Shown here: positions 1 to 64,000 of the stretch, piece by piece
Layout of the letters: the number at the start of each line of letters is the position of its first letter
How positions within the stretch are numbered: position 1 is the first letter of the stretch
NCBI GenBank assembly: GCA_010093995.1
Contig: ML992509.1
Span: forward strand, 542,178-606,177
DNA length: 64,000 nucleotides
Origin: Elsinoe ampelina
Taxonomy: Eukaryota
Reading direction: 5' to 3'
Translations under genes and position numbers: made by a program
Notes under the pieces: model-generated
Told to the model about the DNA's origin: nothing
Database searches by the model: none
The model's input: the letters and a program-made list of their open reading frames with translations, nothing else

Positions 1-1140
1 ATGGCGACAGGACTTTCACTACCACAAGGGAGAGTTCATGGCAAAGGTGTGTCCACATGGATTATACGTTACGTCACAGCACTTACACTTGACAGTATCC
101 TCTCATACCAGGTAGGGATCACAACCCTTGCATCACCCTCCTATGCCGATGTTAGTCTCCAGGTCACGAAGCTGCCGGCACAGTGGTCGCATTGGGATCA
201 AGCGTCAAGTCCTTCCAGATTGGAGATCGTGTAGCGGCTGATCCCATGCATCCTTGTGGCTCCTGCTTTCACTGCCAACGCACCCAGCCTTTGATGTGTG
301 AGAACCTCACTGGCTACGGCGGGAACGGTATTCGCTTCCTCCTTCTCCCCTGGCCTTCATCTGACCTTTACTAGCACCTGGTGGATTCGCCGAGTACTGC
401 GCCTATCCCTCACACCTCCTACACAACATCGGCGACATCCCCTTTCGTCAAGCCATCCTCATCGAGCCCGCCGCCTGCGCCCTCCACGGCATGGAACGCA
501 TGTCCCCACGACCAGGCAGCCGTGCTCTTCTCTTCGGCTGTGGTCCCACAGGCATCCTCCTCGCTCAACTCATGCGCATGAACGGCGTCGCTCACGTACG
601 CTCCCTTCCCCACATTCCCCATGGAAGCACCATCTAATCCCTGGCCCTCAGTTGACTATCGCCTCCCTCCCCGGCCCCAAACTCGACATGGCACGCGAAC
701 TCGCCATCGCAGACGACTTCGTCCCCATCTCCCCCGCCGACGTCCGAGAAGCAATGGCCTCCCTTCTCGCCGCCAACCCGTACGGCTTCGACATCGTCGT
801 CGAAGCTACCGGCTCTGTCGCCGTGCTGGAACAATCCATCCTTTTCGTTCGCAAAGCGGGCACGTTAGTCGTGTACGGCGTATACGATGAGAAGGCTAAA
901 GTAGGCTGGAGTCCGAGTAGACTGTGGACATATGAGATCACGGTGCTGGCGAGTTTCTGCTCGACGAGGAAGTTTCCCGAGGTGTTGGAGTATGTGAAGG
1001 CGGGGAGGCTGAAGTTGGATGGGATCGTGACGGATACGTTTAGGTTGGAGGAATGGGGTGAGGTTCTAGGGAAGGTGGAGAGGCAGGAGGTCGTGAAGGG
1101 GGCTATAGTATTTGAGCGACCTGACCCGAAGCAGGCCTAG
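1..1140 (+). CDS. Zinc-dependent medium-chain alcohol/polyol dehydrogenase (arabinitol/sorbitol DH-like), multi-exon, 5' end truncated by the window
   Basis: ORF pieces join across GT-AG introns: GHE Zn motif at ~161 (GGTCACGAA), GDRVAADP..CGSCFHC..PLMC structural-Zn lobe, IEPAACALHG, FGCGPTG Rossmann motif, GFDIVVEATG, stop at 1140. Confidence 0.85.
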
Positions 1141-1185
1141 GAGAGATCCTTGTCTCAATGTGTATCACAGTCTGTCCATGAGGAT

Positions 1186-2932
1186 CTAAGACTCTCTCTT
1201 CACCTCCTCGACTCTAGTCTCTCCCATGTCCTTCTCGTCAAATAGCCCCGTGTTGAGCTTGACATCCATCATCGCCTCATCGTGGATCGTGCTCACATAG
1301 GCATGGAACTTCCTCGCTCCGACGCGGTGCATGAACATCTCGTCGATCTCTTCGAGGGTGCGGCCCTTCATCTCCGGGATGAAGAAGAAGAAGAAAATGA
1401 CGCAGGCAAAGTTGGACCCTGCCCAGATGTAGCCGTATTGTGAGCCCTGAGGAGTGATCAGTGGTGCTTCAACGAGAGGGGTACACGTCCTACCCAGTTC
1501 AAATTCGCCGTGTTGATAAAGTACGGCGAGCAAAAGCTCGTCAACCACGCAAGCAAGTACCCAATCGCCGTCGCCGTCCCGACAGTCCAAGACCTCAGCC
1601 TCGTATTCACCACCTCTGTAGCAATCGGATACGACGCCGCGCCGACACAAGCACTGTCATCCGATCAGCAACCCCCCCATCCTCACCAGCTCAATACCAA
1701 CTCACCAATAAGCACACATGAACAAGCTCGAAAACGCAATGAGACAATTCCTCGCGCCCACCGTCCCCTCCGCCACAGTCCCACTCACCGCGACGGCCAA
1801 CATACACAACCCACAAACCGTCGCGCCAACCATACAAATGACCCTCCTACCACACCAAAACCTCATGGCCACCATGCCGAAATTCACCCCGACAAACCCA
1901 AAACAACTCTGCATGACACTAAACTTGAACGCCTCATCCACGCTCAGCCCGGACACGATGAGGAAATACGTACTGTACGCGATGAAGAACCAACTCCCGC
2001 TCGCCGCCTGACACGCGATCATGCCGAAACACAACACCGTCCTGCGCAGATCCGTGCCGCGGAACATGTCCACCGCGCCCACGCTGCTCGCCAACGTTTC
2101 CTGCTCGGAAATACTCCTGACCATCTCGGCCCACTCGAGCTCGATAAATTCCGGCGCCACAGAGCCGGAGCGGAGGGTTTCGAGGGCGCGTTTGGCGGCG
2201 GCGGGGCGGTTTTTGTGGAGCAGGTAGCGGGGGGATTCGGGGACGAAGAAGAGGCCGATGGAGAGGAAGAGGGGCACGATGAACAGGGTGCCGATGGGGA
2301 TTTGGTAGGATGCTTTGGTGAGGAGGCGTTGGGTTGTGTTGGTTATGGCGGCGCCGATGATGGAGCCGATTGTGACCCCTGGGAGGGCGGGGTTAGTGGG
2401 GCGACAGGGGGAGGGGAAAGGGGGGGGGGAGCGTACAGTAAGCGAAGAGGGCGACGATGACGCCGCGGAGGTGCGCGGGGCTGGCTTCCGAGGTGTAGAT
2501 GTTGCTGAAGCTGACGAGGAAGCCGTTGGCGAAGCCGAGGATCAGGCGGCCGACGTAGATGGCGCCTTTGTTGACGGTGGCGATCTGGATGATGCAGGCG
2601 ACGGCGTTCATCCCGCAGGCGAGCCAGAGGGCGGGCTTACGGCCCATGTAGTGTGCGAAAGCACCGGCTACGAGACAGGAGAGGAACGAGCCCAGAGTGA
2701 GCAGTGAGGCGATGAGTTGCTGGAAGGTCGGAGCGATGGCATAACCTCCTGGTGCAGATGGGTCCTCGTAGCCAAAGACAGCCAGGAAGCCTGGCATGGC
2801 TTGTAGACCGCCGACGGCTGCAGAGTCGAGGCCATACTGCATATTGGCGATGGAGACAATGCAGCAGATGATGAGGCATTTGCGGTTCGCCCACAAGGAC
2901 GTCTCGGGAATGGTGACCTTGTGGTCCGCCAT
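1186..2932 (-). CDS. MFS sugar porter (maltose/alpha-glucoside-transporter-like), several introns
   Basis: MADHKV start at 2932; QYGLD, GRK loop, YVGRLILG, YTSEASPAHLRG, PESPRYL, PEMKGRTLEEIDEMF sugar-porter signatures across ORFs 2393-3016, 1702-2277 and 1186-1650. Confidence 0.9.
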
Positions 2933-3875
2933 GATGGTGTTTACTTTCTGATAGTGGATGAGATGGTCGAGGGTATCAAGTGAAGGAAAGGCGGACAAAG
3001 ATGAGATAAGATTCAACTCGGGGACTCGCTGAAGTGACTGTACCTATATTGAACCGGCGGTCACTACTTCCCCATGTTACGGAGTGGTAAACTCTGAGGG
3101 ATGCAGTGCTTGATTCTCCGCAGTGATTGGGGAAGCAGACCAGAAAGTGGGACACGGCATGGCCAGTGGCCTTGGTATGTTGCGGGGCCCCAGAGATCGG
3201 CAAAGAGGGAGGTGGAGGTGGTCAGGGGAGTGATTGGTGATGTGGTCGAGGGGTTAGCAAGGCCAAGTCAGTCCCATGAGACCATCATTGCACTGAGTAG
3301 CTCCAGCCTGAGTTCTTGCTGGCTGGCAGAAGTCATGAACTGAGGACCATGTAGATAGAGCAGAGTGAACCTGATGAGCAATGCCTTTAGACGATGTTGA
3401 GGTTGGAGAGCAAGACCAGGTCAGAGATGAAGAGGCGGGGTCGGTCATGGGGTTTCTCCGGAAGAGACCCACCCGAGCCGCAGGCATGTTGGTTGGGTTT
3501 TCCATTCAAGTTGCTGCTTCTCCTCACCTTTACCATCGTCGCCCGTCTCTGTATACCAGATAATCCAACCCGCCTAGGCAGTGATCCTGGGACACGGCTC
3601 ATCACAAATACCTTAAACCTCACAGTCAACAGTCAAGGTAAGAATAATGTATATACCAAGGAAACTACCATCCTAAACGGATGCTATGATAATCATCAGA
3701 CATTATTGAACAGCATGCTCTTCAGCTCGATAAAGTTGATTGATGATCGTCAAGGAGTGACTCGGGTCAGGTGTTATCGCCAGGCCATTGCTCTAGAAAA
3801 TAGCAGGCATCTGGTCGATGAAAATGTAAGAGAACTTCTTTTTGGACGCCCGGGTATCATCGCGGCCAAGGACGC

Positions 3876-4664
3876 TTAGTTCCTGTTGTAACCCTTGGAT
3901 GGAGGAGTGTAGCCGCCACCTGATGGCTGCTCTGGCGCGGGAGCCGGAGCTGGGGCAGGCGTAGTCGAGCCGCCTGAGCCCGAGTCGTCGCCAGAGCCAT
4001 CTCCCGAGTCGTCACCGGAGCCGCCTGAGCCTCCGGCACCGCCGCCAACAGATCCACCGGCGCCACCGCCGACAGATCCGCCAGCCCCGCCACCGACAGA
4101 GCCACCAGCACCTCCACCGACGGATCCACCAGCTCCAGCACCAGCGCCAGCACCGCCCTTGCCGTAGCCACCAGCGCCGCCGCCGACAGAGCCACCGGCA
4201 CTTCCACCAGCGGAGCCACCAGCACCTCCACCGACGGAGCCACCGGCGCTTCCACCAGCGGAGCCACCAGCACCTCCACCAACGGAGCCACCAGCTCCAC
4301 CGCCGACAGAGCCGCCGGCACCCGCGCCAGCGCCTCCCTTGCCGTAACCACCAGCACCACCACCAAGCATGCCACCAAGACCGGCCCCAGCACCAGCACC
4401 AGCACCAAGACCAGCACCACCGTATCCTTTGGCAGCACCCTTGGAGCCGAGAAGATCCGAGAGTATACCTCCAAGACCACCGGCGAGACCAGCGCCGGCG
4501 CCGCTTCCGATGTTCAGACCGCCGCCCGCCTTGGCGCCGAGGCCGAGGCCGAGGCCGCCGTAGCCGCCGCCGAAAGTGCGCTTCTCGAGGCTCTGCTCGG
4601 AGACGGGGGCCGCAGTGGCGGTGTAGGCCAGAATGGCGAGGGCGATGGAGGGTGTGAACTTCAT
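3876..4664 (-). CDS. Secreted glycine/alanine/serine-rich repeat protein (262 aa)
   Basis: Single ORF; signal peptide MKFTPSIALAILAYTATA, LEKR Kex2-type site, then repeated GAGGS(V/A)GG units; TATA-like TATAAG about 195 bp upstream on the minus strand. Confidence 0.85.
   Translation of the reverse strand: MKFTPSIALAILAYTATAAPVSEQSLEKRTFGGGYGGLGLGLGAKAGGGLNIGSGAGAGLAGGLGGILSDLLGSKGAAKGYGGAGLGAGAGAGAGLGGMLGGGAGGYGKGGAGAGAGGSVGGGAGGSVGGGAGGSAGGSAGGSVGGGAGGSAGGSAGGSVGGGAGGYGKGGAGAGAGAGGSVGGGAGGSVGGGAGGSVGGGAGGSVGGGAGGSGGSGDDSGDGSGDDSGSGGSTTPAPAPAPAPEQPSGGGYTPPSKGYNRN
4023..4350 (-). repeat. Coding tandem repeat (12/24-bp units; GGSVGGGA/GGSAGGSA) in the Gly-rich gene
   Basis: Recurring units such as GAGCCACCAGCACCTCCACCGACG; an ~48-aa GGYGKGGAGAGAG-initiated block occurs twice. 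Confidence 0.85.
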
Positions 4665-6415
4665 TTTGATGTGTGAAGAGTGGGTTTGATTAAGGTTGTG
4701 TGAAGAAGTGGGTTGTGATTAAGAGTAGTAGAAGAGTGTAGTGTTGTAGCGAATGTATTAGGTAGCACCTGGCTGAATGGATGTTTTGTGTGTGGGAGAA
4801 GATGGAAGAGATGCGATGGGATGGAGAAGATGGAAGGGAAGCAGGGAGAGGTTACTTATATCGTCGTTTGAGAGGTGGACTTGCCTTGTGCATTCGACGG
4901 GAGAATAGGTTTGTTGTGGAAGGTCGTGCGCAAAAGGGTCTGACAATAATCGATGCGAGAGATGGCGCTACGCTATGGTGATACGGGGGGATTTGTGATG
5001 TGGCGCGCTCATGGACCAGAAGGTAGAGGACGGTACGCTGTGGTGATGGTCGAGATGTGGTCGATGCGGCCTCAGGAAAGGCCATTGTGGGAGGTGGTAG
5101 AGGGAGCACTGATGGCGGAAAGAGTGTATGAGAATGATGGTGAGACAGTTACCAGTGATGGAAAGAATACGAGGTTGTTTGTGATGTCGATGCGTGGTAG
5201 TCTAAGCTCCGGGATCGACAGGCACTGGGCCGGATGCCGGCAGGTAGAGATGCGGTGGGCCCTCGGCTTGTCTTGGTTTGAGGGCAGCACGAGTTTCGAA
5301 GCTCATGACTATCGTTTCATTGGTGTTGTAAGGTTTGAATGCGGGATCTGGTTGAAAGTGTGGCTCAGGGGTTGCTCGACGCACGGTGCGATCTCCAGAC
5401 CGCACGGGCCAAGCTCAAAATGCACAGACCATGTTCAGAACAACCCATCGTGTGCAGTAGTACTTGGACCGCAATCACTTAGAAGGCCTGCATTATCTGC
5501 TGAAAAATGATCAGATCAGATCAGCTATGACTGAGTGTAAAGTTGATGTACGGGACAAGGTATGGTACCGGACTCACTCACCTCCGACACACCAGGCCTG
5601 GGAGCTGCAGCATTGCCGGCTCTTTTAGGCGAGAGCATAGTCCATGCGCCGCGAGACCCAGACCTCATCTTGCCGGAGAGACGACGATCATGGCTTGATG
5701 TTAGACTCCGTGGGGCTTCACGGATGTGCCTGGTCGCATCCATGGTTGGTGGCGAAGGAGTCGGCAAAGGGCTCCCTCTGTTGACCTCCCAACAAGGACG
5801 GATATCTGCTGTTAGAGGTTTCGCCCTGGACATACTTGACCAATACCGGATAAGAACATGGTCAGACATGCATGGAAGGATGCACCTTAGCAAGATATTG
5901 TAGAAGAACAAGGTACAGTCTTGACGAGGAAAGTGCAGCCATTGCTGTTTCTCCGCATAGCGATGCATCTCCAAACACGTAGGGCTTGCATGAAGAGCAC
6001 CTTCACACGACAGGAGTGATGCAGGAGACTGTGCAGATCTTGACCATTCAAGCTTTGCTCCAGATTCTGGTAAAGAAACAAAAGTAAGCCACGTCGTGCA
6101 CCAATACAGTGAGAAGCAAAGCGAAAGACTGGCTTCAACCAGGTGCCTTCCAAACAAGCCGCTCCGAGGTCTCCCAATGCATTCTCCAAATGCAGCCCTG
6201 AAGCAGTACCTGTTCCGAATCGGTCATTCTTTCATCCTTGTATTTTCTGTACCGTCATCATAGTCTTCTCGGCCATGCCTGTTCGTCTCTGTGTTCCATG
6301 TACAGAGCAATGGCCGATTAGCTTAGGGTATCTCTTGTCATTCTGTAATCGTAATCATCGTATGTCTTGGTGATGCCGTGGTGACCTCTTTCGGATGAAC
6401 GCTGTGTGTCCAAGG

Positions 6416-7494
6416 CTACATCGGCAGCCCTCTTTCGGTCTTCCATAGTTCAAAAGCTAGACTGGGCGTGCTCTTAATGACGGAATAGACGTCCTGAGTA
6501 TTGGCCAGTTGTGGGTGAGTGCGGAATGCTTGAATGACAACGTTTCGGAGACCCCTATCCGAATCGATGGTACTGTTGTAGACCTCCTCGACAGCATCTG
6601 CAAACTCTGGCGAGTCGTAGAAGCACGCCATGGCTACCTCAAACTTTGCTTGTGCGAGAGATTTGAGTGCAGGTATCTGGTATTTTTCGGCCAGAGCATA
6701 CACGCGGGTGTGCGCAAGCAGATGCGACTCGTCAGAATCGTACTCCTCATAGTCTTCCGATTCAGACTGTGTATCTGATCGAGACTGCGTCGGAATCTTT
6801 GCGCCCGCTGTCCGCACCTTCAGTGACGCAGGGATAGGGCTCGGCGACCTGCCCGACGGCGAAGCGACAGAAGACTCCGGTGATGGTGGAGCATGTGCTG
6901 CAGCCTGAGCAAAAAGAGGATCTGACGATGCCGTCAAGTTGAGCTTCTGGACAGGTGCACTAGTATCCACAGTGACATTCTCCGTGGTCTGAGTCAAGTA
7001 ATCCAGGTGGTAGAAGTCTGAAAAGCATCAGCATCCTCGATGAATCGCCAGGGTCCAGGCGGCCACGCAAGTACAGCGGATGCCGCAGCGATAACGTCAC
7101 GGAGGCACTGTCTTCTTGGCTGTCTCTGGAGGTGAATGTTCGGATGGGGGTCGTAGCCGGAGGTGACCCTCTGACGTTGAGGCAAAGAGGGGACTTGACT
7201 TACAGTGTATCATGTGTTCGACCGCGTCTTCGTCATCCTCGCTCAAATCAATGGACCTGGTTTGCGCCTCCAGAAATTGGCCACCACAAGCTCCATCGAA
7301 GAAACTTGACCGCGAGCAAAGGATTGCTCTGTGGACTTGCCATGATCTTGACTTGCATCTGATTGTCAAGTCGGAGTACTTGCCGCCGACGTGAAGGCTT
7401 CTACATGTCAGTGCGACTCTGAGGATCCATGCTGTGGGTACTAGACGTACGAGGAGAGCCCAGACAGTAGTTCGTCACGCTGCTCGTCGGACAT
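6416..7494 (-). CDS. BTB/POZ domain protein, 3 exons
   Basis: Spliced reading [14 protein letters not shown] / [41 protein letters not shown] / [24 protein letters not shown], typical of fungal BTB proteins. Confidence 0.88.
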
Positions 7495-8817
7495 GGTGGT
7501 GGGGAGCCGATGCGTCTTCTCGAAGTAAATCAAGCCCACCATCGAAATTCGTTCAGAAATGCTTATCGGCACCGGATTGTAGCTTGACAAAAGGTCTCGG
7601 GCGGAGAGATCAATGTCGCGTGGTCAATGGATATCAACGCAATGAGAAGATGTCAAATTTCTCAAGCTTGCGAGCCCCCGGATCTCGATGATCTGCGCTA
7701 GCTCGTCGGTGTGATGAATCGGTGGGGATGCCGCAAATTTACTGTCACCTGCTCAAAAGCCCGGCAAACGGGTGAAGGGCTACCCTGAGCTGAGGTGTGG
7801 TGGGATGCGGTTCCGGCAAATGCAGGCAGGATGGGTGCCAGCAGAGTCGGCTGTGGGTGTGAGACAATTGACTGGCAGTAATTGATCGTTAGGTTAGCTG
7901 AGGTTCTTGTGCTTGGCCTTCACTCAATACCGATATAGGCGTGAAGCAAGTGTTGACAAGAGTTGTATCGAGGTCGAAACAATACAGGCGGCTTGGAGAA
8001 GCTATATACATGACGTGCCCGCACTCGGCGATCCAGACCAGATTCAACAGGTCGTCGCAATGCGTCGTCGAGAAAAACATCTGTGGTGCAAAGACGGTGT
8101 GGTAGTCGTTCAGACAGGGTTCTGGCTGCCATGTTGTCGTTGCATGCATCGCTCGATGTGTCTGGACCTGAGTGTGCTCGCTGTCTCATCCAATCAATCG
8201 AGGACAACACGACCATTCCTCGCAACTTGCTCTGCAGACGTCAGGGGAACGCGTTCCCCGTGTGTGCTCCCATGCGAGGCGGGAGACTGGTGAAACATGA
8301 AGACAGCGAGAGATTGCGAGGCTAGCCCTCGAGTGCAGCATGAGAGGGATTCTCCAGTGGGCCAAACGTCCCTGCATTGTACTCGAAGAGGCAGGAAGGT
8401 AAGCATGACGGTGCAACGATACATAGTCAGAGCCAAGAGTATTCGCGGTGTCTACGTAAGCAGTGGCTGAAGCCATTTGTCTCTGAAATTCGTGCCTTGA
8501 GAGTCAGAACCTGATAGAGGCGAGGTGGAATGGCACAAAGAAATGGCAGCTACAAGTACTGTCGTTCTGTGCAAGAAGTGTATGAGAATGTTTGCACCGT
8601 TTGCAGCCCGAAGCTGTCCCGCAGTGACGCCATGTCAATCCATCTTCCATCGCTGTCCTTCTCAGAAATTCACTCTGGAGCTTCCATAAGCACATGCTAA
8701 TTCTGAAATACGAGCGGATTTGGCGTTCAGACTCCGCTACATTCTCTTCTCCAGCGTTCTGATTCTCACACTTCAAGATCATGCTTATTCTAGCATAAAG
8801 AAGGTCATCTGTCTGAC

Positions 8818-11267
8818 ATGGGCGAGTTCAAGCTCTCGGCCACGCTCACCGGGCATGAGGATGATGTGAGTTTACAACGGAACCAGTACTCGCTACCCTA
8901 GCAGTTTCTATTATCTAACACTGCTTGTAGGTCCGCGCCGTCGTCTTTCCTTCACCCAAAGTAGTTCTTTCTGCCTCACGAGATGGCACTGTGCGCAAAT
9001 GGACTCTCACCTCCCCCAAACCTGTCACTTTCGACGACACGATAGCGGTTCAGTCTTCGTCTTTTGTCAACTCTTTAACAGTGCTTCCACCGTCGAAACA
9101 GTACCCTGAGGGTCTAATAGCATCTGCTGGGAAGGACACAGTCATCGACGTACGGCAACCTGGATCCGCGCCAGATCAGAACGCTGAGCGACTTCTCCTA
9201 GGACATGCTCACAATGTCTGTACCCTGGACGCGGCATCGGATGGACTCCATCTTGTGAGTGGTGGGTGGGATACACAAGCAAGAGTATGGGACATTGAGC
9301 GTGGAGAAACCGTGGCGGAGCTCAAAGGACATGAAGCTAGTGTGTGGGCAGTCCTGGTGTATGATGACCAACATATTATCACGGGATGCGCGGATAAGCA
9401 TATTCGCATCTTCGCTCCTCAAGGCAAACTTCTTTGCGACGTTGGAGGCTTACCAGATGTCGTCCGCGCATTATGCAAGCTGCCACCCAATCACCCGTCG
9501 GGAGCAGCATTTGCGTCTGCTGGGAACGATCAGATCATCCGTTTATGGACCATCGACGGCGCTGAGATGGCTCAACTCCACGGTCATGAGAATTTTATTT
9601 ACTCCTTGGGCGTGATACCAGATACAGGCGACCTGGTTAGTTCTTCTGAAGACAGGACCGTTCGTGTATGGAGGGACAAGGAATGTATACAGACGATCAC
9701 ACATCCTGCAATATCTGTCTGGTCAGTAGCTGTATGTCCGGAGACTGGAGACATTGCGACTGGAGCAAGCGACAAGATTGTCCGCGTGTTCTCGCGAGAT
9801 CCAAACCGGCAGGCCGAGCAGGAAGTCCTCAAGGCGTTTCAGGACAGCATCGAAGCGTCCACGATACCGCAGCAAACGACAGGAGATGGTCAACAGATCA
9901 ACAAGGAATCGCTTCCCGGCCCAGGTAATTCACATCAGCCATGATGGAGATCCTATCTAACCATGACAGATTTCCTGACCAGCAAATCCGGCACCAAAGA
10001 GGGCCAGGTACAGATGATACGACAGGATGATGGTAGCGTCACAGCGCACACCTGGTCGTCAGCCGCCCAGCAATGGATCAACGTCGGAACGGTCGTCGAT
10101 TCGACAGCCAGCAGTGGTCGGAAGGTGACACACAACGGACAAGACTATGATTACGTCTTTGACGTTGACATTGAAGACGGCAAACCTCCCCTCAAGCTGC
10201 CATTCAACACCAATCAGAATCCATACGAGGTTGCCCAGAAATTTATCGCCAACAACGAACTCCCAGTCACCTACCTTGATCAAGTCGCAAACTTTATTCT
10301 GCAAAACACACAAGGTGCGACCATTGGCACTGGCTCACAACCTCAAGGACCTGGTCGGGATCCATGGGGAACAGAAAACAGATATCGACCAGGAGAAGCT
10401 GGAGCTCCATCGCCCAAAGGAGACACTCGACCCAAAGCACTGCCTCAGACATCCTACTTATCTATCACATCCGCAAACCTGCCTGCAATCCGAAAGAAGA
10501 CGATGGAATTAAACGAGACAGAAGATGCGTCAGCAAAGCTTTCAGCAGAGGAAATCTCATCCCTCGAGTCTCTCATCAAGCAGCTTGCTTCGTCGCCTCG
10601 AGATCCCAAACCACAGTCTACTCAGATTGACGTGGTCATCAAGATCATCTCTTCATGGGGTCCAGCATCGAAGCTGCCAGGTCTAGATCTATTGCGTCTC
10701 ACAGCCGTTGCACCGTCCTTTGCTGCGACTACGAGTGCAGGCCAAGGTACGATCGTTGATACTCTGGTGTCTGCAAATTGCTATTCAGTGTCGGAAGATC
10801 GACCGAACAACACCATGATGGCGACCCGGATACTGGTAAATCTGTTCAACACAAGGGAGGGCCGTCTTATTGCTGATGGTGAGGGCGATCGCGTCCTGGA
10901 TCTCGTGAAAGAGTTCGCTGGAACATCAAACAAGAATTTGAGTGCCGCCATCGCAACTCTGCTCATCAATTATGCCGTACTTCTGACAAGTTCTGCTCCG
11001 GCCGACGCAAGCGGCACGAGGGAGCAGAGAGGAGCCAAGGTCGCCAGTATTGCTGCAACCCTGCTGCAAGCATCCGTGGACAGTGAGACAGTGTACAGAA
11101 GCTTGGTCGCCATGGGGACATCCCTCGGCCTTGGTGAGATATTCAGGAAGGAGACATCGCAAGCATTAGACCTGAATGGCTTGATCAGTAAAGTCTCGAG
11201 CGGAGCTTTCGGCAAGGAGGCCAGAGTCAAGAATCTGGTCGAAGAGATCAAAGACGAGCTGAAATGA
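8818..11267 (+). CDS. DOA1: Ubiquitin homeostasis protein Doa1/Ufd3/Lub1 (PLAA): WD40 + PFU + PUL domains
   Basis: Exon 1 MGEFKLSATLTGHEDD then a GTGAGT intron; WD40 repeats; PFU motif YDYVFDVDIEDGKPPLKLPFN; C-terminal PUL region; second intron near 9925-9969. Confidence 0.95.
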
Positions 11268-11385
11268 TATTGTCGCCGAGCCAGTTCAGCCGATGATGAG
11301 AGCAAAAGTCCAAGCATAGCGTACAGCCTAGCATGAAATGAAATAGACAACAACCGTGATGCATATATCTCACGTCAGCCTCCAT

Positions 11386-12102
11386 CTACAACTTTCCCCC
11401 TTCCACCGACACCTCAACCACCTGCTCCGCCCCCTCATACTCCGGAACATCAATCCCATACTTCTCCGCCAACTCCTTACTCAAGAACCTCCCACCCACC
11501 CAATGCCTCCCCTTGAACCACTTGACCAACGGCTTGGGCGCCGTCAAACTAATCAGTCCATCAGGCATATACCCCTTCCCGGGCCCACTCTCAGGCGGCC
11601 CAGTCTCAATATTCCAACTACTCGGGGCATCCACCGCCAACACCACCTTCCTCCCCTTGACCCCTTCCAACGCCCTAATCACCGCAGGGAACGGCTCCCT
11701 CACCTCTCCGGAAAAACTAGACCCAAACACCGCATCCACCAGCACATCGTTCTCCTCCACCGCAGCCTCAAAATCCCCCACCTCACGCACCTTCAGATCC
11801 CTCAACTGCGTCACCAGCCGGGAATAAATCTCCGCCTTCCCCTGCTTGGGATAGTACACGCTCGCCCGGTACCCGAAATGGTGCAAGTGGCGCGCGGCCA
11901 CGAGGCCGTCGCCGCCGTTGTTGCCGGGGCCGCAGGCGAGGAGGACGCGTGGGTGGGTGGCGGGTGGGGCGAGGCGGTGGAGGGCCGTGGCGACGGAGAG
12001 GCCGGCGAGTTCCATCAGTTGGTCGAGGGTGTAGGATAGGGTGGACATGAGTTCGGCGTCGAGGGAGGCGGCGGAGGAGGGCGTGAGGGGGCGGAGGGGC
12101 AT
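11386..12102 (-). CDS. NNR1: NAD(P)H-hydrate epimerase (YjeF_N family)
   Basis: QLMELAGLSVA, CGPGNNGGDGLVAARHL, VDAVFG.SF, VDAPSSW, LISLTAPK motifs. Confidence 0.95.
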   Translation of the reverse strand: MPLRPLTPSSAASLDAELMSTLSYTLDQLMELAGLSVATALHRLAPPATHPRVLLACGPGNNGGDGLVAARHLHHFGYRASVYYPKQGKAEIYSRLVTQLRDLKVREVGDFEAAVEENDVLVDAVFGSSFSGEVREPFPAVIRALEGVKGRKVVLAVDAPSSWNIETGPPESGPGKGYMPDGLISLTAPKPLVKWFKGRHWVGGRFLSKELAEKYGIDVPEYEGAEQVVEVSVEGGKL

Positions 12103-12545
12103 GGTTGCTGTTGGACGATGGGGGCTGGGTAGGGTGGTTGAGGAGTAGGATCTGGGTGGGTGTTGGCTTTTGCGATTGGGAAATGGTGTGGGTTGAATGG
12201 GAAATGTGCAGTTTCGGGCGTGAGGGAAGTGTGTAGAGCATTACATCATGGCTGTGATGCTCTTCAACCGGAAATCATGACTTGGATGCCTGCGAAGCGA
12301 AGAAACCAGATGCCTACCTTCTCACACGATATCGCTGTTGATGAGGAAGATCAAAGCGCCACCTGATAATTCTTCTTACACGACATGTACGATCCGTTGA
12401 TCAGGAAAACAAATGGTGTTACCTTATAGATACCAAACCCCATCCTAAGCTTCTGATTGGCTCCCCATCCACTCAAATCTTCCTCCCAATTTCCACCTCC
12501 ACCACCCACACCCATACAATCCCTTCAACTCCAACCCGCCACGCC

Positions 12546-12947
12546 ATGGTCCTCAAAATCCGCCTCGCCCGCTTCGGCAAGCGCCACAGTCCCTTCTACA
12601 ACATCGTCGTCGCGCACGCCCGCACCGCGCGCGGCTCCAAACCCCTCGAAGTCCTCGGCACCTTCGACCCCATCCCCAAAACACCCTTGCCCACCCGCGA
12701 CGACGATACCCCTGCGGAGAAGTTGAAGAAGTACAAGGATGTCAAGCTGGATGTGGATCGGGCGAGGTATTGGTTGGGGGTGGGCGCGCAGCCGAGTGAT
12801 CCCATGTGGAAGCTGCTTGGGATGATAGGGTTGGTGGTGCCGAAGAGTAAGGGGAGGAAGGTGTTGGAGGTTGGGCAGGGGGAGGGAACGGCGGTGGAAG
12901 CGAAGGCGGTGGAAACGAAGGTGGTGGAAACGAAGGCGGTGGAGTAG
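12546..12947 (+). CDS. MRPS16: Mitochondrial ribosomal protein S16 (bS16m)
   Basis: MVLKIRLARFG..PFYNIVVA..EVLGTFDP..RARYWLGVGAQPS. Confidence 0.95.
   Translation: MVLKIRLARFGKRHSPFYNIVVAHARTARGSKPLEVLGTFDPIPKTPLPTRDDDTPAEKLKKYKDVKLDVDRARYWLGVGAQPSDPMWKLLGMIGLVVPKSKGRKVLEVGQGEGTAVEAKAVETKVVETKAVE
12891..12944 (+). repeat. 15-bp tandem repeat (~3.6 copies) encoding the K(A/V)VET tail of S16
   Basis: GCGGTGGAAGCGAAG GCGGTGGAAACGAAG GTGGTGGAAACGAAG GCGGTGGAG. Confidence 0.8.
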
Positions 12948-13519
12948 TGAGGATTATGGAGGCTCCAATGGGATTGATGGAGGCATAGCGCGGCGTTTGA
13001 AGGAAGTTTCATCGACTACTATAGAGAGCATCTTGCGCTGGCGAGCCCAGTACATCCGAAGAGCGCTCGAAAGGCACAGAAGGACGAGCTCACTCGCGTG
13101 CTACCAGGCTACGAAGCCTGGAGTAAGACCGTACCCGGTTTGGAGTCGGGCATGCGAGCTGGACACAGGGTGGAAGGTCACGAACGGGCTCAATAAGGAT
13201 CGGAGACGAGAACGGAGTGCGACGGAAGGTCCTTGGTCACTAAACAGGAGCTGGAAGGACCAGCATGCCAATGGAAGGAGGCAGAGCAAATGTACAATAT
13301 TACATCATCATCACATAGTTCAGGCAGAAGGACAAAGTTGGACAGTCAAAACATCATTGGTATTCCCTCAAAAGCATGCTAGTTTACATAACTGCTGCTG
13401 GATCCATGACCGTAAAACTCCTTCCCATGTTGAGCAGGTACTTGCTGCTAGCGACGCGACATCATGAAATCCGTAAAGCAAAGAGACATGCACCGACCGG
13501 CTTGACCAAGTTGACAAGC

Positions 13520-14118
<599 letters not shown>

Positions 14119-14751
14119 GATGATGGATTAGTTGTGAAGTTGTTTGAAGATGGAGTTGATAGTGGTTGACGAGATATCGATGGAACGCGAGATGTTGTTG
14201 GACGTGCGCGTGGATGTGGGTGGAGAGAAAAGAGAAAGGTCGGCGGGGAAGTTCTTTATAGGAAAAGGGCGGGCTGTGGACGAGATCACAGAAAGAGTGA
14301 TCCTGAGAGTAAAGCTAAGCCTGAAGCGGCAGCGGCAGCAAGAGGCAGCAGCAACGACGAGAAAATCAAAGCAGGCCTGGGCGTCGCGACAAAATTGGAT
14401 CGTTCGGAAAGCAGGCGATTGTCCGGGTGCCATTTGGGTGAGCAGAAAGCGCGCTGAGCGACTCTGAGGATAAAGTCTTGGCAAAACACCGAAACGCCAG
14501 AACTTCAAATTTAGTTGACACCCCACGCGTTGCTCCAAGTCAACTTCATGGAGTCATTTACCTTCACCACTCGAGCGCATGTGATCGCAGCTTCTCGCAC
14601 ATGTTGAGTGCCCCCTTGGTGTTTTACGCATATTACCGCTGTGCTTCCATCAGGTGACGACTTCACACAGCATCTGCCACCTTGGCTCGACTCCAATCCT
14701 GCCACGACAGCGCGAGATCTATGGATGGACTGCGAAAATATCATATCAAGC

Positions 14752-17700
14752 CTATATTCTATATGGCTTCCTTTCACCGCCAGATCCTCTTATGGACGTC
14801 TGACCACCATGATACGCAGAGGACCTTCTCCTCAGATCTGGCCCCCTGGCAGGCATAGCCAATGCAACAGGTTCTCTCCTGCCCGCCCTTGGCCGTGCCT
14901 CGATTTGCTTCTTGTCTGGGTCCCTGAAATGCACCACATTGCTACCTCGAGACAAGCTTGGTTGTACACCAGTCGCATCAGCTCGCCGACTTTGATTACT
15001 CTCCACCGACGACCACGACGAGGATCTGGGCCTCTGTTGTCTTCTCATGATGTAGACTCCTTGACGAGGCGATGATGCCGAGGGAAGCCTTCGCGGCCCG
15101 ACGTTGGCGAAGCGGACTGTCTTCTCGCCACCACGAGCCGTTGCTTCTGTGCTCCATGATCGCGCACTGTGCCCCAGCTCATATTCTGTGGTATCCGTTG
15201 GCGTATCAGGACCGCGTCTTCCTCGCTGAGGTTCCTCGTCGAATCTATGGACTGCCGCTGTGCTCCACGACCGGCTTCCGTCATTCACTCTCGGGTCTTT
15301 GCCACTGGTTGATGGGCTTGGGGCACGTCTCCCTCGCCACTCTTCAGAGAGATGTCGCCTTTTTTCCCGAGTGGTCGTTGGGGCTGGGGCACGCACTCCT
15401 TGCGTGTCCTCGTTGTGTAATTGATTGGAGCTGATATCGTTATTGAAAACCATTCCTCGTCTCGACTGCGGATGGTTCATTTTTGAGTGAGCCTTCATGG
15501 CAGCCAGTGCCTGTTCGCGGGGCACCCGCCGGTCGTGCCTGTCTCCGTCATGTGCCTGACTGGTGCGAGGGGACTGCTCTTTGGTCCTCGTCATCTCTGA
15601 GTCGGTAGCTCCGCCCAGGGATACTTGCGCGGCGTCTGCATGTGTCCGACCACGATCATGGTCCGTACTATCGTCCAAGCTATCTGACTCAGTGTAGCTG
15701 TCTGTATAACTATCATGTGCATTGCGGTCAATCTTGTTGGCCCGTGGATCCTTTCTGACCTTGTTGCGAGGCGTGCGAAACAAACTTAGCACGCCTGTCG
15801 CGATGGCTGCGGCTGCAGCAACACGTTGTTTGCCGTTGCTTCTGGACTTACCCTCCGCACTGTCCCTCTCATTAGGAACGTTTCGCGATGGTGTTTCTCG
15901 TGGCCATCCAGGTCGCTGACTTCCATCTTCTGAAGAGAAGCTTGCCGAGGAGAAGTGCTGTGACTGTCCGCGCTGTCCTGCTCCCTCACCGGATTGCGGC
16001 TGTACAATACCACGAGCAATATGCTTGGAATCGAGCTCAGCTCGCTCATGTGCTGAAGGATTCTTTTCTCTCTCGTTTCCCAATGTGAGCCCACCGCTCA
16101 TGGATGGTGCAGAGTCTACACGATCAGGGTGACTATGGCCAAGTGGTCTTAGCGAAGGTGATGCAATAGCCGCAAATCCTCCAAGATCTGGGTCGGGCTC
16201 CCTAGCCGCGGTGAAAGGTGAATTGTCTGGGTGTAGCATGATAGGAACAGGCTCGTGTGCAGGCAAGGATTCTCTTGCACCAAAAGGGTGCATGTAGTGA
16301 ACACTCCCCACATCTTTCATGCTGTGGGCTGGGGCGTCTTTGCGAGCCTCGTTCTGCGTTGCATCGACGATGTGAACCCCTTGAGGAGTGACTGCATTGG
16401 GATGAGGGTGCTGTAACCCATTCGTTGCACGCTCGTCTGAGCCATTGACAGATGCATAGCTCTCTGGTGGTCCGTCTCTGCACGGAGCAATGGTCCGCAT
16501 GCTCAGCGCTGCGTCATGATCGGCGTTTGCCAACGACGTCTGCTTCCTCCTCGCATCCACCTTCGCTAGGTCGCCGTCCAGTTGTGATCGCTCAGCCATC
16601 ATTGCAGCCGTTTTGACTTTGGACTTGATTGGAGACAAGATACTTTCCTCTGCATCAGCATCATCGGCTGTAGAGTCCCCATCCGAACCGACTTTCGAAA
16701 GTGGAGAACCTGACTTTGTTCTGGCATGGGTACGGCCCGCACGATTGATGACACCGCGTCTGATAGGTCTGAAAGGCTTCAGTGGCCGATCCGAAGCCTG
16801 CCTCTTGTGAGGAGTAGTGTGATGCAGTATACACTTCGCGTATGCAGCTGCCGCAGCTGCCGCATATGGTTGCCATTGCTTGTCTTTCTGTCCATCGGCG
16901 TAATCGCACACTCCTCTGATGACACCAGCCGGTAGGATGTTCATGGTTCCGGCCGCTTCCATTTCCAGACCAATTATTCCATAATCGTCACGTAATTGGT
17001 CGCGCTTCCTGGCACTTTTCACGAGCGCATCTCCAAATCCTATTCTTCCATACCACACATAAGTCCTACACGAGTCTGGGCGTTTTGGTCTGGGAATCAC
17101 CACGGCCTCGCTGCTGTCGGCAGACCTAGTCGCGAGGAGAATGTCGTGTTCTTCAGACGGGCAGTCGAATTTGGATGACCGATCTGGCGGTCGCACCACT
17201 TTTAGATATTGAGCACATTCGTTCCCGTCTTCGAATGGAAACTCGGAGGTGTATTTGATGTAGCCAAAGGCCTTCCTTATAACAGCATCCGTCTGTGCCT
17301 GTCGACCGGTCGGTGTGAACTTGATACCACCATCGCTTGACGTGTATTTCCCGTGATCGTACTGCACGATCCCTGGGCTGAGCTGATCCGGCACACACAC
17401 GAGCACATCACCGAGGCGGATGTCCCGTCTTTGCAATGGATCGTCCGATAGGTTCGGTATTCCAGCAGCGACCCCTACGAGCAAAGCGAACCAGATGTTG
17501 CGGAAGCGTCGTCTGACATCCGTTGCCAGCTCAGCAGCAGACCCTATACCATATGACTGTCCGATCGGCCATGTTGCAATGACAACGTTGTGCCCGCAAA
17601 TCTCGCCACCAATGAAGAGGCTAGATGTGGAATCGCCTGGTAAAGTCTCGAAGTGTCCATCATGGCGGCGATCAAACATTCTGATCGCCGCCTCGGTCTC

Positions 17701-17760
17701 GATAGGTAAGACCGCGATCCATGCTATCCTGTAGTCCTCATACCTTAGAACAGGCGCCAT
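14752..17760 (-). CDS. Pfs/PNP_UDP_1 (nucleoside phosphorylase-like) domain protein with a long low-complexity C-terminus
   Basis: N-terminal ~320 aa: IAWIAVLPIE, GHNVVIA, LLVGVAAG.P, DIRLGDVLV, QYDHGK, GLEMEAAG, VIRGVCDYAD..K.K.WQPYAA; the remaining ~680 aa are R/S/D/P-rich. Confidence 0.85.
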   Translation of the reverse strand: MAPVLRYEDYRIAWIAVLPIETEAAIRMFDRRHDGHFETLPGDSTSSLFIGGEICGHNVVIATWPIGQSYGIGSAAELATDVRRRFRNIWFALLVGVAAGIPNLSDDPLQRRDIRLGDVLVCVPDQLSPGIVQYDHGKYTSSDGGIKFTPTGRQAQTDAVIRKAFGYIKYTSEFPFEDGNECAQYLKVVRPPDRSSKFDCPSEEHDILLATRSADSSEAVVIPRPKRPDSCRTYVWYGRIGFGDALVKSARKRDQLRDDYGIIGLEMEAAGTMNILPAGVIRGVCDYADGQKDKQWQPYAAAAAAAYAKCILHHTTPHKRQASDRPLKPFRPIRRGVINRAGRTHARTKSGSPLSKVGSDGDSTADDADAEESILSPIKSKVKTAAMMAERSQLDGDLAKVDARRKQTSLANADHDAALSMRTIAPCRDGPPESYASVNGSDERATNGLQHPHPNAVTPQGVHIVDATQNEARKDAPAHSMKDVGSVHYMHPFGARESLPAHEPVPIMLHPDNSPFTAAREPDPDLGGFAAIASPSLRPLGHSHPDRVDSAPSMSGGLTLGNEREKNPSAHERAELDSKHIARGIVQPQSGEGAGQRGQSQHFSSASFSSEDGSQRPGWPRETPSRNVPNERDSAEGKSRSNGKQRVAAAAAIATGVLSLFRTPRNKVRKDPRANKIDRNAHDSYTDSYTESDSLDDSTDHDRGRTHADAAQVSLGGATDSEMTRTKEQSPRTSQAHDGDRHDRRVPREQALAAMKAHSKMNHPQSRRGMVFNNDISSNQLHNEDTQGVRAPAPTTTREKRRHLSEEWRGRRAPSPSTSGKDPRVNDGSRSWSTAAVHRFDEEPQRGRRGPDTPTDTTEYELGHSARSWSTEATARGGEKTVRFANVGPRRLPSASSPRQGVYIMRRQQRPRSSSWSSVESNQSRRADATGVQPSLSRGSNVVHFRDPDKKQIEARPRAGRREPVALAMPARGPDLRRRSSAYHGGQTSIRGSGGERKPYRI

Positions 17761-18333
17761 CACCTTCCCGAATCACATTGGCCTGTCCTCAACATGTCGG
17801 CATATACATCACGACCCTTGCAGATTCACAATGAGCATGAAGGGGAAATGTCACCAACCTTTGCCTCGTTCCTGCTGACCCCACTGCGGCTGAGCCGCCC
17901 TCCAATCATGACAGTGTTTGTTAGCCGAGTCAAGAAACCAGGTATGCGAGCAATGGGTGCAGCATCGACAGAATTTTTGACTAGCCGGCGATGCAGTGCT
18001 GAGAGCAGCAGCTGAAGAATGAGGAATGGTCATGAGATATCCTCAGCGAAGAAACCATGACGAAGTCCGTTTGAAAACCAAGGCGGACCCACCACATGCC
18101 CGAAGCATCCTATAATGCCACTGCACGGCACGACACCTCTGGAACAACGAGACTCACACCGCTTCATGCATGGACGATCACATACATTGTGGATGAGCCT
18201 CTTCATTGAGACCGACTAACGTGACAGGACAAGTAGGTCTCCGTGCAAAGGCCGCGCATGTAAGTTGAACATCGCGTGGATTAGATTGCCGAACAAAGCT
18301 TGAACTTCCTTTCCACTCAGTCACAATCCAGCA

Positions 18334-19170
18334 ATGATCGTGTCGAATCGCATCACATCGAGCAATGGGCTCCGGTATATAGCTCGCACGCAGCTATGCA
18401 CTTTTCGGGTAATACCATTGACCCGAACATGGCCCCCAGGGCCCGAACAATGCCGTCGTCAATTGGACAGACCACAGCCACGATCCCGACAATTCTCAAC
18501 CACTCAAACATGCCTTAAGAAGAAGAGCAAAGGCAACACAGATGACACGCCCTCAAAAAAAGACAAGTCCCCAGCCCCAACCTCCAGCGACGACCCCTTC
18601 GACCTCACCACCCTCGAAGACGACCTCTCCAAAACCACCGACAAGCTCAAATCGGACCTCTCCAAACTGCGCTCCGGCGGCCGCTTCAACCCCCAAGTCC
18701 TCGAGACCCTGCGAGTCCAACCAGAAAAAGACGTCAAAACCTCATACCCACTGCAAGACCTCGCGCAAATAATCCCTCGCGGCGGCCGCGAGATCCAAAT
18801 CCTCATCAACGACGCCGCACACATCAAAGCCGTCACGTCGGCAATCCAATCCTCCTCCCTATCCCTCACGCCCCAACCCGATCCCACGGGCCACAACCCC
18901 CAGATGTTAGTCGTCAAGATCCCCCCTCCCACGGCGGAGAGTCGGAAAGCGACGCTCAACGAGGCGGGTAAAGCGGGCGATGTAGCGCAGAACGCGGTGC
19001 GGAACGCGAGGGGGACGCAGCAGAAGAAGTTCCGCAAGATGGAGCTGGGGAAGACGGTGAGGCCGGATGATCTGAAGAAGGCGCAGGGGAAGATGGAGGA
19101 GGTGGTGAAGAAGGCGGGGGAGGAGGTGAAGAGGATTGTGGATGGGGCGAAGAGGGCGTTGGATTCGTGA
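18334..19170 (+). CDS. RRF1: Mitochondrial ribosome recycling factor
   Basis: Arg-rich presequence ending RQFSTT; LSKLRSGGRFNP, PLQDLAQI, KIPPPTAESRK, VRNAR, PDDLKK motifs. Confidence 0.88.
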   Translation: MIVSNRITSSNGLRYIARTQLCTFRVIPLTRTWPPGPEQCRRQLDRPQPRSRQFSTTQTCLKKKSKGNTDDTPSKKDKSPAPTSSDDPFDLTTLEDDLSKTTDKLKSDLSKLRSGGRFNPQVLETLRVQPEKDVKTSYPLQDLAQIIPRGGREIQILINDAAHIKAVTSAIQSSSLSLTPQPDPTGHNPQMLVVKIPPPTAESRKATLNEAGKAGDVAQNAVRNARGTQQKKFRKMELGKTVRPDDLKKAQGKMEEVVKKAGEEVKRIVDGAKRALDS

Positions 19171-19289
19171 TGGGGGGATGGTCAAAAGTTCATGTGTTAT
19201 ACAGCTGTAGATACCACCTCGCCATGCTTGGATCGTCACTCGTCATATGTACATTACTCCTCTCTCGAGCCTCTCTCGAGGGACCGGCA

Positions 19290-19970
19290 TCACTCTGGAT
19301 GCGGCCCTGTCCTCATCTTCTCCATCACTTCTGGTTTCGGTTTAACATCGCACACCTCTCCACAATTGCTACACTTCCTCAGATCCTCCCTCTTCTCAAA
19401 AGCCTGCACCGCCTCCTTGATCTGCGTCCCCAGATCCGTACAAACAAACGCATCCTCGTGTACCTTCTCCCCACAGCCCTGGCAATACCACCTCAACCGA
19501 TCCACCTCCCCCTCCGGCCGCGGCTGCTCGATCACCACACCCACCGTGTCCGCGAACCGTACGGGGTTATGTGGCGTGTTACCCGGAAGCAGAAACATCT
19601 CGCCCTCGTCAATGTAGACATCCCTGAACGCCCCGTCTTGCACGGTCTTGAGTAACATTCGCCCTTTGTATTGGTAGAAGAATTCGGGCGTCGAGTTGAT
19701 GTGGTAGTCTGTGCGCGCGTTGGGACCGCCGACGATCATGACTGTCATGGGGTCGGAGTGGACGCAGTAGTTGTTGATCGGGGGCTTGAGGAGGTGCGAG
19801 TTCTCGGAGAGCCATTTGGGGAGGTTGAGAGGGGGGAGGAGCGCGGGGCGGGGTTGGGTGGTGGTGAATGCTCGGGGGCTGTGGGATGCGGAGGGTATGG
19901 TAGTTCGGGTGGTTGGAAGGAAATGACGGGCGGGCGCTGCTCGCCGGAGCAGCGGTCGTAAGGAATGCAT
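19290..19970 (-). CDS. BNA1: 3-hydroxyanthranilate 3,4-dioxygenase with an N-terminal extension
   Basis: [54 protein letters not shown]; best ATG is 19970. Confidence 0.95.
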
Positions 19971-20286
19971 GGTGAAGATGTTGTGAAGGTGCAAATGAGT
20001 GAGCAATGAAGCTTTGAAATTCAAAAATAACCATCTCCCCCACGTCATGGATTGCGGCCAATTGAGCCGAGCGGGCCTCCGCGGGCTCGGAAGGTGCCGA
20101 TTGGCCGTCGTGGCTGCCCTCCCACAAAGTAGCACGCGAACCCGTGATGCAACGTGTATTGCCCTTGGTTTGAGCAAGTTTCCTCTGATAAACTTACCTC
20201 GACATTGTTTCAACAGGCACAACATCCTATTCTTTCGCTACATCTACACTCGTAAATCACATCTACAATCGTCAAACCCAGCAAAT

Positions 20287-21017
20287 ATGGACCACTCGCA
20301 TATGGACCACGGCGGAATGGATCACGGACACGGCGGCATGGACCATGGAGATATGGACATGGGGAAGTGCAGTATGAACGTACGGAAACATGTTTCTCAG
20401 CCTGTATTAATGGATCTAATAACACTCCCCAGATGCTATTCACATGGTCAACCAAGAACCTCTGCATCGTCTTTGAAGGCTGGCGCATAACCGGCACCAC
20501 ATCCCTCATCTTCTCACTCCTCGCCATCGTCGCTCTGACTGCCGGGTATGAACTCGTCCGAGAGCTGTCACGGAAATACGAAACGACTCTGTCCGGCGGC
20601 AAGGACGTTGCACGTGAGTATTCCTTCTTTCCCCCCTCTTCCATGCCAGTCTACCTTCTGGTATCTCCATCCGGATCGTGCTGCATGAGAACACATCGCT
20701 GAGCCCGTTGGCTAGCCACTCTCTCGTCGCCCTCGCCCGATACAGAACGCCGCTCACTGCTGAGGCCAGGACGATCGACAGCTTCCGAGGAACAGAGATC
20801 GAAGATTATCAAGGCGACCTTCTACGCAGTGCAGGTGTTTTATTCCTTCTTTATCATGTAAGTGCACCCCTCTAGCCGCCCAAGGAGTGCTGATCTGAAC
20901 AGGCTTCTCTTCATGACATACAACGGGTGGGTCATGCTCGCAGTCGCAGTCGGAGCATTCGTTGGCTACCTCATGTTCGGCAATAGCACCGCCACAAAGA
21001 CCGTGGCATGTCACTAG
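20287..21017 (+). CDS. CTR2: Ctr-family copper transporter (Ctr2-like), multi-exon
   Basis: MDH-repeat N-terminus, CSMN/MLFTW across an intron, YAVQVFYSFFIM/LLFMTYNGWV (MxxxM), C-terminal ACH*. Confidence 0.9.
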
Positions 21018-21150
21018 GACGAACCACCCACAGACACTGGCGCAGATACAAGCGAGGACATCGAGTTGCGAGACCAGGCATCGCAGGTTTCGCAGGTAAC
21101 ACAGCAAGCCTTGCAGTAAATCGATTTATGAAACTATCCCAACCCAGTAT

Positions 21151-24100
21151 CTACTCCTCTTCGTCATCATCCTCCTCCATCCCCTCGGCCGCCGTGACCT
21201 CAAACGTCGGCGCCTGATCCACCCCAACATAACTATCACTCATCAAATACAGCGTCAAATTATGCTTCCCCGCCTCCGGCACGGTGAAATCCATCCTCGT
21301 CTCCAACCTCTTCCCGATACTCACCCTCTTGATCCCCATCAACGCCTTTGTCTTTTCATCTCCAACAACCAACCACCAACTCTCACTCTTCTCCCCAGGG
21401 TAAAACGGCGCATGCACCGAAGTATCCACCTCCTCATCCTCGGTGTCCCTCTCCACCGTAACCCTGACAAAACTCTGCTCCCCGGCCACCACCCCCTCCG
21501 GATCCTCCAATTCAAAACTCAGTTCCAAATTGGGGTACTTCTCATTCGTGAACCGCGCCGCATCCCCGAGCTGAGCATTAGTGAGCCCCATATCCCCGAC
21601 CAACTTGCCATAATCCTTATTCTCCTCGGGATCCATCGCGTCCATGAACCCAAACACGTCCGTCACGCCGAACTTGGCGCACGCCTCGACCACCCCCGGC
21701 TCGAAATGCGGCACCTGCCGCAGCGGACTGTCGCGGTCCCACACGGCTTGCACGACCATCTGGGACATTTCCATTGCGCTGAGCGCGTTGAGGTGGGCTT
21801 CCGAGGAGAGGACGTCGACGCACGCCGAGAGCAAAGTGAGGACTTTGCCGAGGATGAGTTCTTGGTCTTTGGCGAGGTCGAGGGGGAGTTGCATGCGTGA
21901 AAAGTGGGCTTGGAGGAGCACAAAGGCTTTGAAGTGGGGCGATTCGTAGTTGGCTTCGGCCATTTTGACGGGGACCCGGTCGTAGATGCGTTTGAGCACG
22001 GATTCTTCGTGGCGTCGGATTTGTATGTCTTCGAATTCCGTGGCTGCGGTGATGATTTCGAGGATGCCTTTGAGTTTGGTCGTGCGGCGGAGGGAGAGGA
22101 GGAAGGTTTGCATTGTGATGAAGGAGATGGAGTAGTACCCTGCGATCATGCAGGCGTTGAGAGGGGTGACGGTGTCGTCTTCTTCGTCGACTTCGACGAT
22201 GGAGGCGTCGGAGAGCTCTTTGAGGGTGGTTTCGATGAGGTCGGAGAGATGGGTGTTGAAGCTGTCTTGGGTGGTCGAGGTGAGGCCGTAGAAAGAGGGA
22301 TTGGTCATTAGTCGGCGGTAGTAGAAGGTATATGTGAACCAGTTGATGGCGTCTTGCATATCGGTCATGACCTTGGCGCTGATCTCAGTGACGAAGACGT
22401 CGTGGAGATATGCTTGCAGCTGTGACTCGATCGGAAGCGCTTCTGCAAGAAACTTCTTGTAGTAATTTCTCTTGACATCCGGACACATGAGAACACCACG
22501 AGCTTTGGCGTCCTCGCCTGGTCGACCGGCCTTGCCGAACATTTGGAGTAGCTCTGAAATGGTATAGTCGATGTAACGATGAGAACGACCGTCGAACATC
22601 TGAGTGCCCATGATGATGGTCAAGTATGCTGTCGACTGAATTTCATACGCACAGTCTCGAGAGACAAGCATAACCTGAACAGCACCTACTTTGAAGAAAT
22701 GCTCCACAGCACGCTTGTCGAATGCTGACAATGCCTCGTGAAAGTATGCAATACCATGAGACAGTGACTCTGCAAGATCGCGCTCATTGATCTTCTCCAG
22801 AATTGGTGCAAGCTGGTCAGACTCTGCTTTCAGAAATCTGTCCTCTGCATCATCGGCAGCGCACTGTGCGAGCAGATCCACAGCTGTTGATCTGACTTGC
22901 TTCCTGCTTGGCAAGAACACCATAGCAGGCTTGTCCCCGGCCAGATTGATGATCGATTGGTACATGGGCTTGACCATAGCCAGCATCAATGACGGAAAGT
23001 GAGGAATGGCGAAAGACTGCAGGTTGAGCTCCAGTGGGATCGGTCGGACGTGAGGGCTGAAATTAAAGATGGTATGCTTGGTCGCACCGAACCATTCTCC
23101 AACGTCTCTTCCACTGGCAAGAGAAACGCTCAGACCAACAATGCGCATGCCGTTCTCAAGCTGCTTGCTGATCGCGTGGGCTCGCGAGACGACAGTCTCA
23201 TACACATAGCCATCCTGACCACCGATTAGATGAAGATCATCGGCGATGACCAGGTCGACGCTCTGAACATTCTTTCTTCTTTGCCAATTGCGAGAAAGCA
23301 TGTCCCACTGTTGAGGAGTAGCGAGGATGAGGTCGCCTCGTTCAAGTAGCTTGAGATCCGCTGTCGTCTCGCCGGTCAATTTGACAATCTCTTTGCCACC
23401 AGTGAGTCCTGCTAGCCTCGATTGCCAGTCCTTCAGGCGAGCGTCAATCTGCTCTTGGTATGGTGCCAAGTAGACCGAGCGTCCCCGACCTTGTTGCGAC
23501 CACTGTCGGAGCAGGGCGAATTCAGCGCACACAGTCTTGCCACTGCCAGTCGGAGCGCCAACGAAGACATTCTCGTCCTGCGTGTACAGAGCATTGAACA
23601 CCTGTGTCTGGATCTTGTTGAATCGCTCCCACTCGGGGTAAAGGTCAACAAAGTCCTGACGCTTGAGTGCGGAGACGGGAAGAGGCTGTAGATCGAGCAG
23701 TGGAGTGTGCGCTGGGAACTTCTCAGGCAAGATGAGCTTCTGAAATGACACGGCCAATCGTGCCTCCGAATGCATCCACCTATCCGAGAGGACGGTGACG
23801 AAATAGTTGGGTGGCATTGGCTCCGTGATTGGCACAGTAAAGTCAACCAGATGCTCATTCATCTCAGCGGTGGCATACTCCTTCCGCAAGAGGAATTGGT
23901 CGTGGAAAAGAATGTCTTCACCATCACAGTCCTCGACAAGGATCCAGAACATCTCTGAACGGCCGTGCAGATTCTCGTCCCATACGAAATTTGGCGTAAT
24001 GGTCAGTTCGACCCTTAGCGTGGACCTCGTCATCGGTTGCACTTGCGCCTGAACATCCAGACGTGGGAACTTCTCGATGATACCGCAAACCTGTCGACCA

Positions 24101-27100
24101 GCACGGGGCATGCCGAGGAGCTCACCCATGCGAGGGGGATCAAGGTCAAAGTAGCTGGACCACGGTACCTCAATACGTTCTGCTTTCCTGATGATGTCCT
24201 GGGGGCACTCTGGGAATTGTCGAAGTGGTGTCATGGTAGGCCACATTCGCTTCTCTGCTGTCTTGCACATGTCAAGAGCATCCTTGGCGACTGATGACCA
24301 ACCCTTCTTCAGGGCAATCTCGAATATGGCTCTGAGAATACGGCCAGCAGACTGTGTCACGTAAACCAAATCAGCCATCAGTGCCAGTCCTTCAAGCTTG
24401 AGTCGAGAAATGTACGCTTGAAGCAGGACGTTGATCTTGCAAGATGGTTCATCAATAGTCTCCTTGACTGGAATCGGTACACGTCCGAGAAGCTTTGCCA
24501 ACTCGAGCTTTTCGTCTTGCCTGACTGGGATATATTTGAACTCTTCACTAAGTGCAAAGACTCGGAAAAGCTCGATAGGTGTGATAGATGGCTGGATGTG
24601 CTGATTGTAAGTAAGCATGGAGTTGTGTGTGATGTAGTAATGCGAAGCGATTCGACCAAGCTCAGTCGACTGGATGCGACCGGACTTCTTGTCGTACTTG
24701 ACCAAATTGGCCTTCTCCAAGGCCACAGCCGCGGCATGGATAAGATCGACTCGCTTTTGCTCCAATGCTTCATCCTCCTCATACTCAGGTCCGACTTGAT
24801 ACAGTGCCGGCGACCGCAGCATGCGAACAAATAGGTAAGTGTAACCAAGCCAGTCGACACCTTCATCTCTGGTCCTGACATTGCCAAGGACGACCTCAGC
24901 ATTCAGGTTGTCAGCCAGCTTGCTTACAAACTGACTCTCAATCGGAAGCTGTTGATTCATGAGAGAAAGGTAGTATTGCATCTCACTTTGCTGAGTGATG
25001 ATGATACCTTCTCCGTAAGTATCATATTGTGGTCGACCAGCCCTTCCAAGCATCTGAAGTACATCTTGGGGACTGAGCTCAGTCCATGCACCTTTCTCCG
25101 GCGAGTAGATCTGAGTTCCTTTGATGACCACAGTATGCGCAGGGAGGTTGACACCCCAAGCTAGGGTTGCTGTGCAGACAAGGACTCGCAACTCGCCATG
25201 GCTGAAAAGCTCTTCTACCGCGTTACGATCCGCTCGGCTCATACCGGCATGATGAATGCCGAAGCCGTAAGGTAGTAGATCCTTGAGATCTGCATTCGTT
25301 GACTGATCTGATTCCTCACGAAGGATTTCTCGGCTAGCCTCTTCAGATTTCAAGATCTGGCCAATTGTTTCCAGTTCAAGCGCTTTGTCCCGGATGTATT
25401 TGGCTGTCTTGGCTGTTTCCTTTCGCGAGTGGACGAAGATGAGCATTTGATTACCCCCTTGGCCGACCTGCTCCATGACCTTGGTGTAGCAAACATCATT
25501 CATGGTCTTCAACTGCTTGATAGCCTTCTTCTCGGTGACACCAATGAACTCTTGCTTCAATGGACAAGGGCGGAAGGAGGAGTCGAAGTAGTGCAGTCCT
25601 TTCAAGGGATCAACACGGAGGAACGTGGCTACATCGCGATAGTTTGGGAGCGTTGCAGAGAGGCCAACTAGACGGACGGGATCGCCAGTCTGCTCCATGC
25701 GCCTTATCGTTCGAGATACAATAGACTCAAGAACAGGCCCACGATCGTCGTGAAGAAGATGGATCTCGTCGATGCAAATGAGTCGTACCAGGTTCGTGTA
25801 GCTGGTATCTGTAGCCTTGCGAGTGATGACGTCCCACTTCTCAGGGGTGGTCACGATGACTTGAGTCTCGGCAATTTGTTGTTTTGTCAATTGTCGATCT
25901 CCTGTCAACTCTGCAACTCTGATGCCGTACGATTCCAATCGCTTGCCGAAGTTGCCAACCTGTTCTTGGACGAGGGCCTTGAGAGGGGCAATGTAGATGA
26001 TCTTGAAAGCATCCAGGTTGATCGCGCCTGTGTCAGGATTGCGATATTTGCCAATCTCGCGAAGCATAGTAAGCATGGCCACGTTCGTCTTCCCTGATCC
26101 GGTAGGCGCACAGATAAGCATATTGCCATCATCCTCGAAGGCGGATGGATAACACCTTGTCTGGATCCTGTTCAGTTCTTTCGAAGATCCAAATCCTCTG
26201 CGTGCCCATTCTGGAAGTACTGTGGTTGGTAGGTTTGGCGACTCAGCATCCTCCTTTTTGCGCTTTGGAGCTGGAACATGAATTTCGTCGTAGCCCTTGA
26301 AAGTCCGCTTCGTCGAGCCTTGAGGAAGCTTTACGCTTGCATTTGTCATGAGATGGTTACCTTGGTCAAACACCAGGTTGTCAAGGCTGACAAGCTTGCT
26401 GGGTTGAAGACCACGCACTAGCCCATCTTTCTGCTCTTTGGCCTCGCCTTTGACGATCTTGTCCAAATCCATGGTATCAAATGACACCTTCATCGGTTTT
26501 CCGTCTGCAGAAGTGTCTTGCTCGCGAGTTCGGAGTTCTTTAAGGATTCGACCCTTTCCAGCTTGTACCATCTCTCGCTCGACTGCGATCCTAGCTGGCT
26601 CGTCCTCGGCAGCTTTTCGCCATCTCGTCACCCACGCGATTTTGTCCTTGTTGGTGACCAGCTTTGAGACCAGCTCTGCTTGTTCGTAGTCGAATAATTC
26701 CATAAGGTCATTCTCAACATCGCGTAGGTCCTTCTCCTCGCCGTCCTCATTCAGACCAGACATGATAGCGAGAGCTTGTTGTGTCTTCTCTTGCTGAACG
26801 TGCGCATCTTCATACGCAGCTCCGATTTGTCGCTGCAGCCAGTATGCATCGATGTCATAGGCGGGTATGATCGCCTCTCCCTGCTCTGTCGAGGGTCCAG
26901 AGCGTCGATCCGCTGCTATCACCATTTCCTCGTCCTCGTCTTCATCTCCTCCCTCTGGCCCGGCCTCGCCGACCTGAACTTCATCCTCCGCCGCTTCCTC
27001 ATCGCCAGATGAATCGTCGCCGTCGCGTACCTCGTATGTTTGCTCATCTTCATCCTCTTCTTCTGCGAAGTCGACAGCTACACCCTGACGATCGTCCAGA

Positions 27101-27720
27101 TCCATGTCTTCAGCAGCTTCGCCGTCCGCGCCATTCTGATCGTCATCGTCCTGGGCATCATAATCTGTGATTTTCTTCGTCAGGTTCTTCAATTCATTGT
27201 ACTCTTTGGAGCTGAGTGGTGACCCAAGAATGTCATCAATCTCCTTTTGGCGCTCTGAATCCTTCATATCGGGATCTTTGAGGTATTCCAGTATACTATC
27301 AGTAGCGCTTGCAGTGATATGGATGCCATAATCTCCACCCATTCTCTGTGCAACCAGGGTGTTTAATAGATTGTAGATCTCGGTCGTCGCTGGTGTTCGG
27401 GGCCTGTATCTGAGTCCTTCGATGTTCAGGTCTGCTTGTGACAAGATTCCTGCCGCTCGCGATGACTGGACAGGTCCGTCCCTCTTGCGCTTCCTCTGTT
27501 GATCAGCCTGTGCTAAGCCTGGCTGTGCCGGTGCTTTCTCGCGCGCAGTCCTGGAACCCATATCCGCAATATTGACTCGGCCGGCTAGCGACTCAGGATC
27601 TCCAGTGGTGTCATCTCCTCGGCGTGAGACGAAGCGGCGGTCCACCTGGAGAACCAGGTTGGACATTGCCGAGTACTTGTATTGGTTGAGCCTGTTGGCA
27701 TCTTGGCTCTTGTCCCCCAT
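21151..27720 (-). CDS. BRR2: U5 snRNP 200-kDa pre-mRNA splicing helicase
   Basis: QYKYSAMSNLVLQ N-terminus, two helicase cassettes (APTGSGKT, DEIHLL / DDLHL), two Sec63 domains; the first ATG in the ORF is at 27720. Confidence 0.97.
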   Translation of the reverse strand: MGDKSQDANRLNQYKYSAMSNLVLQVDRRFVSRRGDDTTGDPESLAGRVNIADMGSRTAREKAPAQPGLAQADQQRKRKRDGPVQSSRAAGILSQADLNIEGLRYRPRTPATTEIYNLLNTLVAQRMGGDYGIHITASATDSILEYLKDPDMKDSERQKEIDDILGSPLSSKEYNELKNLTKKITDYDAQDDDDQNGADGEAAEDMDLDDRQGVAVDFAEEEDEDEQTYEVRDGDDSSGDEEAAEDEVQVGEAGPEGGDEDEDEEMVIAADRRSGPSTEQGEAIIPAYDIDAYWLQRQIGAAYEDAHVQQEKTQQALAIMSGLNEDGEEKDLRDVENDLMELFDYEQAELVSKLVTNKDKIAWVTRWRKAAEDEPARIAVEREMVQAGKGRILKELRTREQDTSADGKPMKVSFDTMDLDKIVKGEAKEQKDGLVRGLQPSKLVSLDNLVFDQGNHLMTNASVKLPQGSTKRTFKGYDEIHVPAPKRKKEDAESPNLPTTVLPEWARRGFGSSKELNRIQTRCYPSAFEDDGNMLICAPTGSGKTNVAMLTMLREIGKYRNPDTGAINLDAFKIIYIAPLKALVQEQVGNFGKRLESYGIRVAELTGDRQLTKQQIAETQVIVTTPEKWDVITRKATDTSYTNLVRLICIDEIHLLHDDRGPVLESIVSRTIRRMEQTGDPVRLVGLSATLPNYRDVATFLRVDPLKGLHYFDSSFRPCPLKQEFIGVTEKKAIKQLKTMNDVCYTKVMEQVGQGGNQMLIFVHSRKETAKTAKYIRDKALELETIGQILKSEEASREILREESDQSTNADLKDLLPYGFGIHHAGMSRADRNAVEELFSHGELRVLVCTATLAWGVNLPAHTVVIKGTQIYSPEKGAWTELSPQDVLQMLGRAGRPQYDTYGEGIIITQQSEMQYYLSLMNQQLPIESQFVSKLADNLNAEVVLGNVRTRDEGVDWLGYTYLFVRMLRSPALYQVGPEYEEDEALEQKRVDLIHAAAVALEKANLVKYDKKSGRIQSTELGRIASHYYITHNSMLTYNQHIQPSITPIELFRVFALSEEFKYIPVRQDEKLELAKLLGRVPIPVKETIDEPSCKINVLLQAYISRLKLEGLALMADLVYVTQSAGRILRAIFEIALKKGWSSVAKDALDMCKTAEKRMWPTMTPLRQFPECPQDIIRKAERIEVPWSSYFDLDPPRMGELLGMPRAGRQVCGIIEKFPRLDVQAQVQPMTRSTLRVELTITPNFVWDENLHGRSEMFWILVEDCDGEDILFHDQFLLRKEYATAEMNEHLVDFTVPITEPMPPNYFVTVLSDRWMHSEARLAVSFQKLILPEKFPAHTPLLDLQPLPVSALKRQDFVDLYPEWERFNKIQTQVFNALYTQDENVFVGAPTGSGKTVCAEFALLRQWSQQGRGRSVYLAPYQEQIDARLKDWQSRLAGLTGGKEIVKLTGETTADLKLLERGDLILATPQQWDMLSRNWQRRKNVQSVDLVIADDLHLIGGQDGYVYETVVSRAHAISKQLENGMRIVGLSVSLASGRDVGEWFGATKHTIFNFSPHVRPIPLELNLQSFAIPHFPSLMLAMVKPMYQSIINLAGDKPAMVFLPSRKQVRSTAVDLLAQCAADDAEDRFLKAESDQLAPILEKINERDLAESLSHGIAYFHEALSAFDKRAVEHFFKVGAVQVMLVSRDCAYEIQSTAYLTIIMGTQMFDGRSHRYIDYTISELLQMFGKAGRPGEDAKARGVLMCPDVKRNYYKKFLAEALPIESQLQAYLHDVFVTEISAKVMTDMQDAINWFTYTFYYRRLMTNPSFYGLTSTTQDSFNTHLSDLIETTLKELSDASIVEVDEEDDTVTPLNACMIAGYYSISFITMQTFLLSLRRTTKLKGILEIITAATEFEDIQIRRHEESVLKRIYDRVPVKMAEANYESPHFKAFVLLQAHFSRMQLPLDLAKDQELILGKVLTLLSACVDVLSSEAHLNALSAMEMSQMVVQAVWDRDSPLRQVPHFEPGVVEACAKFGVTDVFGFMDAMDPEENKDYGKLVGDMGLTNAQLGDAARFTNEKYPNLELSFELEDPEGVVAGEQSFVRVTVERDTEDEEVDTSVHAPFYPGEKSESWWLVVGDEKTKALMGIKRVSIGKRLETRMDFTVPEAGKHNLTLYLMSDSYVGVDQAPTFEVTAAEGMEEDDDEEE

Positions 27721-27916
27721 CTTCGCTAGAAAGGCGCTGGCTATACCAGCGTGTGGGAAGAAGGAGAGGTAGGGGATGTGGAGTGAGCGCACACTGGCCT
27801 GCAACGCCAGAGAGCTTCAAAAAATGAAATCTCAAGAGGTCGCCAAGAGTGGAGAAGACGGCCCGCAGATCCGCAAGATTTCAGCCGCACTAACCTCATG
27901 CAATCCAAGCGCTTGA

Positions 27917-27924
27917 TGACGTCA
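27917..27924. promoter_or_regulatory. CRE/ATF-type palindrome TGACGTCA in the BRR2 divergent promoter
   Basis: Exact TGACGTCA in the 466-bp interval between divergent starts at 27720 and 28187; function unverified. Confidence 0.35.
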
Positions 27925-28186
27925 AGGGCGGGGACAACCAGCTTGCAGGAATCTACGAGTGATGGGAATCACTGATCTCCAACACGATCTTCACGGGTCG
28001 CTCATCCTTCCACACGGCCTGCACTTTACTTGCGGCTCGTAGTGACGAATCGGCGCCGTCACAAGCAAGGCAGGCGCTAGCTGTGAATCATTAATTTGCA
28101 AGCTCTGCTCTTGCTTCGTTATCTCTTCAGAACAGCTTCGAAACAACCCATTCCCTCTTTCGGTCTCTCAAAACTCGACAGCGAAG

Positions 28187-29864
28187 ATGGTCTCATTATG
28201 GGGCTCGAAGAAGCCTGACGGCGAAGATACAGATGGCGGTTCAGGCTCGCACTCTGACCCTCCAGCTGCTCGCCCTCCACCATCCAGGGACGAGCATGTA
28301 GACGAGCGAGCACCACTATTGCAGCAGCGAGAACGTAGACAGCCTCACTCTGATGGCTATCTCGATCCCGACGACCCAGCTGTAAGTCGATATCAGACAT
28401 TCTCAAACCATGCGAAACTAACAAGCATAGGTATCGCCATACAATCTCTGGAGTGTTCGCTTAATGAGGCACTTCACAGTCCTATTCTTAGCTGCGACTT
28501 TCATCTGGTGGGTGCTACTCCTCGTCAGCATCTTTGTCACACCTCCTGGCCTCAACACTCGAGGTTCCGGTTTCTTCGACTTCTCTTTCACCACCTTGAC
28601 AGCGGGCAACCTTCTTCTCACTCTACTGTTCTTTACGGCGCCGTCAAGAGCTATGCGAATCCTGCTTGGTGTGGTCAGTCTACTCTTGTTCGTGGATATG
28701 ATCATCATTGTCAGCGTACATCGGTTGAGAGCTGAAGAGAGCTGGCCTGGTATCGCATCTGCCATTTGGGCATTCCTCATGGGCGCTTGGTGCGTTGTCA
28801 CGGATAGAGTCGTGGCATGGGGCAAGCGCGAAGAAGAGGAGCGTCTTACTGGACGTGCAGAAACTCGCCGTACCGTCTCGGAATGGTTCAAGGTCCTGAT
28901 TGCAACCATTGTGCTGGCCGTCTATGTCGTCATTACCGTGTTCATGACCGCCACTTTGATCATTCGCGCTACCGACGCCGGCCTGCAATTCCCTGGAGAG
29001 AGGATCCGCGTGGATAGCAACAAGTATGATGTACACCTGGCATGCGTTGGTAACGTCACGCACGATAAATCTGGCAACACACTACCTACCGTACTGCTTG
29101 AAGCTGGTGAGCAACCTGCAGAGTATGAACTGGTGCCCTGGGCGGAATCTGCTCGGAAGAACGGTACCCTTCACCGATACTGCTACTGGGACAGACCAGG
29201 CTATGCTTGGTCAGACAACGCACCCAGCCCTCACAGTGCAGGTATGTCAGCTGATGCTTTGTCCGAGGCTCTCGCGGTTCAGGGCGAAACTGGTCCCTGG
29301 GTTCTCGTTTCTGCGGGCTACGGTTCAGTCGTGTCCAGAATCTTCAGCTCGCGCCATACTCGGACCGTGACTGGACTCCTTTTGATCGATCCTCTCCACG
29401 AGGACCTGCTTCATCGACTGGCGACTCCCGGACGTGGATTTCTACTCTGGGCATATGGTATCATATCTCCTCTTGGTATTCAAAGAGTTCTTGCCGCCAT
29501 CTTCGCTCATAGGACGAGGGAAGACCGCGTCTATGGTGAAGAGGCATACCAAGGTGGTAAATTTATTAAAGCACAGCTTCAGGAGAATTTGATCGCCGAT
29601 AGCTTGACAAAGAGCGAAGTGGTCACTTCTCGAGCTATCCAGGATCAAAACACTCCATTCGTGATCATCAGCAGCGGCGTCAGCAATCGCCGCGATAATG
29701 AGTGGGAGAGGAAGCAACGTGACTTGACTCACCTCACCGACAAGCTCGTCGGATGGGATGTGGTTGAGAAGGCTCCTCATGAGGTATGGAGGACGTACAA
29801 AGGGCGTCAGACCATGGAGAAGAGGGTCAAGGAGCTGCTGGCCGTAAAGGCTACTATGAATTAG
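28187..29864 (+). CDS. Integral membrane protein with a C-terminal alpha/beta-hydrolase fold (YNL115C-like); intron 28382-28430
   Basis: YLDPDDPA/VSPYNLW across the intron, ~5 TM segments, HLACVG, CYWDRPGYAWSD, GLLLIDP. Confidence 0.85.
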
Positions 29865-30052
29865 GAGTCAGCCGAAACAGGAACTCGGTTCGGTGGCGAG
29901 AATATCGAGTTGATGGCTTCTATCATTTTGTCATCATACGGCTGCTACATGTTATTTGGACCTTCTTTGACGACAGCACGCACACACGAGTTTACTTTCA
30001 TGGAGAAATATGGGCAGATTGAGCTTCAGCGGGCGTCTTTGAATCGCACATC

Positions 30053-31141
30053 TCACTCGTCATTAGTATAACGCTGAATAATATCGTCACGATCCACCAC
30101 TCCTTCGCCTTCATGCAAAACCATCGCCTCCCTCCTTCGTCTCCTGATATGCTCCACCTCCACCCCCTCATGAAACCGTGGTCTCCTCTCCACCCTCGCA
30201 AGCGGCAAATTACTCGCATCCCCATCGATCCCACCCCATCCAATCTCCGCCTCATCATCCTCATCATCCCACCTCGCCAGCCTCAACCCTCCCCCACTCT
30301 TCCCCCTCCTGTCCCCCTCCAGCCAATCCCCCTTCAACACCTCCCACACCTCTCCCGGCTCCAACCCCTCCATCTCCCTCGCCTCCCCAATCAACCTCGC
30401 CCCAAGCGCTACATTCCCCTTATCCCACCCCCTCTCCACCAACCCCCTCATGACCTCAATCCAAACCACGACCTGCCCCTCCCTCATCCTCTGACAAACC
30501 ACCACCCCTCTCCTCCCCCCCATCCACGCCCCCGACAACCTCCTCAGCCTCCCCACCGCATCGCCCCCATCCCTCCCCTCCATTCCCCTCGCGAGGCCGT
30601 ACGCCCTCCTCACCGTCCTCTCAGCAGGCGTCTCGCTCGCCACGTCCCCTCTCCCCAACAAGCCCCGCCACGGCGCGAGTGGGTTTTCACCCTCGCCTTC
30701 GTACGGGTAGAACTTGGCGTACAGATCGGCGAGGTACTTCGCTTGCCGTCGCACGTGGGGACGAGGGGAGAAGATGTCGTCGATAAAGCTGCTTCGGGCG
30801 GTGGGGGAGGACGCGAGGCGTTCGAGGAGGAGGCGGGTGGCGGAGCGGGCTATGTCGGGGTTGGGGGAGGAGGAGAGGGTGGAGAGGGAGGGGAGGGGGA
30901 GGGAGGGGGTTGAAGAGGGGGAGGAGGGAGCGGGGTGGGAAGGAGGGGTGGCGTGTGGGTGGGTCGGGGAGGGGTGGATTAGGTTGAGGGTTGTGGTGCG
31001 GTGGAGGGCGAGGGAGATGAGGCGGGTGGAGAGGAGGAGGGTTAGGCCTGGTAGTGTTAGCGGGGTTGAATTATTGAGGAAAATAGGGGAGAGGGATGTA
31101 CCGAGACCGATGTAGATGTGGCGGTCATCGAGATAGGGCAT
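30053..31141 (-). CDS. Hypothetical fungal protein; probable small in-frame intron near the 5' end
   Basis: Open frame of 362 codons; N-terminal hydrophobic segment; C-terminal RRRRREAMVLHEG..V..DDIIQ motif I recognise from conserved fungal hypotheticals; GTACAT...CTAACACTACCAG intron signals at ~31048-31101. Confidence 0.65.
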   Translation of the reverse strand: MPYLDDRHIYIGLGTSLSPIFLNNSTPLTLPGLTLLLSTRLISLALHRTTTLNLIHPSPTHPHATPPSHPAPSSPSSTPSLPLPSLSTLSSSPNPDIARSATRLLLERLASSPTARSSFIDDIFSPRPHVRRQAKYLADLYAKFYPYEGEGENPLAPWRGLLGRGDVASETPAERTVRRAYGLARGMEGRDGGDAVGRLRRLSGAWMGGRRGVVVCQRMREGQVVVWIEVMRGLVERGWDKGNVALGARLIGEAREMEGLEPGEVWEVLKGDWLEGDRRGKSGGGLRLARWDDEDDEAEIGWGGIDGDASNLPLARVERRPRFHEGVEVEHIRRRRREAMVLHEGEGVVDRDDIIQRYTNDE

Positions 31142-31374
31142 GGTGGGTGGGTACTGCTGGTAGTTGCACTGTGAGGATGTTGGTGTGGCGTGTTATATAT
31201 CGTTCATTCTGACGAGTCCTCGCATCAATGCTTGGACCAACACGTGAAAAAATAAGTGGAAAATATTGATTGATGTTTTGCCAAAGAACGCCTTCAATGA
31301 TGTTGTGTTGTGGCAGGTTGGTTAAAACATGGTGAGCGAAGTTCTACTCAATCCCGTCTGTCTGGACCGTAGTA

Positions 31375-31413
31375 TTCTCTGTTGCAAAAGGGCTGGGATT
31401 TTCTTGGCAAAAT
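31375..31413 (+). repeat. Left terminal inverted repeat (39 bp)
   Basis: TTCTCTGTTGCAAAAGGGCTGGGATTTTCTTGGCAAAAT. Confidence 0.9.
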
Positions 31414-31952
31414 GAAGCGTGAACTTCTTAATAACAAAACATACTATAACCCGCTATATCTTAAATAACTAAAGATCTAGACTAGCTATAGATATAGGCT
31501 AACCTAATATAGATAGAGCTAAAGCTATACTATGAAAGGAGATTAGATATATATATCTAAAGCTTTAAATTAGTCTAATATATAAGAATTATTAAATAAA
31601 AATAAAGTATCTAATTCTACTTAATAGCCTTCTAAGTAGAGCTTTAATTAGTAAGATAAAGCTTAGAATATATTAATATAGTGTAGTATTACTTATTTAT
31701 TACGAATTTATAGCTTAATAACTTATATATAGCTAGATATAAAGTAAATAGTTTTAAGAATTTCTAGAAAATTCTAATTAAGATATTAAGCTAATTAGAC
31801 TAGATAGAAACTTATACTAAGCTATATTAGATATAGTTACTAGTAAAATATCTAAATATATAGTTTATATTTATATATATCTTCTTATAAACTAATTAGA
31901 GCTGTTTTAATAAGTATTATTTTAAAATTTAGTTTTTTATATTTTATATACT

Positions 31953-32415
31953 TGTTACGAACTAGTAGGACAGCTAGAGCGTAGGGACATTAGGACTAAT
32001 TAAACTGCTAAGGTTATTACGTAACCTGGCCCGACGTTTACTTAGTTCTCTATCTTCTCTAGTAGCTCTACTCTAGAGACTATAGAGCATATAGGTTACT
32101 AGTAGATATGTACTCTATACTACTCCTAGCTTTCGCTACGGAGTATATAGAGTATATAGAGTACATAATAGAGAATACATGTATATAGGAATAGTCCTTA
32201 CCTTATATAAGTACTATAGTTAACCTTGTCTAGATAGTAAACACTAGTATTACTAAGGCTAGCCTTTATAATACTATCTAATTGTACTTTATTATCTATA
32301 AGACATACCTTCTCTAACTCTTACCTTAGTACTATACTACTATAGAAGTAGAACTACCTTGTTCTTAGCTTAGCTTAGACTACTAGCATAGGCTATATTT
32401 AGACAGTTTATAACA
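31953..32415 (+). repeat. 5' LTR of copy 1 (463 bp)
   Basis: TGTTACGAACTAG...GTTTATAACA; direct repeat of 38517-38979. Confidence 0.95.
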
Positions 32416-32531
32416 TTTTAACTACCCTTACTATAGTATAGCACGCTATAAGGTTAATAAGTAACTCTTGCTCTAAGTTACTATTAATATCTTTAATCGC
32501 TAGTAAGCTAGGAAGACTTACTATTAACGAC

Positions 32532-34526
32532 ATGTCTACTACTAGTTTAACCTCGAGCGAATATAGAAGGTCTCTTAGTATAGGGAAAGAACGGAGTAGG
32601 CCTAAGCTAGAGGTAGAACCCTTCTATAGAGACTACGCTTACTTAAGGCACTTCCTTGTCTAACTTAAAGCCTTCTTTGCTCTAGAGAGAGATAAATATG
32701 CTAATAATGTAGCAAAGGTTCTCTACGCTAGAATATACCTTAAAGGCGCTACCTTTAGGTAATTTAAGCCTTATATAAGTAGCTACCTAGATAGATAACT
32801 AAGCCTAGATACAAAGGCTATCTTTAAGAGCTTTAGTATCTTCTAGGCAAAGATTAAGCAAGTCTTTAACATATCTAATAAGAAGTATATTACTACAATA
32901 AAGATCTAATAACTACGACAATATAGGTCTATAGCCTAGTACTATTCCTAGTTCTAATAACTCGTAATACACCTAGACTAGGATAATAGTGCTAAATATT
33001 TAGTATTCTACTAAGGACTAAGCGACTTAGTCAAAGATTAAATAATACCTAAGCTGCCTAATAGCCTTTAGGAACTAGTAGAGACTATAATTACTATTAA
33101 TAACTAACTTTACAAACGACATATAGAACATTATAGAGAATATAAGGTAAATACTAGATATATATATTTCTCCTAAAACTATAGAGACTCTATAGAACTT
33201 AATACTATATATAAAGGCTGCCTCTTATAGGTATAAGGCTATAGCTATAGAGGAAAGTTCCTTAGTAGAAAAGAGAGAGAGAAGTATAGATAAGACAATT
33301 TATATTTTAAGTGTAAAAGACTTAGGTATCGGGCTAGGGACTACTAACAAGAAGCGCTAGCTAATAGATTATATATAATAGTTGCTAGGCTAGTAGAAAA
33401 AAAGGCCGACACTACTATAGAAGACCTAACGACCTTTAGTATAGGTAAGGAAATATAGAAGGAGTCTATAACGACTTAAGAGATAAAGGAATCCTCTCTA
33501 GATATTATACTTAATATCTCTACGACTAATAGTAAACAATAAAGCTAACACGCAACGCTATTATAGATAGTATATTATAATAACTCTTATTATATTTACT
33601 TATTAGACAAGTAGGGATCTAGTTAGTTTCTATATAAGCTATCTAAGCGTAGGTAACTAACGAAATAGCTAGACTAGGAGCTTAACCTAGAAAGGCTCTC
33701 TATAATTAGTAGTAATATTAACTAACCTTAGAAGGTAGTTAGCGACAATTACTAATATACAATTATCGAGATAAAGTATTAGGACGTAAGTACTATATAA
33801 CAATATAGTAGTCTTACCTTTAGCTCTTATAGTAAACTACAAGGAAAGGTGTATTATATGTCGCTCTAGAAATATATAAATCTAGATTATAAATAGTACT
33901 ACTCTATCTACTTACACGATGTACTTAGAGAAGACACTATTAGTCTTAAATATACTATAGACTTCTCGGTAATTAAGATAGATAGTACTATTCCCTATAG
34001 CTAAGTAAGAGAATATACTTAGTATAGCCTTACTAACTATAACTATACTAGAGGTAGTAGCGACAAGGAGAAATATAACAAAGAATATACTAAATAACTA
34101 TACTATAACAACATAGATAAAGACCTATTTAATAACAACAACAACAATAATAACGTACTACTACTAGGCGGACAACTTAAGGCATATCTTATAGAGATAT
34201 AGAGAAATTATATAATAATATATACCTACTACTAGAATAGGACATAATAAGACAAATCTATATAACTTACTTTTGTCTTTAATACTAATACCTAGCTATA
34301 CCTAGAAGGAATAGTTATACTAATATAGGTATATAACACTACTTAGTATAACTAGTAGAGGATTATTAGACTTTATAGTTACTAAGGGACTTAGGCGCTA
34401 GAAGTTTACCTTACTATATTAAACAATAATAAAACATAACTTGCTTAGTAGATATAGTACTAATAGTAGATATGTATAGGAAGGGATTAGCTACTTATCT
34501 AAGGAGCTATAATAACAAAAAACTAG
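32532..34526 (+). pseudogene. gag of copy 1 (RIP-disrupted, ~664 codons)
   Basis: ATG 32532; de-RIPed PFxGD..L..FL.QL capsid start; CCHC knuckle C-F-K-C-x-R-x-G-H-R-A-R-D-C at 33303-33344; ends ACA AAA AAC TAG. Confidence 0.8.
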
Positions 34527-37500
34527 CTAGTTATTACTTAATAAGGCAAGATAATAACACTAGCTAAAGCCTTAATATAATAAAGATCTATATGTTAAAT
34601 TACTTTATACTAGAAGTCTAGATATAAGGAAATAAGGTAAAAGCAATAATAGATTTAGGAGCTAACTATAGCTACGTCTCTATAACAATTGCTAATTAGC
34701 TTAAACCTTATTAATATTAGAAGGAGTTACCTTACTTACTTACTATAGCAAATAGAACCTCTATAGAGAAGAACGAGAAAGTTACTTAGAAACTATAAAA
34801 TATTATAATCTAAATCGAAACATATACGGAAAAATAATTAATTAATATAGTTAATATATAGTATAATATAGTACTTAGCATAGACTAGCTTTAATAATAT
34901 AATCTAGACGTAGACTAGATTAAAGAAACACTTAAATTCCCTAGGTGTAATTATAGAATGTAAGGAGTATAATTAGCTCTATAGATACTAACTATAAGAA
35001 TAGTATAGGTACGACTAATAGTTAGAGCTATTACTAGCGTAAGTAATTAAGTACTTCTACTAGAATATAAAGACTTTAAGAACTTATTTAAAGAAAGAAA
35101 AGGTATTATAGCCTTACTCTAATATAAACTATAGAATTACAAAATACCTTTTAAAGAGGGTAAATCCCTAATATACTATTAAGGTCTTATACTACTATTA
35201 AAATAAGAGAAGAATGTCCTTAAGAACTATATCGATAAGTACTTACTTAAAGAATTTATATAACTATTAAAATTACCTATTATATATAGAGTACTTTTTA
35301 CACTAAAAAAGGATAGAACATTATAAATATATATTAATTATTAGAAACTTAATACACTTACTAGGAAGAATTGCTATCCCCTACTAAGGATTAATAAACT
35401 TTAAGACTAACTACTTAGAGCTAAATAGTTTACTATAATTAATATTAGAGATGCTTATTATTAAGTATAAATAAAGGAGAGTAAGGAGTAAAAAACGGCT
35501 TTTAGGACATAATAGAGTCTATATAAGTATCTTATTATACTCTTTAGGTTAACTAATACTCCTATAACCTTCTAAGAGTTAATTAATAACACTTTATAAG
35601 AATACCTTAATAACTTTATCTTAGTATATTTAGATAATATTATTATTTTCTTAAAGATATATAATAAACATATAGGATATATTTATAAAGTGCTATAAAA
35701 ACTAAAAGAGAAAGACCTACTAGTAAAACTCTCTAAGTATAAGTTCTATAAGTATAAGATATAATTTCTAGGCTATGTTATATCTACTAATAGTATTAGA
35801 CCTAATCCGAAGAAGATTAAATTAGTAAATAACTAGCCGGAACCTATAATAGTTAAGGAGGTTTAAGCGCTACTAGAGTTCTTTAACTACTACTATAAGT
35901 TTATTAAAGGATTCTCTAAGGTAGCTATACTAATATCTAATCTTACGAAAAAGGAAACTAGCTTTATCTTTAACAAAAAATGTAAGTAGGCCTTTAAGGA
36001 GCTAAAGCTTAGACTTATAATAGTACTTATCCTAGCACTCTTTAACTTAGACCGATAAGTACTACTAGAAATAGATGTCTTAGACTTTATAATAGAAGTA
36101 TATCTAGTATAGAAGGACGTAGAAGAATAACGCTACTTAATTATATACTACTTACGAAAAATGACTAGATCTAAACTTAACTATAATATATATAATAAGG
36201 AATTACTTATAATTATAAAAGCATTCCGTAAGTAAAGAGTATACCTAGAAGGAATAACCTTACCTATATAAGTCTATACTAACTATAAGAACCTTCTATA
36301 TTAGACAATAACTAAGGTTCTTAATAGATAATAGGTCTAATAGTTAGAAACACTTATAAGCTATAACTTCTAGATCTACTACGTTAAAGAATTAGAGAAT
36401 AGCGGAGTAGACGCTCTTAGCTAACAACTAGACTACTTAAAGAATATAATAATAATAGAGGCCTCTATACTAAAGTAGCAAGATAGCGCTTTAGTCTATA
36501 AGTACCTAAAGGTAGAGTAGTTATATAGCCTTACCTAGGAGCTTATATAAGAATAGAAACAAGAAGTTATTTAAATATACTATAATAACCTAATAGTAGG
36601 ATATAGTAGGATTAATAAGACTATTAAGCTTATTATATAAAACTACCTATAGAAAGGACTCTAAAATAATATTAAGACATATATTGCTACATGTAATACC
36701 TATTATAAGTCTAAGCACTTCTAACATAAACTATATAGCCTACTATAACTCTTACTACTACTAGATAAACTATAGTAATTAGTTATAATAGACTTTATAG
36801 GACCTCTACTACTATCGGAAGAACCTCTTATAGGTGTAAAGTATAATAGTATTCTAGTTCTAGTAGATAGGTTTATAAAGTATTACTACTTTATACTATA
36901 TAAGATAATAGTAACTACTAAGGATATAGCCTTTACCTTCCTCTAGATAATTATTTTATAATATAGAGTACTATAAGACCTAATAACTAATAGAGATAAG
37001 TTATTTATATTATAATTCTAGTAATTATTTATAGACCTACTAGGAATTAAATATAAGCTATTAACCTTCTTTTATCTATAAACGGATAGATAAACTAAAT
37101 AGGCAAATTAAGTACTAGAGTAGTACTTATAATACTACCTAAACTATAAGTAAGACTTATAAGTAATACTATTACTACTTACGGAGCTTACTATTAATAA
37201 TAGAAAGTCAGTAAATAGAATTTTACTATTCTATATAAACTATAGAATATACCTAGATCTATACTATAACACACTTAGAATTAAGCTAATATCTAAGGAC
37301 GCTAATATACTAGTAGCTAACATTAAGAAACTATATAACTAGCTATACTACGATATATTATTTATATTATAGAGAATAGTAGAGTTTACTAACTAGAAGA
37401 GAATTACGGGACTAATTCTATAGAAGAGAGAGAAAGTTTACCTCCTTAGTAAAAACATTAAAACGAAATAACTAAGTAAGAAACTTAACTATACTAAACT

Positions 37501-37900
37501 AAGACTCTTTAAGATCCTAGAAAAGAAAAATAAGAACATATATAAACTAGAACTACTAAGACATATAAGGATCTATCTAGTCTTTTATATATTACTACTA
37601 GAGAAAGCACTATAGAATACTATACCTAGACCTATTAAACTTAATAAAGAAACATAAGAGCTATAGTATAAGATCGAAAAGGTTTTATATTATAAACTTA
37701 TTAAAGGAAAACGTTACTATCTTATTTACTAGAAGGGACATTAGTATAGTAAAGTAATATAGGAACTAGAGAAGCACCTTACCTCGTAAGTAATCCTAGA
37801 TTACTAGATCGAGAACCTATTCTAAGTAAACTAACTAGATAGATCTAGTACCCCTAATACTAAACAAAAACGAGAATACCTAAGGAAGATTACTTAAGTA
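34517..37900 (+). pseudogene. pol of copy 1 (protease, RT, RNase H, integrase, chromodomain; -1 frame relative to gag; 3' end approximate)
   Basis: All in one frame after undoing C>T/G>A: AMIDSGA 34643, YLDD 35627, ETDASD ~36068, MDFVGPLP ~36787, GPFKI ~37502, HPVFHVSLL ~37574, chromodomain YEIEKV..YLIHWKG..TWEPEKHL 37667-37780. Confidence 0.88.
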
Positions 37901-38442
37901 ATAGAAGCACCTTAATTACTACTAAATAAAGAACCCTAGTTAGAGTTAGGTATAAATAATTACTAGTCCTATAGTAGGATAGGATCTACTAACGATAGTA
38001 TTTCCTCCTACTCTAGGACTTAAATATAAGTCTCCTCTAGAGAGATTACTTCCTCTACCTTGTCCTTTAACTTTTATATCTCTTTACATAGGTAAAGCTT
38101 ATTACCTATAGCTCTTTAATAAGCCTCTTTTACCTTTTTATAAGCTTCTTTAGCTTTCTTTCTAGTAGCCTTAGCTATAACTAATTCCTTTCGTAAACGA
38201 ATATACTTAAACTAGAGATGCTACTATTTTAATTTTATTACTTAAATATTATAACTTAAGTAGTTACTTATAATATACTAGCTATAGATACCCGACCGAA
38301 TATAGACTTTATAATCTAGCCTCTTTAATTTGTAACAAGAATAAGCCTATAGCATATTAGTTCTAAATAGTTTAATAAACTCTAAGAGATTCTTTCGTGT
38401 AGATATACTAGATTTACTATACCTTTAATAACTAGGAGACAT
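37894..38442 (-). pseudogene. Antisense extra ORF in copy 1 (Zn2Cys6-spaced cluster + coiled coil; RIP-disrupted; stop uncertain)
   Basis: ATG at 38442; six TAT/TAC codons spaced x2-x6-x8-x2-x7 (expected RIP products of TGT/TGC), followed by a K/E/A-rich helical stretch. Confidence 0.65.
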
Positions 38443-38516
38443 GTTTAGTATATAGCATATAAAGACAAGGAAAAATACTTACTTGTTAGGACAACTCGAT
38501 TAAAGGAGGAGAGTAA

Positions 38517-38979
38517 TATTATAAACTAGTAGGATAGCTAGAGCGTAGAGACATTAGGACTAATTAAACTACTAAGGTTATTACGTGACCTAGTCTAACA
38601 TTTACCTAGTTCTCTATCTTCTCTAGTAGCTCTACTCTAGAGACTATAGAGCGTATAGGTTACTAGTAGATATATACTCTATACTACCTCTAGCTTTTGC
38701 TACGAAGCACATAGAGCATATAGAGTACGTAATAGAGAATATATATATATAGGAACAGTCCTTACCTTATATAAGTACTATAGTTAACCTTGTCTAGATA
38801 GCAAACACTAGTATTACTAAGGCTAGCCTTTATAATACTATCTAATTGTACTTTATTATCTATAAGACATACCTTCTCTAACTCTTACCTTAGTACTATA
38901 CTACTATAGAAGTAGAACTACCTTATTCTTAGCTTAGCTTAGACTACTAGCGTAGGCTATATTTAGACAGTTCGTAACA
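38517..38979 (+). repeat. 3' LTR of copy 1 (463 bp)
   Basis: TATTATAAACTAG (RIPed TGTTACGAACTAG)...GTTCGTAACA. Confidence 0.95.
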
Positions 38980-39446
38980 ATACTAATCTAGTAATACTAA
39001 ACTATATAAACTATATATAATTTAGGTTTCTAGAGTATAGAAAGCTTTATTATAAAAACTTAGACTTTATAAATCTTATATAGCTTATATTAGTCTAAAA
39101 GAGATAAGTAGATTTTATTACTATTTAACTACTTGTAATAATCTAAGTAGACTAGATATAAAGCTAAGATTTATTTACTAGTAAGTCTATATAATAAATA
39201 TTAAATCTCTTAAATAGAATTCTAATAGTAATTAAACTTAAAAAGTTATTAAGAGTTTAAAAAGCTAAAGTTCTTAAAATTCCTTACTTTCTTAACTTTA
39301 TATCTCTAGAAGTATATAAGTATAACTAAATTTCTATAGCTTATATTAAATTTTATATAATAGACTTATTATAATATAGTTCTTAGCTTTATATTTAGTT
39401 TACTTAGTTTATTATAAGTAGTAAAATAGTAATAAAATCTACTTAT

Positions 39447-39909
39447 TATTACAAACTGTCTAAACATAGCCTACGCTAGTAGTCTAAGCTAAGCTAGGAA
39501 CGAGGTAGTTTTACTTCTATAGTAGTATAGCACTAAGGTAAGAGTCGGAGAAGGTATATCTTATAGATAATAAAGTACAATTAGATAGTATTACAAAGGC
39601 TAGCCTTAGCAATACTAGTGTTCGCTATCTAGACAAGGTTAACTATAGTACTTATATAAGGTAAGGACTATTTCTATATATATATATTCTCTATTACGTT
39701 CTCTATATGCTTTATATACTCTATAGCGAGAGTTAGAGGCAATATAAAGTACACATCTACTAGTAACCTACGTGCTCTATAGTTTTAGAGGTAGAGCTAC
39801 TAGAGAAGATAGAGAACTAGGTAAATGTCAGGCTAGGTTACGTAATAATCTTAGTAGCTTAATTAGTCCTAACGTCTCTATATTCTAGCTGTCCTACTAG
39901 TTTATAATA
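39447..39909 (-). repeat. 3' LTR of copy 2
   Basis: Reverse complement of the copy-1 LTR; adjacent to the PPT. Confidence 0.95.
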
Positions 39910-39983
39910 TTACTCTTCTCCTTTAATCGAGTTATCCTAATAAGTAAGTATCCTTCCTTGTCCTTATACGCTATATACTAAAT

Positions 39984-40532
39984 ATGCCTCCTAGTTGTCA
40001 AAAGTATAGCAAATCTAGTATATCTACACGAAAGAATCTCTTAGAGTTTATTAAACTATTTAGAACTAACATGCTATAGGCTTATTCTTGTTATAAATTA
40101 AAGGGGCTAGACTATAAGGTCTATATTCGGTCGGGTATCTATAGCTAGTATATCGTAAGTAACTACTTAGGTTATAATATTTAAGTAATAAAATTAGAAT
40201 AGTAGCGTCTTTAGTCTAAGCACATTTATTTACGAAAGGAATTAGTTATAGCTAAGGCTACTAGAAGGGAAGCTAAAGAAGCTTATAAAAAGGTAAAAGA
40301 GGCTTATTAAAGAGCTATAGGTAATAAGCTTTACCTATACGAAAAGATATAAAAGTTAAAGAATAAAGCGGAGAAAGTAATCTCTCTAGAAGAGACTTGT
40401 ATTTAAGTCTTAGAGTAGAAGGAAATACTATTGTTAGTAGATCCTGTTCTACTATAGGACTAGTAGTTATTTATGCCTAACTCTAATTAGAGTTCCTTAC
40501 TTAGTAACAATTAAGGTACTTCTATTAGTTAA
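39984..40532 (+). pseudogene. Antisense extra ORF in copy 2 (Zn2Cys6-spaced cluster + coiled coil; RIP-disrupted; stop uncertain)
   Basis: ATG CCT CCT AGT at 39984; same frame, length and Cys-derived codon spacing as in copy 1. Confidence 0.65.
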
Positions 40533-43500
40533 GCAATCTTCCTTAGGCATTTTCGTTTTTATTTAGTATTTAGAGTACTAGGTCTGTCTAGTTAGTTTAC
40601 TTAGGATAGGTTCTCGATCTAGTAATCTAGAATTACTTATAAGGTAAGGTACTCCTCTAGTTCCTATATTACTTTACTATACTAATGTCCCTTCTAGTAA
40701 ATAAGATAGTAGCGTTTTCCTTTTATAAGTTTATAATATAAACCCCTTTCTATCTTATACTATAGCTCCTATGTTTCTTCCTCTAGTTTAATAGGTCTAG
40801 GTATAGTATTCTATAGTGCTTTCTCTAGTAGTAATATATAAAAGACTAGATAAATCCTTATATGTCTTAGTAGTTCTAGTTTATATATGTTCTTATTTTT
40901 CTTTTCTAGGATCTTAAAGAGTTCTAGTTTAGTATAGTTAAGTTTCTTACTCGGTTGTTTCGTTTTAATATTTTTACTAAGGAGGTAAACTTTCTCCTCC
41001 TCCTATAGAATTAGTCCTATAATTCTCTTCCGGTTAGTAAACTCTACTATTCTTTGTAATATAAATACTATATTATAGTATAGCTAGTCGTGTAGTTTCT
41101 TAATATTAGCTACTAGTATGTTAGTATCCTTAGATACTAGCTTAATTCTAAGTATGTTATAGTATAGATCTAGATATATTCTATAGTTTACATAGAATAG
41201 TAAAATTCTATTTGCTAACTTTCTATTGTTAATAGTAAGCTCTACAAGTAGTAATAGTATTACCTATAAGTCTTACTTATAGTTTAGGTAGCATTATAGG
41301 TACTACTCTAGTACTTAATTTACCTGTTTAGTTTGTCTATCCGTTTATAAGTAAAAGAAGATTAATAGCTTATATTTAACTCCTAGTAGGTCTATAAATA
41401 ATTACTAGAATTATAATATAAATAGCTTATCCCTATTAGTTATTAGGTCTCGTAGTACTCTATGTTATAAAATAATTATTTAGAGGAAGGTAAAGGCTAT
41501 ATCCTCGGTAGTTACTATTATCTTATATAGGACAAAGTAGTAATACTTTATAAACCTATCTACTAGGACTAGAATACTATTATACTTTACACCTATAAGA
41601 AGTTCTTCTAATAGTAGTAGAGGTCCTATAAAGTCTATTATAACTAATTGCCATAGTTTGTCTAGTGGTAGTAAGAGTTATAGTAGGCTATATAGTCTAT
41701 ATCGAGAGTGCTTAGACTTGTAGTATATATCGTAGGTAGCAATATATGTCTTAACATCGTTTCGGAGTCCTTTCTAGAGGTAGTTTTATATAATAAGTTC
41801 GATAGTCTTGTTAATTCTACTATGTCCTGCCGTTAGGTTATTATAGTATATTTAAATAACTTCTTTCTTTCGTTCTTACGTAAGCTTCTAGGTAAGGCTA
41901 TATAACTACTCTACCTTCGGGTGCTTATAGACTAGAGTGCTGTCCTACTACTTTAGTATAGAGGCCTTTATTATTGTTATATTTTTTAAGTAATCTAGCT
42001 AGCGGCTAAGAGCATCTACTTTGCTGTTCTCTAATTCCTTAACATAGTAGATCTAGAAGTTATAGCTTATAAGTATTTCTAACTATCGAACCTGTTATCT
42101 ATTAAGAACCTTAGTTATTGTTTAATATAGAAGGTTCTTATAGTTAGTATAGACTTATATAAGTAAGGTTATCCCTTCTAGGTATACTCTCTATTTATAG
42201 AACGCTTTTATAATTATAAGTAATTCCTTGTCGTATATATCGTAGTTAAGTTTAGGTCTAGTCATTTTTCGTAAGTAGTATATAATTAGGTAGCGTTATC
42301 CTTCTACACTCTTCTACGCTAGATACGCTTCTATTACAAAGTCTAAGACATTTATTTCTAGTAGTGCTTATCGGTCTAGGTCGAAGAGTGCTAGGACAGG
42401 TGCTATTATAAGCCTAAGCTTTAGCTCCTTAAAGGCCTACCTATACCTCTTATTAAAGATAAAGCTAGTTTCCTTTTTCGTAAGGTTAGATATTAGCGTA
42501 GCTACCTTAGAGAATCCTTTAACAAACTTATAGTAGTAGTTAAAGAACTCTAGTAGCGCTTAAACCTCCTTAACTATTATAGGTTCTAGCTAGTTATTTA
42601 CTAACTTGATCTTCTTCGGATTAGGTCTAATACTATTAGTAGATATAATATAGTCTAGAAATTGTATCTTGTGTTTATAGAACTTATACTTAGAGAGTTT
42701 TACTAGTAGGTCTTTTTCTTTTAGTTTCTATAGCACTTTATAAATATATCTTATATATTTATTATACGTCTTTAAGAAGATAATAATATTATCTAAATAT
42801 ACTAAGATAAAATTATTAAGGTATTTTTATAGAGTGTTATTAATTAACTCTTAGAAGGTTATAGAAGTATTAGTTAACCTAAAGGGCATAACGAGGTACT
42901 TATATAAACTCTATTACGTCCTAAAAGCTGTCTTCTACTCCTTGCCCTCCTTTATTTATACTTAATAATAGGCGTCCCTAATATTAATTATAGTAAACTA
43001 TTTAGCTCTAAGTAGTTAGTCTTAAAGTTTATTAATCCTTAGTAGGGGATAGCAATTCTTCCTAGTAAGTATATTAAGTTTCTAGTAATTAATATATATT
43101 TATAACATTCTATCCTTTTTTAGTGTAAAAAGCACTCCGTACGTAATAGGTAATTTTAATAGTTATATAAATCCTTTAAGTAAGTACTTATCGATGTAGT
43201 TCTTAAGGACATTCTTCTCTTATTTTAATAGTAGTATAAGACCTTAATAGTGTATTAGGGATTTACCTTCTTCGAAAGGTATTTTATAATTCTATAGTTT
43301 ATATTAAAGTAAGGCTATAATACCTTCTCTTTCTTTAAATAAGTCCTCAAAGTCTTTATATTTCGGTAGAAGTACTTAATTACTTACGCTAGCGATAGCT
43401 CTAACTATTAGTCGTACCTATACTATCCTTATAGTTAGTATCTATAGAGCTAATTATGCTCTCTATGTTTTATAATTATACTTAGGAAATTCGAGTGTTT

Positions 43501-46004
43501 CTTTAATCTAGTCTACGTCTAGATTGTGTTATTAAAGCTAGTCTATACTAAGTACTATATTGTACTATATGTTAACTATATTAATTAATTATTTTTCTAT
43601 ATATGTTTTAATTTAGATTATAACGTTTCGTAGTTCCTAAGTAACTTTCCTATTCTTCCCTATAGAGGTTCTATCTACTATAGTAAGTAGGTAAGGTAAC
43701 TCCTTCTAGTATTAATAAGGTTTAAGCTAATTAGTAACTATTATAGAGACGTAGCTATAGTTAGCTCCTAAATCTATTATTGCTCTTACCTTACTCCCTT
43801 ATATTTCAACTTCTAGTATAAAGTAGTTTAACGTGTAAATCTTTATTATATTAAGGCTTTAGCTAGTATTATTGTCTTGCCTTATTAGGCAATAACTAGC
43901 TAGTTTTTTGTTATTGTAGCTCCTTAGATAAGTAGCTAATCCCTTTCTATACGTATCTACTATTAGTACTATATCTATTAGACAAGTTATGTTTTATCGC
44001 TATTTAATATAGTAAGGTAAACTTCTAGCGCCTAAGTCCCTTAGTAACTATAAAGTCTAATAATTCTCTACTAGTTGTACTAAGTAGTATTATACACCTA
44101 TATAGGTATAACTATTTCTTCTAGGTATAGCTAGGTATTAGTATTAAAGATAAAAACAAGTTATATAGATTTGTCTTATTACGTCCTATTCTAGTAGTAG
44201 GTATATATTATTATATAATTCCTCTATATCCCTATAAGGTATACTTTAAGTCGTTTGCCTAATAGTAGTACATTGTCGTTGTTGTTATTGTTAGATAAGT
44301 TCTTATCTATATTGTTACATTATAGTTGTTTAGTATATCCTTCGTTATATTCCTCTTTGTCGCTACTGCCCCTAGTATAGTTATAGTTAGTAAGGCTATA
44401 CTAAGTATATTCTTTTACTTAGCTATAGGGAATAGTACTACCTATCTTAATTACTAAGAAGTCTATAGTGTATTTAAGACTAATAGCGTCTTCTCTAAGC
44501 ATATTATATAAGTAGATAGTATAGTACTATTCGTAATCTAGATTTATACATTTCTAGAGCGATATATAATATGCCTTTCCTTATAGTTCGCTATAAGAGC
44601 TAAAGGTAAGGCTACTATATTATTATATAGCACTTGTATCCTAATACTTTATCTTGATAATTATATATTAGTAATTGTCGCTAACTACCTTCTAAGGTTA
44701 GTTAATGTTACTACTAATTATAGAGAGTCTTTCTAGATTAAGCCCCTAGTCTAGCTATTTTATTAGTTGCCTACGCTTAGATAGCTTATATAAGAACTAA
44801 CTAGATCCCTACTTATCTAATAAGTAAATATAATAAGAGTTATTATAATATACTATCTATAATAGCGTTGTATGTTAGCTTTATTATTTACTATTAGTCG
44901 TAGAGATATTAAGTATAATATCTAGAGAGGATTCTATTGCCTCTTAAGTTGTTATAGATCTCTTCTATATTTCCTTACCTACGCTAAAGGTTATTAGGTC
45001 TTCTATAGTAGTATCGGCCTTTTTTTCTACTAGCCTAGTAACTATTATATATAATCTATTAGCTAGCGCCCCTTGTCGGTAGTCCCTAGCCTAATACCTA
45101 GGTCTTTTACACTTAAAACATAGGTTATCTTATCTGTACTTCTCTCTCTCTTTTCTACTAAGGAACTTTCCTTTATAGCTATAGCCTTATACCTATAAGG
45201 GGCAGCCTTCGTATATAGTATTAAGTTCTATAGGGTCTCTATAGTTTCGAGAGGAACATATATATCTAGTGTTTACCTTATATCCCCTATAACATTCTAT
45301 GTATTGTTTATAAAGTCTATTATTAATAGCAATTGTAGTATCTACTAGTTCCTAAAGACTATCGAGCGGCTCGAGTATTATTTAGTCTTTAACTAAGTCG
45401 CTTAGTCCTTAATAGAATACTAAGTGTTTAGTACTATCGTCCTAGTCTAGGTATATTATAAGTTATTAGAACTAGGAATAGTACTAGGCTATAGACCTAC
45501 GTTGTTATAATTGTTAGATCTTTATCGTAGCGACGTGTTCCTTATTAGATATATTAAAGACTTACTTAATCTTTGCCTAGAAAATACTAAAGCTCTTAAA
45601 GATAGCCTTTGTATCTAGGCCTAGTTATCTATCTAGGTAGCTACTTATATAAGGCTTAAACTACCCGAAGGCGGCGCCCTTAATGTGTATTCTAGTATAG
45701 AGGACCTTTGCTACGTCGTTACTATACTTATCTCTCTCTAGAGCGAAGAAGGCTTTAAGTTAAATAAGAAAGTGTCTTAAGTAAGCGTAGTCCCTATAGA
45801 AGAGTTCTACCTCTAACTTAGGCCTACTTCGTCCTTCTATACTAAAAGACCTTCTATGTTTACCCGAGGTTAAACTAGTAGTAGACATATTGTTAATAGT
45901 AAGCTTTTCTAGCTTGCTAGCGATTAAAGATGCTAATAGTAACTTAGAGCGAGAGTTACTTATTAACCTTGTAGCGTGCTATACTATAGTAAGGGTAGTT
46001 AAAA

Positions 46005-46467
46005 TGTTATAAACTGTCTAAACATAGCCTACACTAGTAGTCTAAGCTAAGCTAGGAACGAGGTAGTTCTACTTCTATAGTAGTATAGTACTAAGGTAAG
46101 AGTCAGAGAAGGTATGTCTTATAGATAATAAAGTACAATTAGATAGTATTATAAAGGCTAGCCTTAGTAATACTAGTGTTTGCTATCTAGACAAGGTTAA
46201 CTATAGTACTTATATAAGGTAAGGACTATTCCTATATACATGTGTTCTCTATTGTGTTCTCTATGTGCTCTATATACTCTATAGCAAGAGTTAGAAGTAA
46301 TATAGAGTACACGTCTGCTAGTAACCTGCGTACTCTATAGTTTTAGGGGTAGAGCCGCTAGAGAAGATAGAGAACCGGGTAAACGTCGGGTTAGGTCACG
46401 TAATGATCTCGGTAGCTTAATTGGTCCTAACGTCCCTACATTCTAGCTGTCCTACTAGTTTATAACA
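46005..46467 (-). repeat. 5' LTR of copy 2
   Basis: TGTTATAAACTGTC...AGTTTATAACA; direct repeat of 39447-39909. Confidence 0.95.
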
Positions 46468-47130
46468 CTTATTTCTTTTAGACTAGTATAAGCTATATAT
46501 AATTTATAAGGTCTAGATACTTATTATAAAGCTTTAGGTCTCCTATAAGCTTAAATTATATATAGTTTATATAGTCTAATATAGCTAGTTTAGTATATTA
46601 AATATAAAAAACTAAATTCTAAAATAGTACTTACTAAAAAAGCTCTAATTAGTTTATAAGAAGATATATATAAACATAAACTATATATTTAGATATTTTA
46701 CTAGTAACTACATCTAATATAGCTTAGTATAAGTTTCTATCTAGTCTAATTAGCTTAATATCTTAATTGGAATTTTCTAGAAATTCTTAAAACTGTTTAC
46801 TTTATATCTAGCTATATATAAGTTATTAAGCTATAAATTTTTAACTAATAAGTAATATTACACTGTTTTAGTATAGTCTAAGCTTTTTGTTATTAATTTC
46901 TATATTATTTACTTCATTATATAAGATAATAAAGTTACTAGTTAAAATTTACTATTTCTTATAGAAGAAGCTAATAGCTAGACTTAATTTAAGTATAAAT
47001 AGATTAATCTATAATATATATGCTACTAAACCTAGATTAGGTCAGTATATATAAATAATATGCTTAGCTATTTAGATATCTAGAAAAAGAGCAATTTTGG
47101 TATCTAGTTTTGTTCAGAAATTCAGACTCG

Positions 47131-47169
47131 ATTTTGCCAAGAAAATCCTAACCCTTTTGCAACAGAGAA
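47131..47169 (-). repeat. Right terminal inverted repeat (39 bp)
   Basis: Reverse complement is TTCTCTGTTGCAAAAGGGTTAGGATTTTCTTGGCAAAAT (2 transitions vs the left TIR). Confidence 0.9.
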
Positions 47170-47306
47170 TAACACGAAAGTCAGGATGGGAGGAGAGTGC
47201 GGATGCAGGCAATTCAATACAATCCTAGGCAATGCATATTTTGATCAAGTGGATATATTTGTACAAGTACAGTAGCTTCGTAAGTATTACACATTGACCA
47301 ACACGT

Positions 47307-49796
47307 TCACTGGAGTCTTTCGGGACTAAAATGACCCATCTCCTTCGCCGCCACTTCGACGGCTTCCTCGACAGCCCCATCGTTTCCTTTGATCCTGCCA
47401 AGTATCGCCTTCACTAGTTCGACTAGCAGTCCTACATTCTCCTCCTTCTGCGCCGCCTCATCCATGTCTTCAAGCAGTACGCCATCCCTCTCCAACGCCT
47501 GGACACGCCTCTCTCGCAAAGCCTCAAGGACCTTCTCGACCGCGTCTGCTTTGCCTTCTCTACGTCTCATTTGTATCCTTCCTTTTCTGCCTCGCACTGT
47601 CGCCATCTCCGATTGGTATATATTTCCCAGACCAGTAACAATTAGCCCCGCCACCTCTGCATCCGGTGCAGTGTCAAAGTGCTTGAGAATAGCTTGCATA
47701 GCCACGACCAGCGCCGGGAAGTCCTTCTCATTGGAAAAGACTGTTACAATTCGCGCATAGATCTCGGCGCTGAAGCTTTCTACTGCTTTTGTGGCTAAAC
47801 GCTCCAGCAAATTTGCACGCCAGTCCAGCATAACTTTGAAAAGTGTTCGAGGTGGTGGTAAGGTATCCCTCTCTAACCGCTTCAGCGGATTGGTGACTTC
47901 CTGCTGTGCATGCCACAGCGCATTGAACGACTCCATGTCAGGGAAAGTGGTCTTGGTGTGATGTAGAAAGTCGTTCCAGATCGCCGCCGGACCATTATTG
48001 TACAGTTGCATATATAGCAAATGATTCATGAAGAAGGAGCTCATCTGTAGTTCTCCAGGCTTGAGCATGCGGTGGAGGTGGCGAAGATGCGACCACTGCG
48101 AATTCAGCAGATAGTGAAGACCCAGAACGTTGAAGGTCTCGATAGTGGCCTGAGGGACAGGGCGAGATAAGTCGAGAGGCACTTGTTGCGGAACGAGTGC
48201 ATCCTCGGCAGGTACTTGTCCAAAGTCTTGCAGCATGTGGAGGTCGCGGCCAGTACGACTTGCAACGTAGGCGATGCGGCGATAGATCATTGCCCACCCA
48301 ATGGCTTGGCCCCGACGTTCATACTCTGTATCTTTTGATCTCATGAGACCACCAATGATGCCGTTTACATGTGTTGCATCTGGGGTGAGGCCACGCTGGT
48401 ACATCAGTTCTACAACCTTCATAGCGCCAGTCAAGTCTGACATGCCAATGAGTTTCTTGATCCAGGAGCCGAAGAAGAACTTATTCTGCCATCGAGTGGG
48501 GAGATCGGCTAGAGCTCGAAGAGAGACATCGTTGATCTCCTGGCTGGTAATGCTTTGACCATGGAGAGCGTCCAGCCGGCGCATGACGCCCTCTTTCATT
48601 TTCTTCTCTTCCTCGACTGTGATCTCCTTCTTCTCCACAGCTTTGGTGCCTTGCAGCATCATGTCGCGGAAAACGGCGAGAGCGAGGTCTTTCTTGTTGT
48701 CTGTGAGGAATCGGGCAACCACCAAATCGTAATCTCTCATTTCCATGCTCGAACCAAGACGATCCCGAAGCAACAGATACAGTGTGTAAGCCATGTGGTC
48801 GTTTCCAGTCTCTATGCTGGCGTGAATCAGGGGATGCAGAGCCCTCGCATTGGCCTGCGGAATTTCCTGGAGATACTGCCGCGCAACGCGAAAGCCTTTC
48901 CGAATATCTCCTACTGCGGCATACAGCTTGATGCCATGCTCCAAATTGCTACGGCTCTTGCCATCTGTGACTTCGTACTCCCTCTTCCATTGCAGGATAG
49001 CTTCTTCTGATTGACCTTGCATCACCATTGCTTCGTACTTGGCCTCGGCTTCTTCTGGAAGGAGAACAACGCCAGCGTCACCCATACCTTTTGCCAGCTC
49101 CAGTAATCGTTCCTCGCGGTGAATGTTGGCCGGTCCAAGCTCGGCTGCGGAGCGCCATAGCACGTGCCATGCTTCAGCTGGTATCCTTGCATTCAACCCT
49201 GGGACTACACGTTTTGCCGCCTGAAAAGACTTCCAGAGATCCACTCGTGTCTTCTCTGACTGTGAATCGTCAGCAGCTCGTCGGAGCTGATTTTGAAGCT
49301 GCTTCAAGACTGGCTCAACAACCTGCTGACTCGGCGATCGAATCTGCAAGCTTCGCTCCTGCTGTTGTCGTCTCGCTCTTTCATTTGCAAGTGCTTTGGC
49401 AACCTCCTTGCGCTTGTCCTCGGGGAAGGCAGCGATCACAGTCTCGTGATACTCCTTGCTATCTATACTGGCGTCGTATTGTCTAATCCGTGCTGTCATC
49501 GCGGCGAGCTGCTTTCGGACCTCAGTCGCCTCCACCTCTTCCGGGTTTGCTGACACCCGCTTGATCTCCCCAGATTCGACATCTTTCTCGAACCACCTGA
49601 TGTCTTCGTCATCGTCCCGGACAGCTGTCGACGCCGGCGAGGCTGGTGGCTTTCTAGTCTTTTCGACCTCGGGTTTTCTCTGGACCTTGGGCAGAACTCT
49701 TCGAAAGAGTTGACTGGTGATTGAGTTGTGTCTACAAGCTTGCTGAAACACCAGAGGGGAGAGGAGAAGTCGACGCTGAAAGCAAAATGGTTGCAT
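47307..49796 (-). CDS. Mitochondrial pentatricopeptide-repeat-like protein (829 aa)
   Basis: Basic presequence (RRLLL..CRHNS); helical repeats with PPR-like ends (ALAVFRDM, MYQRGLTPDATHVNGIIGGL, TIETFNVL, PDMESFNAL). Confidence 0.8.
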   Translation of the reverse strand: MQPFCFQRRLLLSPLVFQQACRHNSITSQLFRRVLPKVQRKPEVEKTRKPPASPASTAVRDDDEDIRWFEKDVESGEIKRVSANPEEVEATEVRKQLAAMTARIRQYDASIDSKEYHETVIAAFPEDKRKEVAKALANERARRQQQERSLQIRSPSQQVVEPVLKQLQNQLRRAADDSQSEKTRVDLWKSFQAAKRVVPGLNARIPAEAWHVLWRSAAELGPANIHREERLLELAKGMGDAGVVLLPEEAEAKYEAMVMQGQSEEAILQWKREYEVTDGKSRSNLEHGIKLYAAVGDIRKGFRVARQYLQEIPQANARALHPLIHASIETGNDHMAYTLYLLLRDRLGSSMEMRDYDLVVARFLTDNKKDLALAVFRDMMLQGTKAVEKKEITVEEEKKMKEGVMRRLDALHGQSITSQEINDVSLRALADLPTRWQNKFFFGSWIKKLIGMSDLTGAMKVVELMYQRGLTPDATHVNGIIGGLMRSKDTEYERRGQAIGWAMIYRRIAYVASRTGRDLHMLQDFGQVPAEDALVPQQVPLDLSRPVPQATIETFNVLGLHYLLNSQWSHLRHLHRMLKPGELQMSSFFMNHLLYMQLYNNGPAAIWNDFLHHTKTTFPDMESFNALWHAQQEVTNPLKRLERDTLPPPRTLFKVMLDWRANLLERLATKAVESFSAEIYARIVTVFSNEKDFPALVVAMQAILKHFDTAPDAEVAGLIVTGLGNIYQSEMATVRGRKGRIQMRRREGKADAVEKVLEALRERRVQALERDGVLLEDMDEAAQKEENVGLLVELVKAILGRIKGNDGAVEEAVEVAAKEMGHFSPERLQ

Positions 49797-49988
49797 AAGC
49801 GCAATCTATGTACAGTGCATTGAGAGATTGAGGAGACAGAGAAATGGACCGTCATGGTGAACATTTTGATTTTGATACACCTCGGGTAAACCTGCCATTT
49901 CGGGAATGCTACTTCCGCGGAGTACAACTACAAACCTCCAACCTATCTTTCACATGTTTGTCTGTATTGTACGTTGACGGTCAACAAC

Positions 49989-52100
49989 ATGGATTTCGAG
50001 ACGTGCTACGTCTTCAGTCCAGATCGCGAAGAGACCGAATCCAGTCCGCCAGTGAAGCGTCGGCGCATTGGCGAACACAGAGGACTACAGTCGTCTTGGC
50101 CTCGGAGGCGAGCTTTGTATGAGAGGTTGTGGTCAGAACATCAAGCAAAGCTGCAGGTGTGTCGAGCACTACACTCAAAAGTACCATGCTGACAAAGGTA
50201 GAATGCTCTTGACGAGCTGAACGAGCAAGTCGTAACAGACGTATCGAAATTTATCGTTGACACGACCTTTGATACTGCAGACTCCAAGCTTGACTCGGCA
50301 ATCCTGGTAACCGGACCCAGCCTGACGTCTCAAGGCATTATTACACGCCAAGTTCATGCACATATTAAGGATCGTGCGCGATCGTGCTTTGTGTCTTTCA
50401 ACTCAAGCGAAGCAGGAAATCTGAAAGCTGTGCTCAAACGGATCAATGCGGTGACTTCTTCGGTTGAGGTACCTGATGACGACGAAGCGGATGAACAGGT
50501 CTCTGGCTCTCGGAAAGGGCTGAAGTTGCTCAACTACGATCTGCGTATCTCTCAACAAGCTGTCGAGGATCAGAATCTTGCGAAAGTTGTAATTGCCTTT
50601 CAAGACTGTGAAGCATTTGATGGAGGTGTGTTATCCGATGTGATTGAGCTCCTCAGGTAGGTATCCTTGTTCTCGTACATCGATATCTCACTCATTACTC
50701 GCAGTTGTTGGAAGGATCGCGTCCCATTTGTACTCATGTTCGGAGTGGCCACGTCAATTGAAGCTCTTCAAAGTAAGCTCTCAAGGAAAGCCATCAGGTG
50801 TCTCAGGGGGCGAAGGTTCGATGCCACCAATGCAGAGGCTACGCTGGAAAAGGTCTTCTCCCATGTGTATTCGTCCGAGAGTAATCTCTGGTTCGGTTCT
50901 GGAATGTCGAGTCTGGTCCTGGCTCGACAACGTGACTATCTGGCCAACCCTCAAAGCATCATTGATTCAATGCAGTACGGATACATGTCACATTGCTACG
51001 CCAATGCTGTGAGTCTGTTTCTTGACGATCAATTGGTCACTACCGATGTCCCCAAGGACCATTTCGAGGCGGCTCGTAATCTGCCTTCCTTCATGCAACT
51101 CGCAGAAAACTTGCTCGAACAAGGCAAGGACCAATCTGGAGAAGTGCGCAAGCTTCTTGAAACCGACACATACCTGCATCAACGCCTCCAACAAGACATC
51201 AAGCTTGGCCAACGAGCTGTGCGTGATATCATTAGAATCGCTCGACTCTACCAACAGCTAGCCTCTGTGTTAGAAGGCGTCGAGCGTTTGCCCGAATCAG
51301 AGATCATAGTTCAAGCACTTTCGGGTTCTTTGCTTGGTTCAGCAAGAATGAAAACCTTCTTCTTGGTGCTGAAGCGAGCTACGTCCAAGGTGCTGCAAGA
51401 CCTGCTAGACAATGCCAGCGACGACCAGGACGAAACGACTCAGGACCTTTTCGAGAACCACCGACAGAGGCTCGTTGATCTTCTGAAGGACCATACCGAG
51501 GCGGACGGACCTTTGCGCAGCGAGGTCGACATACAGAACTCAACCTTACGTACGACTGTCATTTCAAAGAAGATCTCGCTTAGTAAAGCAAAGACAACGC
51601 TCACAAAAGCCGATGCAGCGTATTCGGAGATTCTGAATGAATTTGTTGAGCGGCTACAGAACCATTTTTCTGAGAAGCTCATCGATCCGAGAACACTTCC
51701 ATTCAATGAGATCTTCCTCTTCGATCTCAAGTCACCCTACCGGCAGACCTTCACACCCCGGCCTCGTCATGCCATTGAACGCGCTTTATCGTCACCGCAT
51801 GATTATCTCAATTGCGAATGCTGCGTCCCAAGTGCCGGAGAGGAAGATGGATCGACACTGGCGTCGACACAACACGCGACTGCGATCCTCTACCAGTTGT
51901 ATTTGGAAAGCGGTCTCATGGTGAACGCGGCCGATCTGAGTTCTGCCTTTGCAGCGATTCTGGGCGAGAAGGTCGAGGATGAGGAGGTGTTGAACGCTCT
52001 CTTTCAGAGATCGCTAGCAGAGCTATCTCATCTTGGGTTGGTCAAGGGTACCAAGAAGAAGGCCGATCACCTGATAAAGACTGCTTGGAAAGGCTTGTGA
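49989..52100 (+). CDS. ORC3: Origin recognition complex subunit 3; introns 50157-50201 and ~50657-50704
   Basis: LLNYDL..VVIAFQDCEAFD..LSDVI, PFVLMFGVATS, YMSHCYAN, LPSF, PRPRHAIERALSSPHDYL, ILYQLYLESG, F.R.LAEL..LG.VK..K.DH; ascomycete Orc3 motifs. Confidence 0.92.
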
Positions 52101-52137
52101 TACCGTCGTCCTGTAGAGGCTGGTCGATTGAAGGCTT

Positions 52138-53049
52138 TCATCCGGTTGCTTCGCTCGTCAGAGCCGTTACTGTGCTCTCTGTACCGTTGCTCTTCTTCCG
52201 CTTCCTCTTAGTCGTTGCCTCTTCCGAGACCGAAGCTTCGCTCTTTTGAGCCTTTTCCTTCTTTGCCTCTTGTCTCGCTGCTCTGATTTGGTTCTCTATC
52301 CTGTCCGGCATAGCGGCTCTCGAGCTGTGCTCCGAGCGGTCTTGGGGCTTCTTCGACTTCATAGCGCTCAGCGGGTTCACGCCCTTGGGCCCTCTCTTCT
52401 TCTTTTGTGGAGCCTCGATTTTGGGCTCATCAATTTCGGGATCTTCTCTGCCCTCCTCACTTCCTTCTCTCTTCCGCTTCTCCCCTGTACCTGAAGACTT
52501 GCCCCGCTTGACTCCACTCCTGACCTTCTCTCTCTCCTGATCGTCCTTGACCTCCTCGCTTCTCGCCGCCATTGGCTCCATGACCATCACCGACCTCTGC
52601 ACATACACCAGTGGTACTCCTGCAACCCCCCGCAATCTCCGCCGCGTTGCTGCGTCCTGGCTTGCGACAATGTACCTGTGCTTGTTCGTCCCGCTGTCTT
52701 TGGGATCGACAACACTCATGATGCACTCCTCTGCACCCAAGGGCTCCTCTAATTCCTGATGACCACATTTTCTCCTCTCACATCCTTTGGCCGTCTCGAT
52801 CCACGAATTCTTCACCGCGCGATCTTCGGTCTTTGCCAGGTAGAGTTGTCGTATACAACACTGCGTGATCATAGGCTTGACTTGACCATGCAACGTCCGT
52901 GAAAGTAAATGTGGCAAATCCATCTTGAACTTTGTCGTGTCCTGGATTATCTCCGCATCCAGCAAAACCTGATATGGTTCTCTGAAGTTGAATGCCAGAG
53001 CATATTGATGCATCAGCTTGCGGTACTGTTTGGAGCGTTTACCCCTCAT
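52138..53049 (-). CDS. UTP23: SSU processome PIN-domain protein Utp23
   Basis: MRGKRSKQYRKLM..FREPYQVLLD, KPMITQCCIR, ERRKCGH, NKHRYIVASQD, GVPLVY, GPKGVNPLS. Confidence 0.95.
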   Translation of the reverse strand: MRGKRSKQYRKLMHQYALAFNFREPYQVLLDAEIIQDTTKFKMDLPHLLSRTLHGQVKPMITQCCIRQLYLAKTEDRAVKNSWIETAKGCERRKCGHQELEEPLGAEECIMSVVDPKDSGTNKHRYIVASQDAATRRRLRGVAGVPLVYVQRSVMVMEPMAARSEEVKDDQEREKVRSGVKRGKSSGTGEKRKREGSEEGREDPEIDEPKIEAPQKKKRGPKGVNPLSAMKSKKPQDRSEHSSRAAMPDRIENQIRAARQEAKKEKAQKSEASVSEEATTKRKRKKSNGTESTVTALTSEATG

Positions 53050-53375
53050 CTTGTGTTGGTGGCGCAAGGCAGCGCTGACAGAGGGCGACGAGCTGAAAAA
53101 GTCTGGTGCAAGATGAGGTGAGGCTCTTCACATGTCGATGCCAAAAATTATTGCGGCTGAAGTCACAAAATCCGGGGAAGCGTGCCTTTCGGGGCGCACC
53201 CTTGGCATGGGCCAAGCCTCGTTCTGGACCAAGAGCTTGATCCGGCCGACATATGGGAGAAGTTGTATCCGATTCCGATCAGCTCACGCCTTCGACACTG
53301 GATATACAAATTGCTGACTCGAAGCGCCGAGAGTAGAGCCATGCTTGGATCTTGGAGACCGACACAATAGCGACC

Positions 53376-56300
53376 ATGGCGAAGGATGAGGACGACAAGG
53401 CCGAGAGTAAGATCTCTCCTGCGGAGGAGAGCACGGGATCACAGGTTCTCAAGCCTTCGGAAGCGGTGACACAAGCAGAGGAGGAGGTTGACGAGTTTGG
53501 ACTCAAGATCAAACATGTTACCAAACGACTATATGAATTACCGACGACCATTGAAGGAGAGGGAACGAAAGACGCCAAGGACGACAGCGATGATGAGAAC
53601 GGTGATGGATTTAAAACACCCCCCAATGGATTGGACAAGAAGACCGAGGAGCAGACGAAAGTTCCACAGCTCGCGACTACGCAAGAGAAGAAATTAGAGG
53701 ACGGCGAAGTCACGAAACCAGAGGACGACCAGGAATCTCTGAAACTCGAAGTGCCCGAACAAAGCCACTCGAGTCCAAAAGTCACTGTGGACGAGATCAA
53801 GTCACCTCAGACCCCGGAAAAGACTTCAGCGAGCACAGATGCGTCGAGACAGCACAGCACGGCTACGACCTCAAGTCCAGTGGAGACCCGCGGAGTATCA
53901 GAATGGTCGCATATGCAGCTCGCGCCAAAGGCTGAGGAAGAAGTCAAGGAGGAAGACGAAGGTGAATGGCAGTCTATGCCGGCTTTCGCGACGCACACGA
54001 TATACGATGATTGGGGGAAAGTGCTTGCACGGGAGGAGAAGGAGCTTGAGGAAGAGGAAGACAAGGGCTACCAGAATCTTGGAGGTGCAAGCAGAGGGTA
54101 CACCAAGGTTCAGCTGGATGAGGATGCAATGTCCGCGACGAGCATGGACGACGATACAGCCTACCTCTTCAAGCAATCAAAGACGACGACATTGCTCGAG
54201 GAGGACGAGGAAGGCAGGGACATGCTCGCTCAAATGGAAGCGACAAAGGATCTCCTTACCGAGGGTCAGCGAATCGCGTACGTTGGTGTAGTAAAGATCG
54301 CGACCATGGAGATGTACCGAGAGTTTGAGAAGATCGAAAGGACACGGAGCACGAAAAGGATGACAGAAGCAACTCTGGAATCACTCAAGAAGTTCAGTCA
54401 GAAGATCATGGTTCGATTATATGGACACATGGAGATCGACTCTGCCGAGCAGGTCATGATTGAGCAGCTGGCCGAGCATGGTGTGCAGGCAGACGACCTC
54501 ACGCCGACGCTCATGCAGAATGCCCGGGTACGAAATCCGATGAAGGAGGCAGAAGCCAAGGATAGAAAGCAGTCGACCAGCGAGGAGGTACCGACACCCA
54601 GCAGCGAGAGCCTTGATGTCAAGAGTCCGACGCCTTCTATGCCAAATACTCCTTCGACGCCTGGCAACGTTCCAGCTCCGTATGATGAAGAAATAGCGCC
54701 AGACGATATGGAGATCCAAAGCCCGTCAGCCATTGCCGACCAAAAGAAGATTGACATTGATCTTAGATGGACGGTGCTATGCGATTTGTTTCTGGTCCTG
54801 GTGGCAGACAGTTCGTACGACGCCAGATCGAGAACATTACTTGAATACGTCGGAAAGGCGCTGCAAGTAGACTGGTTGGACATTTGTCGTTTCGAGAAGC
54901 GCATCACAGACGCTCTTGAAATGCAGGAAGCAGCCGACAAGGAGAACTGGAATGAGGAAGAGCACATGCAGCAGCGAGAAAAGTCGTCGCGGAATCGAAA
55001 GCTGATGATGATGGGTCTGGCGACTGTCGGAGGCGGTCTTGTTATTGGTCTCAGTGCTGGTTTACTTGCGCCTGTCATCGGCGCCGGATTCGCCGCCGGA
55101 TTTACCACAATCGGTATAGCGGGCACCAGCTCGTTCTTTGGAGGCGTAGGCGCCGCGGCACTGATCACATCGACGGGTGTCATTACTGGCAGCACCATTG
55201 GTATTCGAGCGAGTAGTCGACGTATGGGTGCAGTGAAGACATTCGAATATCGACCTTTGCACAACAACAAGCGAGTCAATCTCATCGTGACGATCGCAGG
55301 ATGGATGACAGGCAAAGTCGACGACGTGCGATTGCCCTTCTCAACGGTCGATCCCATCATGGGGGACATCTACTCTGTTCTCTGGGAACCGGAGATGCTT
55401 CAATCCATGGGACAAACCATCAATATTCTCGCCACCGAAGCCCTGACCCAGGGACTTCAACAAATCCTCGGCTCCACCATCCTCGTCGCCTTGATGGCTG
55501 CCCTGCAGCTTCCTATCGTCCTTACAAAACTTGCCTACCTCATCGATAATCCCTGGAACGTCTCCCTCGCCCGCGCCGATCAAGCCGGCCTCATTCTCGC
55601 CGACTCACTCATGGACCGCAACCTCGGCTCCCGCCCGATCACCCTCTGCGGCTTCTCCATCGGCGCTCGCGTCATCTACGCTTGCCTCAAAGAACTCGCC
55701 AAACGCGGCCAATATGGTCTCATCCAGAATGTTTATCTTTATGGCTCTCCCATGGTCGCCAACAAAGACGACTACATTCGCGCCCGCAGCGTCGTCTCCG
55801 GCCGCTTCCTTAACGGCTACGCCACCAACGACTGGATCCTGGGCTACCTCTTCCGCGCCACCTCGGGCGGCATCATGCGGGTCGCCGGCCTCGCCCCCGT
55901 CGAAATCCAAGGCATCGAAAACGTCGACGTAACCCAGCACGTCCCAGGCCACATGTCCTACCGTTCAGCCATGCCGAAACTCCTCCAAGAAGCCGGCTGG
56001 GCAGTCGAGTCCCTCGAGTTCAGCGAAATCGAAGACCCCGACCCCGAAAACCACGAGAAGCGCCAACGCGAGCTCATCAACGAAATCGAAGAAGCGCGCA
56101 AGAAACTCGAAGAAAAGCCCAGCAAGAAAGGCCTCAAAGCCCTCTTCAGCCGCAACAAGAAACTCGCCGAGAAGAAAGAATGGGAGACGTACGACGAGCG
56201 GACCAAAACCGGCCCGGCCGACGGGACCGCCGCCGACGCTTCCCATCCCGGTGCCTCCCCCAACGCGCCGGTCATGTTCGACGTCGACGCCATCCTCAAA

Positions 56301-56963
56301 GAAGTCGCCGAGCTGTCTGCCCAGGGCGTCGAGATCAAGGAGATCCAATCTACTCTCCCGCCCTTGAAAGTCAACGTGGAGCAGCCCGCCCGCGCTCGCA
56401 CGAGCGACAGCCACAGCCGCAGCCACAGTCGCGCGAGCAGCGGCTCGCAAAGCCCGCGACCGTTGCGGACTAGCTCGAGTTTCACCGCCACTGCCGCCAC
56501 CAACGCCGGCGCAGGGGTAGGCGTAGGGGGCAGGTTGAGTCATAAGAGTAGTCGCAGCTCACTCGGGGGCGACCGGAACGGGGCGACGAACGGGGGTATG
56601 TTGAGCCCGGCGAGTCCGAAGGTGAAGAGCGCCGGGGGGTGGTGGAGGAGGGGGAGCGGGAGTGGGGCCGGGAGCAGGGAGAAGTTACCCGTGGCTGTTG
56701 GGACGGAGGGGACGATGACGTGTGAGAGTGCTGGGAGTAGGAAGGGGAGTCCTGCGCCGGAGAGGCCCGGGTTGTATACGGCGCAGTCGGCGCCTGCAGG
56801 GACGAGTGGGAAGGGGGCGGCGGTCGGGGTGGGGGTAGGTGGCGGTGCGCTGGCGGTGGGAGGGGGTGCGGCTGCGGCGTATGCGGTGGATCATAATGCG
56901 TGGGCGGACGAGGATGAGTTTGGGAACAAGCGGGGTGGGGAGATGGAGATGACGTTCGAGTGA
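53376..56963 (+). CDS. MIL1: DUF726/TMCO4-family membrane-associated lipase-like protein (Mil1-like)
   Basis: WQSMP motif, IDIDLRWTVLCDLFL, YDARSR, Gly-rich hydrophobic GLSAGLLAP, IDNPW, RPITLCGFSIGAR (GxSxG), DWILGYLFR, GHMSY. Confidence 0.88.
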   Translation: MAKDEDDKAESKISPAEESTGSQVLKPSEAVTQAEEEVDEFGLKIKHVTKRLYELPTTIEGEGTKDAKDDSDDENGDGFKTPPNGLDKKTEEQTKVPQLATTQEKKLEDGEVTKPEDDQESLKLEVPEQSHSSPKVTVDEIKSPQTPEKTSASTDASRQHSTATTSSPVETRGVSEWSHMQLAPKAEEEVKEEDEGEWQSMPAFATHTIYDDWGKVLAREEKELEEEEDKGYQNLGGASRGYTKVQLDEDAMSATSMDDDTAYLFKQSKTTTLLEEDEEGRDMLAQMEATKDLLTEGQRIAYVGVVKIATMEMYREFEKIERTRSTKRMTEATLESLKKFSQKIMVRLYGHMEIDSAEQVMIEQLAEHGVQADDLTPTLMQNARVRNPMKEAEAKDRKQSTSEEVPTPSSESLDVKSPTPSMPNTPSTPGNVPAPYDEEIAPDDMEIQSPSAIADQKKIDIDLRWTVLCDLFLVLVADSSYDARSRTLLEYVGKALQVDWLDICRFEKRITDALEMQEAADKENWNEEEHMQQREKSSRNRKLMMMGLATVGGGLVIGLSAGLLAPVIGAGFAAGFTTIGIAGTSSFFGGVGAAALITSTGVITGSTIGIRASSRRMGAVKTFEYRPLHNNKRVNLIVTIAGWMTGKVDDVRLPFSTVDPIMGDIYSVLWEPEMLQSMGQTINILATEALTQGLQQILGSTILVALMAALQLPIVLTKLAYLIDNPWNVSLARADQAGLILADSLMDRNLGSRPITLCGFSIGARVIYACLKELAKRGQYGLIQNVYLYGSPMVANKDDYIRARSVVSGRFLNGYATNDWILGYLFRATSGGIMRVAGLAPVEIQGIENVDVTQHVPGHMSYRSAMPKLLQEAGWAVESLEFSEIEDPDPENHEKRQRELINEIEEARKKLEEKPSKKGLKALFSRNKKLAEKKEWETYDERTKTGPADGTAADASHPGASPNAPVMFDVDAILKEVAELSAQGVEIKEIQSTLPPLKVNVEQPARARTSDSHSRSHSRASSGSQSPRPLRTSSSFTATAATNAGAGVGVGGRLSHKSSRSSLGGDRNGATNGGMLSPASPKVKSAGGWWRRGSGSGAGSREKLPVAVGTEGTMTCESAGSRKGSPAPERPGLYTAQSAPAGTSGKGAAVGVGVGGGALAVGGGAAAAYAVDHNAWADEDEFGNKRGGEMEMTFE

Positions 56964-57148
56964 AGTCTGAGGGGGATGGTTTGGCGTGGCCTGGCATCGC
57001 ACGGCGTTTTGGAAGGGAGGGTTTGGCATACTATATCCATAGCACAAACTGTACATGACACGGCTGATTTGCCGGAGAGGGAGAGGAAAGGATGGATAGA
57101 TATCTCTGTACATTGCACTGCACGAGCACGAGCTCGTTCTTCCCACGT

Positions 57149-59677
57149 CTACTTGGCTCTCTTCCTCTTGTCCTTCTCCCGCGCGTACTGGTTCCCTTCT
57201 CTTCCTTCTTCGCTGTTGATCTCCGCCACCAGACGGCGGAACTTCTTCTCGTAGGCCGCGTCCTTTTCTTTCTTCTCCCGGAGCTGTTCGCGGGCGATGA
57301 AGTGCGAGTCCTTGCGGAGTTCGCGGATGGCTCCCTTGCGTTCGCGCTTGTACTCTTTGCGCAGCTTGGCGGCGTCGGAGCGCTCTTTGTCGGGGTCGTA
57401 GTGCTTGCCCGGCATGAAGTTCTCTTCGAACTTGGGTATCGAGGTGCGGATTGGGAGGGGTCGGTGGTGGTGTAGTTCGAGAGGACGGCGTGCGAGGCGA
57501 GCTTGTGAGAGGAAAATGTCGATGTGCTTCGCTGCCTTGGCGTCGATGGCGCGTAGAGCTTTATGTGCTGCTGGGGTGAAGATCTCTGCAAAGGCAGGGA
57601 GATGGCGGTATTGTTCTGCCATTGCCAGCAGGTTGGACACGTGTGATTGTCGGACATCGGATGAAGATGGTGCGTCGAGTTGGAGGGCCTTGATGGTAAA
57701 GCGAAGAGCTTCTGGGATGTATCGTTTCGATAACCGCTGGTAGTGGAGACTCAGAGCGACTAGGAAGGCTCCTGTCTGCAATTGTTCCTCGCTAGAAGGC
57801 GTCACAAAGGCAAGCCATTTAGCAATAAGCGTGATCGCTGGTGTGACGACCTGATGGAAGTGGTCCGACGTGGGATAGATTGATCCAATAGCTGTGAGTA
57901 TGACCAAGTCTCCTTTCTTGATGTCACCGGTCTTGTGTATGACACCGAGGTGGGCTCTAAATGCCTCAGCTATCTCCAATGGGAACGTCCGGGACAAAGA
58001 ATGCAAGTGTCGTATAATATTCTCAACAATTGCCAGTGGCTGACTATTGCTGCCCATGTATGAGATGTGATCTACCAGAGCTCGGGAGAAGTCGGATAGT
58101 TTAGCTTTGTTGTCTGCAGATAGAGATGGGTGATACAGAGCACGGATTCTCTGTATGACGGTCGGAACATCATCAAAGTTTACAGTCTTGAATATGTTCA
58201 GTAGCTCCTCATGATTCCGTGGGCACGAATATGTGTAGGCGACAGACGAATTTGTGGCGTTGCCAGAGTCAGTGGTAGTCTTCAACTCATCATCGAGGAT
58301 GCCCTTGACAAACTCATCCTCCTCATCAGCTTCGTCAGGAGCGTGGACGCCATTGGTCTGGAGGTCCTCGTCTTCGCTGTCGTCCATTTCGCTTCCTGAT
58401 TCCAAGTCTGATCCGCTGGCGACCAGATCCTCATCGAGCTCGAATTCGTCTTCGTCATCCAAGACCGGCATCTTCTCCTTCCCTGCAGGTGCGGTGAAAC
58501 CGAATTCAGCAGCATCGTCCCTCTCCTCATCCTCGTGCTGAAGATCTTCCCCTGCGACGGCCTTTGCGGCCTTCTCGCGCTCGTCTCCAGATTCCTCAGA
58601 CTCCTCACCACGCATGCGGCGCTGTCTTGATTGTTCAAGCTCCTTCAATCGCTCTGCTTCGTCCTTTGCTCTCTCTTCATCCGTCTTTGTCCTGTCTGCT
58701 GGGGCCGCGCGCTTGTCCAGGGCGAGCTGGCGTAACCGCGAGTCGTATTCCTTGTCCGCCTGCTCTCGTGGCACGCCTTGCAGCATAGCCAGTCGATCTG
58801 CGTTCATCTGAGGCTCTGCAGGCCTGATAGTGTCATCCTGCTTTGGTGGATCGATCTTGCGGTTCGTGAATAGAAGTGGCATCAGATCGGCCATACCTGA
58901 GTCCAGCTTTGCTCGAAGATCATCGTCGTCCTCTTTTGCCTTTTGTCGCTCGTACTTGTAGAGCTTGGACTTTGCCATGACCTCCTTCATTACCTCTTGT
59001 TTCGACTTCTTCCGCGCCGGTTGGTTATCGTCGTCCATGTCCGATCCACCTTCCTGATCACCATCCAAGTCGGTCTCGGACGGTCGTCTTCGTTTCAAGA
59101 GACCCTTCTCCGCGTCAGATTCGTCTTCTGAACCCGTGAGCGCCTCATCGAAGTCGTCCACGCCGCCAAATCCATTCTCCAGGTCCAGAGCTTTACCCAA
59201 ATGTGTCAATCCTGTTTGCTCCTGGTCGTCCCCTTCGAGATCGAAAACGTTGTCGCGCTTCCTCTTTCCCTCTCCTCGCATGTACCGCTGTAACGCCTTC
59301 TCTTCGGGAGTCATGGTGGCATCATCTTCGCCGATCCTCCTGTCCACGATGCCTCCGGACTTGTTCCGTCTCTGCAATTCCGGCAGTAGATTCTGTCTTC
59401 GAGTCTTCTCGCCCATGCTTTTCGTGACTCCAGGGCGGCCGACGGTCGCCGGACCATTCCGGTCTGCTGCATGTGCGAATTTGGCATTTCGAGCGGGAGC
59501 CTTGATCTCGAAGGGGTTGAAGCTGTCTCGAATTTGCTGCAATGCGGCCTGTTTCTGTAGACGCTGGTCTACGCTCTGGTCGCGGCCGGACTTCTTCTGC
59601 TTTTTTGATTTCTGAGGACCGACCAGACCCTGCTCTCGTAGAGACGCCTTGAGGCGCTTCAGCTGCGACGGAGGCAT
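57149..59677 (-). CDS. NOP14: Nucleolar protein Nop14
   Basis: MPPSQLKRLK, FNPFE, GGIVDRRIGE, LTHLG, KSKQEVMKEVMAKSK, YPTSDHFHQVVTPA, KRERKGAIRELRKD. Confidence 0.96.
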   Translation of the reverse strand: MPPSQLKRLKASLREQGLVGPQKSKKQKKSGRDQSVDQRLQKQAALQQIRDSFNPFEIKAPARNAKFAHAADRNGPATVGRPGVTKSMGEKTRRQNLLPELQRRNKSGGIVDRRIGEDDATMTPEEKALQRYMRGEGKRKRDNVFDLEGDDQEQTGLTHLGKALDLENGFGGVDDFDEALTGSEDESDAEKGLLKRRRPSETDLDGDQEGGSDMDDDNQPARKKSKQEVMKEVMAKSKLYKYERQKAKEDDDDLRAKLDSGMADLMPLLFTNRKIDPPKQDDTIRPAEPQMNADRLAMLQGVPREQADKEYDSRLRQLALDKRAAPADRTKTDEERAKDEAERLKELEQSRQRRMRGEESEESGDEREKAAKAVAGEDLQHEDEERDDAAEFGFTAPAGKEKMPVLDDEDEFELDEDLVASGSDLESGSEMDDSEDEDLQTNGVHAPDEADEEDEFVKGILDDELKTTTDSGNATNSSVAYTYSCPRNHEELLNIFKTVNFDDVPTVIQRIRALYHPSLSADNKAKLSDFSRALVDHISYMGSNSQPLAIVENIIRHLHSLSRTFPLEIAEAFRAHLGVIHKTGDIKKGDLVILTAIGSIYPTSDHFHQVVTPAITLIAKWLAFVTPSSEEQLQTGAFLVALSLHYQRLSKRYIPEALRFTIKALQLDAPSSSDVRQSHVSNLLAMAEQYRHLPAFAEIFTPAAHKALRAIDAKAAKHIDIFLSQARLARRPLELHHHRPLPIRTSIPKFEENFMPGKHYDPDKERSDAAKLRKEYKRERKGAIRELRKDSHFIAREQLREKKEKDAAYEKKFRRLVAEINSEEGREGNQYAREKDKRKRAK

Positions 59678-60153
59678 GGTACGGCGGAGGATGATATGTC
59701 TGTATCTGCGGGTATGAGGTGGACTTGACTCCCGCAAAATAATTCTGCCGGCTACGTTCACCGCCTTTGACCACTGGATATTACTGTACCTCGGAGGTAC
59801 GGAACATACGTTGGAACTGAACTGGACGTTGAGAGTTGAGACTCTCTCCCCCGCCAGGATCAGAAGTGCAGGCAGCGCGCGTCAAACCAAGCCACAATTC
59901 AATCATTCTTGGACACGGCCAAACGATCAGACGCCTGTTCTCCAGATTCTCTCCGCCCTTGATTTCTCCGTCTTCCCCCGACTCAGCAGTTGGTATATGC
60001 TTAGTTTAATTCTTCCCGTTCAACGCGGTATCTCTATTATATATCCGATCGAGAGGGAGGTGGATGGCTTTTTTGGGTCCAGTCGTATCCCCGCGGCATC
60101 GGGAAATGCTCTGTCTACACGACGCTCATTCTTGAAGAGTCAAACACTACCAG

Positions 60154-62365
60154 ATGTCGTCGTCGAACGAGACACCATACGAGATTGGCAGTCTCAGACG
60201 TTCAGAAGATGGCCAACTATCATTCATTGGCAGCTCCTCTGGCGTGTATTTTATCAATACTGTCCGTCAGGCCTTCGCCAGTGCTATAGCATCTCAGAAT
60301 GCGAGCACAAATCATAGCAGAGAAGGTAGCCACCTCGACGACGAGCTGAACAGCTATCTTGCGGGCCACACTCCGGGGGATAATGGTCACATGGACCGTC
60401 GCTCAGCGCCTGGCAACGTAACACACGAGCGATCTGACTTTCTGGTGGAATTGACGAAAGCACTACCAGAGAAGGACGTGGTTAAAGACTTGGTCACGAA
60501 CTTCTTCCGATCATGGCATCCACTGTTGCCGTTCCTTTACGGACCTGGTTTCATGACACAGCTTGACTCTGTCTACGAGACGCAGAATCATACTTGGAAC
60601 GAGCGATGTTTCTTGATCACCCTGCATTGCGTCATGCGCATCGCTGCGTTAGACCATCAGGATACAATCGAGTTGCCACCTTCAATGTGCGATCGGCCTT
60701 CAAAATTGATGGCTTTACTCGGACCTATTTCGCTTGACAATCGTCTGGTGTCCACACAGACACTGCTAGCAGCTCAATTGTACTTTACAGCTGCTTTGTC
60801 ATTGGATGCGGCATCGACCGTATCTGGCCTGGCGGTCCGCTCAATCGTCAAAAGTGGACTTCATAGATGTCCATATCGCTATCCGAACATCGCTGAAGAC
60901 GACCGTGTCATGAGAAAGCGAATCTTCTGGAGTGCATACATTCTCGATCGCTTTCTCACGCAGTCATTAGGCCACCCACTTGGACTTCAAGATGGAGACA
61001 TAGATGTTTGCCTTCCTTCGCCTGGCGAGCTACACACCCGGCATCTGAACGGTCAAAGCGCTCGGCCCTGGTTCGAAACGGATCGTTCTCGGAAGGAAGT
61101 GGTGCTTTCCAACACTATCAAGTGTGCAAAGTATACCGGTCAAATTCTGGAAATGTTCCACAAGTCAGTACATGCTCGTGCCCTAACCCGTCAGGCCCTG
61201 CTAGCCCTGGAAGCTGAGGTTGACGGGTGGTACAACCAACTACCCCGCAGGCTGGAAGGTACAACCAGCTCAGTGCATTCAAAGGCCTTTTTCGACATCT
61301 CGTACAACCACCTCAAGCTTCTTATGAATAGGCCATTCCTCTCATTAGATCCTTTCTCGCCGGTGTTCCTCGCGTCGATGCAAAAGTGTCTCTCAGCAGC
61401 GAGAAACATCATTGACACGTTCATCGAGCAGCTCGACGCTGGACATGACTTGAAATGGCCAGGCTACATGTCATGTGCGTGGATGGCCGGACTGCTGGTC
61501 GCGTTTGCTGCTCAATGCAATCAGTATCCTCTCGAGCATGCCAAGGAGTAAGCTCAACCCACTCTTCTCTTGTATGCTTTCTGGCAGACAGCTAACCTCC
61601 GCAGCGACATTGCCCAAAGCCTCGAGGTTCTTACACACATGGGGAAGCGGTGGAAAGCCGCTGCCCACTGTGCGAATGCTCTGCGCATATTGAAAGACCG
61701 CATGCATGTCCTCGACACTGAGCTGCCAAAGCAGAGCCCGATGGTGACGGCGGATACGGACAGTCCGGACTTGACCGAGCTGTTCAGTCACAGCAGTAGC
61801 AAAAGACCAATACCCTCACGAGAACGGGATAATCCCGGATCTTCCAAGAGGCGTCGGGCTGAGAGCGATGGTAAGTGGATCCCAACTTCAGTACGAATGG
61901 AAAGCATTCACTTCCAAAACAATCACCCGCAACACACGGCGGGCACTTGATGTCTCATTTCGATCAATCTAACACCTAGTAGCAGATGCAAGCTCGAATG
62001 GCAGTCCCATCGTCCGTCAATCAGACGTCCAACTTGCGCCCGAATCAGCGCACGATCGCAATATCGACATGGCGCCTACGCCTCGCACCTGGAACGGTCC
62101 TATACGTCCTCCACAATCTGACACTTCAGGCTACGCTCAGCCGCCGCCCGGGTCCGCTCAAGCCATGTTTGCCCAGAGCAGGCAGCAAGCTCTTGACGCA
62201 GCTCGCACCTCCAATGCGGCCGATGGAATGGGCTACTACTATCAGCCATACCCTATCTCCACCGACATGTTTCAGAGCACCGACCTGGAGTCCCTCCTCG
62301 CCTCGATGGACCCCAATCAATTCTTCCCTGGTACCATGAACAATTTTGAGCCCCCTGAAACCTGA
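60154..62365 (+). CDS. Fungal-specific transcription factor domain (Fungal_trans/middle homology domain) protein lacking a Zn2Cys6 domain; introns 61548-61604 and 61871-~61985
   Basis: SFIGSSSG, LP..LV..FF..HPLLPFL, GLHR, RKRIFWSAYILDRFL..LGHPLGLQD.DIDV.LP; splicing joins the 61570 and 62069 ORFs in frame. Confidence 0.9.
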
Positions 62366-62522
62366 GATCGCTTTGAGCGCCCGCGCAGAACAACAGCATC
62401 CCTGCTCGGGCTTTCTCAGGTCTACAGCAGTTACCAGGCCCTGCCGTCGGCAATGTAACAAATTCGATTCTTGACCGCGGCATGTCGAGAGAACGACTAT
62501 ACACCGACACCAGCCGTCGAGC

Positions 62523-63355
62523 TCACCAGAAGACATCCTGATCTAGCTCGCGCTCGCCAGAACGTCCTCCGCGATGAGTCTGCACTCGCTTGGCTGGGCG
62601 TTCCTCGGTCAATCGTCGTGTAAGAGTGCTAGGTCCGGAACTAGGAGTACTGCCACTATAGCCGCCACTAGGCATCTCCGGCTCCGGCATCCTCTCGATC
62701 GAGTCCCTTCTTCGTTTGTCAACGTCATCGACAGATCCGAAGGCAGCACGTGGCAAGATACCACCACTATGCGACCTCGAAGGACGACGAATGCCTTGCC
62801 GAACGACACTTCCGGACTTGGCATGCCACCAGCGGCGAATGTCCTCTGGCGTGTCCAGAGGATAGTCACTCCAGTATCTCGGGTCCGGACGCTCGAAAGT
62901 GATACCCCCAGCTTGGCCCTGATTCATGACAGAGGAACCATACACGACAGAGGTGACTTGGGCATCGTCCAGTAGCGCAAGAGCGCGGATAAGCAATTCT
63001 TCGGTTCTTATGAGTCTGCTTTCCAGCATTTCAGCGTATCCCTTCAGCGGACCCCTAGCACACAGTCAGCGTTTCTGTCCCTGTAGCCAACAGACTATAG
63101 CGTCTTACCTCTTCTGCTGCTGCGGCCACTCGCACTTTCTCCTCGTCGCTTGACATTGCTGGCACTGCGGCTTGACGCCATTACACTGCGATGTTAAGCA
63201 ACTGTATATATCTTAATGTGAATACTTGATGCTACCTTTTGCTTCCTCGAACGACACGCCAAACACGCCAAAGGTATCCTTGTCGCGGGTTTTGCATTAG
63301 TCGACGACTCCGCCGGGCTCTGCGACGTCGGCGATGCTTGGCTCTCGGCCTGCAT
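62523..63355 (-). CDS. Small Zn(II)2Cys6 DNA-binding protein (242 aa) without a middle homology domain; exons 63355-63236, 63185-63109, 63054-62523
   Basis: Spliced MQAESQ...RIPLACLACRSRKQK/CNGVKPQCQQCQATRRKCEWPQQQKR/GPLKGYAEMLESRL; GTAGCA and GTAAGA donors, CAG/TAG acceptors; 729 bp in total. The ORF track shows only the last exon. Confidence 0.92.
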
Positions 63356-63919
63356 TGCTGGAGATGTATCGACTGTCTCTCTATCCTGCGTCCGGGGCCT
63401 CTAATCTGCACTCAGTGTATTGTGCTTGAATGGCCGGATGGATGCGCCAGAACCTTGAGGCGACTTCTGTCGAGGTTCGGGCACGGGCGGAGTGCTGGAG
63501 AAATTGAGGTTGAACCCCGCTTTTCCCCAGACGGCGCTAGTGGAGCTGGTGGTGGCAAGTCGTGCCAGATGTAGAGAAATGAGCCACAGACTTCTTGCCA
63601 CGCCGTTGGTCAATCAAGCTCGCCGGCTGGTTGGCGCATGATTTTCGGCCCGCTGTGGCTCAGGCTTCGTGGGGATCAGATCCTCCTTCCGACAGCCAGC
63701 CATGCCGAGACACGGTTAATTATTTAGCCCCAGCGTTGGTCCGAAAATGCTTGGATCGGCTCTGCTGCAGACATCGTTATTCGATTCTAGAGTTCTGCGG
63801 AGCAAAGCTGCATTTACGTGACCGCATCCAGGGACCGAGGCGGCCGATCACGCCTCAAAGGTAAAGACAACCGGCAATGAAAACGAAGGCCAGAAGCATG
63901 TTTCTTCACCCCCTCTCGG

Positions 63920-63930
63920 TTATATATATA
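63920..63930 (+). promoter_or_regulatory. TATA-like element, probably of a gene starting just beyond the window
   Basis: TTATATATATA followed by an A/C-rich 5'UTR-like tract running to the window end. Confidence 0.45.
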
Positions 63931-64000
63931 CAAGTACCATTCCACACATCATCTTTTCCTAACTAAAACATAAAATAAACTAGCAGCAACCCATTTGACA

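Follow-up and report, generated by a model that had tools for sequence, protein, structure and literature searches.

LTR retrotransposons are usually modelled as carriers of gag and pol only, and a locus in the genome of the fungus Elsinoe ampelina raises the question of whether some of them carry a further gene on the opposite strand. Two copies of a chromovirus, both heavily altered by RIP, have an ATG-initiated frame of 183 codons antisense to pol, which an earlier note, made from the letters alone, had read as the remains of a gene for a small protein with a Zn(II)2Cys6-like cluster and a coiled coil. We have followed up this reading in the whole stretch of 64,000 nucleotides in which the locus lies (contig ML992509.1, positions 542,178 to 606,177 of the forward strand; hereafter the window, to which all coordinates refer) and in related elements. 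At a probability of roughly 80%, the two frames descend from a genuine accessory gene that RIP has inactivated in both copies, and which a large group of chromoviruses from the Ascomycota carries in antisense, in the interval from pol to the 3′ LTR.

A RIP-mutated island with two chromovirus copies

Between 31.4 and 47.2 kb, the window holds a single inverted duplication, which forms a RIP-mutated island. Arm A (31368..39204, + strand; inverted-repeat pairs I1-I3, I6, I7 and I9) and arm B (39346..47176, - strand; likewise recognised by inverted-repeat pairs) each comprise one copy of the element with its flanks, and they are separated by a spacer of 141 nt (39205-39345). The RIP-mutated arm A has a GC content of 25-32%, against about 54% in the flanks, and dinucleotide ratios of 1.89 for TA/AT and 0.23 for (CA+TG)/(AC+GT). 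Overall the arms are 89.3% identical, with transitions making up 725 of the 826 mismatches, and around the antisense frame they are 95% identical, with no indels across 721 aligned columns.

In each arm lies one Ty3/gypsy chromovirus, bounded by LTRs of 463 bp and a target duplication of 5 bp. Copy 1 is a complete LTR element of 7027 bp (31953..38979, +), its LTR boundaries read from the sequence and supported by direct repeat D2, and ATACT occurs on either side of it (31948-31952 and 38980-38984) as a 5-bp target-site duplication. Its 463-bp 5′ LTR (31953..32415, +) was recognised as a direct repeat, and its 3′ LTR (38517..38979, +) by the direct repeat together with sequence reading. The pol region (35336..37819, +), interrupted by many stops, comprises RT, RNase H, integrase, SH3_Tf2-1 and a chromodomain-like end; with the stops read as X, Pfam recovers RVT_1 (2e-12), RT_RNaseH_2 (1e-15), Integrase_H2C2 and SH3_Tf2-1, and the domains precomputed for related pol proteins include PF00385 (chromo). 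This pol is 57% identical to a polyprotein of Elsinoe fawcettii (P0003), and the likeness to the C-terminus of the latter can be followed by eye to about 37920, which places the end of pol at about 37820-37920. The polypurine tract AAAGGAGGAGAG (38502..38513, +) lies 59 nt past the antisense ATG and 3 nt ahead of the 3′ LTR. In copy 2, the 3′ LTR is at 39449..39907 (-; inverted pair I4) and the 5′ LTR at 46005..46465 (-; direct repeat D1 and inverted pair I5).

The antisense frame of 183 codons was located between pol and the polypurine tract in both copies, at 37894..38442 (-) in copy 1 and at 39984..40532 (+) in copy 2, with 16 and 15 internal stops, respectively. A putative antisense promoter would find room solely in the 3′ LTR, where the earlier note had supposed it, or in the 74 nt between the antisense ATG and the LTR. 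The expected cluster pattern was also found, at 38251..38343 (-) and 40083..40175 (+), where a former Cys6 cluster now reads Y-x2-Y-x6-Y-x8-Y-x2-Y-x7-Y: five or six of the six Cys positions have become Tyr (TAT or TAC) at a spacing of 2-6-8-2-7, so that the Cys6 feature itself is gone from the dead copies. With their in-frame stops and lost Cys codons, both window copies are dead pseudogenes without any function of their own.

Two arguments first advanced for this frame hold as observations and lose their weight as evidence. The frame and its length are indeed the same in both copies, but these are the arms of one inverted duplication and give no independent support. The internal stops are indeed all TAA or TAG, the expected RIP products, but TGA is nearly missing from all frames of the interval, and the absence of TGA therefore does not discriminate. 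Taken alone, the antisense frame is no more open than its neighbours: it has 16-17 stops, the terminal one included, versus 18-24 in the other two frames of this strand, and the island as a whole averages 20.1 +/- 5.7 stops per 183 codons, with 15 or fewer in 23% of its windows. A zinc-cluster expression relaxed to accept Cys or Tyr matches eight places in the island versus about one expected (Markov-2 simulations, maximum 4 in 200), which indicates that unrelated matches exist elsewhere in it. The raw frame gave no match in Pfam, PF00172 included, nor in a word-indexed protein search, as expected from the Cys-to-Tyr changes and the stops. The ordinary stop count, the further pattern matches and the empty searches would all fit a frame that is no gene relic and arose by chance from a RIP-biased composition, in which TAT and stops are common.

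Intact relatives of the antisense frame

What raises the window frame above chance, as judged by sequence comparison, is its homology to intact relatives. One of them is an intact protein of 211 aa from Elsinoe australis (P0400, B9Z65_8923), whose locus tag adjoins that of a pol of the closest family (P0010, B9Z65_8922; for each, the longest contig listed has 6264 nt). BLASTP aligns it with the X-read frames at E values of 2e-15 (copy 1) and 7e-15 (copy 2), over 146-147 collinear residues starting at Met1. When a four-sequence subfamily HMM was run against the chopped six-frame translation of the window, exactly the two relic frames came out on top (4.3e-6 for copy 2, 1.2e-4 for copy 1), the next-best match standing at 7e-3, and tblastn connects the copy 2 relic with a related locus (L028) at an E value of 3e-5. 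A broad 25-sequence family HMM found nothing significant in the whole six-frame translations of the window. A weak family match at 5355-5522 (+; E 0.007-0.1), in a frame that does not have the Cys6 pattern, was set aside as chance.

The natural intact relatives served as the reference in place of a deRIP consensus, for which the window offers only two near-identical arms. Of 94 columns conserved in 14 intact relatives, 30-31 are identical in the window, and a further 26-28 hold codons that can be reached from the consensus residue through C>T or G>A changes alone; codon-shuffled controls gave 5 and 12, and the combined figure of 57-58 out of 94 compares with a maximum of 27 in 200 shuffles. 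Nine of 15 stops are likewise reachable through RIP from the residue seen in their column, among them an invariant Trp at a TAG. All six Tyr/Cys positions of the window align with invariant Cys residues of the relatives, and their codons (TAT, TAC or TGT) can each be derived from Cys codons through G-to-A mutation, while the Tyr of the window motif KVY falls on an invariant His (CAT to TAT). The homology runs collinearly through the cluster and the helix of a family of antisense Cys6 coiled-coil ORFs (alignment A3), where the six positions are Cys in 25 of the 25 aligned ORFs, and the frames of the intact relatives are open. The strand and the position are, moreover, the same as in 30 related loci. 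Unless the alignments are artefactual, we count chance as already refuted by the HMM, BLASTP and column results, and give it next to no credit.

Position, selection and exchange of the accessory gene

The earlier note placed the gene inside the element, between pol and the 3′ LTR, and the relatives agree: across 79 related loci, 44 of the 45 matches to the family HMM lie on the strand opposite to pol, and so do all 26 ORFs of at least 80 aa that satisfy the strict Cys6 expression. The family follows pol directly, in antisense, in 30 of the 41 testable related chromovirus loci, which come from metagenomes and are not independent of each other, since L023/L024, L033/L034 and L017/L022 are pairs of near-duplicates and several of the contigs have sample prefixes in common. 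Ten of the 11 loci that do not have the family fall in one clade of the pol tree, on which two changes are needed, a number as low as that being found in none of 500 shuffles. The accessory gene has thus been inherited along with the element.

These data also bear on the idea that the ORF is a host gene near preferred insertion sites, or a one-off capture, instead of a component of the element. In its favour, UniRef gives P0400 and a second family member (P0375) the ordinary label "Zn(2)-C6 fungal-type domain-containing protein". However, the window gene sits within an LTR pair and its target-site duplication, the gene of L011 lies between two LTR copies, and the presence of the gene tracks the pol tree. 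A search for direct-repeat LTRs in six metagenome loci found none in four of them, which we attribute to the collapse of LTRs in metagenome assemblies, and found terminal wrap-around repeats in L009 and L032, whose contigs wrap around through the gene. A host origin of this kind appears most improbable.

The family is large, with 2032 representatives at 50% identity when matches are taken at E<=1e-3, of which 962 remain at E<=1e-10, and a median length of 189 aa. Its clusters in the ESM Atlas are from Ascomycota and are all labelled "hypothetical protein"; a second query of the same resource added nothing, the structure rows being generic long helices. Elsewhere the public annotation is again "hypothetical", or a mislabelling as galactokinase or AcrA, and the family profile now enables annotators to recognise the cassette.

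The antisense family is under strong purifying selection. The ORFs of one pair of loci (L010/L008) show a dN/dS of 0.046, with 8, 5 and 44 differences at the three codon positions, and a second pair (L002/L039) a dN/dS of 0.095. For the first pair, pN/pS is 0.068 in the coding frame versus 1.7-5.9 in four other frames; the complementary frame, at 0.16, contains stops and has third positions that coincide with those of the coding frame. Selection is therefore both strong (0.05-0.10) and specific to this frame. The outcomes that the earlier note had named as fatal to its own reading were Tyr or His at the six positions of un-RIPed relatives, closed frames in them, and relaxed selection; every one of these points came out in its favour, and its core reading of the frame is supported.

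Could the selected product be mainly an antisense RNA, acting either by transcriptional interference or through dsRNA or siRNA that it forms with the 3′ end of the genomic RNA, with the ORF as a secondary matter? Such a transcript would be able to pair with the sense RNA at its 3′ end, overlapping the tail of pol by 0-134 nt in the relatives, and antisense lncRNAs are reported from fungal transposons (PMC10648671). Nevertheless, the codon periodicity and the low dN/dS are found in this frame only, the six Cys are invariant among ORFs that are about 20% identical, and the AlphaFold model of the protein is confident, none of which would be preserved by a function of the RNA alone. We regard this alternative as quite unlikely.

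A different aspect of the family is its exchange between elements. The loci L010 and L011 have LTR stretches that are 96-98% identical and ORFs that are only 24% identical, and ORF identity is uncorrelated with pol identity over 136 pairs (Spearman 0.10, p 0.25). The cassette between pol and the LTR is exchanged between near-identical elements by recombination. The combination of near-identical LTRs with divergent ORFs also speaks against co-evolution of the protein with sites in the LTR of its own element.

The encoded protein and its counterparts

The product of the intact gene, about 190 aa long, has a basic helix at its N-terminus, then six invariant Cys, a long helix and a tail that is acidic and contains Trp. 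The Cys6 pattern is present in 143 of the 150 best representatives, most often at spacings of 2-6-8-2-6 (77) or 2-6-8-2-7 (35), and in 25 of the 25 ORFs of alignment A3 the spacing falls within C-x2-C-x6-C-x5-12-C-x2-C-x6-8-C. The AlphaFold2 model (mean pLDDT 86.8) has helices at residues 9-23, 32-37, 51-56 and 66-150; net charge passes from +7.9 in the N-terminus plus cluster to -3.6 in the helix and -5.4 in the tail, and 77% of the best representatives have a Trp at least 60 residues downstream of the cluster. Model and composition thus bear out the layout foreseen from the dead copies, in which a zinc-cluster-like knot precedes a long helix and an acidic tail with Trp closes the chain.

Membership of PF00172 is a different matter: the best match, from the ORF of L045, scores 18.2 bits against a gathering cut-off of 21, sub-threshold matches occur in only 5 of 17 ORFs, and none of the 120 homologues among the matches listed has an entry in its precomputed Pfam field. 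"Zn2Cys6-like" is consequently the proper wording. A profile search of PDB sequences gave no significant match (LAC9 0.087, PUT3 0.099, LEU3 0.19, GAL4 0.52). Foldseek returned 22 PDB matches of which 21 are Zn2Cys6 DNA-binding domains, and 33-35 residues of the predicted cluster superpose on LAC9, Leu3 and Pho7 at 1.8-1.9 A. Canonical Gal4-type clusters have a Lys pair after Cys2, which in Gal4 lies in the segment between Cys2 and Cys3 and contacts CGG, and a Pro between Cys3 and Cys4. The family does not conserve the Lys pair, its six-residue Cys2-Cys3 segment averaging only 1.6 Lys/Arg, and the Pro is rare (17/143). Judged from the missing Lys pair, DNA binding of the CGG type is doubtful.

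The long helix is predicted to pair with itself. The self-pairing model scores 0.55 against 0.00 for the best control, a mark reached by 21 of 30 proteins solved as one-chain pairs and by none of 23 solved as single chains, the present model standing outside that calibration because it left the alignment unused and included zinc. At least 95% of the contacts are shared between runs, and the partner pLDDT is at least 72. The predicted dimer is antiparallel along the 85-residue helix, with contacts such as 86-111, 79-114 and 96-96, so that the two clusters would stand far apart, unlike those of Gal4 or Put3.

We tentatively propose, at somewhat less than even odds, that the protein takes up two zinc ions in its cluster, that two chains pair through the long helix, and that the protein enters the nucleus, binds nucleic acid and acts as an element-encoded regulator of transcription, whether in its own element or in host DNA close by. 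Since the gene is antisense, the protein would be made from the integrated DNA copy only, through a promoter of its own and independently of the gag-pol RNA. A competing possibility, to which we attach a lower probability, is that of a real protein that is not a DNA-binding transcription factor, with the Cys6 knot as a structural zinc module and the helix as a protein-protein adaptor. Such an adaptor might tether the integration complex, recruit or block host silencing factors, or interfere with rival elements. The scores below the PF00172 cut-off, the weakly basic Cys2-Cys3 segment and the separation of the clusters by the predicted antiparallel pairing would all suit it, as would the deeply divergent cassettes swapped among near-identical backbones with the same LTR and the uncorrelated ORF and pol identities, a pattern less expected of a housekeeping activator of the LTR than of a module for an arms race or for specificity. 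On the other side stand the net charge of about +8 in the N-terminal third, an acidic and aromatic tail that resembles an activation region, and the fact that the structural neighbours of the knot are all DNA-binding Zn2Cys6 domains.

Beyond the E. ampelina locus, these data describe in a large group of fungal chromoviruses a third gene that is conserved, strongly selected and represented by more than 2000 sequence clusters, and that encodes on the opposite strand an accessory protein whose predicted structure resembles a DNA-binding regulator. They also indicate that RIP-degraded frames become readable by comparison with un-RIPed metagenomic relatives. If the protein does control the transcription of the element or the host, this would change the reading of transposon activity, of RIP and heterochromatin islands, and of transposon-driven regulation in plant-pathogenic fungi.

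Among known proteins, the closest in likeness are the Gal4-type Zn(II)2Cys6 factors (Gal4, Put3, Leu3, Hap1, Ppr1, Lac9, Pho7). The Cys spacing of the family is canonical, and both have two short helices that each begin at a CxxC, a helix after the cluster, an acidic tail and a distribution restricted to fungi; in the structural models, Gal4-type structures are the sole neighbours of the predicted knot. Apart from the subthreshold profile score and the cluster residues already mentioned, the family differs in its 85-residue helix with predicted antiparallel pairing, in having no fungal-specific transcription-factor middle domain, and in the small size of the whole protein (about 190 aa), which is encoded by a transposon.

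In retroviruses, HBZ of HTLV-1 and ASP of HIV-1 are proteins encoded in antisense in the 3′ part of the provirus. HBZ, a bZIP protein, offers an analogy of layout only: a small antisense-encoded protein, like a nuclear factor, with coiled-coil pairing, produced from integrated DNA only and independent of genomic RNA. There is no sequence relation, and no bZIP family appears among the Pfam matches of 17 ORFs at E<=1. By this analogy, one might picture the swappable antisense cassette as a miniature Gal4-like transcription factor with zinc cluster, pairing helix and acidic activation tail that is made by integrated copies only, sets the transcriptional state of the element or of neighbouring host genes as a fungal counterpart of HBZ, and exists in deep allelic types which, exchanged between otherwise 95%-identical elements, would be specificity or immunity modules against rival elements or host silencing. 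We put this forward as a speculative extension that may well prove wrong; if true, it would provide a tractable fungal parallel to the retroviral antisense proteins.

In plants, additional antisense ORFs of Ty3/gypsy elements are described in passages of PMC7264820 for Grande, RIRE2, Retand and PvRetro13. According to these descriptions, on which the comparison rests, they share with the present family the position between pol and the 3′ LTR, the antisense orientation and the conservation within families, and they differ in belonging to non-chromovirus lineages, with no zinc-cluster identity reported in those passages. For fungi, a review entitled "LTR Retrotransposons in Fungi" (PMC3248453) contains no occurrence of "antisense" or "zinc", and in the literature on antisense or additional ORFs of fungal LTR elements, bioRxiv and PDF supplements (such as Figure S1 of PMC8365987, which draws brtn) being outside its scope, no link to a zinc cluster was found.

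The nearest precedent is brtn, the extra antisense gene of Boty-like retrotransposons in Botrytis cinerea and Sclerotinia (Zhao et al. 2011, Virology 417:248, as cited in PMC7264820, PMC8365987 and PMC4227169). The passages of these papers that mention brtn report no zinc cluster, coiled coil, family size, selection or cassette exchange. As described there, it lies between pol and the 3′ LTR of a fungal chromodomain Ty3/gypsy element, antisense to gag-pol, and this is the arrangement found in the window and in its relatives; the hosts differ, being Leotiomycetes for brtn and Dothideomycetes-like for the family of the window. Thus, the claim that the antisense gene stands outside the standard gag-pol model is right in that the accessory gene is real, whereas its layout has, by these accounts, a precedent in the brtn of Boty since 2011. 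Likened by description alone, the window family and BRTN are, as a guess, probably one and the same family.

The RIP-mutated element and its antisense frame

The GC content of the window is about 54% and drops to 25-32% at 31.4-47.2 kb, an island where the RIP indices are extreme (TA/AT of 1.89 vs 0.52 in the flank; (CA+TG)/(AC+GT) of 0.23 vs 1.29). The whole island is made up of an inverted duplication, with arms at 31368-39204 and 39346-47176 (arms A and B) separated by a 141-nt spacer, each of them containing one LTR retrotransposon in tail to tail orientation. This near-perfect palindrome comprises the whole element, ~600 nt of its 5′-side flank and ~225 nt past the 3′ LTR. The arms are 89.3% identical, and the predominance of transitions (725 of 826 mismatches) indicates that RIP went on after the duplication; the C/G state is retained more often in arm B (431 vs 294).

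Copy 1 of the retrotransposon, in arm A, spans 31953-38979 (+ strand), where it is bounded by LTRs of 463 bp each (31953-32415 and 38517-38979) and by a 5-bp target duplication, ATACT; its polypurine tract lies at 38502-38513. With stops read as X, its frame 1 shows the Pfam domains RVT_1, RT_RNaseH_2, Integrase_H2C2 and SH3_Tf2-1, with chromodomain-like text after the last of these. The top protein match of its pol is P0003, an Elsinoe fawcettii ‘Tf2-5 polyprotein-like’ protein with 57% identity despite RIP, and the next are E. australis and metagenome proteins with PF00385. These domains and matches identify the element as a chromovirus, as the earlier note had called it.

An antisense frame of 183 codons starting with ATG lies between pol and the 3′ LTR, at 37894-38442 (- strand) in copy 1 and at 39984-40532 (+ strand) in copy 2, with 16 and 15 internal stops, respectively, all of them TAA or TAG. 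Position, start, length, stop type and the Tyr/Cys pattern are exactly those described in the earlier note. By itself, the frame is weak evidence for a gene: it holds 16-17 stops vs 18-24 in the two shifted same-strand frames (island mean 20 ± 5.7), TGA is nearly missing in every frame of the pol-to-LTR interval, a relaxed [CY] regular expression matches eight times in the island vs ~1 expected, and the two copies are duplicates with zero indels over 721 aligned columns, so that their shared length and frame, real as they are, do not constitute independent evidence. The other relaxed matches in the island, at 34119-34149 (-), 44304 (+), 32081 (+) and 33213 (-), which include a Cys/Tyr-rich stretch antisense to the internal region of the element, are probably compositional. 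The raw frame had no match in Pfam or in a word-indexed protein search.

A profile search retrieved P0400, an intact Elsinoe australis relative of 211 aa (B9Z65_8923; ‘Zn(2)-C6 fungal-type domain-containing protein’ in UniRef), whose locus tag comes right after that of the pol protein P0010 (B9Z65_8922), the longest contig for both being 6264 nt. In BLASTP, P0400 matches the X-read window frames with E values of 7e-15 and 2e-15, collinearly from Met1 over 146-147 residues, and the two frames take the top ranks when the six-frame window is searched with a 4-sequence subfamily HMM. In the window, the six invariant Cys columns read TAT, TAC or TGT; a TAT also stands at the invariant His of ‘CKVH’, and a TAG at the invariant tail Trp. 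Of the 94 conserved columns, 57-58 hold window codons that are identical or RIP-reachable, vs no more than 27 in any of 200 codon shuffles. Homology, Cys columns and reachable codons thus indicate that the earlier reconstruction by hand was essentially right. Of the 15 stops, 9 can be derived through C>T/G>A changes from a residue that occurs in the same column, and one, which faces an invariant Asp, cannot. The window copies are dead pseudogenes with no function. A weak family-HMM/BLAST match in the GC-rich flank (5355-5522, + strand; E 0.007-0.1) was judged to be chance, since its translated frame has no Cys6 pattern.

A selected antisense gene in related chromoviruses

Searching metagenome contigs with the intact Elsinoe pol P0003 yielded 79 related loci. 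A strict Cys6 regular expression gave ~32 matches in all six frames of these loci, each on the strand opposite to pol; ORFs of at least 80 aa bearing the motif were antisense in 26/26 cases, as were 44 of the 45 matches of a family HMM (38 loci). The sole match on the pol strand (L017:15210-15380, +; E 8e-5), ~7.4 kb downstream of pol, may represent another element in inverted orientation or a zinc-cluster gene of the host. Among the 41 testable loci, those that extend through the 3′ end of pol with 600 nt or more beyond it, the family lies directly 3′ of pol in 30, although locus counts are not fully independent, with three near-identical locus pairs and sample prefixes in common. Ten of the 11 loci without the gene fall in one well-supported pol clade, and presence and absence take 2 changes on the pol tree vs a shuffled mean of 9.9 (0/500 shuffles as low). 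This clade (L037, L054, L058, L063, L067, L069, L070, L072, L073 and L075) may reflect loss or primary absence, the tree being unrooted; L021 is without the gene separately.

The gene is an internal component of the element: in the window both the LTRs and the target duplication enclose it, in L011 it is flanked by the two LTR copies, and L009 and L032 are wrap-around contigs that contain it. In four loci, pol and its antisense neighbour converge at their 3′ ends: a 13-nt gap separates them in L028, their stop codons abut in L010, and they overlap by 86 nt in L019 and by 134 nt in L002. Pol-tail similarity in the window seems to reach ~25 nt into the 3′ end of the ORF.

The antisense gene encodes a selected protein. 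With an in-house Nei-Gojobori script, the pair L010/L008 (8/5/44 differences at codon positions 1/2/3) gave a dN/dS of 0.046, and L002/L039 one of 0.095. For the former pair, pN/pS is 0.068 in the gene frame and 1.7-5.9 in four other frames; the complementary frame, with coinciding third positions, shows 0.16 and contains stops. Synonymous sites are saturated in distant pairs (pS 0.7-0.87 vs pN 0.25-0.48). Selection at the codon level makes an RNA-only role of the antisense transcript unlikely. Homology to P0400, the related loci and selection all support reading the window frame as the remnant of an accessory gene, one that is selected, element-borne, antisense and dead in the window, and the first observation, with its frame, coordinates and pattern, is confirmed overall.

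The family amounts to 2032 representatives at 50% identity with E<=1e-3 (962 with E<=1e-10), with a median length of 189 aa; those with a named source belong to Elsinoe, Hortaea and Sporormia, and the Atlas clusters to Ascomycota. The majority bear the label ‘hypothetical’, and the automatic names of some are clearly incorrect. Misleading public names include ‘multidrug efflux pump subunit AcrA’, ‘galactokinase’, ‘transglutaminase-like cysteine proteinase’ and ‘septal ring factor EnvC’, the misannotated proteins being P0273, P0274, P0301, P0366, P0356, P0385 and P0392.

Cassette exchange, protein architecture and possible role

Between the loci L010 and L011, DNA identity is 94.7% from gag-pol to the pol end (5780 nt) and 96-98% in the LTR, whereas their pol-to-LTR intervals of ~870 nt (compared at L010:5700-6652 and L011:11958-12767) are unalignable. 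One breakpoint coincides with the end of pol and the other with the edge of the LTR, as they do in L025 and L026. ORF and pol identities are uncorrelated (Spearman 0.10, p 0.25; 136 pairs, 17 loci), with values of 24% and 96% for L010/L011, and 65% and 55% for L019/L028. The accessory gene therefore acts like a module that recombines and whose types are old and divergent and, since L010 and L011 retain the same LTR stretches, its protein is not obviously co-evolving with LTR sites. The window type, ‘CKVH-RSG-C’, is common to E. australis, L028, L019, L010 and L008; L002, the nearest metagenome locus in pol, has a different one.

An AlphaFold2 model from a 25-sequence alignment (mean pLDDT 86.8) places a predicted helix at the N-terminus (9-23), a short one at each CxxC pair (32-37 and 51-56) and a long one of 85 residues at 66-150. 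Net charge is +7.9 for the N-terminus and cluster, -3.6 for the helix and -5.4 for the tail, and a Trp occurs downstream of the cluster in 77%. The Gal4-type cluster of the earlier claim is favoured by the Cys spacing, which agrees with the canonical Zn2Cys6 pattern, and by a predicted knot that superposes on LAC9, Leu3 and Pho7 (33-35 residues, 1.8-1.9 Å), 21 of 22 Foldseek PDB matches being Zn2Cys6 DNA-binding domains (Pho7, Leu3, Hap1, Gal4, Put3, Ppr1, Lac9). However, the family never reaches the PF00172 cut-off of 21 bits (best 18.2), a PDB sequence profile search gave E values of at least 0.087 for Zn2Cys6 proteins, and the Cys2-Cys3 segment is weakly basic, so we file it as Zn2Cys6-like and not as a PF00172 member.

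The long helix is predicted to pair as an antiparallel coiled coil. A two-copy model, made without an alignment and with zinc included, which is outside the calibration, scored 0.55 vs 0.00 for the best control, a mark reached by 21/30 proteins solved as one-chain pairs and 0/23 single-chain structures. The runs agree in 95% or more of the contacts, partner pLDDT is 72 or higher, and heptad-spaced contacts pair residue i with ~193-i. The coils of Gal4 and Put3 are short and parallel.

Owing to its antisense orientation, the gene cannot be translated from genomic RNA and would need its own promoter on integrated DNA, so the protein would be expressed from the integrated copy. Merely 74 nt separate the window ATG from the LTR (277 cassette-specific nt lie upstream in L010), so any promoter there must be in the LTR, where we would place the putative promoter of the window gene. 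A basic cluster, a pairing helix and an acidic aromatic tail could be the parts of a small dimeric transcription regulator, a reading to which we give a probability of roughly 40-45%. The main rival, a zinc-stabilised coiled-coil adaptor that acts on proteins (in targeting, anti-silencing or inter-element competition), fits the weakly basic segment, the antiparallel pairing and the swapping of cassettes alike, and we regard it as somewhat less likely. The family revealed by the dead window copy merits experimental work.

Relation to known antisense genes

In the literature searched, we found no paper joining a zinc cluster or a coiled coil to such an antisense gene, and antisense genes go unmentioned in a 2011 survey of fungal LTR elements (PMC3248453). 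Domain identity, family size and selection, clade-wise distribution and cassette exchange thus appear to be unpublished within this literature. The antisense accessory gene as a kind is already known: brtn was described in 2011 as an ‘additional antisense gene’ between pol and the 3′ LTR in Boty-like chromoviruses of Botrytis and Sclerotinia and, according to the passages of these sources that deal with it, its function is not known and it is not in the current B05.10 annotation (PMC8365987, PMC7264820, PMC4227169, PMC5987419). The window gene occupies the same antisense place, a likeness drawn from the published description and not from sequence, and its copy here is a new, dead member of this kind from another fungal class.

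Follow-up and report, generated by a model that had tools for sequence, protein, structure and literature searches.

The stretch of Elsinoe ampelina DNA analysed here (the window) is 64,000 nucleotides long, and towards its right end two convergent genes each encode one part of what is usually a single Zn2Cys6 transcription factor. The forward-strand gene (+ gene) encodes a regulatory domain and no zinc cluster, and the reverse-strand gene (- gene) a zinc cluster and no regulatory domain. The upstream neighbour is NOP14 (57152-59677, - strand; Pfam Nop14, E 1.6e-236), and since its ATG lies at 59677-59675, the intergenic stretch before the + gene amounts to 476 bp. The left-hand neighbours of the pair are housekeeping genes, and about 650 bp of the window remain to the right of it. 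The features are the following.

59678..60153, no strand: gap of 476 bp between NOP14 and the + gene; promoter and 5' UTR, no zinc-cluster coding potential
60154..62365, + strand: whole + gene, 680 aa, a length equal to that of the public model
60154..61547, + strand: exon 1 of the + gene, 464 codons plus 2 nt; encodes the N-terminal EIGSLR...FIGSSSG motif and the greater part of Fungal_trans
60490..60555, + strand: codons 113-134, conserved F..WHPL.PFL.GP motif where the regulatory domain begins; pocket into which the C-terminus of the partner is predicted to dock
61548..61604, + strand: intron of the + gene, skipped in four of four RNA runs
61605..61870, + strand: exon 2 of the + gene, with the last part of the helical regulatory domain and a KRRR stretch; joints seen in four of four RNA runs
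61871..61982, + strand: intron of the + gene, skipped in four of four RNA runs
61983..62365, + strand: exon 3 of the + gene, low-complexity tail, acidic/hydrophobic C-terminal motif and stop codon
62366..62522, no strand: gap of 157 bp between the convergent stop codons
62523..63054, - strand: exon 3 of the - gene, GPLKGY linker, putative dimer helix, small helical domain, disordered tail, LDQDVFW and stop codon
62526..62546, - strand: last seven codons of the - gene, C-terminal LDQDVFW; short linear motif predicted to dock in the partner's regulatory domain
63055..63108, - strand: intron of the - gene, skipped in three of four RNA runs and retained in run X1
63109..63185, - strand: exon 2 of the - gene, encoding the remaining cysteines (3 to 6) of the Zn2Cys6 cluster, with the second cluster half at 63164-63132
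63186..63235, - strand: intron of the - gene, skipped in four of four RNA runs
63236..63355, - strand: exon 1 of the - gene, 40 codons; first two cysteines (CX2C) of the cluster together with its basic stretch

The RNA evidence for these structures consists of Logan contigs of four runs from three studies. No run listed as carrying the sequence is registered as RNA, but the introns, all four of them, are skipped in these contigs, and on that ground the runs were taken as RNA-derived; such contigs inform on splicing, and not on transcript starts, strand or expression level. Both joints of the + gene, 61547/61605 and 61870/61983, were present in all four runs. Contigs carrying this gene started at 59823, 59844, 59870 and 60008, that is, 146-331 nt 5' of its ATG, and in none of the four runs from the three studies was an upstream exon joined to it. 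An in-frame stop lies 18 nt 5' of the ATG at 60154, since the frame opens at 60136, and the CX2CX6C pattern was absent from every + frame of 59300-60260. In each of the four runs one contig spans both genes, and therefore their 3' ends overlap or abut, a contig of this kind not being a demonstration of a single transcript. The first-pass annotation of this DNA had placed the two stops, at 62365 and 62523, 157 bp apart, and had considered a missed zinc-finger exon unlikely because the 476 bp back to the NOP14 start held no Cys-cluster coding potential. Both the distance and the lack of coding potential are confirmed here, and the opinion on the missing exon is strengthened by the RNA contigs, by the upstream stop and by the zinc-less relatives described below.

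Exon 1 of the + gene was 100% identical to the E. ampelina protein P0001. As had been described from the letters alone, the gene starts just before the FIGSSSG motif (residues 24-30 of the protein) and encodes a Fungal_trans domain (PF04082), the sole Pfam family found in it, at residues 116-337 (E 5e-22; 78.7 bits against a gathering cut-off of 23). The KRRR stretch in exon 2 resembles a nuclear localisation signal and may act as one. In the AlphaFold2 (AF2) model, the mean pLDDT was above 80 in most 10-residue blocks of the core (residues 92-510) and below 50 from residue 511 on. The modelled fold is all-helical and, compared with solved structures, Cep3-like: the top match was 6gyp_B (E 6.8e-6, TM 0.41/0.52), followed by the further Cep3 chains 2veq and then 2quq, and Cep3 was the only solved fold match found for the regulatory domain. 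Residues L113, W121, H122, P123, P126, L128, G130 and P131 were invariant in 32 sequences.

The - gene (63355-62523) has its ATG at 63355 and its stop codon at 62525-62523, and the spliced product has 242 aa. The cluster is interrupted by the 50-nt intron at 63186-63235, and once spliced it reads CX2CX6CX6CX2CX6C, in agreement with the definition used here for a Zn2Cys6 cluster (six Cys near the N-terminus, CX2CX6CX5-12CX2CX6-8C). Since the window's own reference sequences sent to the tools were unspliced, the Pfam Zn_clus match (PF00172) was scored on an orthologue, P0123 (E 8.2e-7, 29.5 bits against a cut-off of 21), in which Zn_clus was the only family found; the Pfam scan of exon 3 of the - gene itself gave no family. 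Exon 3 carries the putative dimer helix and a YW..YPL.T...IRRWW motif. In its AF2 model there are helices at residues 2-27, 30-42, 58-63 and 69-87 with pLDDT near 90, followed by a tail of low confidence from residue 90. The first of them (exon-3 residues 2-27; pLDDT 81-94, single chain) is the helix after the cluster, where R13 and E18 are invariant in the small family and L10, E11, L14, L21 and L25 nearly so. The public E. ampelina model of this gene, of 168 aa, begins within exon 3 and has no zinc-cluster exons, and the small gene is mis-annotated in three Elsinoe genomes. The spliced model, the RNA and Pfam agree with the first reading of this gene as a complete Zn2Cys6 cluster with linker, putative dimer helix and YW motif, and no regulatory domain.

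Regulatory-domain-only models are often annotation errors, and the + gene could accordingly have lost a zinc exon in annotation or be the decaying fragment of a broken full-length regulator. The mis-annotation of the small gene in the three Elsinoe genomes favours this kind of explanation, as does a 777-aa protein (P0173) that looks fused. Against it, the RNA contigs begin well 5' of the ATG and are not spliced to anything further upstream, the reading frame is closed by a stop before the ATG, the upstream DNA has no Cys-cluster potential, both genes give correctly spliced transcripts and are conserved across classes of fungi, and P0173 bears the marks of a chimeric gene model. Moreover, among the matches listed, PF04082 stood alone in all 120 relatives of the + protein and the Zn2Cys6 pattern was found in 0/120, while GSSSG, present in 110 of the listed relatives, lay within the first 60 residues in 108 of them (median residue 24). 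These results support the zinc-less state of the + protein as a family-wide feature and not an annotation error; an artefact is already largely refuted, and we consider it very improbable.

A word-based search with exon 3 of the - gene retrieved just four relatives, all from Elsinoaceae. The idea of an Elsinoaceae-only gene that this suggested was overturned by a profile search, which gave 83 representatives at E <= 1e-3; the Elsinoe sequences are the most divergent of this small family, and the wider family is visible to the profile only. Eighty-one of the representatives have 113-351 aa and two are longer. The longest (P0131, 2337 aa, 13 matched stretches) was discarded as a false match, being a Schlafen AlbA_2 repeat protein. 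The other is P0173, which was rejected as an ancestral fused form and is probably a chimeric model joining two neighbours, since it lacks both residues 1-130 of the + family and the small-family tail. In the 78 members scanned, Zn_clus matched 23 and Fungal_trans none, and many of the small genes are mis-annotated, because just 21-23 of the 78 models hold an intact cluster. In this family of small proteins (141-351 aa), 70 of the 78 members end in W, the terminal W is invariant across 82 aligned sequences, and the last residues are VFW in E. ampelina and FLW in most relatives. A zinc cluster and a regulatory domain in one polypeptide were found neither in the RNA contigs, nor in the 120 relatives of the + protein, nor in the 78 small-family members. 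Sequence searches of the Protein Data Bank gave no match for either family, and the ESM Atlas search returned just ascomycete clusters with no name or a loose one.

The linkage of the two families extends well past E. ampelina and its genus. Both proteins have consecutive accessions in E. fawcettii and in Sphaceloma murrayae, both genes lie on each of two Logan contigs of 23 kb and 30 kb, and on single contigs their locus tags are 4304 and 4306 in Rasamsonia and 7760 and 7762 in Thermoascus. Less favourable to linkage is E. batatas, where the two tags, on one contig, are 234 apart. In all three species present in both named lists the two genes are close together. The + family also retrieved metagenome contigs; of their 16 loci, 10 contained an ORF of the small family, which corresponds to 6 of 12 distinct loci and to 6 of the 8 distinct loci whose flanks are long enough to be informative; these matches lie outside the zinc cluster in profile positions and have E values from 5.7e-10 to 4e-46. 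Two loci with long flanks (L003 and L016) showed no small gene even at E <= 10. The first-pass annotation had proposed to test whether the orthologues stay adjacent across ascomycetes; their linkage holds for Sphaceloma, Rasamsonia, Thermoascus and most of the informative metagenome loci and fails in those two. The arrangement varies by lineage, the genes being convergent, head-to-head about 270 bp apart (the L009-L013 lineage) or separated by a tartrate dehydrogenase gene, and since the orientation differs between lineages, the linkage has survived rearrangements.

Tartrate dehydrogenase is in fact a recurrent neighbour that often adjoins the pair in other fungi. In related loci it matches Pfam Iso_dh, and it was 77-86% identical among loci L002, L004, L010, L013 and L016. 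The accession of the A. flavus enzyme is next to that of the + family protein, and its score passes TIGR02089 (498.6 against a cut-off of 470.4). The gene also appears in Penicillium records, fused gene models of 1063 and 1082 aa occur in A. parasiticus and A. novoparasiticus, and a 2-hydroxyacid dehydrogenase or an MFS transporter is also grouped in some fungal loci. Because tartrate dehydrogenase stands beside the pair in many fungi, the ancestral target was probably a hydroxy-acid catabolic cluster of the tartrate or D-malate type. Membership in such a cluster, defined here by a TIGR02089 gene lying at most a few kb from the pair, was seen in the five loci named and in the A. flavus and Penicillium records, and not in the Elsinoe window, as tblastn gave no tartrate dehydrogenase match at E <= 1e-3 in the 64-kb window. 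Since the Elsinoe pair is adjacent with no such gene in the window, the linkage of the pair is independent of that enzyme gene.

A prediction of the complex passed its controls: the pair scored 0.64, 0.63 and 0.65, with 0.16 for the best control and 0.00 for two controls. In the calibration, performed mainly with microbes, the mark reached by the pair was also reached by 51 of 78 solved complexes and by 2 of 108 mismatched pairs; an older run of this test was likewise passed by 7 of 44 pairs of neighbouring genes drawn blindly. In the predicted complex, the C-terminal VFW of the small protein sits in the conserved WHP..PF..GP pocket of the + protein. The confident interface comprises residues 115, 118-119, 126, 130-131, 133-134 and 314 of the + protein and residues 170 and 174-176 (exon-3 numbering) of the small one, so that the invariant terminal W and its neighbours would contact invariant or nearly invariant residues of the + family. 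The prediction rests on only four residues of the partner, and the fold of that partner is itself uncertain (pLDDT 46-48); between runs, the agreement in contacts goes down to 8%. A pass by recall of a known complex is unlikely because neither family has a solved relative by sequence. On our reading of the Pfam model, the WHP..PF..GP motif is general to Fungal_trans domains, and the prediction may lack partner specificity. Both the binding of the two proteins and its interface are predicted only.

Considering the gene structures, transcription, splicing, family-wide domain split and conserved linkage observed, we believe that the pair probably represents the two subunits of one Gal4-class regulator, carried on two polypeptides since early filamentous ascomycetes. 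We infer that the small protein of 242 aa would contact DNA with its Zn2Cys6 cluster and dimerise by the post-cluster helix; its long disordered tail ends in the tryptophan motif. The 680-aa protein consists of the middle-homology (Fungal_trans) regulatory domain and a C-terminal acidic tail, with no DNA-binding domain of its own. The tail motif of the small protein is predicted to dock in the WHP..PF..GP pocket, where the regulatory domain begins, and would thereby bring the regulatory subunit to the promoter, where this subunit may control activity in response to a small-molecule signal, as the same domain does within one-chain factors of the Leu3 type. The full statement, an ancient split Gal4-class factor in which a zinc-cluster protein of ~250 aa recruits the regulatory domain of a linked gene by a W-ending tail held in a pocket, we put forward tentatively, as having somewhat less than an even chance of being right in every part. 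That the genes are complementary halves working in trans, as the first-pass annotation proposed, is supported by three independent lines, namely the family-wide zinc-less state, the linkage in distant fungi and a complex predicted on conserved residues. The other part of that proposal, a sensing subunit, goes beyond these lines, and so does any choice between activating and masking by the large protein.

The latter choice leads to a Gal4/Gal80-like arrangement, in which the small protein would be a complete minimal activator with its acidic, W-ending C-terminal motif as activation domain, and the zinc-less protein would bind and mask this motif until freed of it by an inducer. The pair would still act in trans and share the binding step with the two-subunit explanation, the large protein being then a repressor and not a co-activating sensor. 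In known activator-repressor modules the repressor holds the activator at the C-terminus, and the interface predicted here consists of exactly the last residues of the small protein, in which a DNA-binding domain is combined with a putative dimer helix and a conserved motif at the C-terminus; the head-to-head or adjacent placement fits such modules as well. However, the large protein keeps a conserved acidic/hydrophobic C-terminal motif and a basic stretch resembling a nuclear localisation signal, both needless for pure masking, and we regard this arrangement as unlikely, albeit worth keeping in mind. Fungal catabolic clusters also often hold more than one regulator, so that the two genes could encode independent regulators of one old metabolic cluster, linked by inheritance and with no contact between their products, the zinc-less protein then either using a different DNA-binding partner or having no action on DNA. 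Both genes show linkage to tartrate dehydrogenase, and a cluster effect could explain why they are linked to each other; furthermore, two loci keep the + family gene and no small gene, and the blindly drawn neighbours that passed the older complex test point in the same direction. Yet the Elsinoe pair is adjacent with no tartrate dehydrogenase in the 64-kb window, the L009-L013 lineage has the two genes head-to-head at close range, the domain contents are exactly complementary, and the predicted interface falls on residues invariant in each family. On this balance, independence of the two regulators seems to us distinctly unlikely. Gene fission by simple inversion was dropped as the origin of the Elsinoe arrangement because the split far predates Elsinoe.

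In one-chain Zn2Cys6 regulators of the Gal4, Leu3, Pdr1 and XlnR class, the motif that starts the large protein normally follows the dimer helix. The Elsinoe pair has the same two modules: the small protein combines a six-Cys binuclear cluster, a linker and a putative dimer helix (modelled as a helix), and the large one an all-helical Fungal_trans domain with a model nearest Cep3. In contrast to the one-chain factors, each module has its own gene and polypeptide throughout both families, and the helical domain carrying a YW..FPL motif and the W-ending tail of the small protein are not known from one-chain factors. Among two-protein systems, AflR is a zinc-cluster protein with no Fungal_trans domain encoded beside AflS, a partner with no DNA-binding domain, and for pairs of this type mutual binding and often divergent transcription have been reported. 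The Elsinoe genes are likewise adjacent and divide the roles between a zinc-cluster protein and a partner with no DNA-binding domain, but an AflR-type domain is missing from the Pfam results for the small protein, and those for the partner give only Fungal_trans. Unlike that aflatoxin pair, they are outside a secondary-metabolite cluster, and in the fungi where the pair has a conserved neighbour, this is a primary catabolic enzyme. Tri10 of Fusarium presumably has a Fungal_trans domain. According to the parts available of two papers (PMC10149712, PMC10853542), the trichothecene cluster of Fusarium combines, like the Elsinoe pair, a small DNA-binding protein (Tri6) and a regulator with no DNA-binding domain (Tri10), both needed for expression, direct binding between them being merely suggested in the part available of the second (PMC10853542). 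Tri6 is nevertheless a Cys2His2 protein and not, as the small Elsinoe protein, a zinc-cluster one.

Gal4/Gal80, QutA/QutR and GaaR/GaaX are often encoded by adjacent genes, and their partner proteins act on the C-terminal end of the activator, which is similar to the interface predicted at the last residues of the small protein. The Gal80, QutR and GaaX partners have, however, other folds (Gal80 or AROM-derived repressor folds), whereas the Elsinoe partner is a Fungal_trans protein with a Cep3-like fold and would represent the regulator's own missing regulatory domain. Bacterial tartrate operons, such as those of the ttu genes of Agrobacterium vitis for tartrate utilisation, group the dehydrogenase with a dedicated regulator. 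Some fungal loci similarly group a TIGR02089 equivalog tartrate dehydrogenase with the regulator, although the regulator is of a wholly different type, and the fungal genes are loosely grouped and have often been rearranged. A description of such a gene pair was found in no open-access full text, and an account in a subscription journal is possible; nor did open-access full text yield a paper on a fungal regulator of tartrate use.

No class of fungal transcription regulators is larger than that of the zinc-cluster proteins, and how their activity is controlled by the middle homology region is poorly understood. If the full statement above is correct, the contact of pocket and tail may be the long-sought masking of activation domains in one-chain zinc-cluster factors, and a natural two-protein version would allow the contact between the DNA-binding and regulatory parts to be studied directly by binding assays, mutants of the four-residue motif and co-crystals. 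It would also offer a function for hundreds of hypothetical proteins annotated as 'Fungal_trans only' and for the small zinc-cluster family. The pair is a candidate regulator of fungal tartrate use and, if that full statement holds, would regulate fungal tartrate catabolism, which is relevant to a fungus living on tartrate-rich grapevine tissue. Nothing comparable to the following was seen next to the pair in the window, and as a possible binding site it is a lead only: among 64 classes of spacing and orientation tried, CGG-N12-CCG occurred in 6 of 11 promoter regions of related loci.

The models of the two convergent genes and of their left neighbours, which are housekeeping genes (window 47307-59677), are as follows.

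47307-49805, minus strand: 832-aa ORF with no Pfam match
50661-52100, plus strand: ORC3-like protein gene
52138-53127, minus strand: Fcf1/UTP23-like protein gene
53337-56963, plus strand: DUF726 protein gene
57152-59677, minus strand: NOP14 (ATG 59677-59675; Pfam Nop14, E 1.6e-236)
60154-62365, plus strand: zinc-less Fungal_trans gene (+ gene), from ATG to end of stop, 680 aa
61548-61604, plus strand: + gene intron 1, skipped in four of four runs
61871-61982, plus strand: + gene intron 2, skipped in four of four runs
63355-62523, minus strand: Zn2Cys6 gene (small gene), ATG 63355, stop 62525-62523, 242 aa
63186-63235, minus strand: small gene intron 1, skipped in four of four runs
63055-63108, minus strand: small gene intron 2 (54 nt), skipped in three of four runs

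Both models, including the two zinc-cluster exons, are confirmed by the Logan contigs of four sequencing runs from three studies (X1, X2, X3 and X6), which we compared over 59300-63800. None of the runs listed as carrying the locus is recorded as RNA. All four predicted introns are skipped in the contigs, with GT..AG or CT..AC ends, and the contigs are therefore RNA-derived. In each run one contig crosses both genes, showing that the 3' ends overlap or abut and not implying a single transcript; these contigs carry no information on strand or level. The two stop codons are separated by 157 bp, as first described, and a natural antisense overlap, which contigs cannot reveal, is possible in this gap (62366-62522). 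Intron 63055-63108, spliced out in X2, X3 and X6, is kept in the X1 contig; its first full codon is a stop, so that the retained form would encode little beyond the zinc cluster.

The first-pass annotation had considered a missed zinc-finger exon upstream of the + gene unlikely, and the transcripts agree: in none of the four runs is a + gene contig joined to upstream sequence. These contigs start at 59823, 59844, 59870 and 60008 (contig starts, not true transcript starts), and those of NOP14 terminate at 59814, 59759, 59675 and 59667. The reading frame opens at 60136, so an in-frame stop lies directly 5' of the ATG. The 476 bp said to separate it from the NOP14 start are correct, and the reported lack of Cys-cluster coding potential there holds, since not even half a zinc-cluster pattern occurs in any plus frame of 59300-60260. 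An E. ampelina protein is 100% identical to exon 1, and the only Pfam family of the product is Fungal_trans (residues 116-337, E 5e-22). The AF2 model depicts a helical core, with mean pLDDT >80 in most 10-residue blocks of 92-510, and disordered ends; its best solved structure matches are Cep3 chains (top 6gyp_B, E 6.8e-6). By sequence, no solved relative of either protein family was found in the Protein Data Bank. In the 5' untranslated region, the X6 contig has one additional T after 60068, where the other three runs agree with the window; this is probably a strain difference.

The absence of a zinc cluster extends to the relatives of the + gene product (+ family). A search with exon 1, in which 8000 candidates were scored, yielded 234 proteins at E <= 1e-3, and all of the best 120 contain PF04082 and lack PF00172. 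These listed matches, from Dothideomycetes, Eurotiomycetes, Sordariomycetes and Leotiomycetes, include none with a zinc-cluster pattern (0/120), and 110 of the 120 carry a GSSSG motif (median position 24; at residue <=60 in 108 of the 110). When 32 diverse members were aligned, the N-terminal EIGSLR...GSSSGV.F motif and the WHP..P.L.GP motif proved invariant or nearly so. Together, the conserved N-terminus and the lack of a cluster among the listed relatives indicate that its absence is an old, fixed feature.

In the small gene, the cluster of six cysteines is interrupted by intron 1, which follows the second cysteine and a basic stretch. Besides the GPLKGY linker and the dimer helix, exon 3 encodes the YW..YPL.T...IRRWW motif and a tail whose last residues are LDQDVFW; AF2 placed four helices in this exon (2-27, 30-42, 58-63 and 69-87, pLDDT about 90), with low confidence for the tail from residue 90 onwards. 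The public models of E. ampelina, E. batatas and E. fawcettii (166-168 aa) start inside exon 3 and lack the zinc-cluster exons, and the RNA contigs back the 242-aa model. Among these models and that of Sphaceloma murrayae, only the last (231 aa; Pfam Zn_clus, E 8.2e-7) contains the cluster. Word-based searching with exon 3 as query revealed only four relatives, all Elsinoaceae, and their profile, run against 1.84 billion representatives, retrieved 83 proteins at E <= 1e-3, 81 of them 113-351 aa long and the other two being P0131 and P0173. We aligned and scanned 78 (P0122, P0124, P0131, P0173 and P0188 were omitted). Fungal_trans was found in none, Zn_clus in 23 and an intact cluster pattern in 21, while 74 had the GP.K.Y linker and 70 a terminal W, mostly as F.QQFLW. 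Many models stop or derail right behind CRSRKQK, at the intron position, and the same intron thus misleads gene callers in many genomes. The named members, nearly all labelled hypothetical, belong to Aspergillus, Penicillium, Talaromyces, Rasamsonia, Thermoascus, Exophiala, Cordyceps, Sarocladium, Lasiodiplodia, Saccharata and Bisporella. Library protein P0131, of 2337 aa with about 20 Schlafen AlbA_2 repeats, has 13 stretches matching the profile (E 1.9e-21) and was set aside, as this looks like a repeat-driven false match unrelated to the locus.

The genes of the two families are frequently linked. Their proteins have consecutive accessions in E. fawcettii and S. murrayae, and both genes are present on each of two Logan contigs (23 kb and 30 kb). 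The E. batatas orthologues (KVT40_009194 and KVT40_008960, 98-100% identical to the window proteins) are on one 3.69-Mb contig with locus tags and accessions 234 apart; a rearrangement, or numbers assigned without regard to position, may account for this. In Rasamsonia byssochlamydoides (tags 4304 and 4306) and Thermoascus crustaceus (tags 7760 and 7762) the two genes lie on one contig with accessions two apart; these two and S. murrayae are the only species common to both named lists, and the genes are close in all three. As an independent test, we scanned metagenome contigs with the + family, obtaining 16 loci (L001-L016) whose six-frame ORFs were searched with profiles of both families. A small-family ORF was present in ten (L002, L004, L005, L006, L009, L010, L011, L012, L013 and L015), with E values of 5.7e-10 to 4e-46 at profile positions outside the zinc cluster. 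After merging duplicates (L004 = L005 = L006, L010 = L011, L012 = L013), 6 of 12 distinct loci had the small gene. L001, L007, L008 and L014, which lack it, are contigs of 1.9-3.9 kb, barely longer than the + gene; L003 and L016 lack it even at E <= 10 despite long flanks. The pair is thus carried by 6 of 8 informative distinct loci, and upstream zinc-cluster exons were found in those carrying it. The best matches are Penicillium-like for L001-L003 (76-91%) and Thermoascus-like for L004 (84%), and for L007-L016 identity to the nearest named member is only 35-47%. The small gene intron lies elsewhere in the L009-L013 lineage. The arrangement varies.

Elsinoe: convergent
L009-L013: head-to-head, about 270 bp between starts
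L002 and L004: one gene in between
L015: same strand, 4.5 kb apart

That linkage has outlasted many rearrangements argues for selection on pairing. Protein P0173 joins a small-family front to the + family domain from residue 131 on, without the + family N-terminus or the small-family tail; we rejected it as a true fusion because this is the pattern expected of a gene caller joining two tandem neighbours, and as such it is one more case of adjacency. Two other loci deserve mention. L003 has a one-chain regulator ORF with Zn_clus and Fungal_trans (16582-17958, minus strand) 4.4 kb downstream of the + family gene. The + family gene of L016 (9917-10947, plus strand), which adjoins a tartrate dehydrogenase gene, matches profile positions 5-37, 115-307 and 679-699 only and may be truncated or in decay; its lineage also lacks the small gene.

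Complex prediction with + protein residues 1-520 and exon 3 of the small gene (176 aa), in which the supplied alignments were unused, scored 0.64, 0.63 and 0.65 in three runs versus 0.16, 0.00 and 0.00 for controls. In the calibration, mainly on microbes, 51 of 78 solved complexes attained this mark, as did 2 of 108 mismatched pairs. Neighbouring pairs drawn blindly also passed an older run in 7 of 44 cases. The predicted interface is small, and the exon 3 partner mostly disordered (pLDDT 46-48). Between runs, at least 8% of contacts coincide; the confident ones link exon 3 residues 170 and 174-176 (the L..VFW end) with + protein residues 115, 118-119, 126, 130-131, 133-134 and 314. All 82 aligned small-family sequences share the terminal W; in 32 sequences of the + family, P126, G130 and P131 are invariant and F118 nearly so. 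The pocket motif is, as far as is known, common to Fungal_trans domains in general. As a model, the prediction supports a putative binding of the two proteins.

We propose, as the most likely reading, that the two chains of the pair function together as a single zinc-cluster factor. The small protein would bind DNA as a dimer, with a flexible tail whose terminal short motif would dock into the regulatory domain of the large partner; the latter would contribute the module that responds to a ligand and, probably, its own activation tail. Of the earlier suggestion of complementary halves working in trans, linkage and complementary domains stand, the binding is predicted and the action in trans is proposed. 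A close rival, compatible with the same data, is a Gal80-like arrangement, in which the large protein would mask an activation motif of the small one. A weaker explanation is two independent regulators linked through cluster inheritance alone. Against it, the pair is adjacent in Elsinoe with no tartrate dehydrogenase gene in the window, the head-to-head promoters measure 270 bp, the domains are complementary and the predicted interface is conserved. Annotation artefacts are all but excluded, and the worry that a regulatory-domain-only model might be an annotation error does not apply to the + gene, whose listed relatives are all zinc-less.

As judged from sequence, the parts are ordinary Zn_clus and Fungal_trans members, and the arrangement differs from the canonical one-chain zinc-cluster factor in having the modules on two chains. 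In AflR/AflS and Gal4/Gal80, too, a protein that binds DNA is combined with one that does not, and the pair belongs to neither of these families; QutR/GaaX, Leu3 and Agrobacterium ttu are other systems for comparison. Tri6/Tri10 is also such a combination (PMC10149712, PMC10853542), and the pair falls outside its families as well. Searches of open-access full texts turned up no account of the pair and none of a tartrate regulator in fungi.

The ancestral target of the pair is probably an adjacent tartrate dehydrogenase cluster. All-against-all comparison of the loci disclosed a recurrent gene, 77-86% identical between L002, L004, L010, L013 and L016, that matches Pfam Iso_dh; it sits between the two regulator genes in L004, where, as in L002, it is placed head-to-head with the small gene. 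In A. flavus a 'tartrate dehydrogenase' and the + family protein have consecutive accessions, and the enzyme scores 498.6 bits against TIGR02089 (tartrate dehydrogenase equivalog; curated cut-off 470.4). The two proteins are fused in models of A. parasiticus and A. novoparasiticus (1063 and 1082 aa), and their tags are 2 and 4 apart in two Penicillium species. Other neighbours are a 2-hydroxyacid dehydrogenase gene (L009, L010, L012 and L014), an MFS transporter gene (L015) and an FAD monooxygenase gene (L004), the last fused to the small gene in a Thermoascus model. Within the 64-kb Elsinoe window, which extends about 650 bp beyond the small gene on the right, there is no tartrate dehydrogenase or FAD monooxygenase gene.

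Promoters beside the pair contain CGG-N12-CCG sites (L004:7653-7670, L004:9558-9575, L009:1167, L010:9834 and L015:5378), with nothing comparable beside the pair in the window. This spacing, one of 64 classes tried, occurred in 6 of 11 promoter regions tested, and the site is no more than a candidate for binding. The L004 sites resemble each other (CGG-yTGAAC-...-AGCCG), and CGGAA..AC is common to the L009, L010 and L015 sites.
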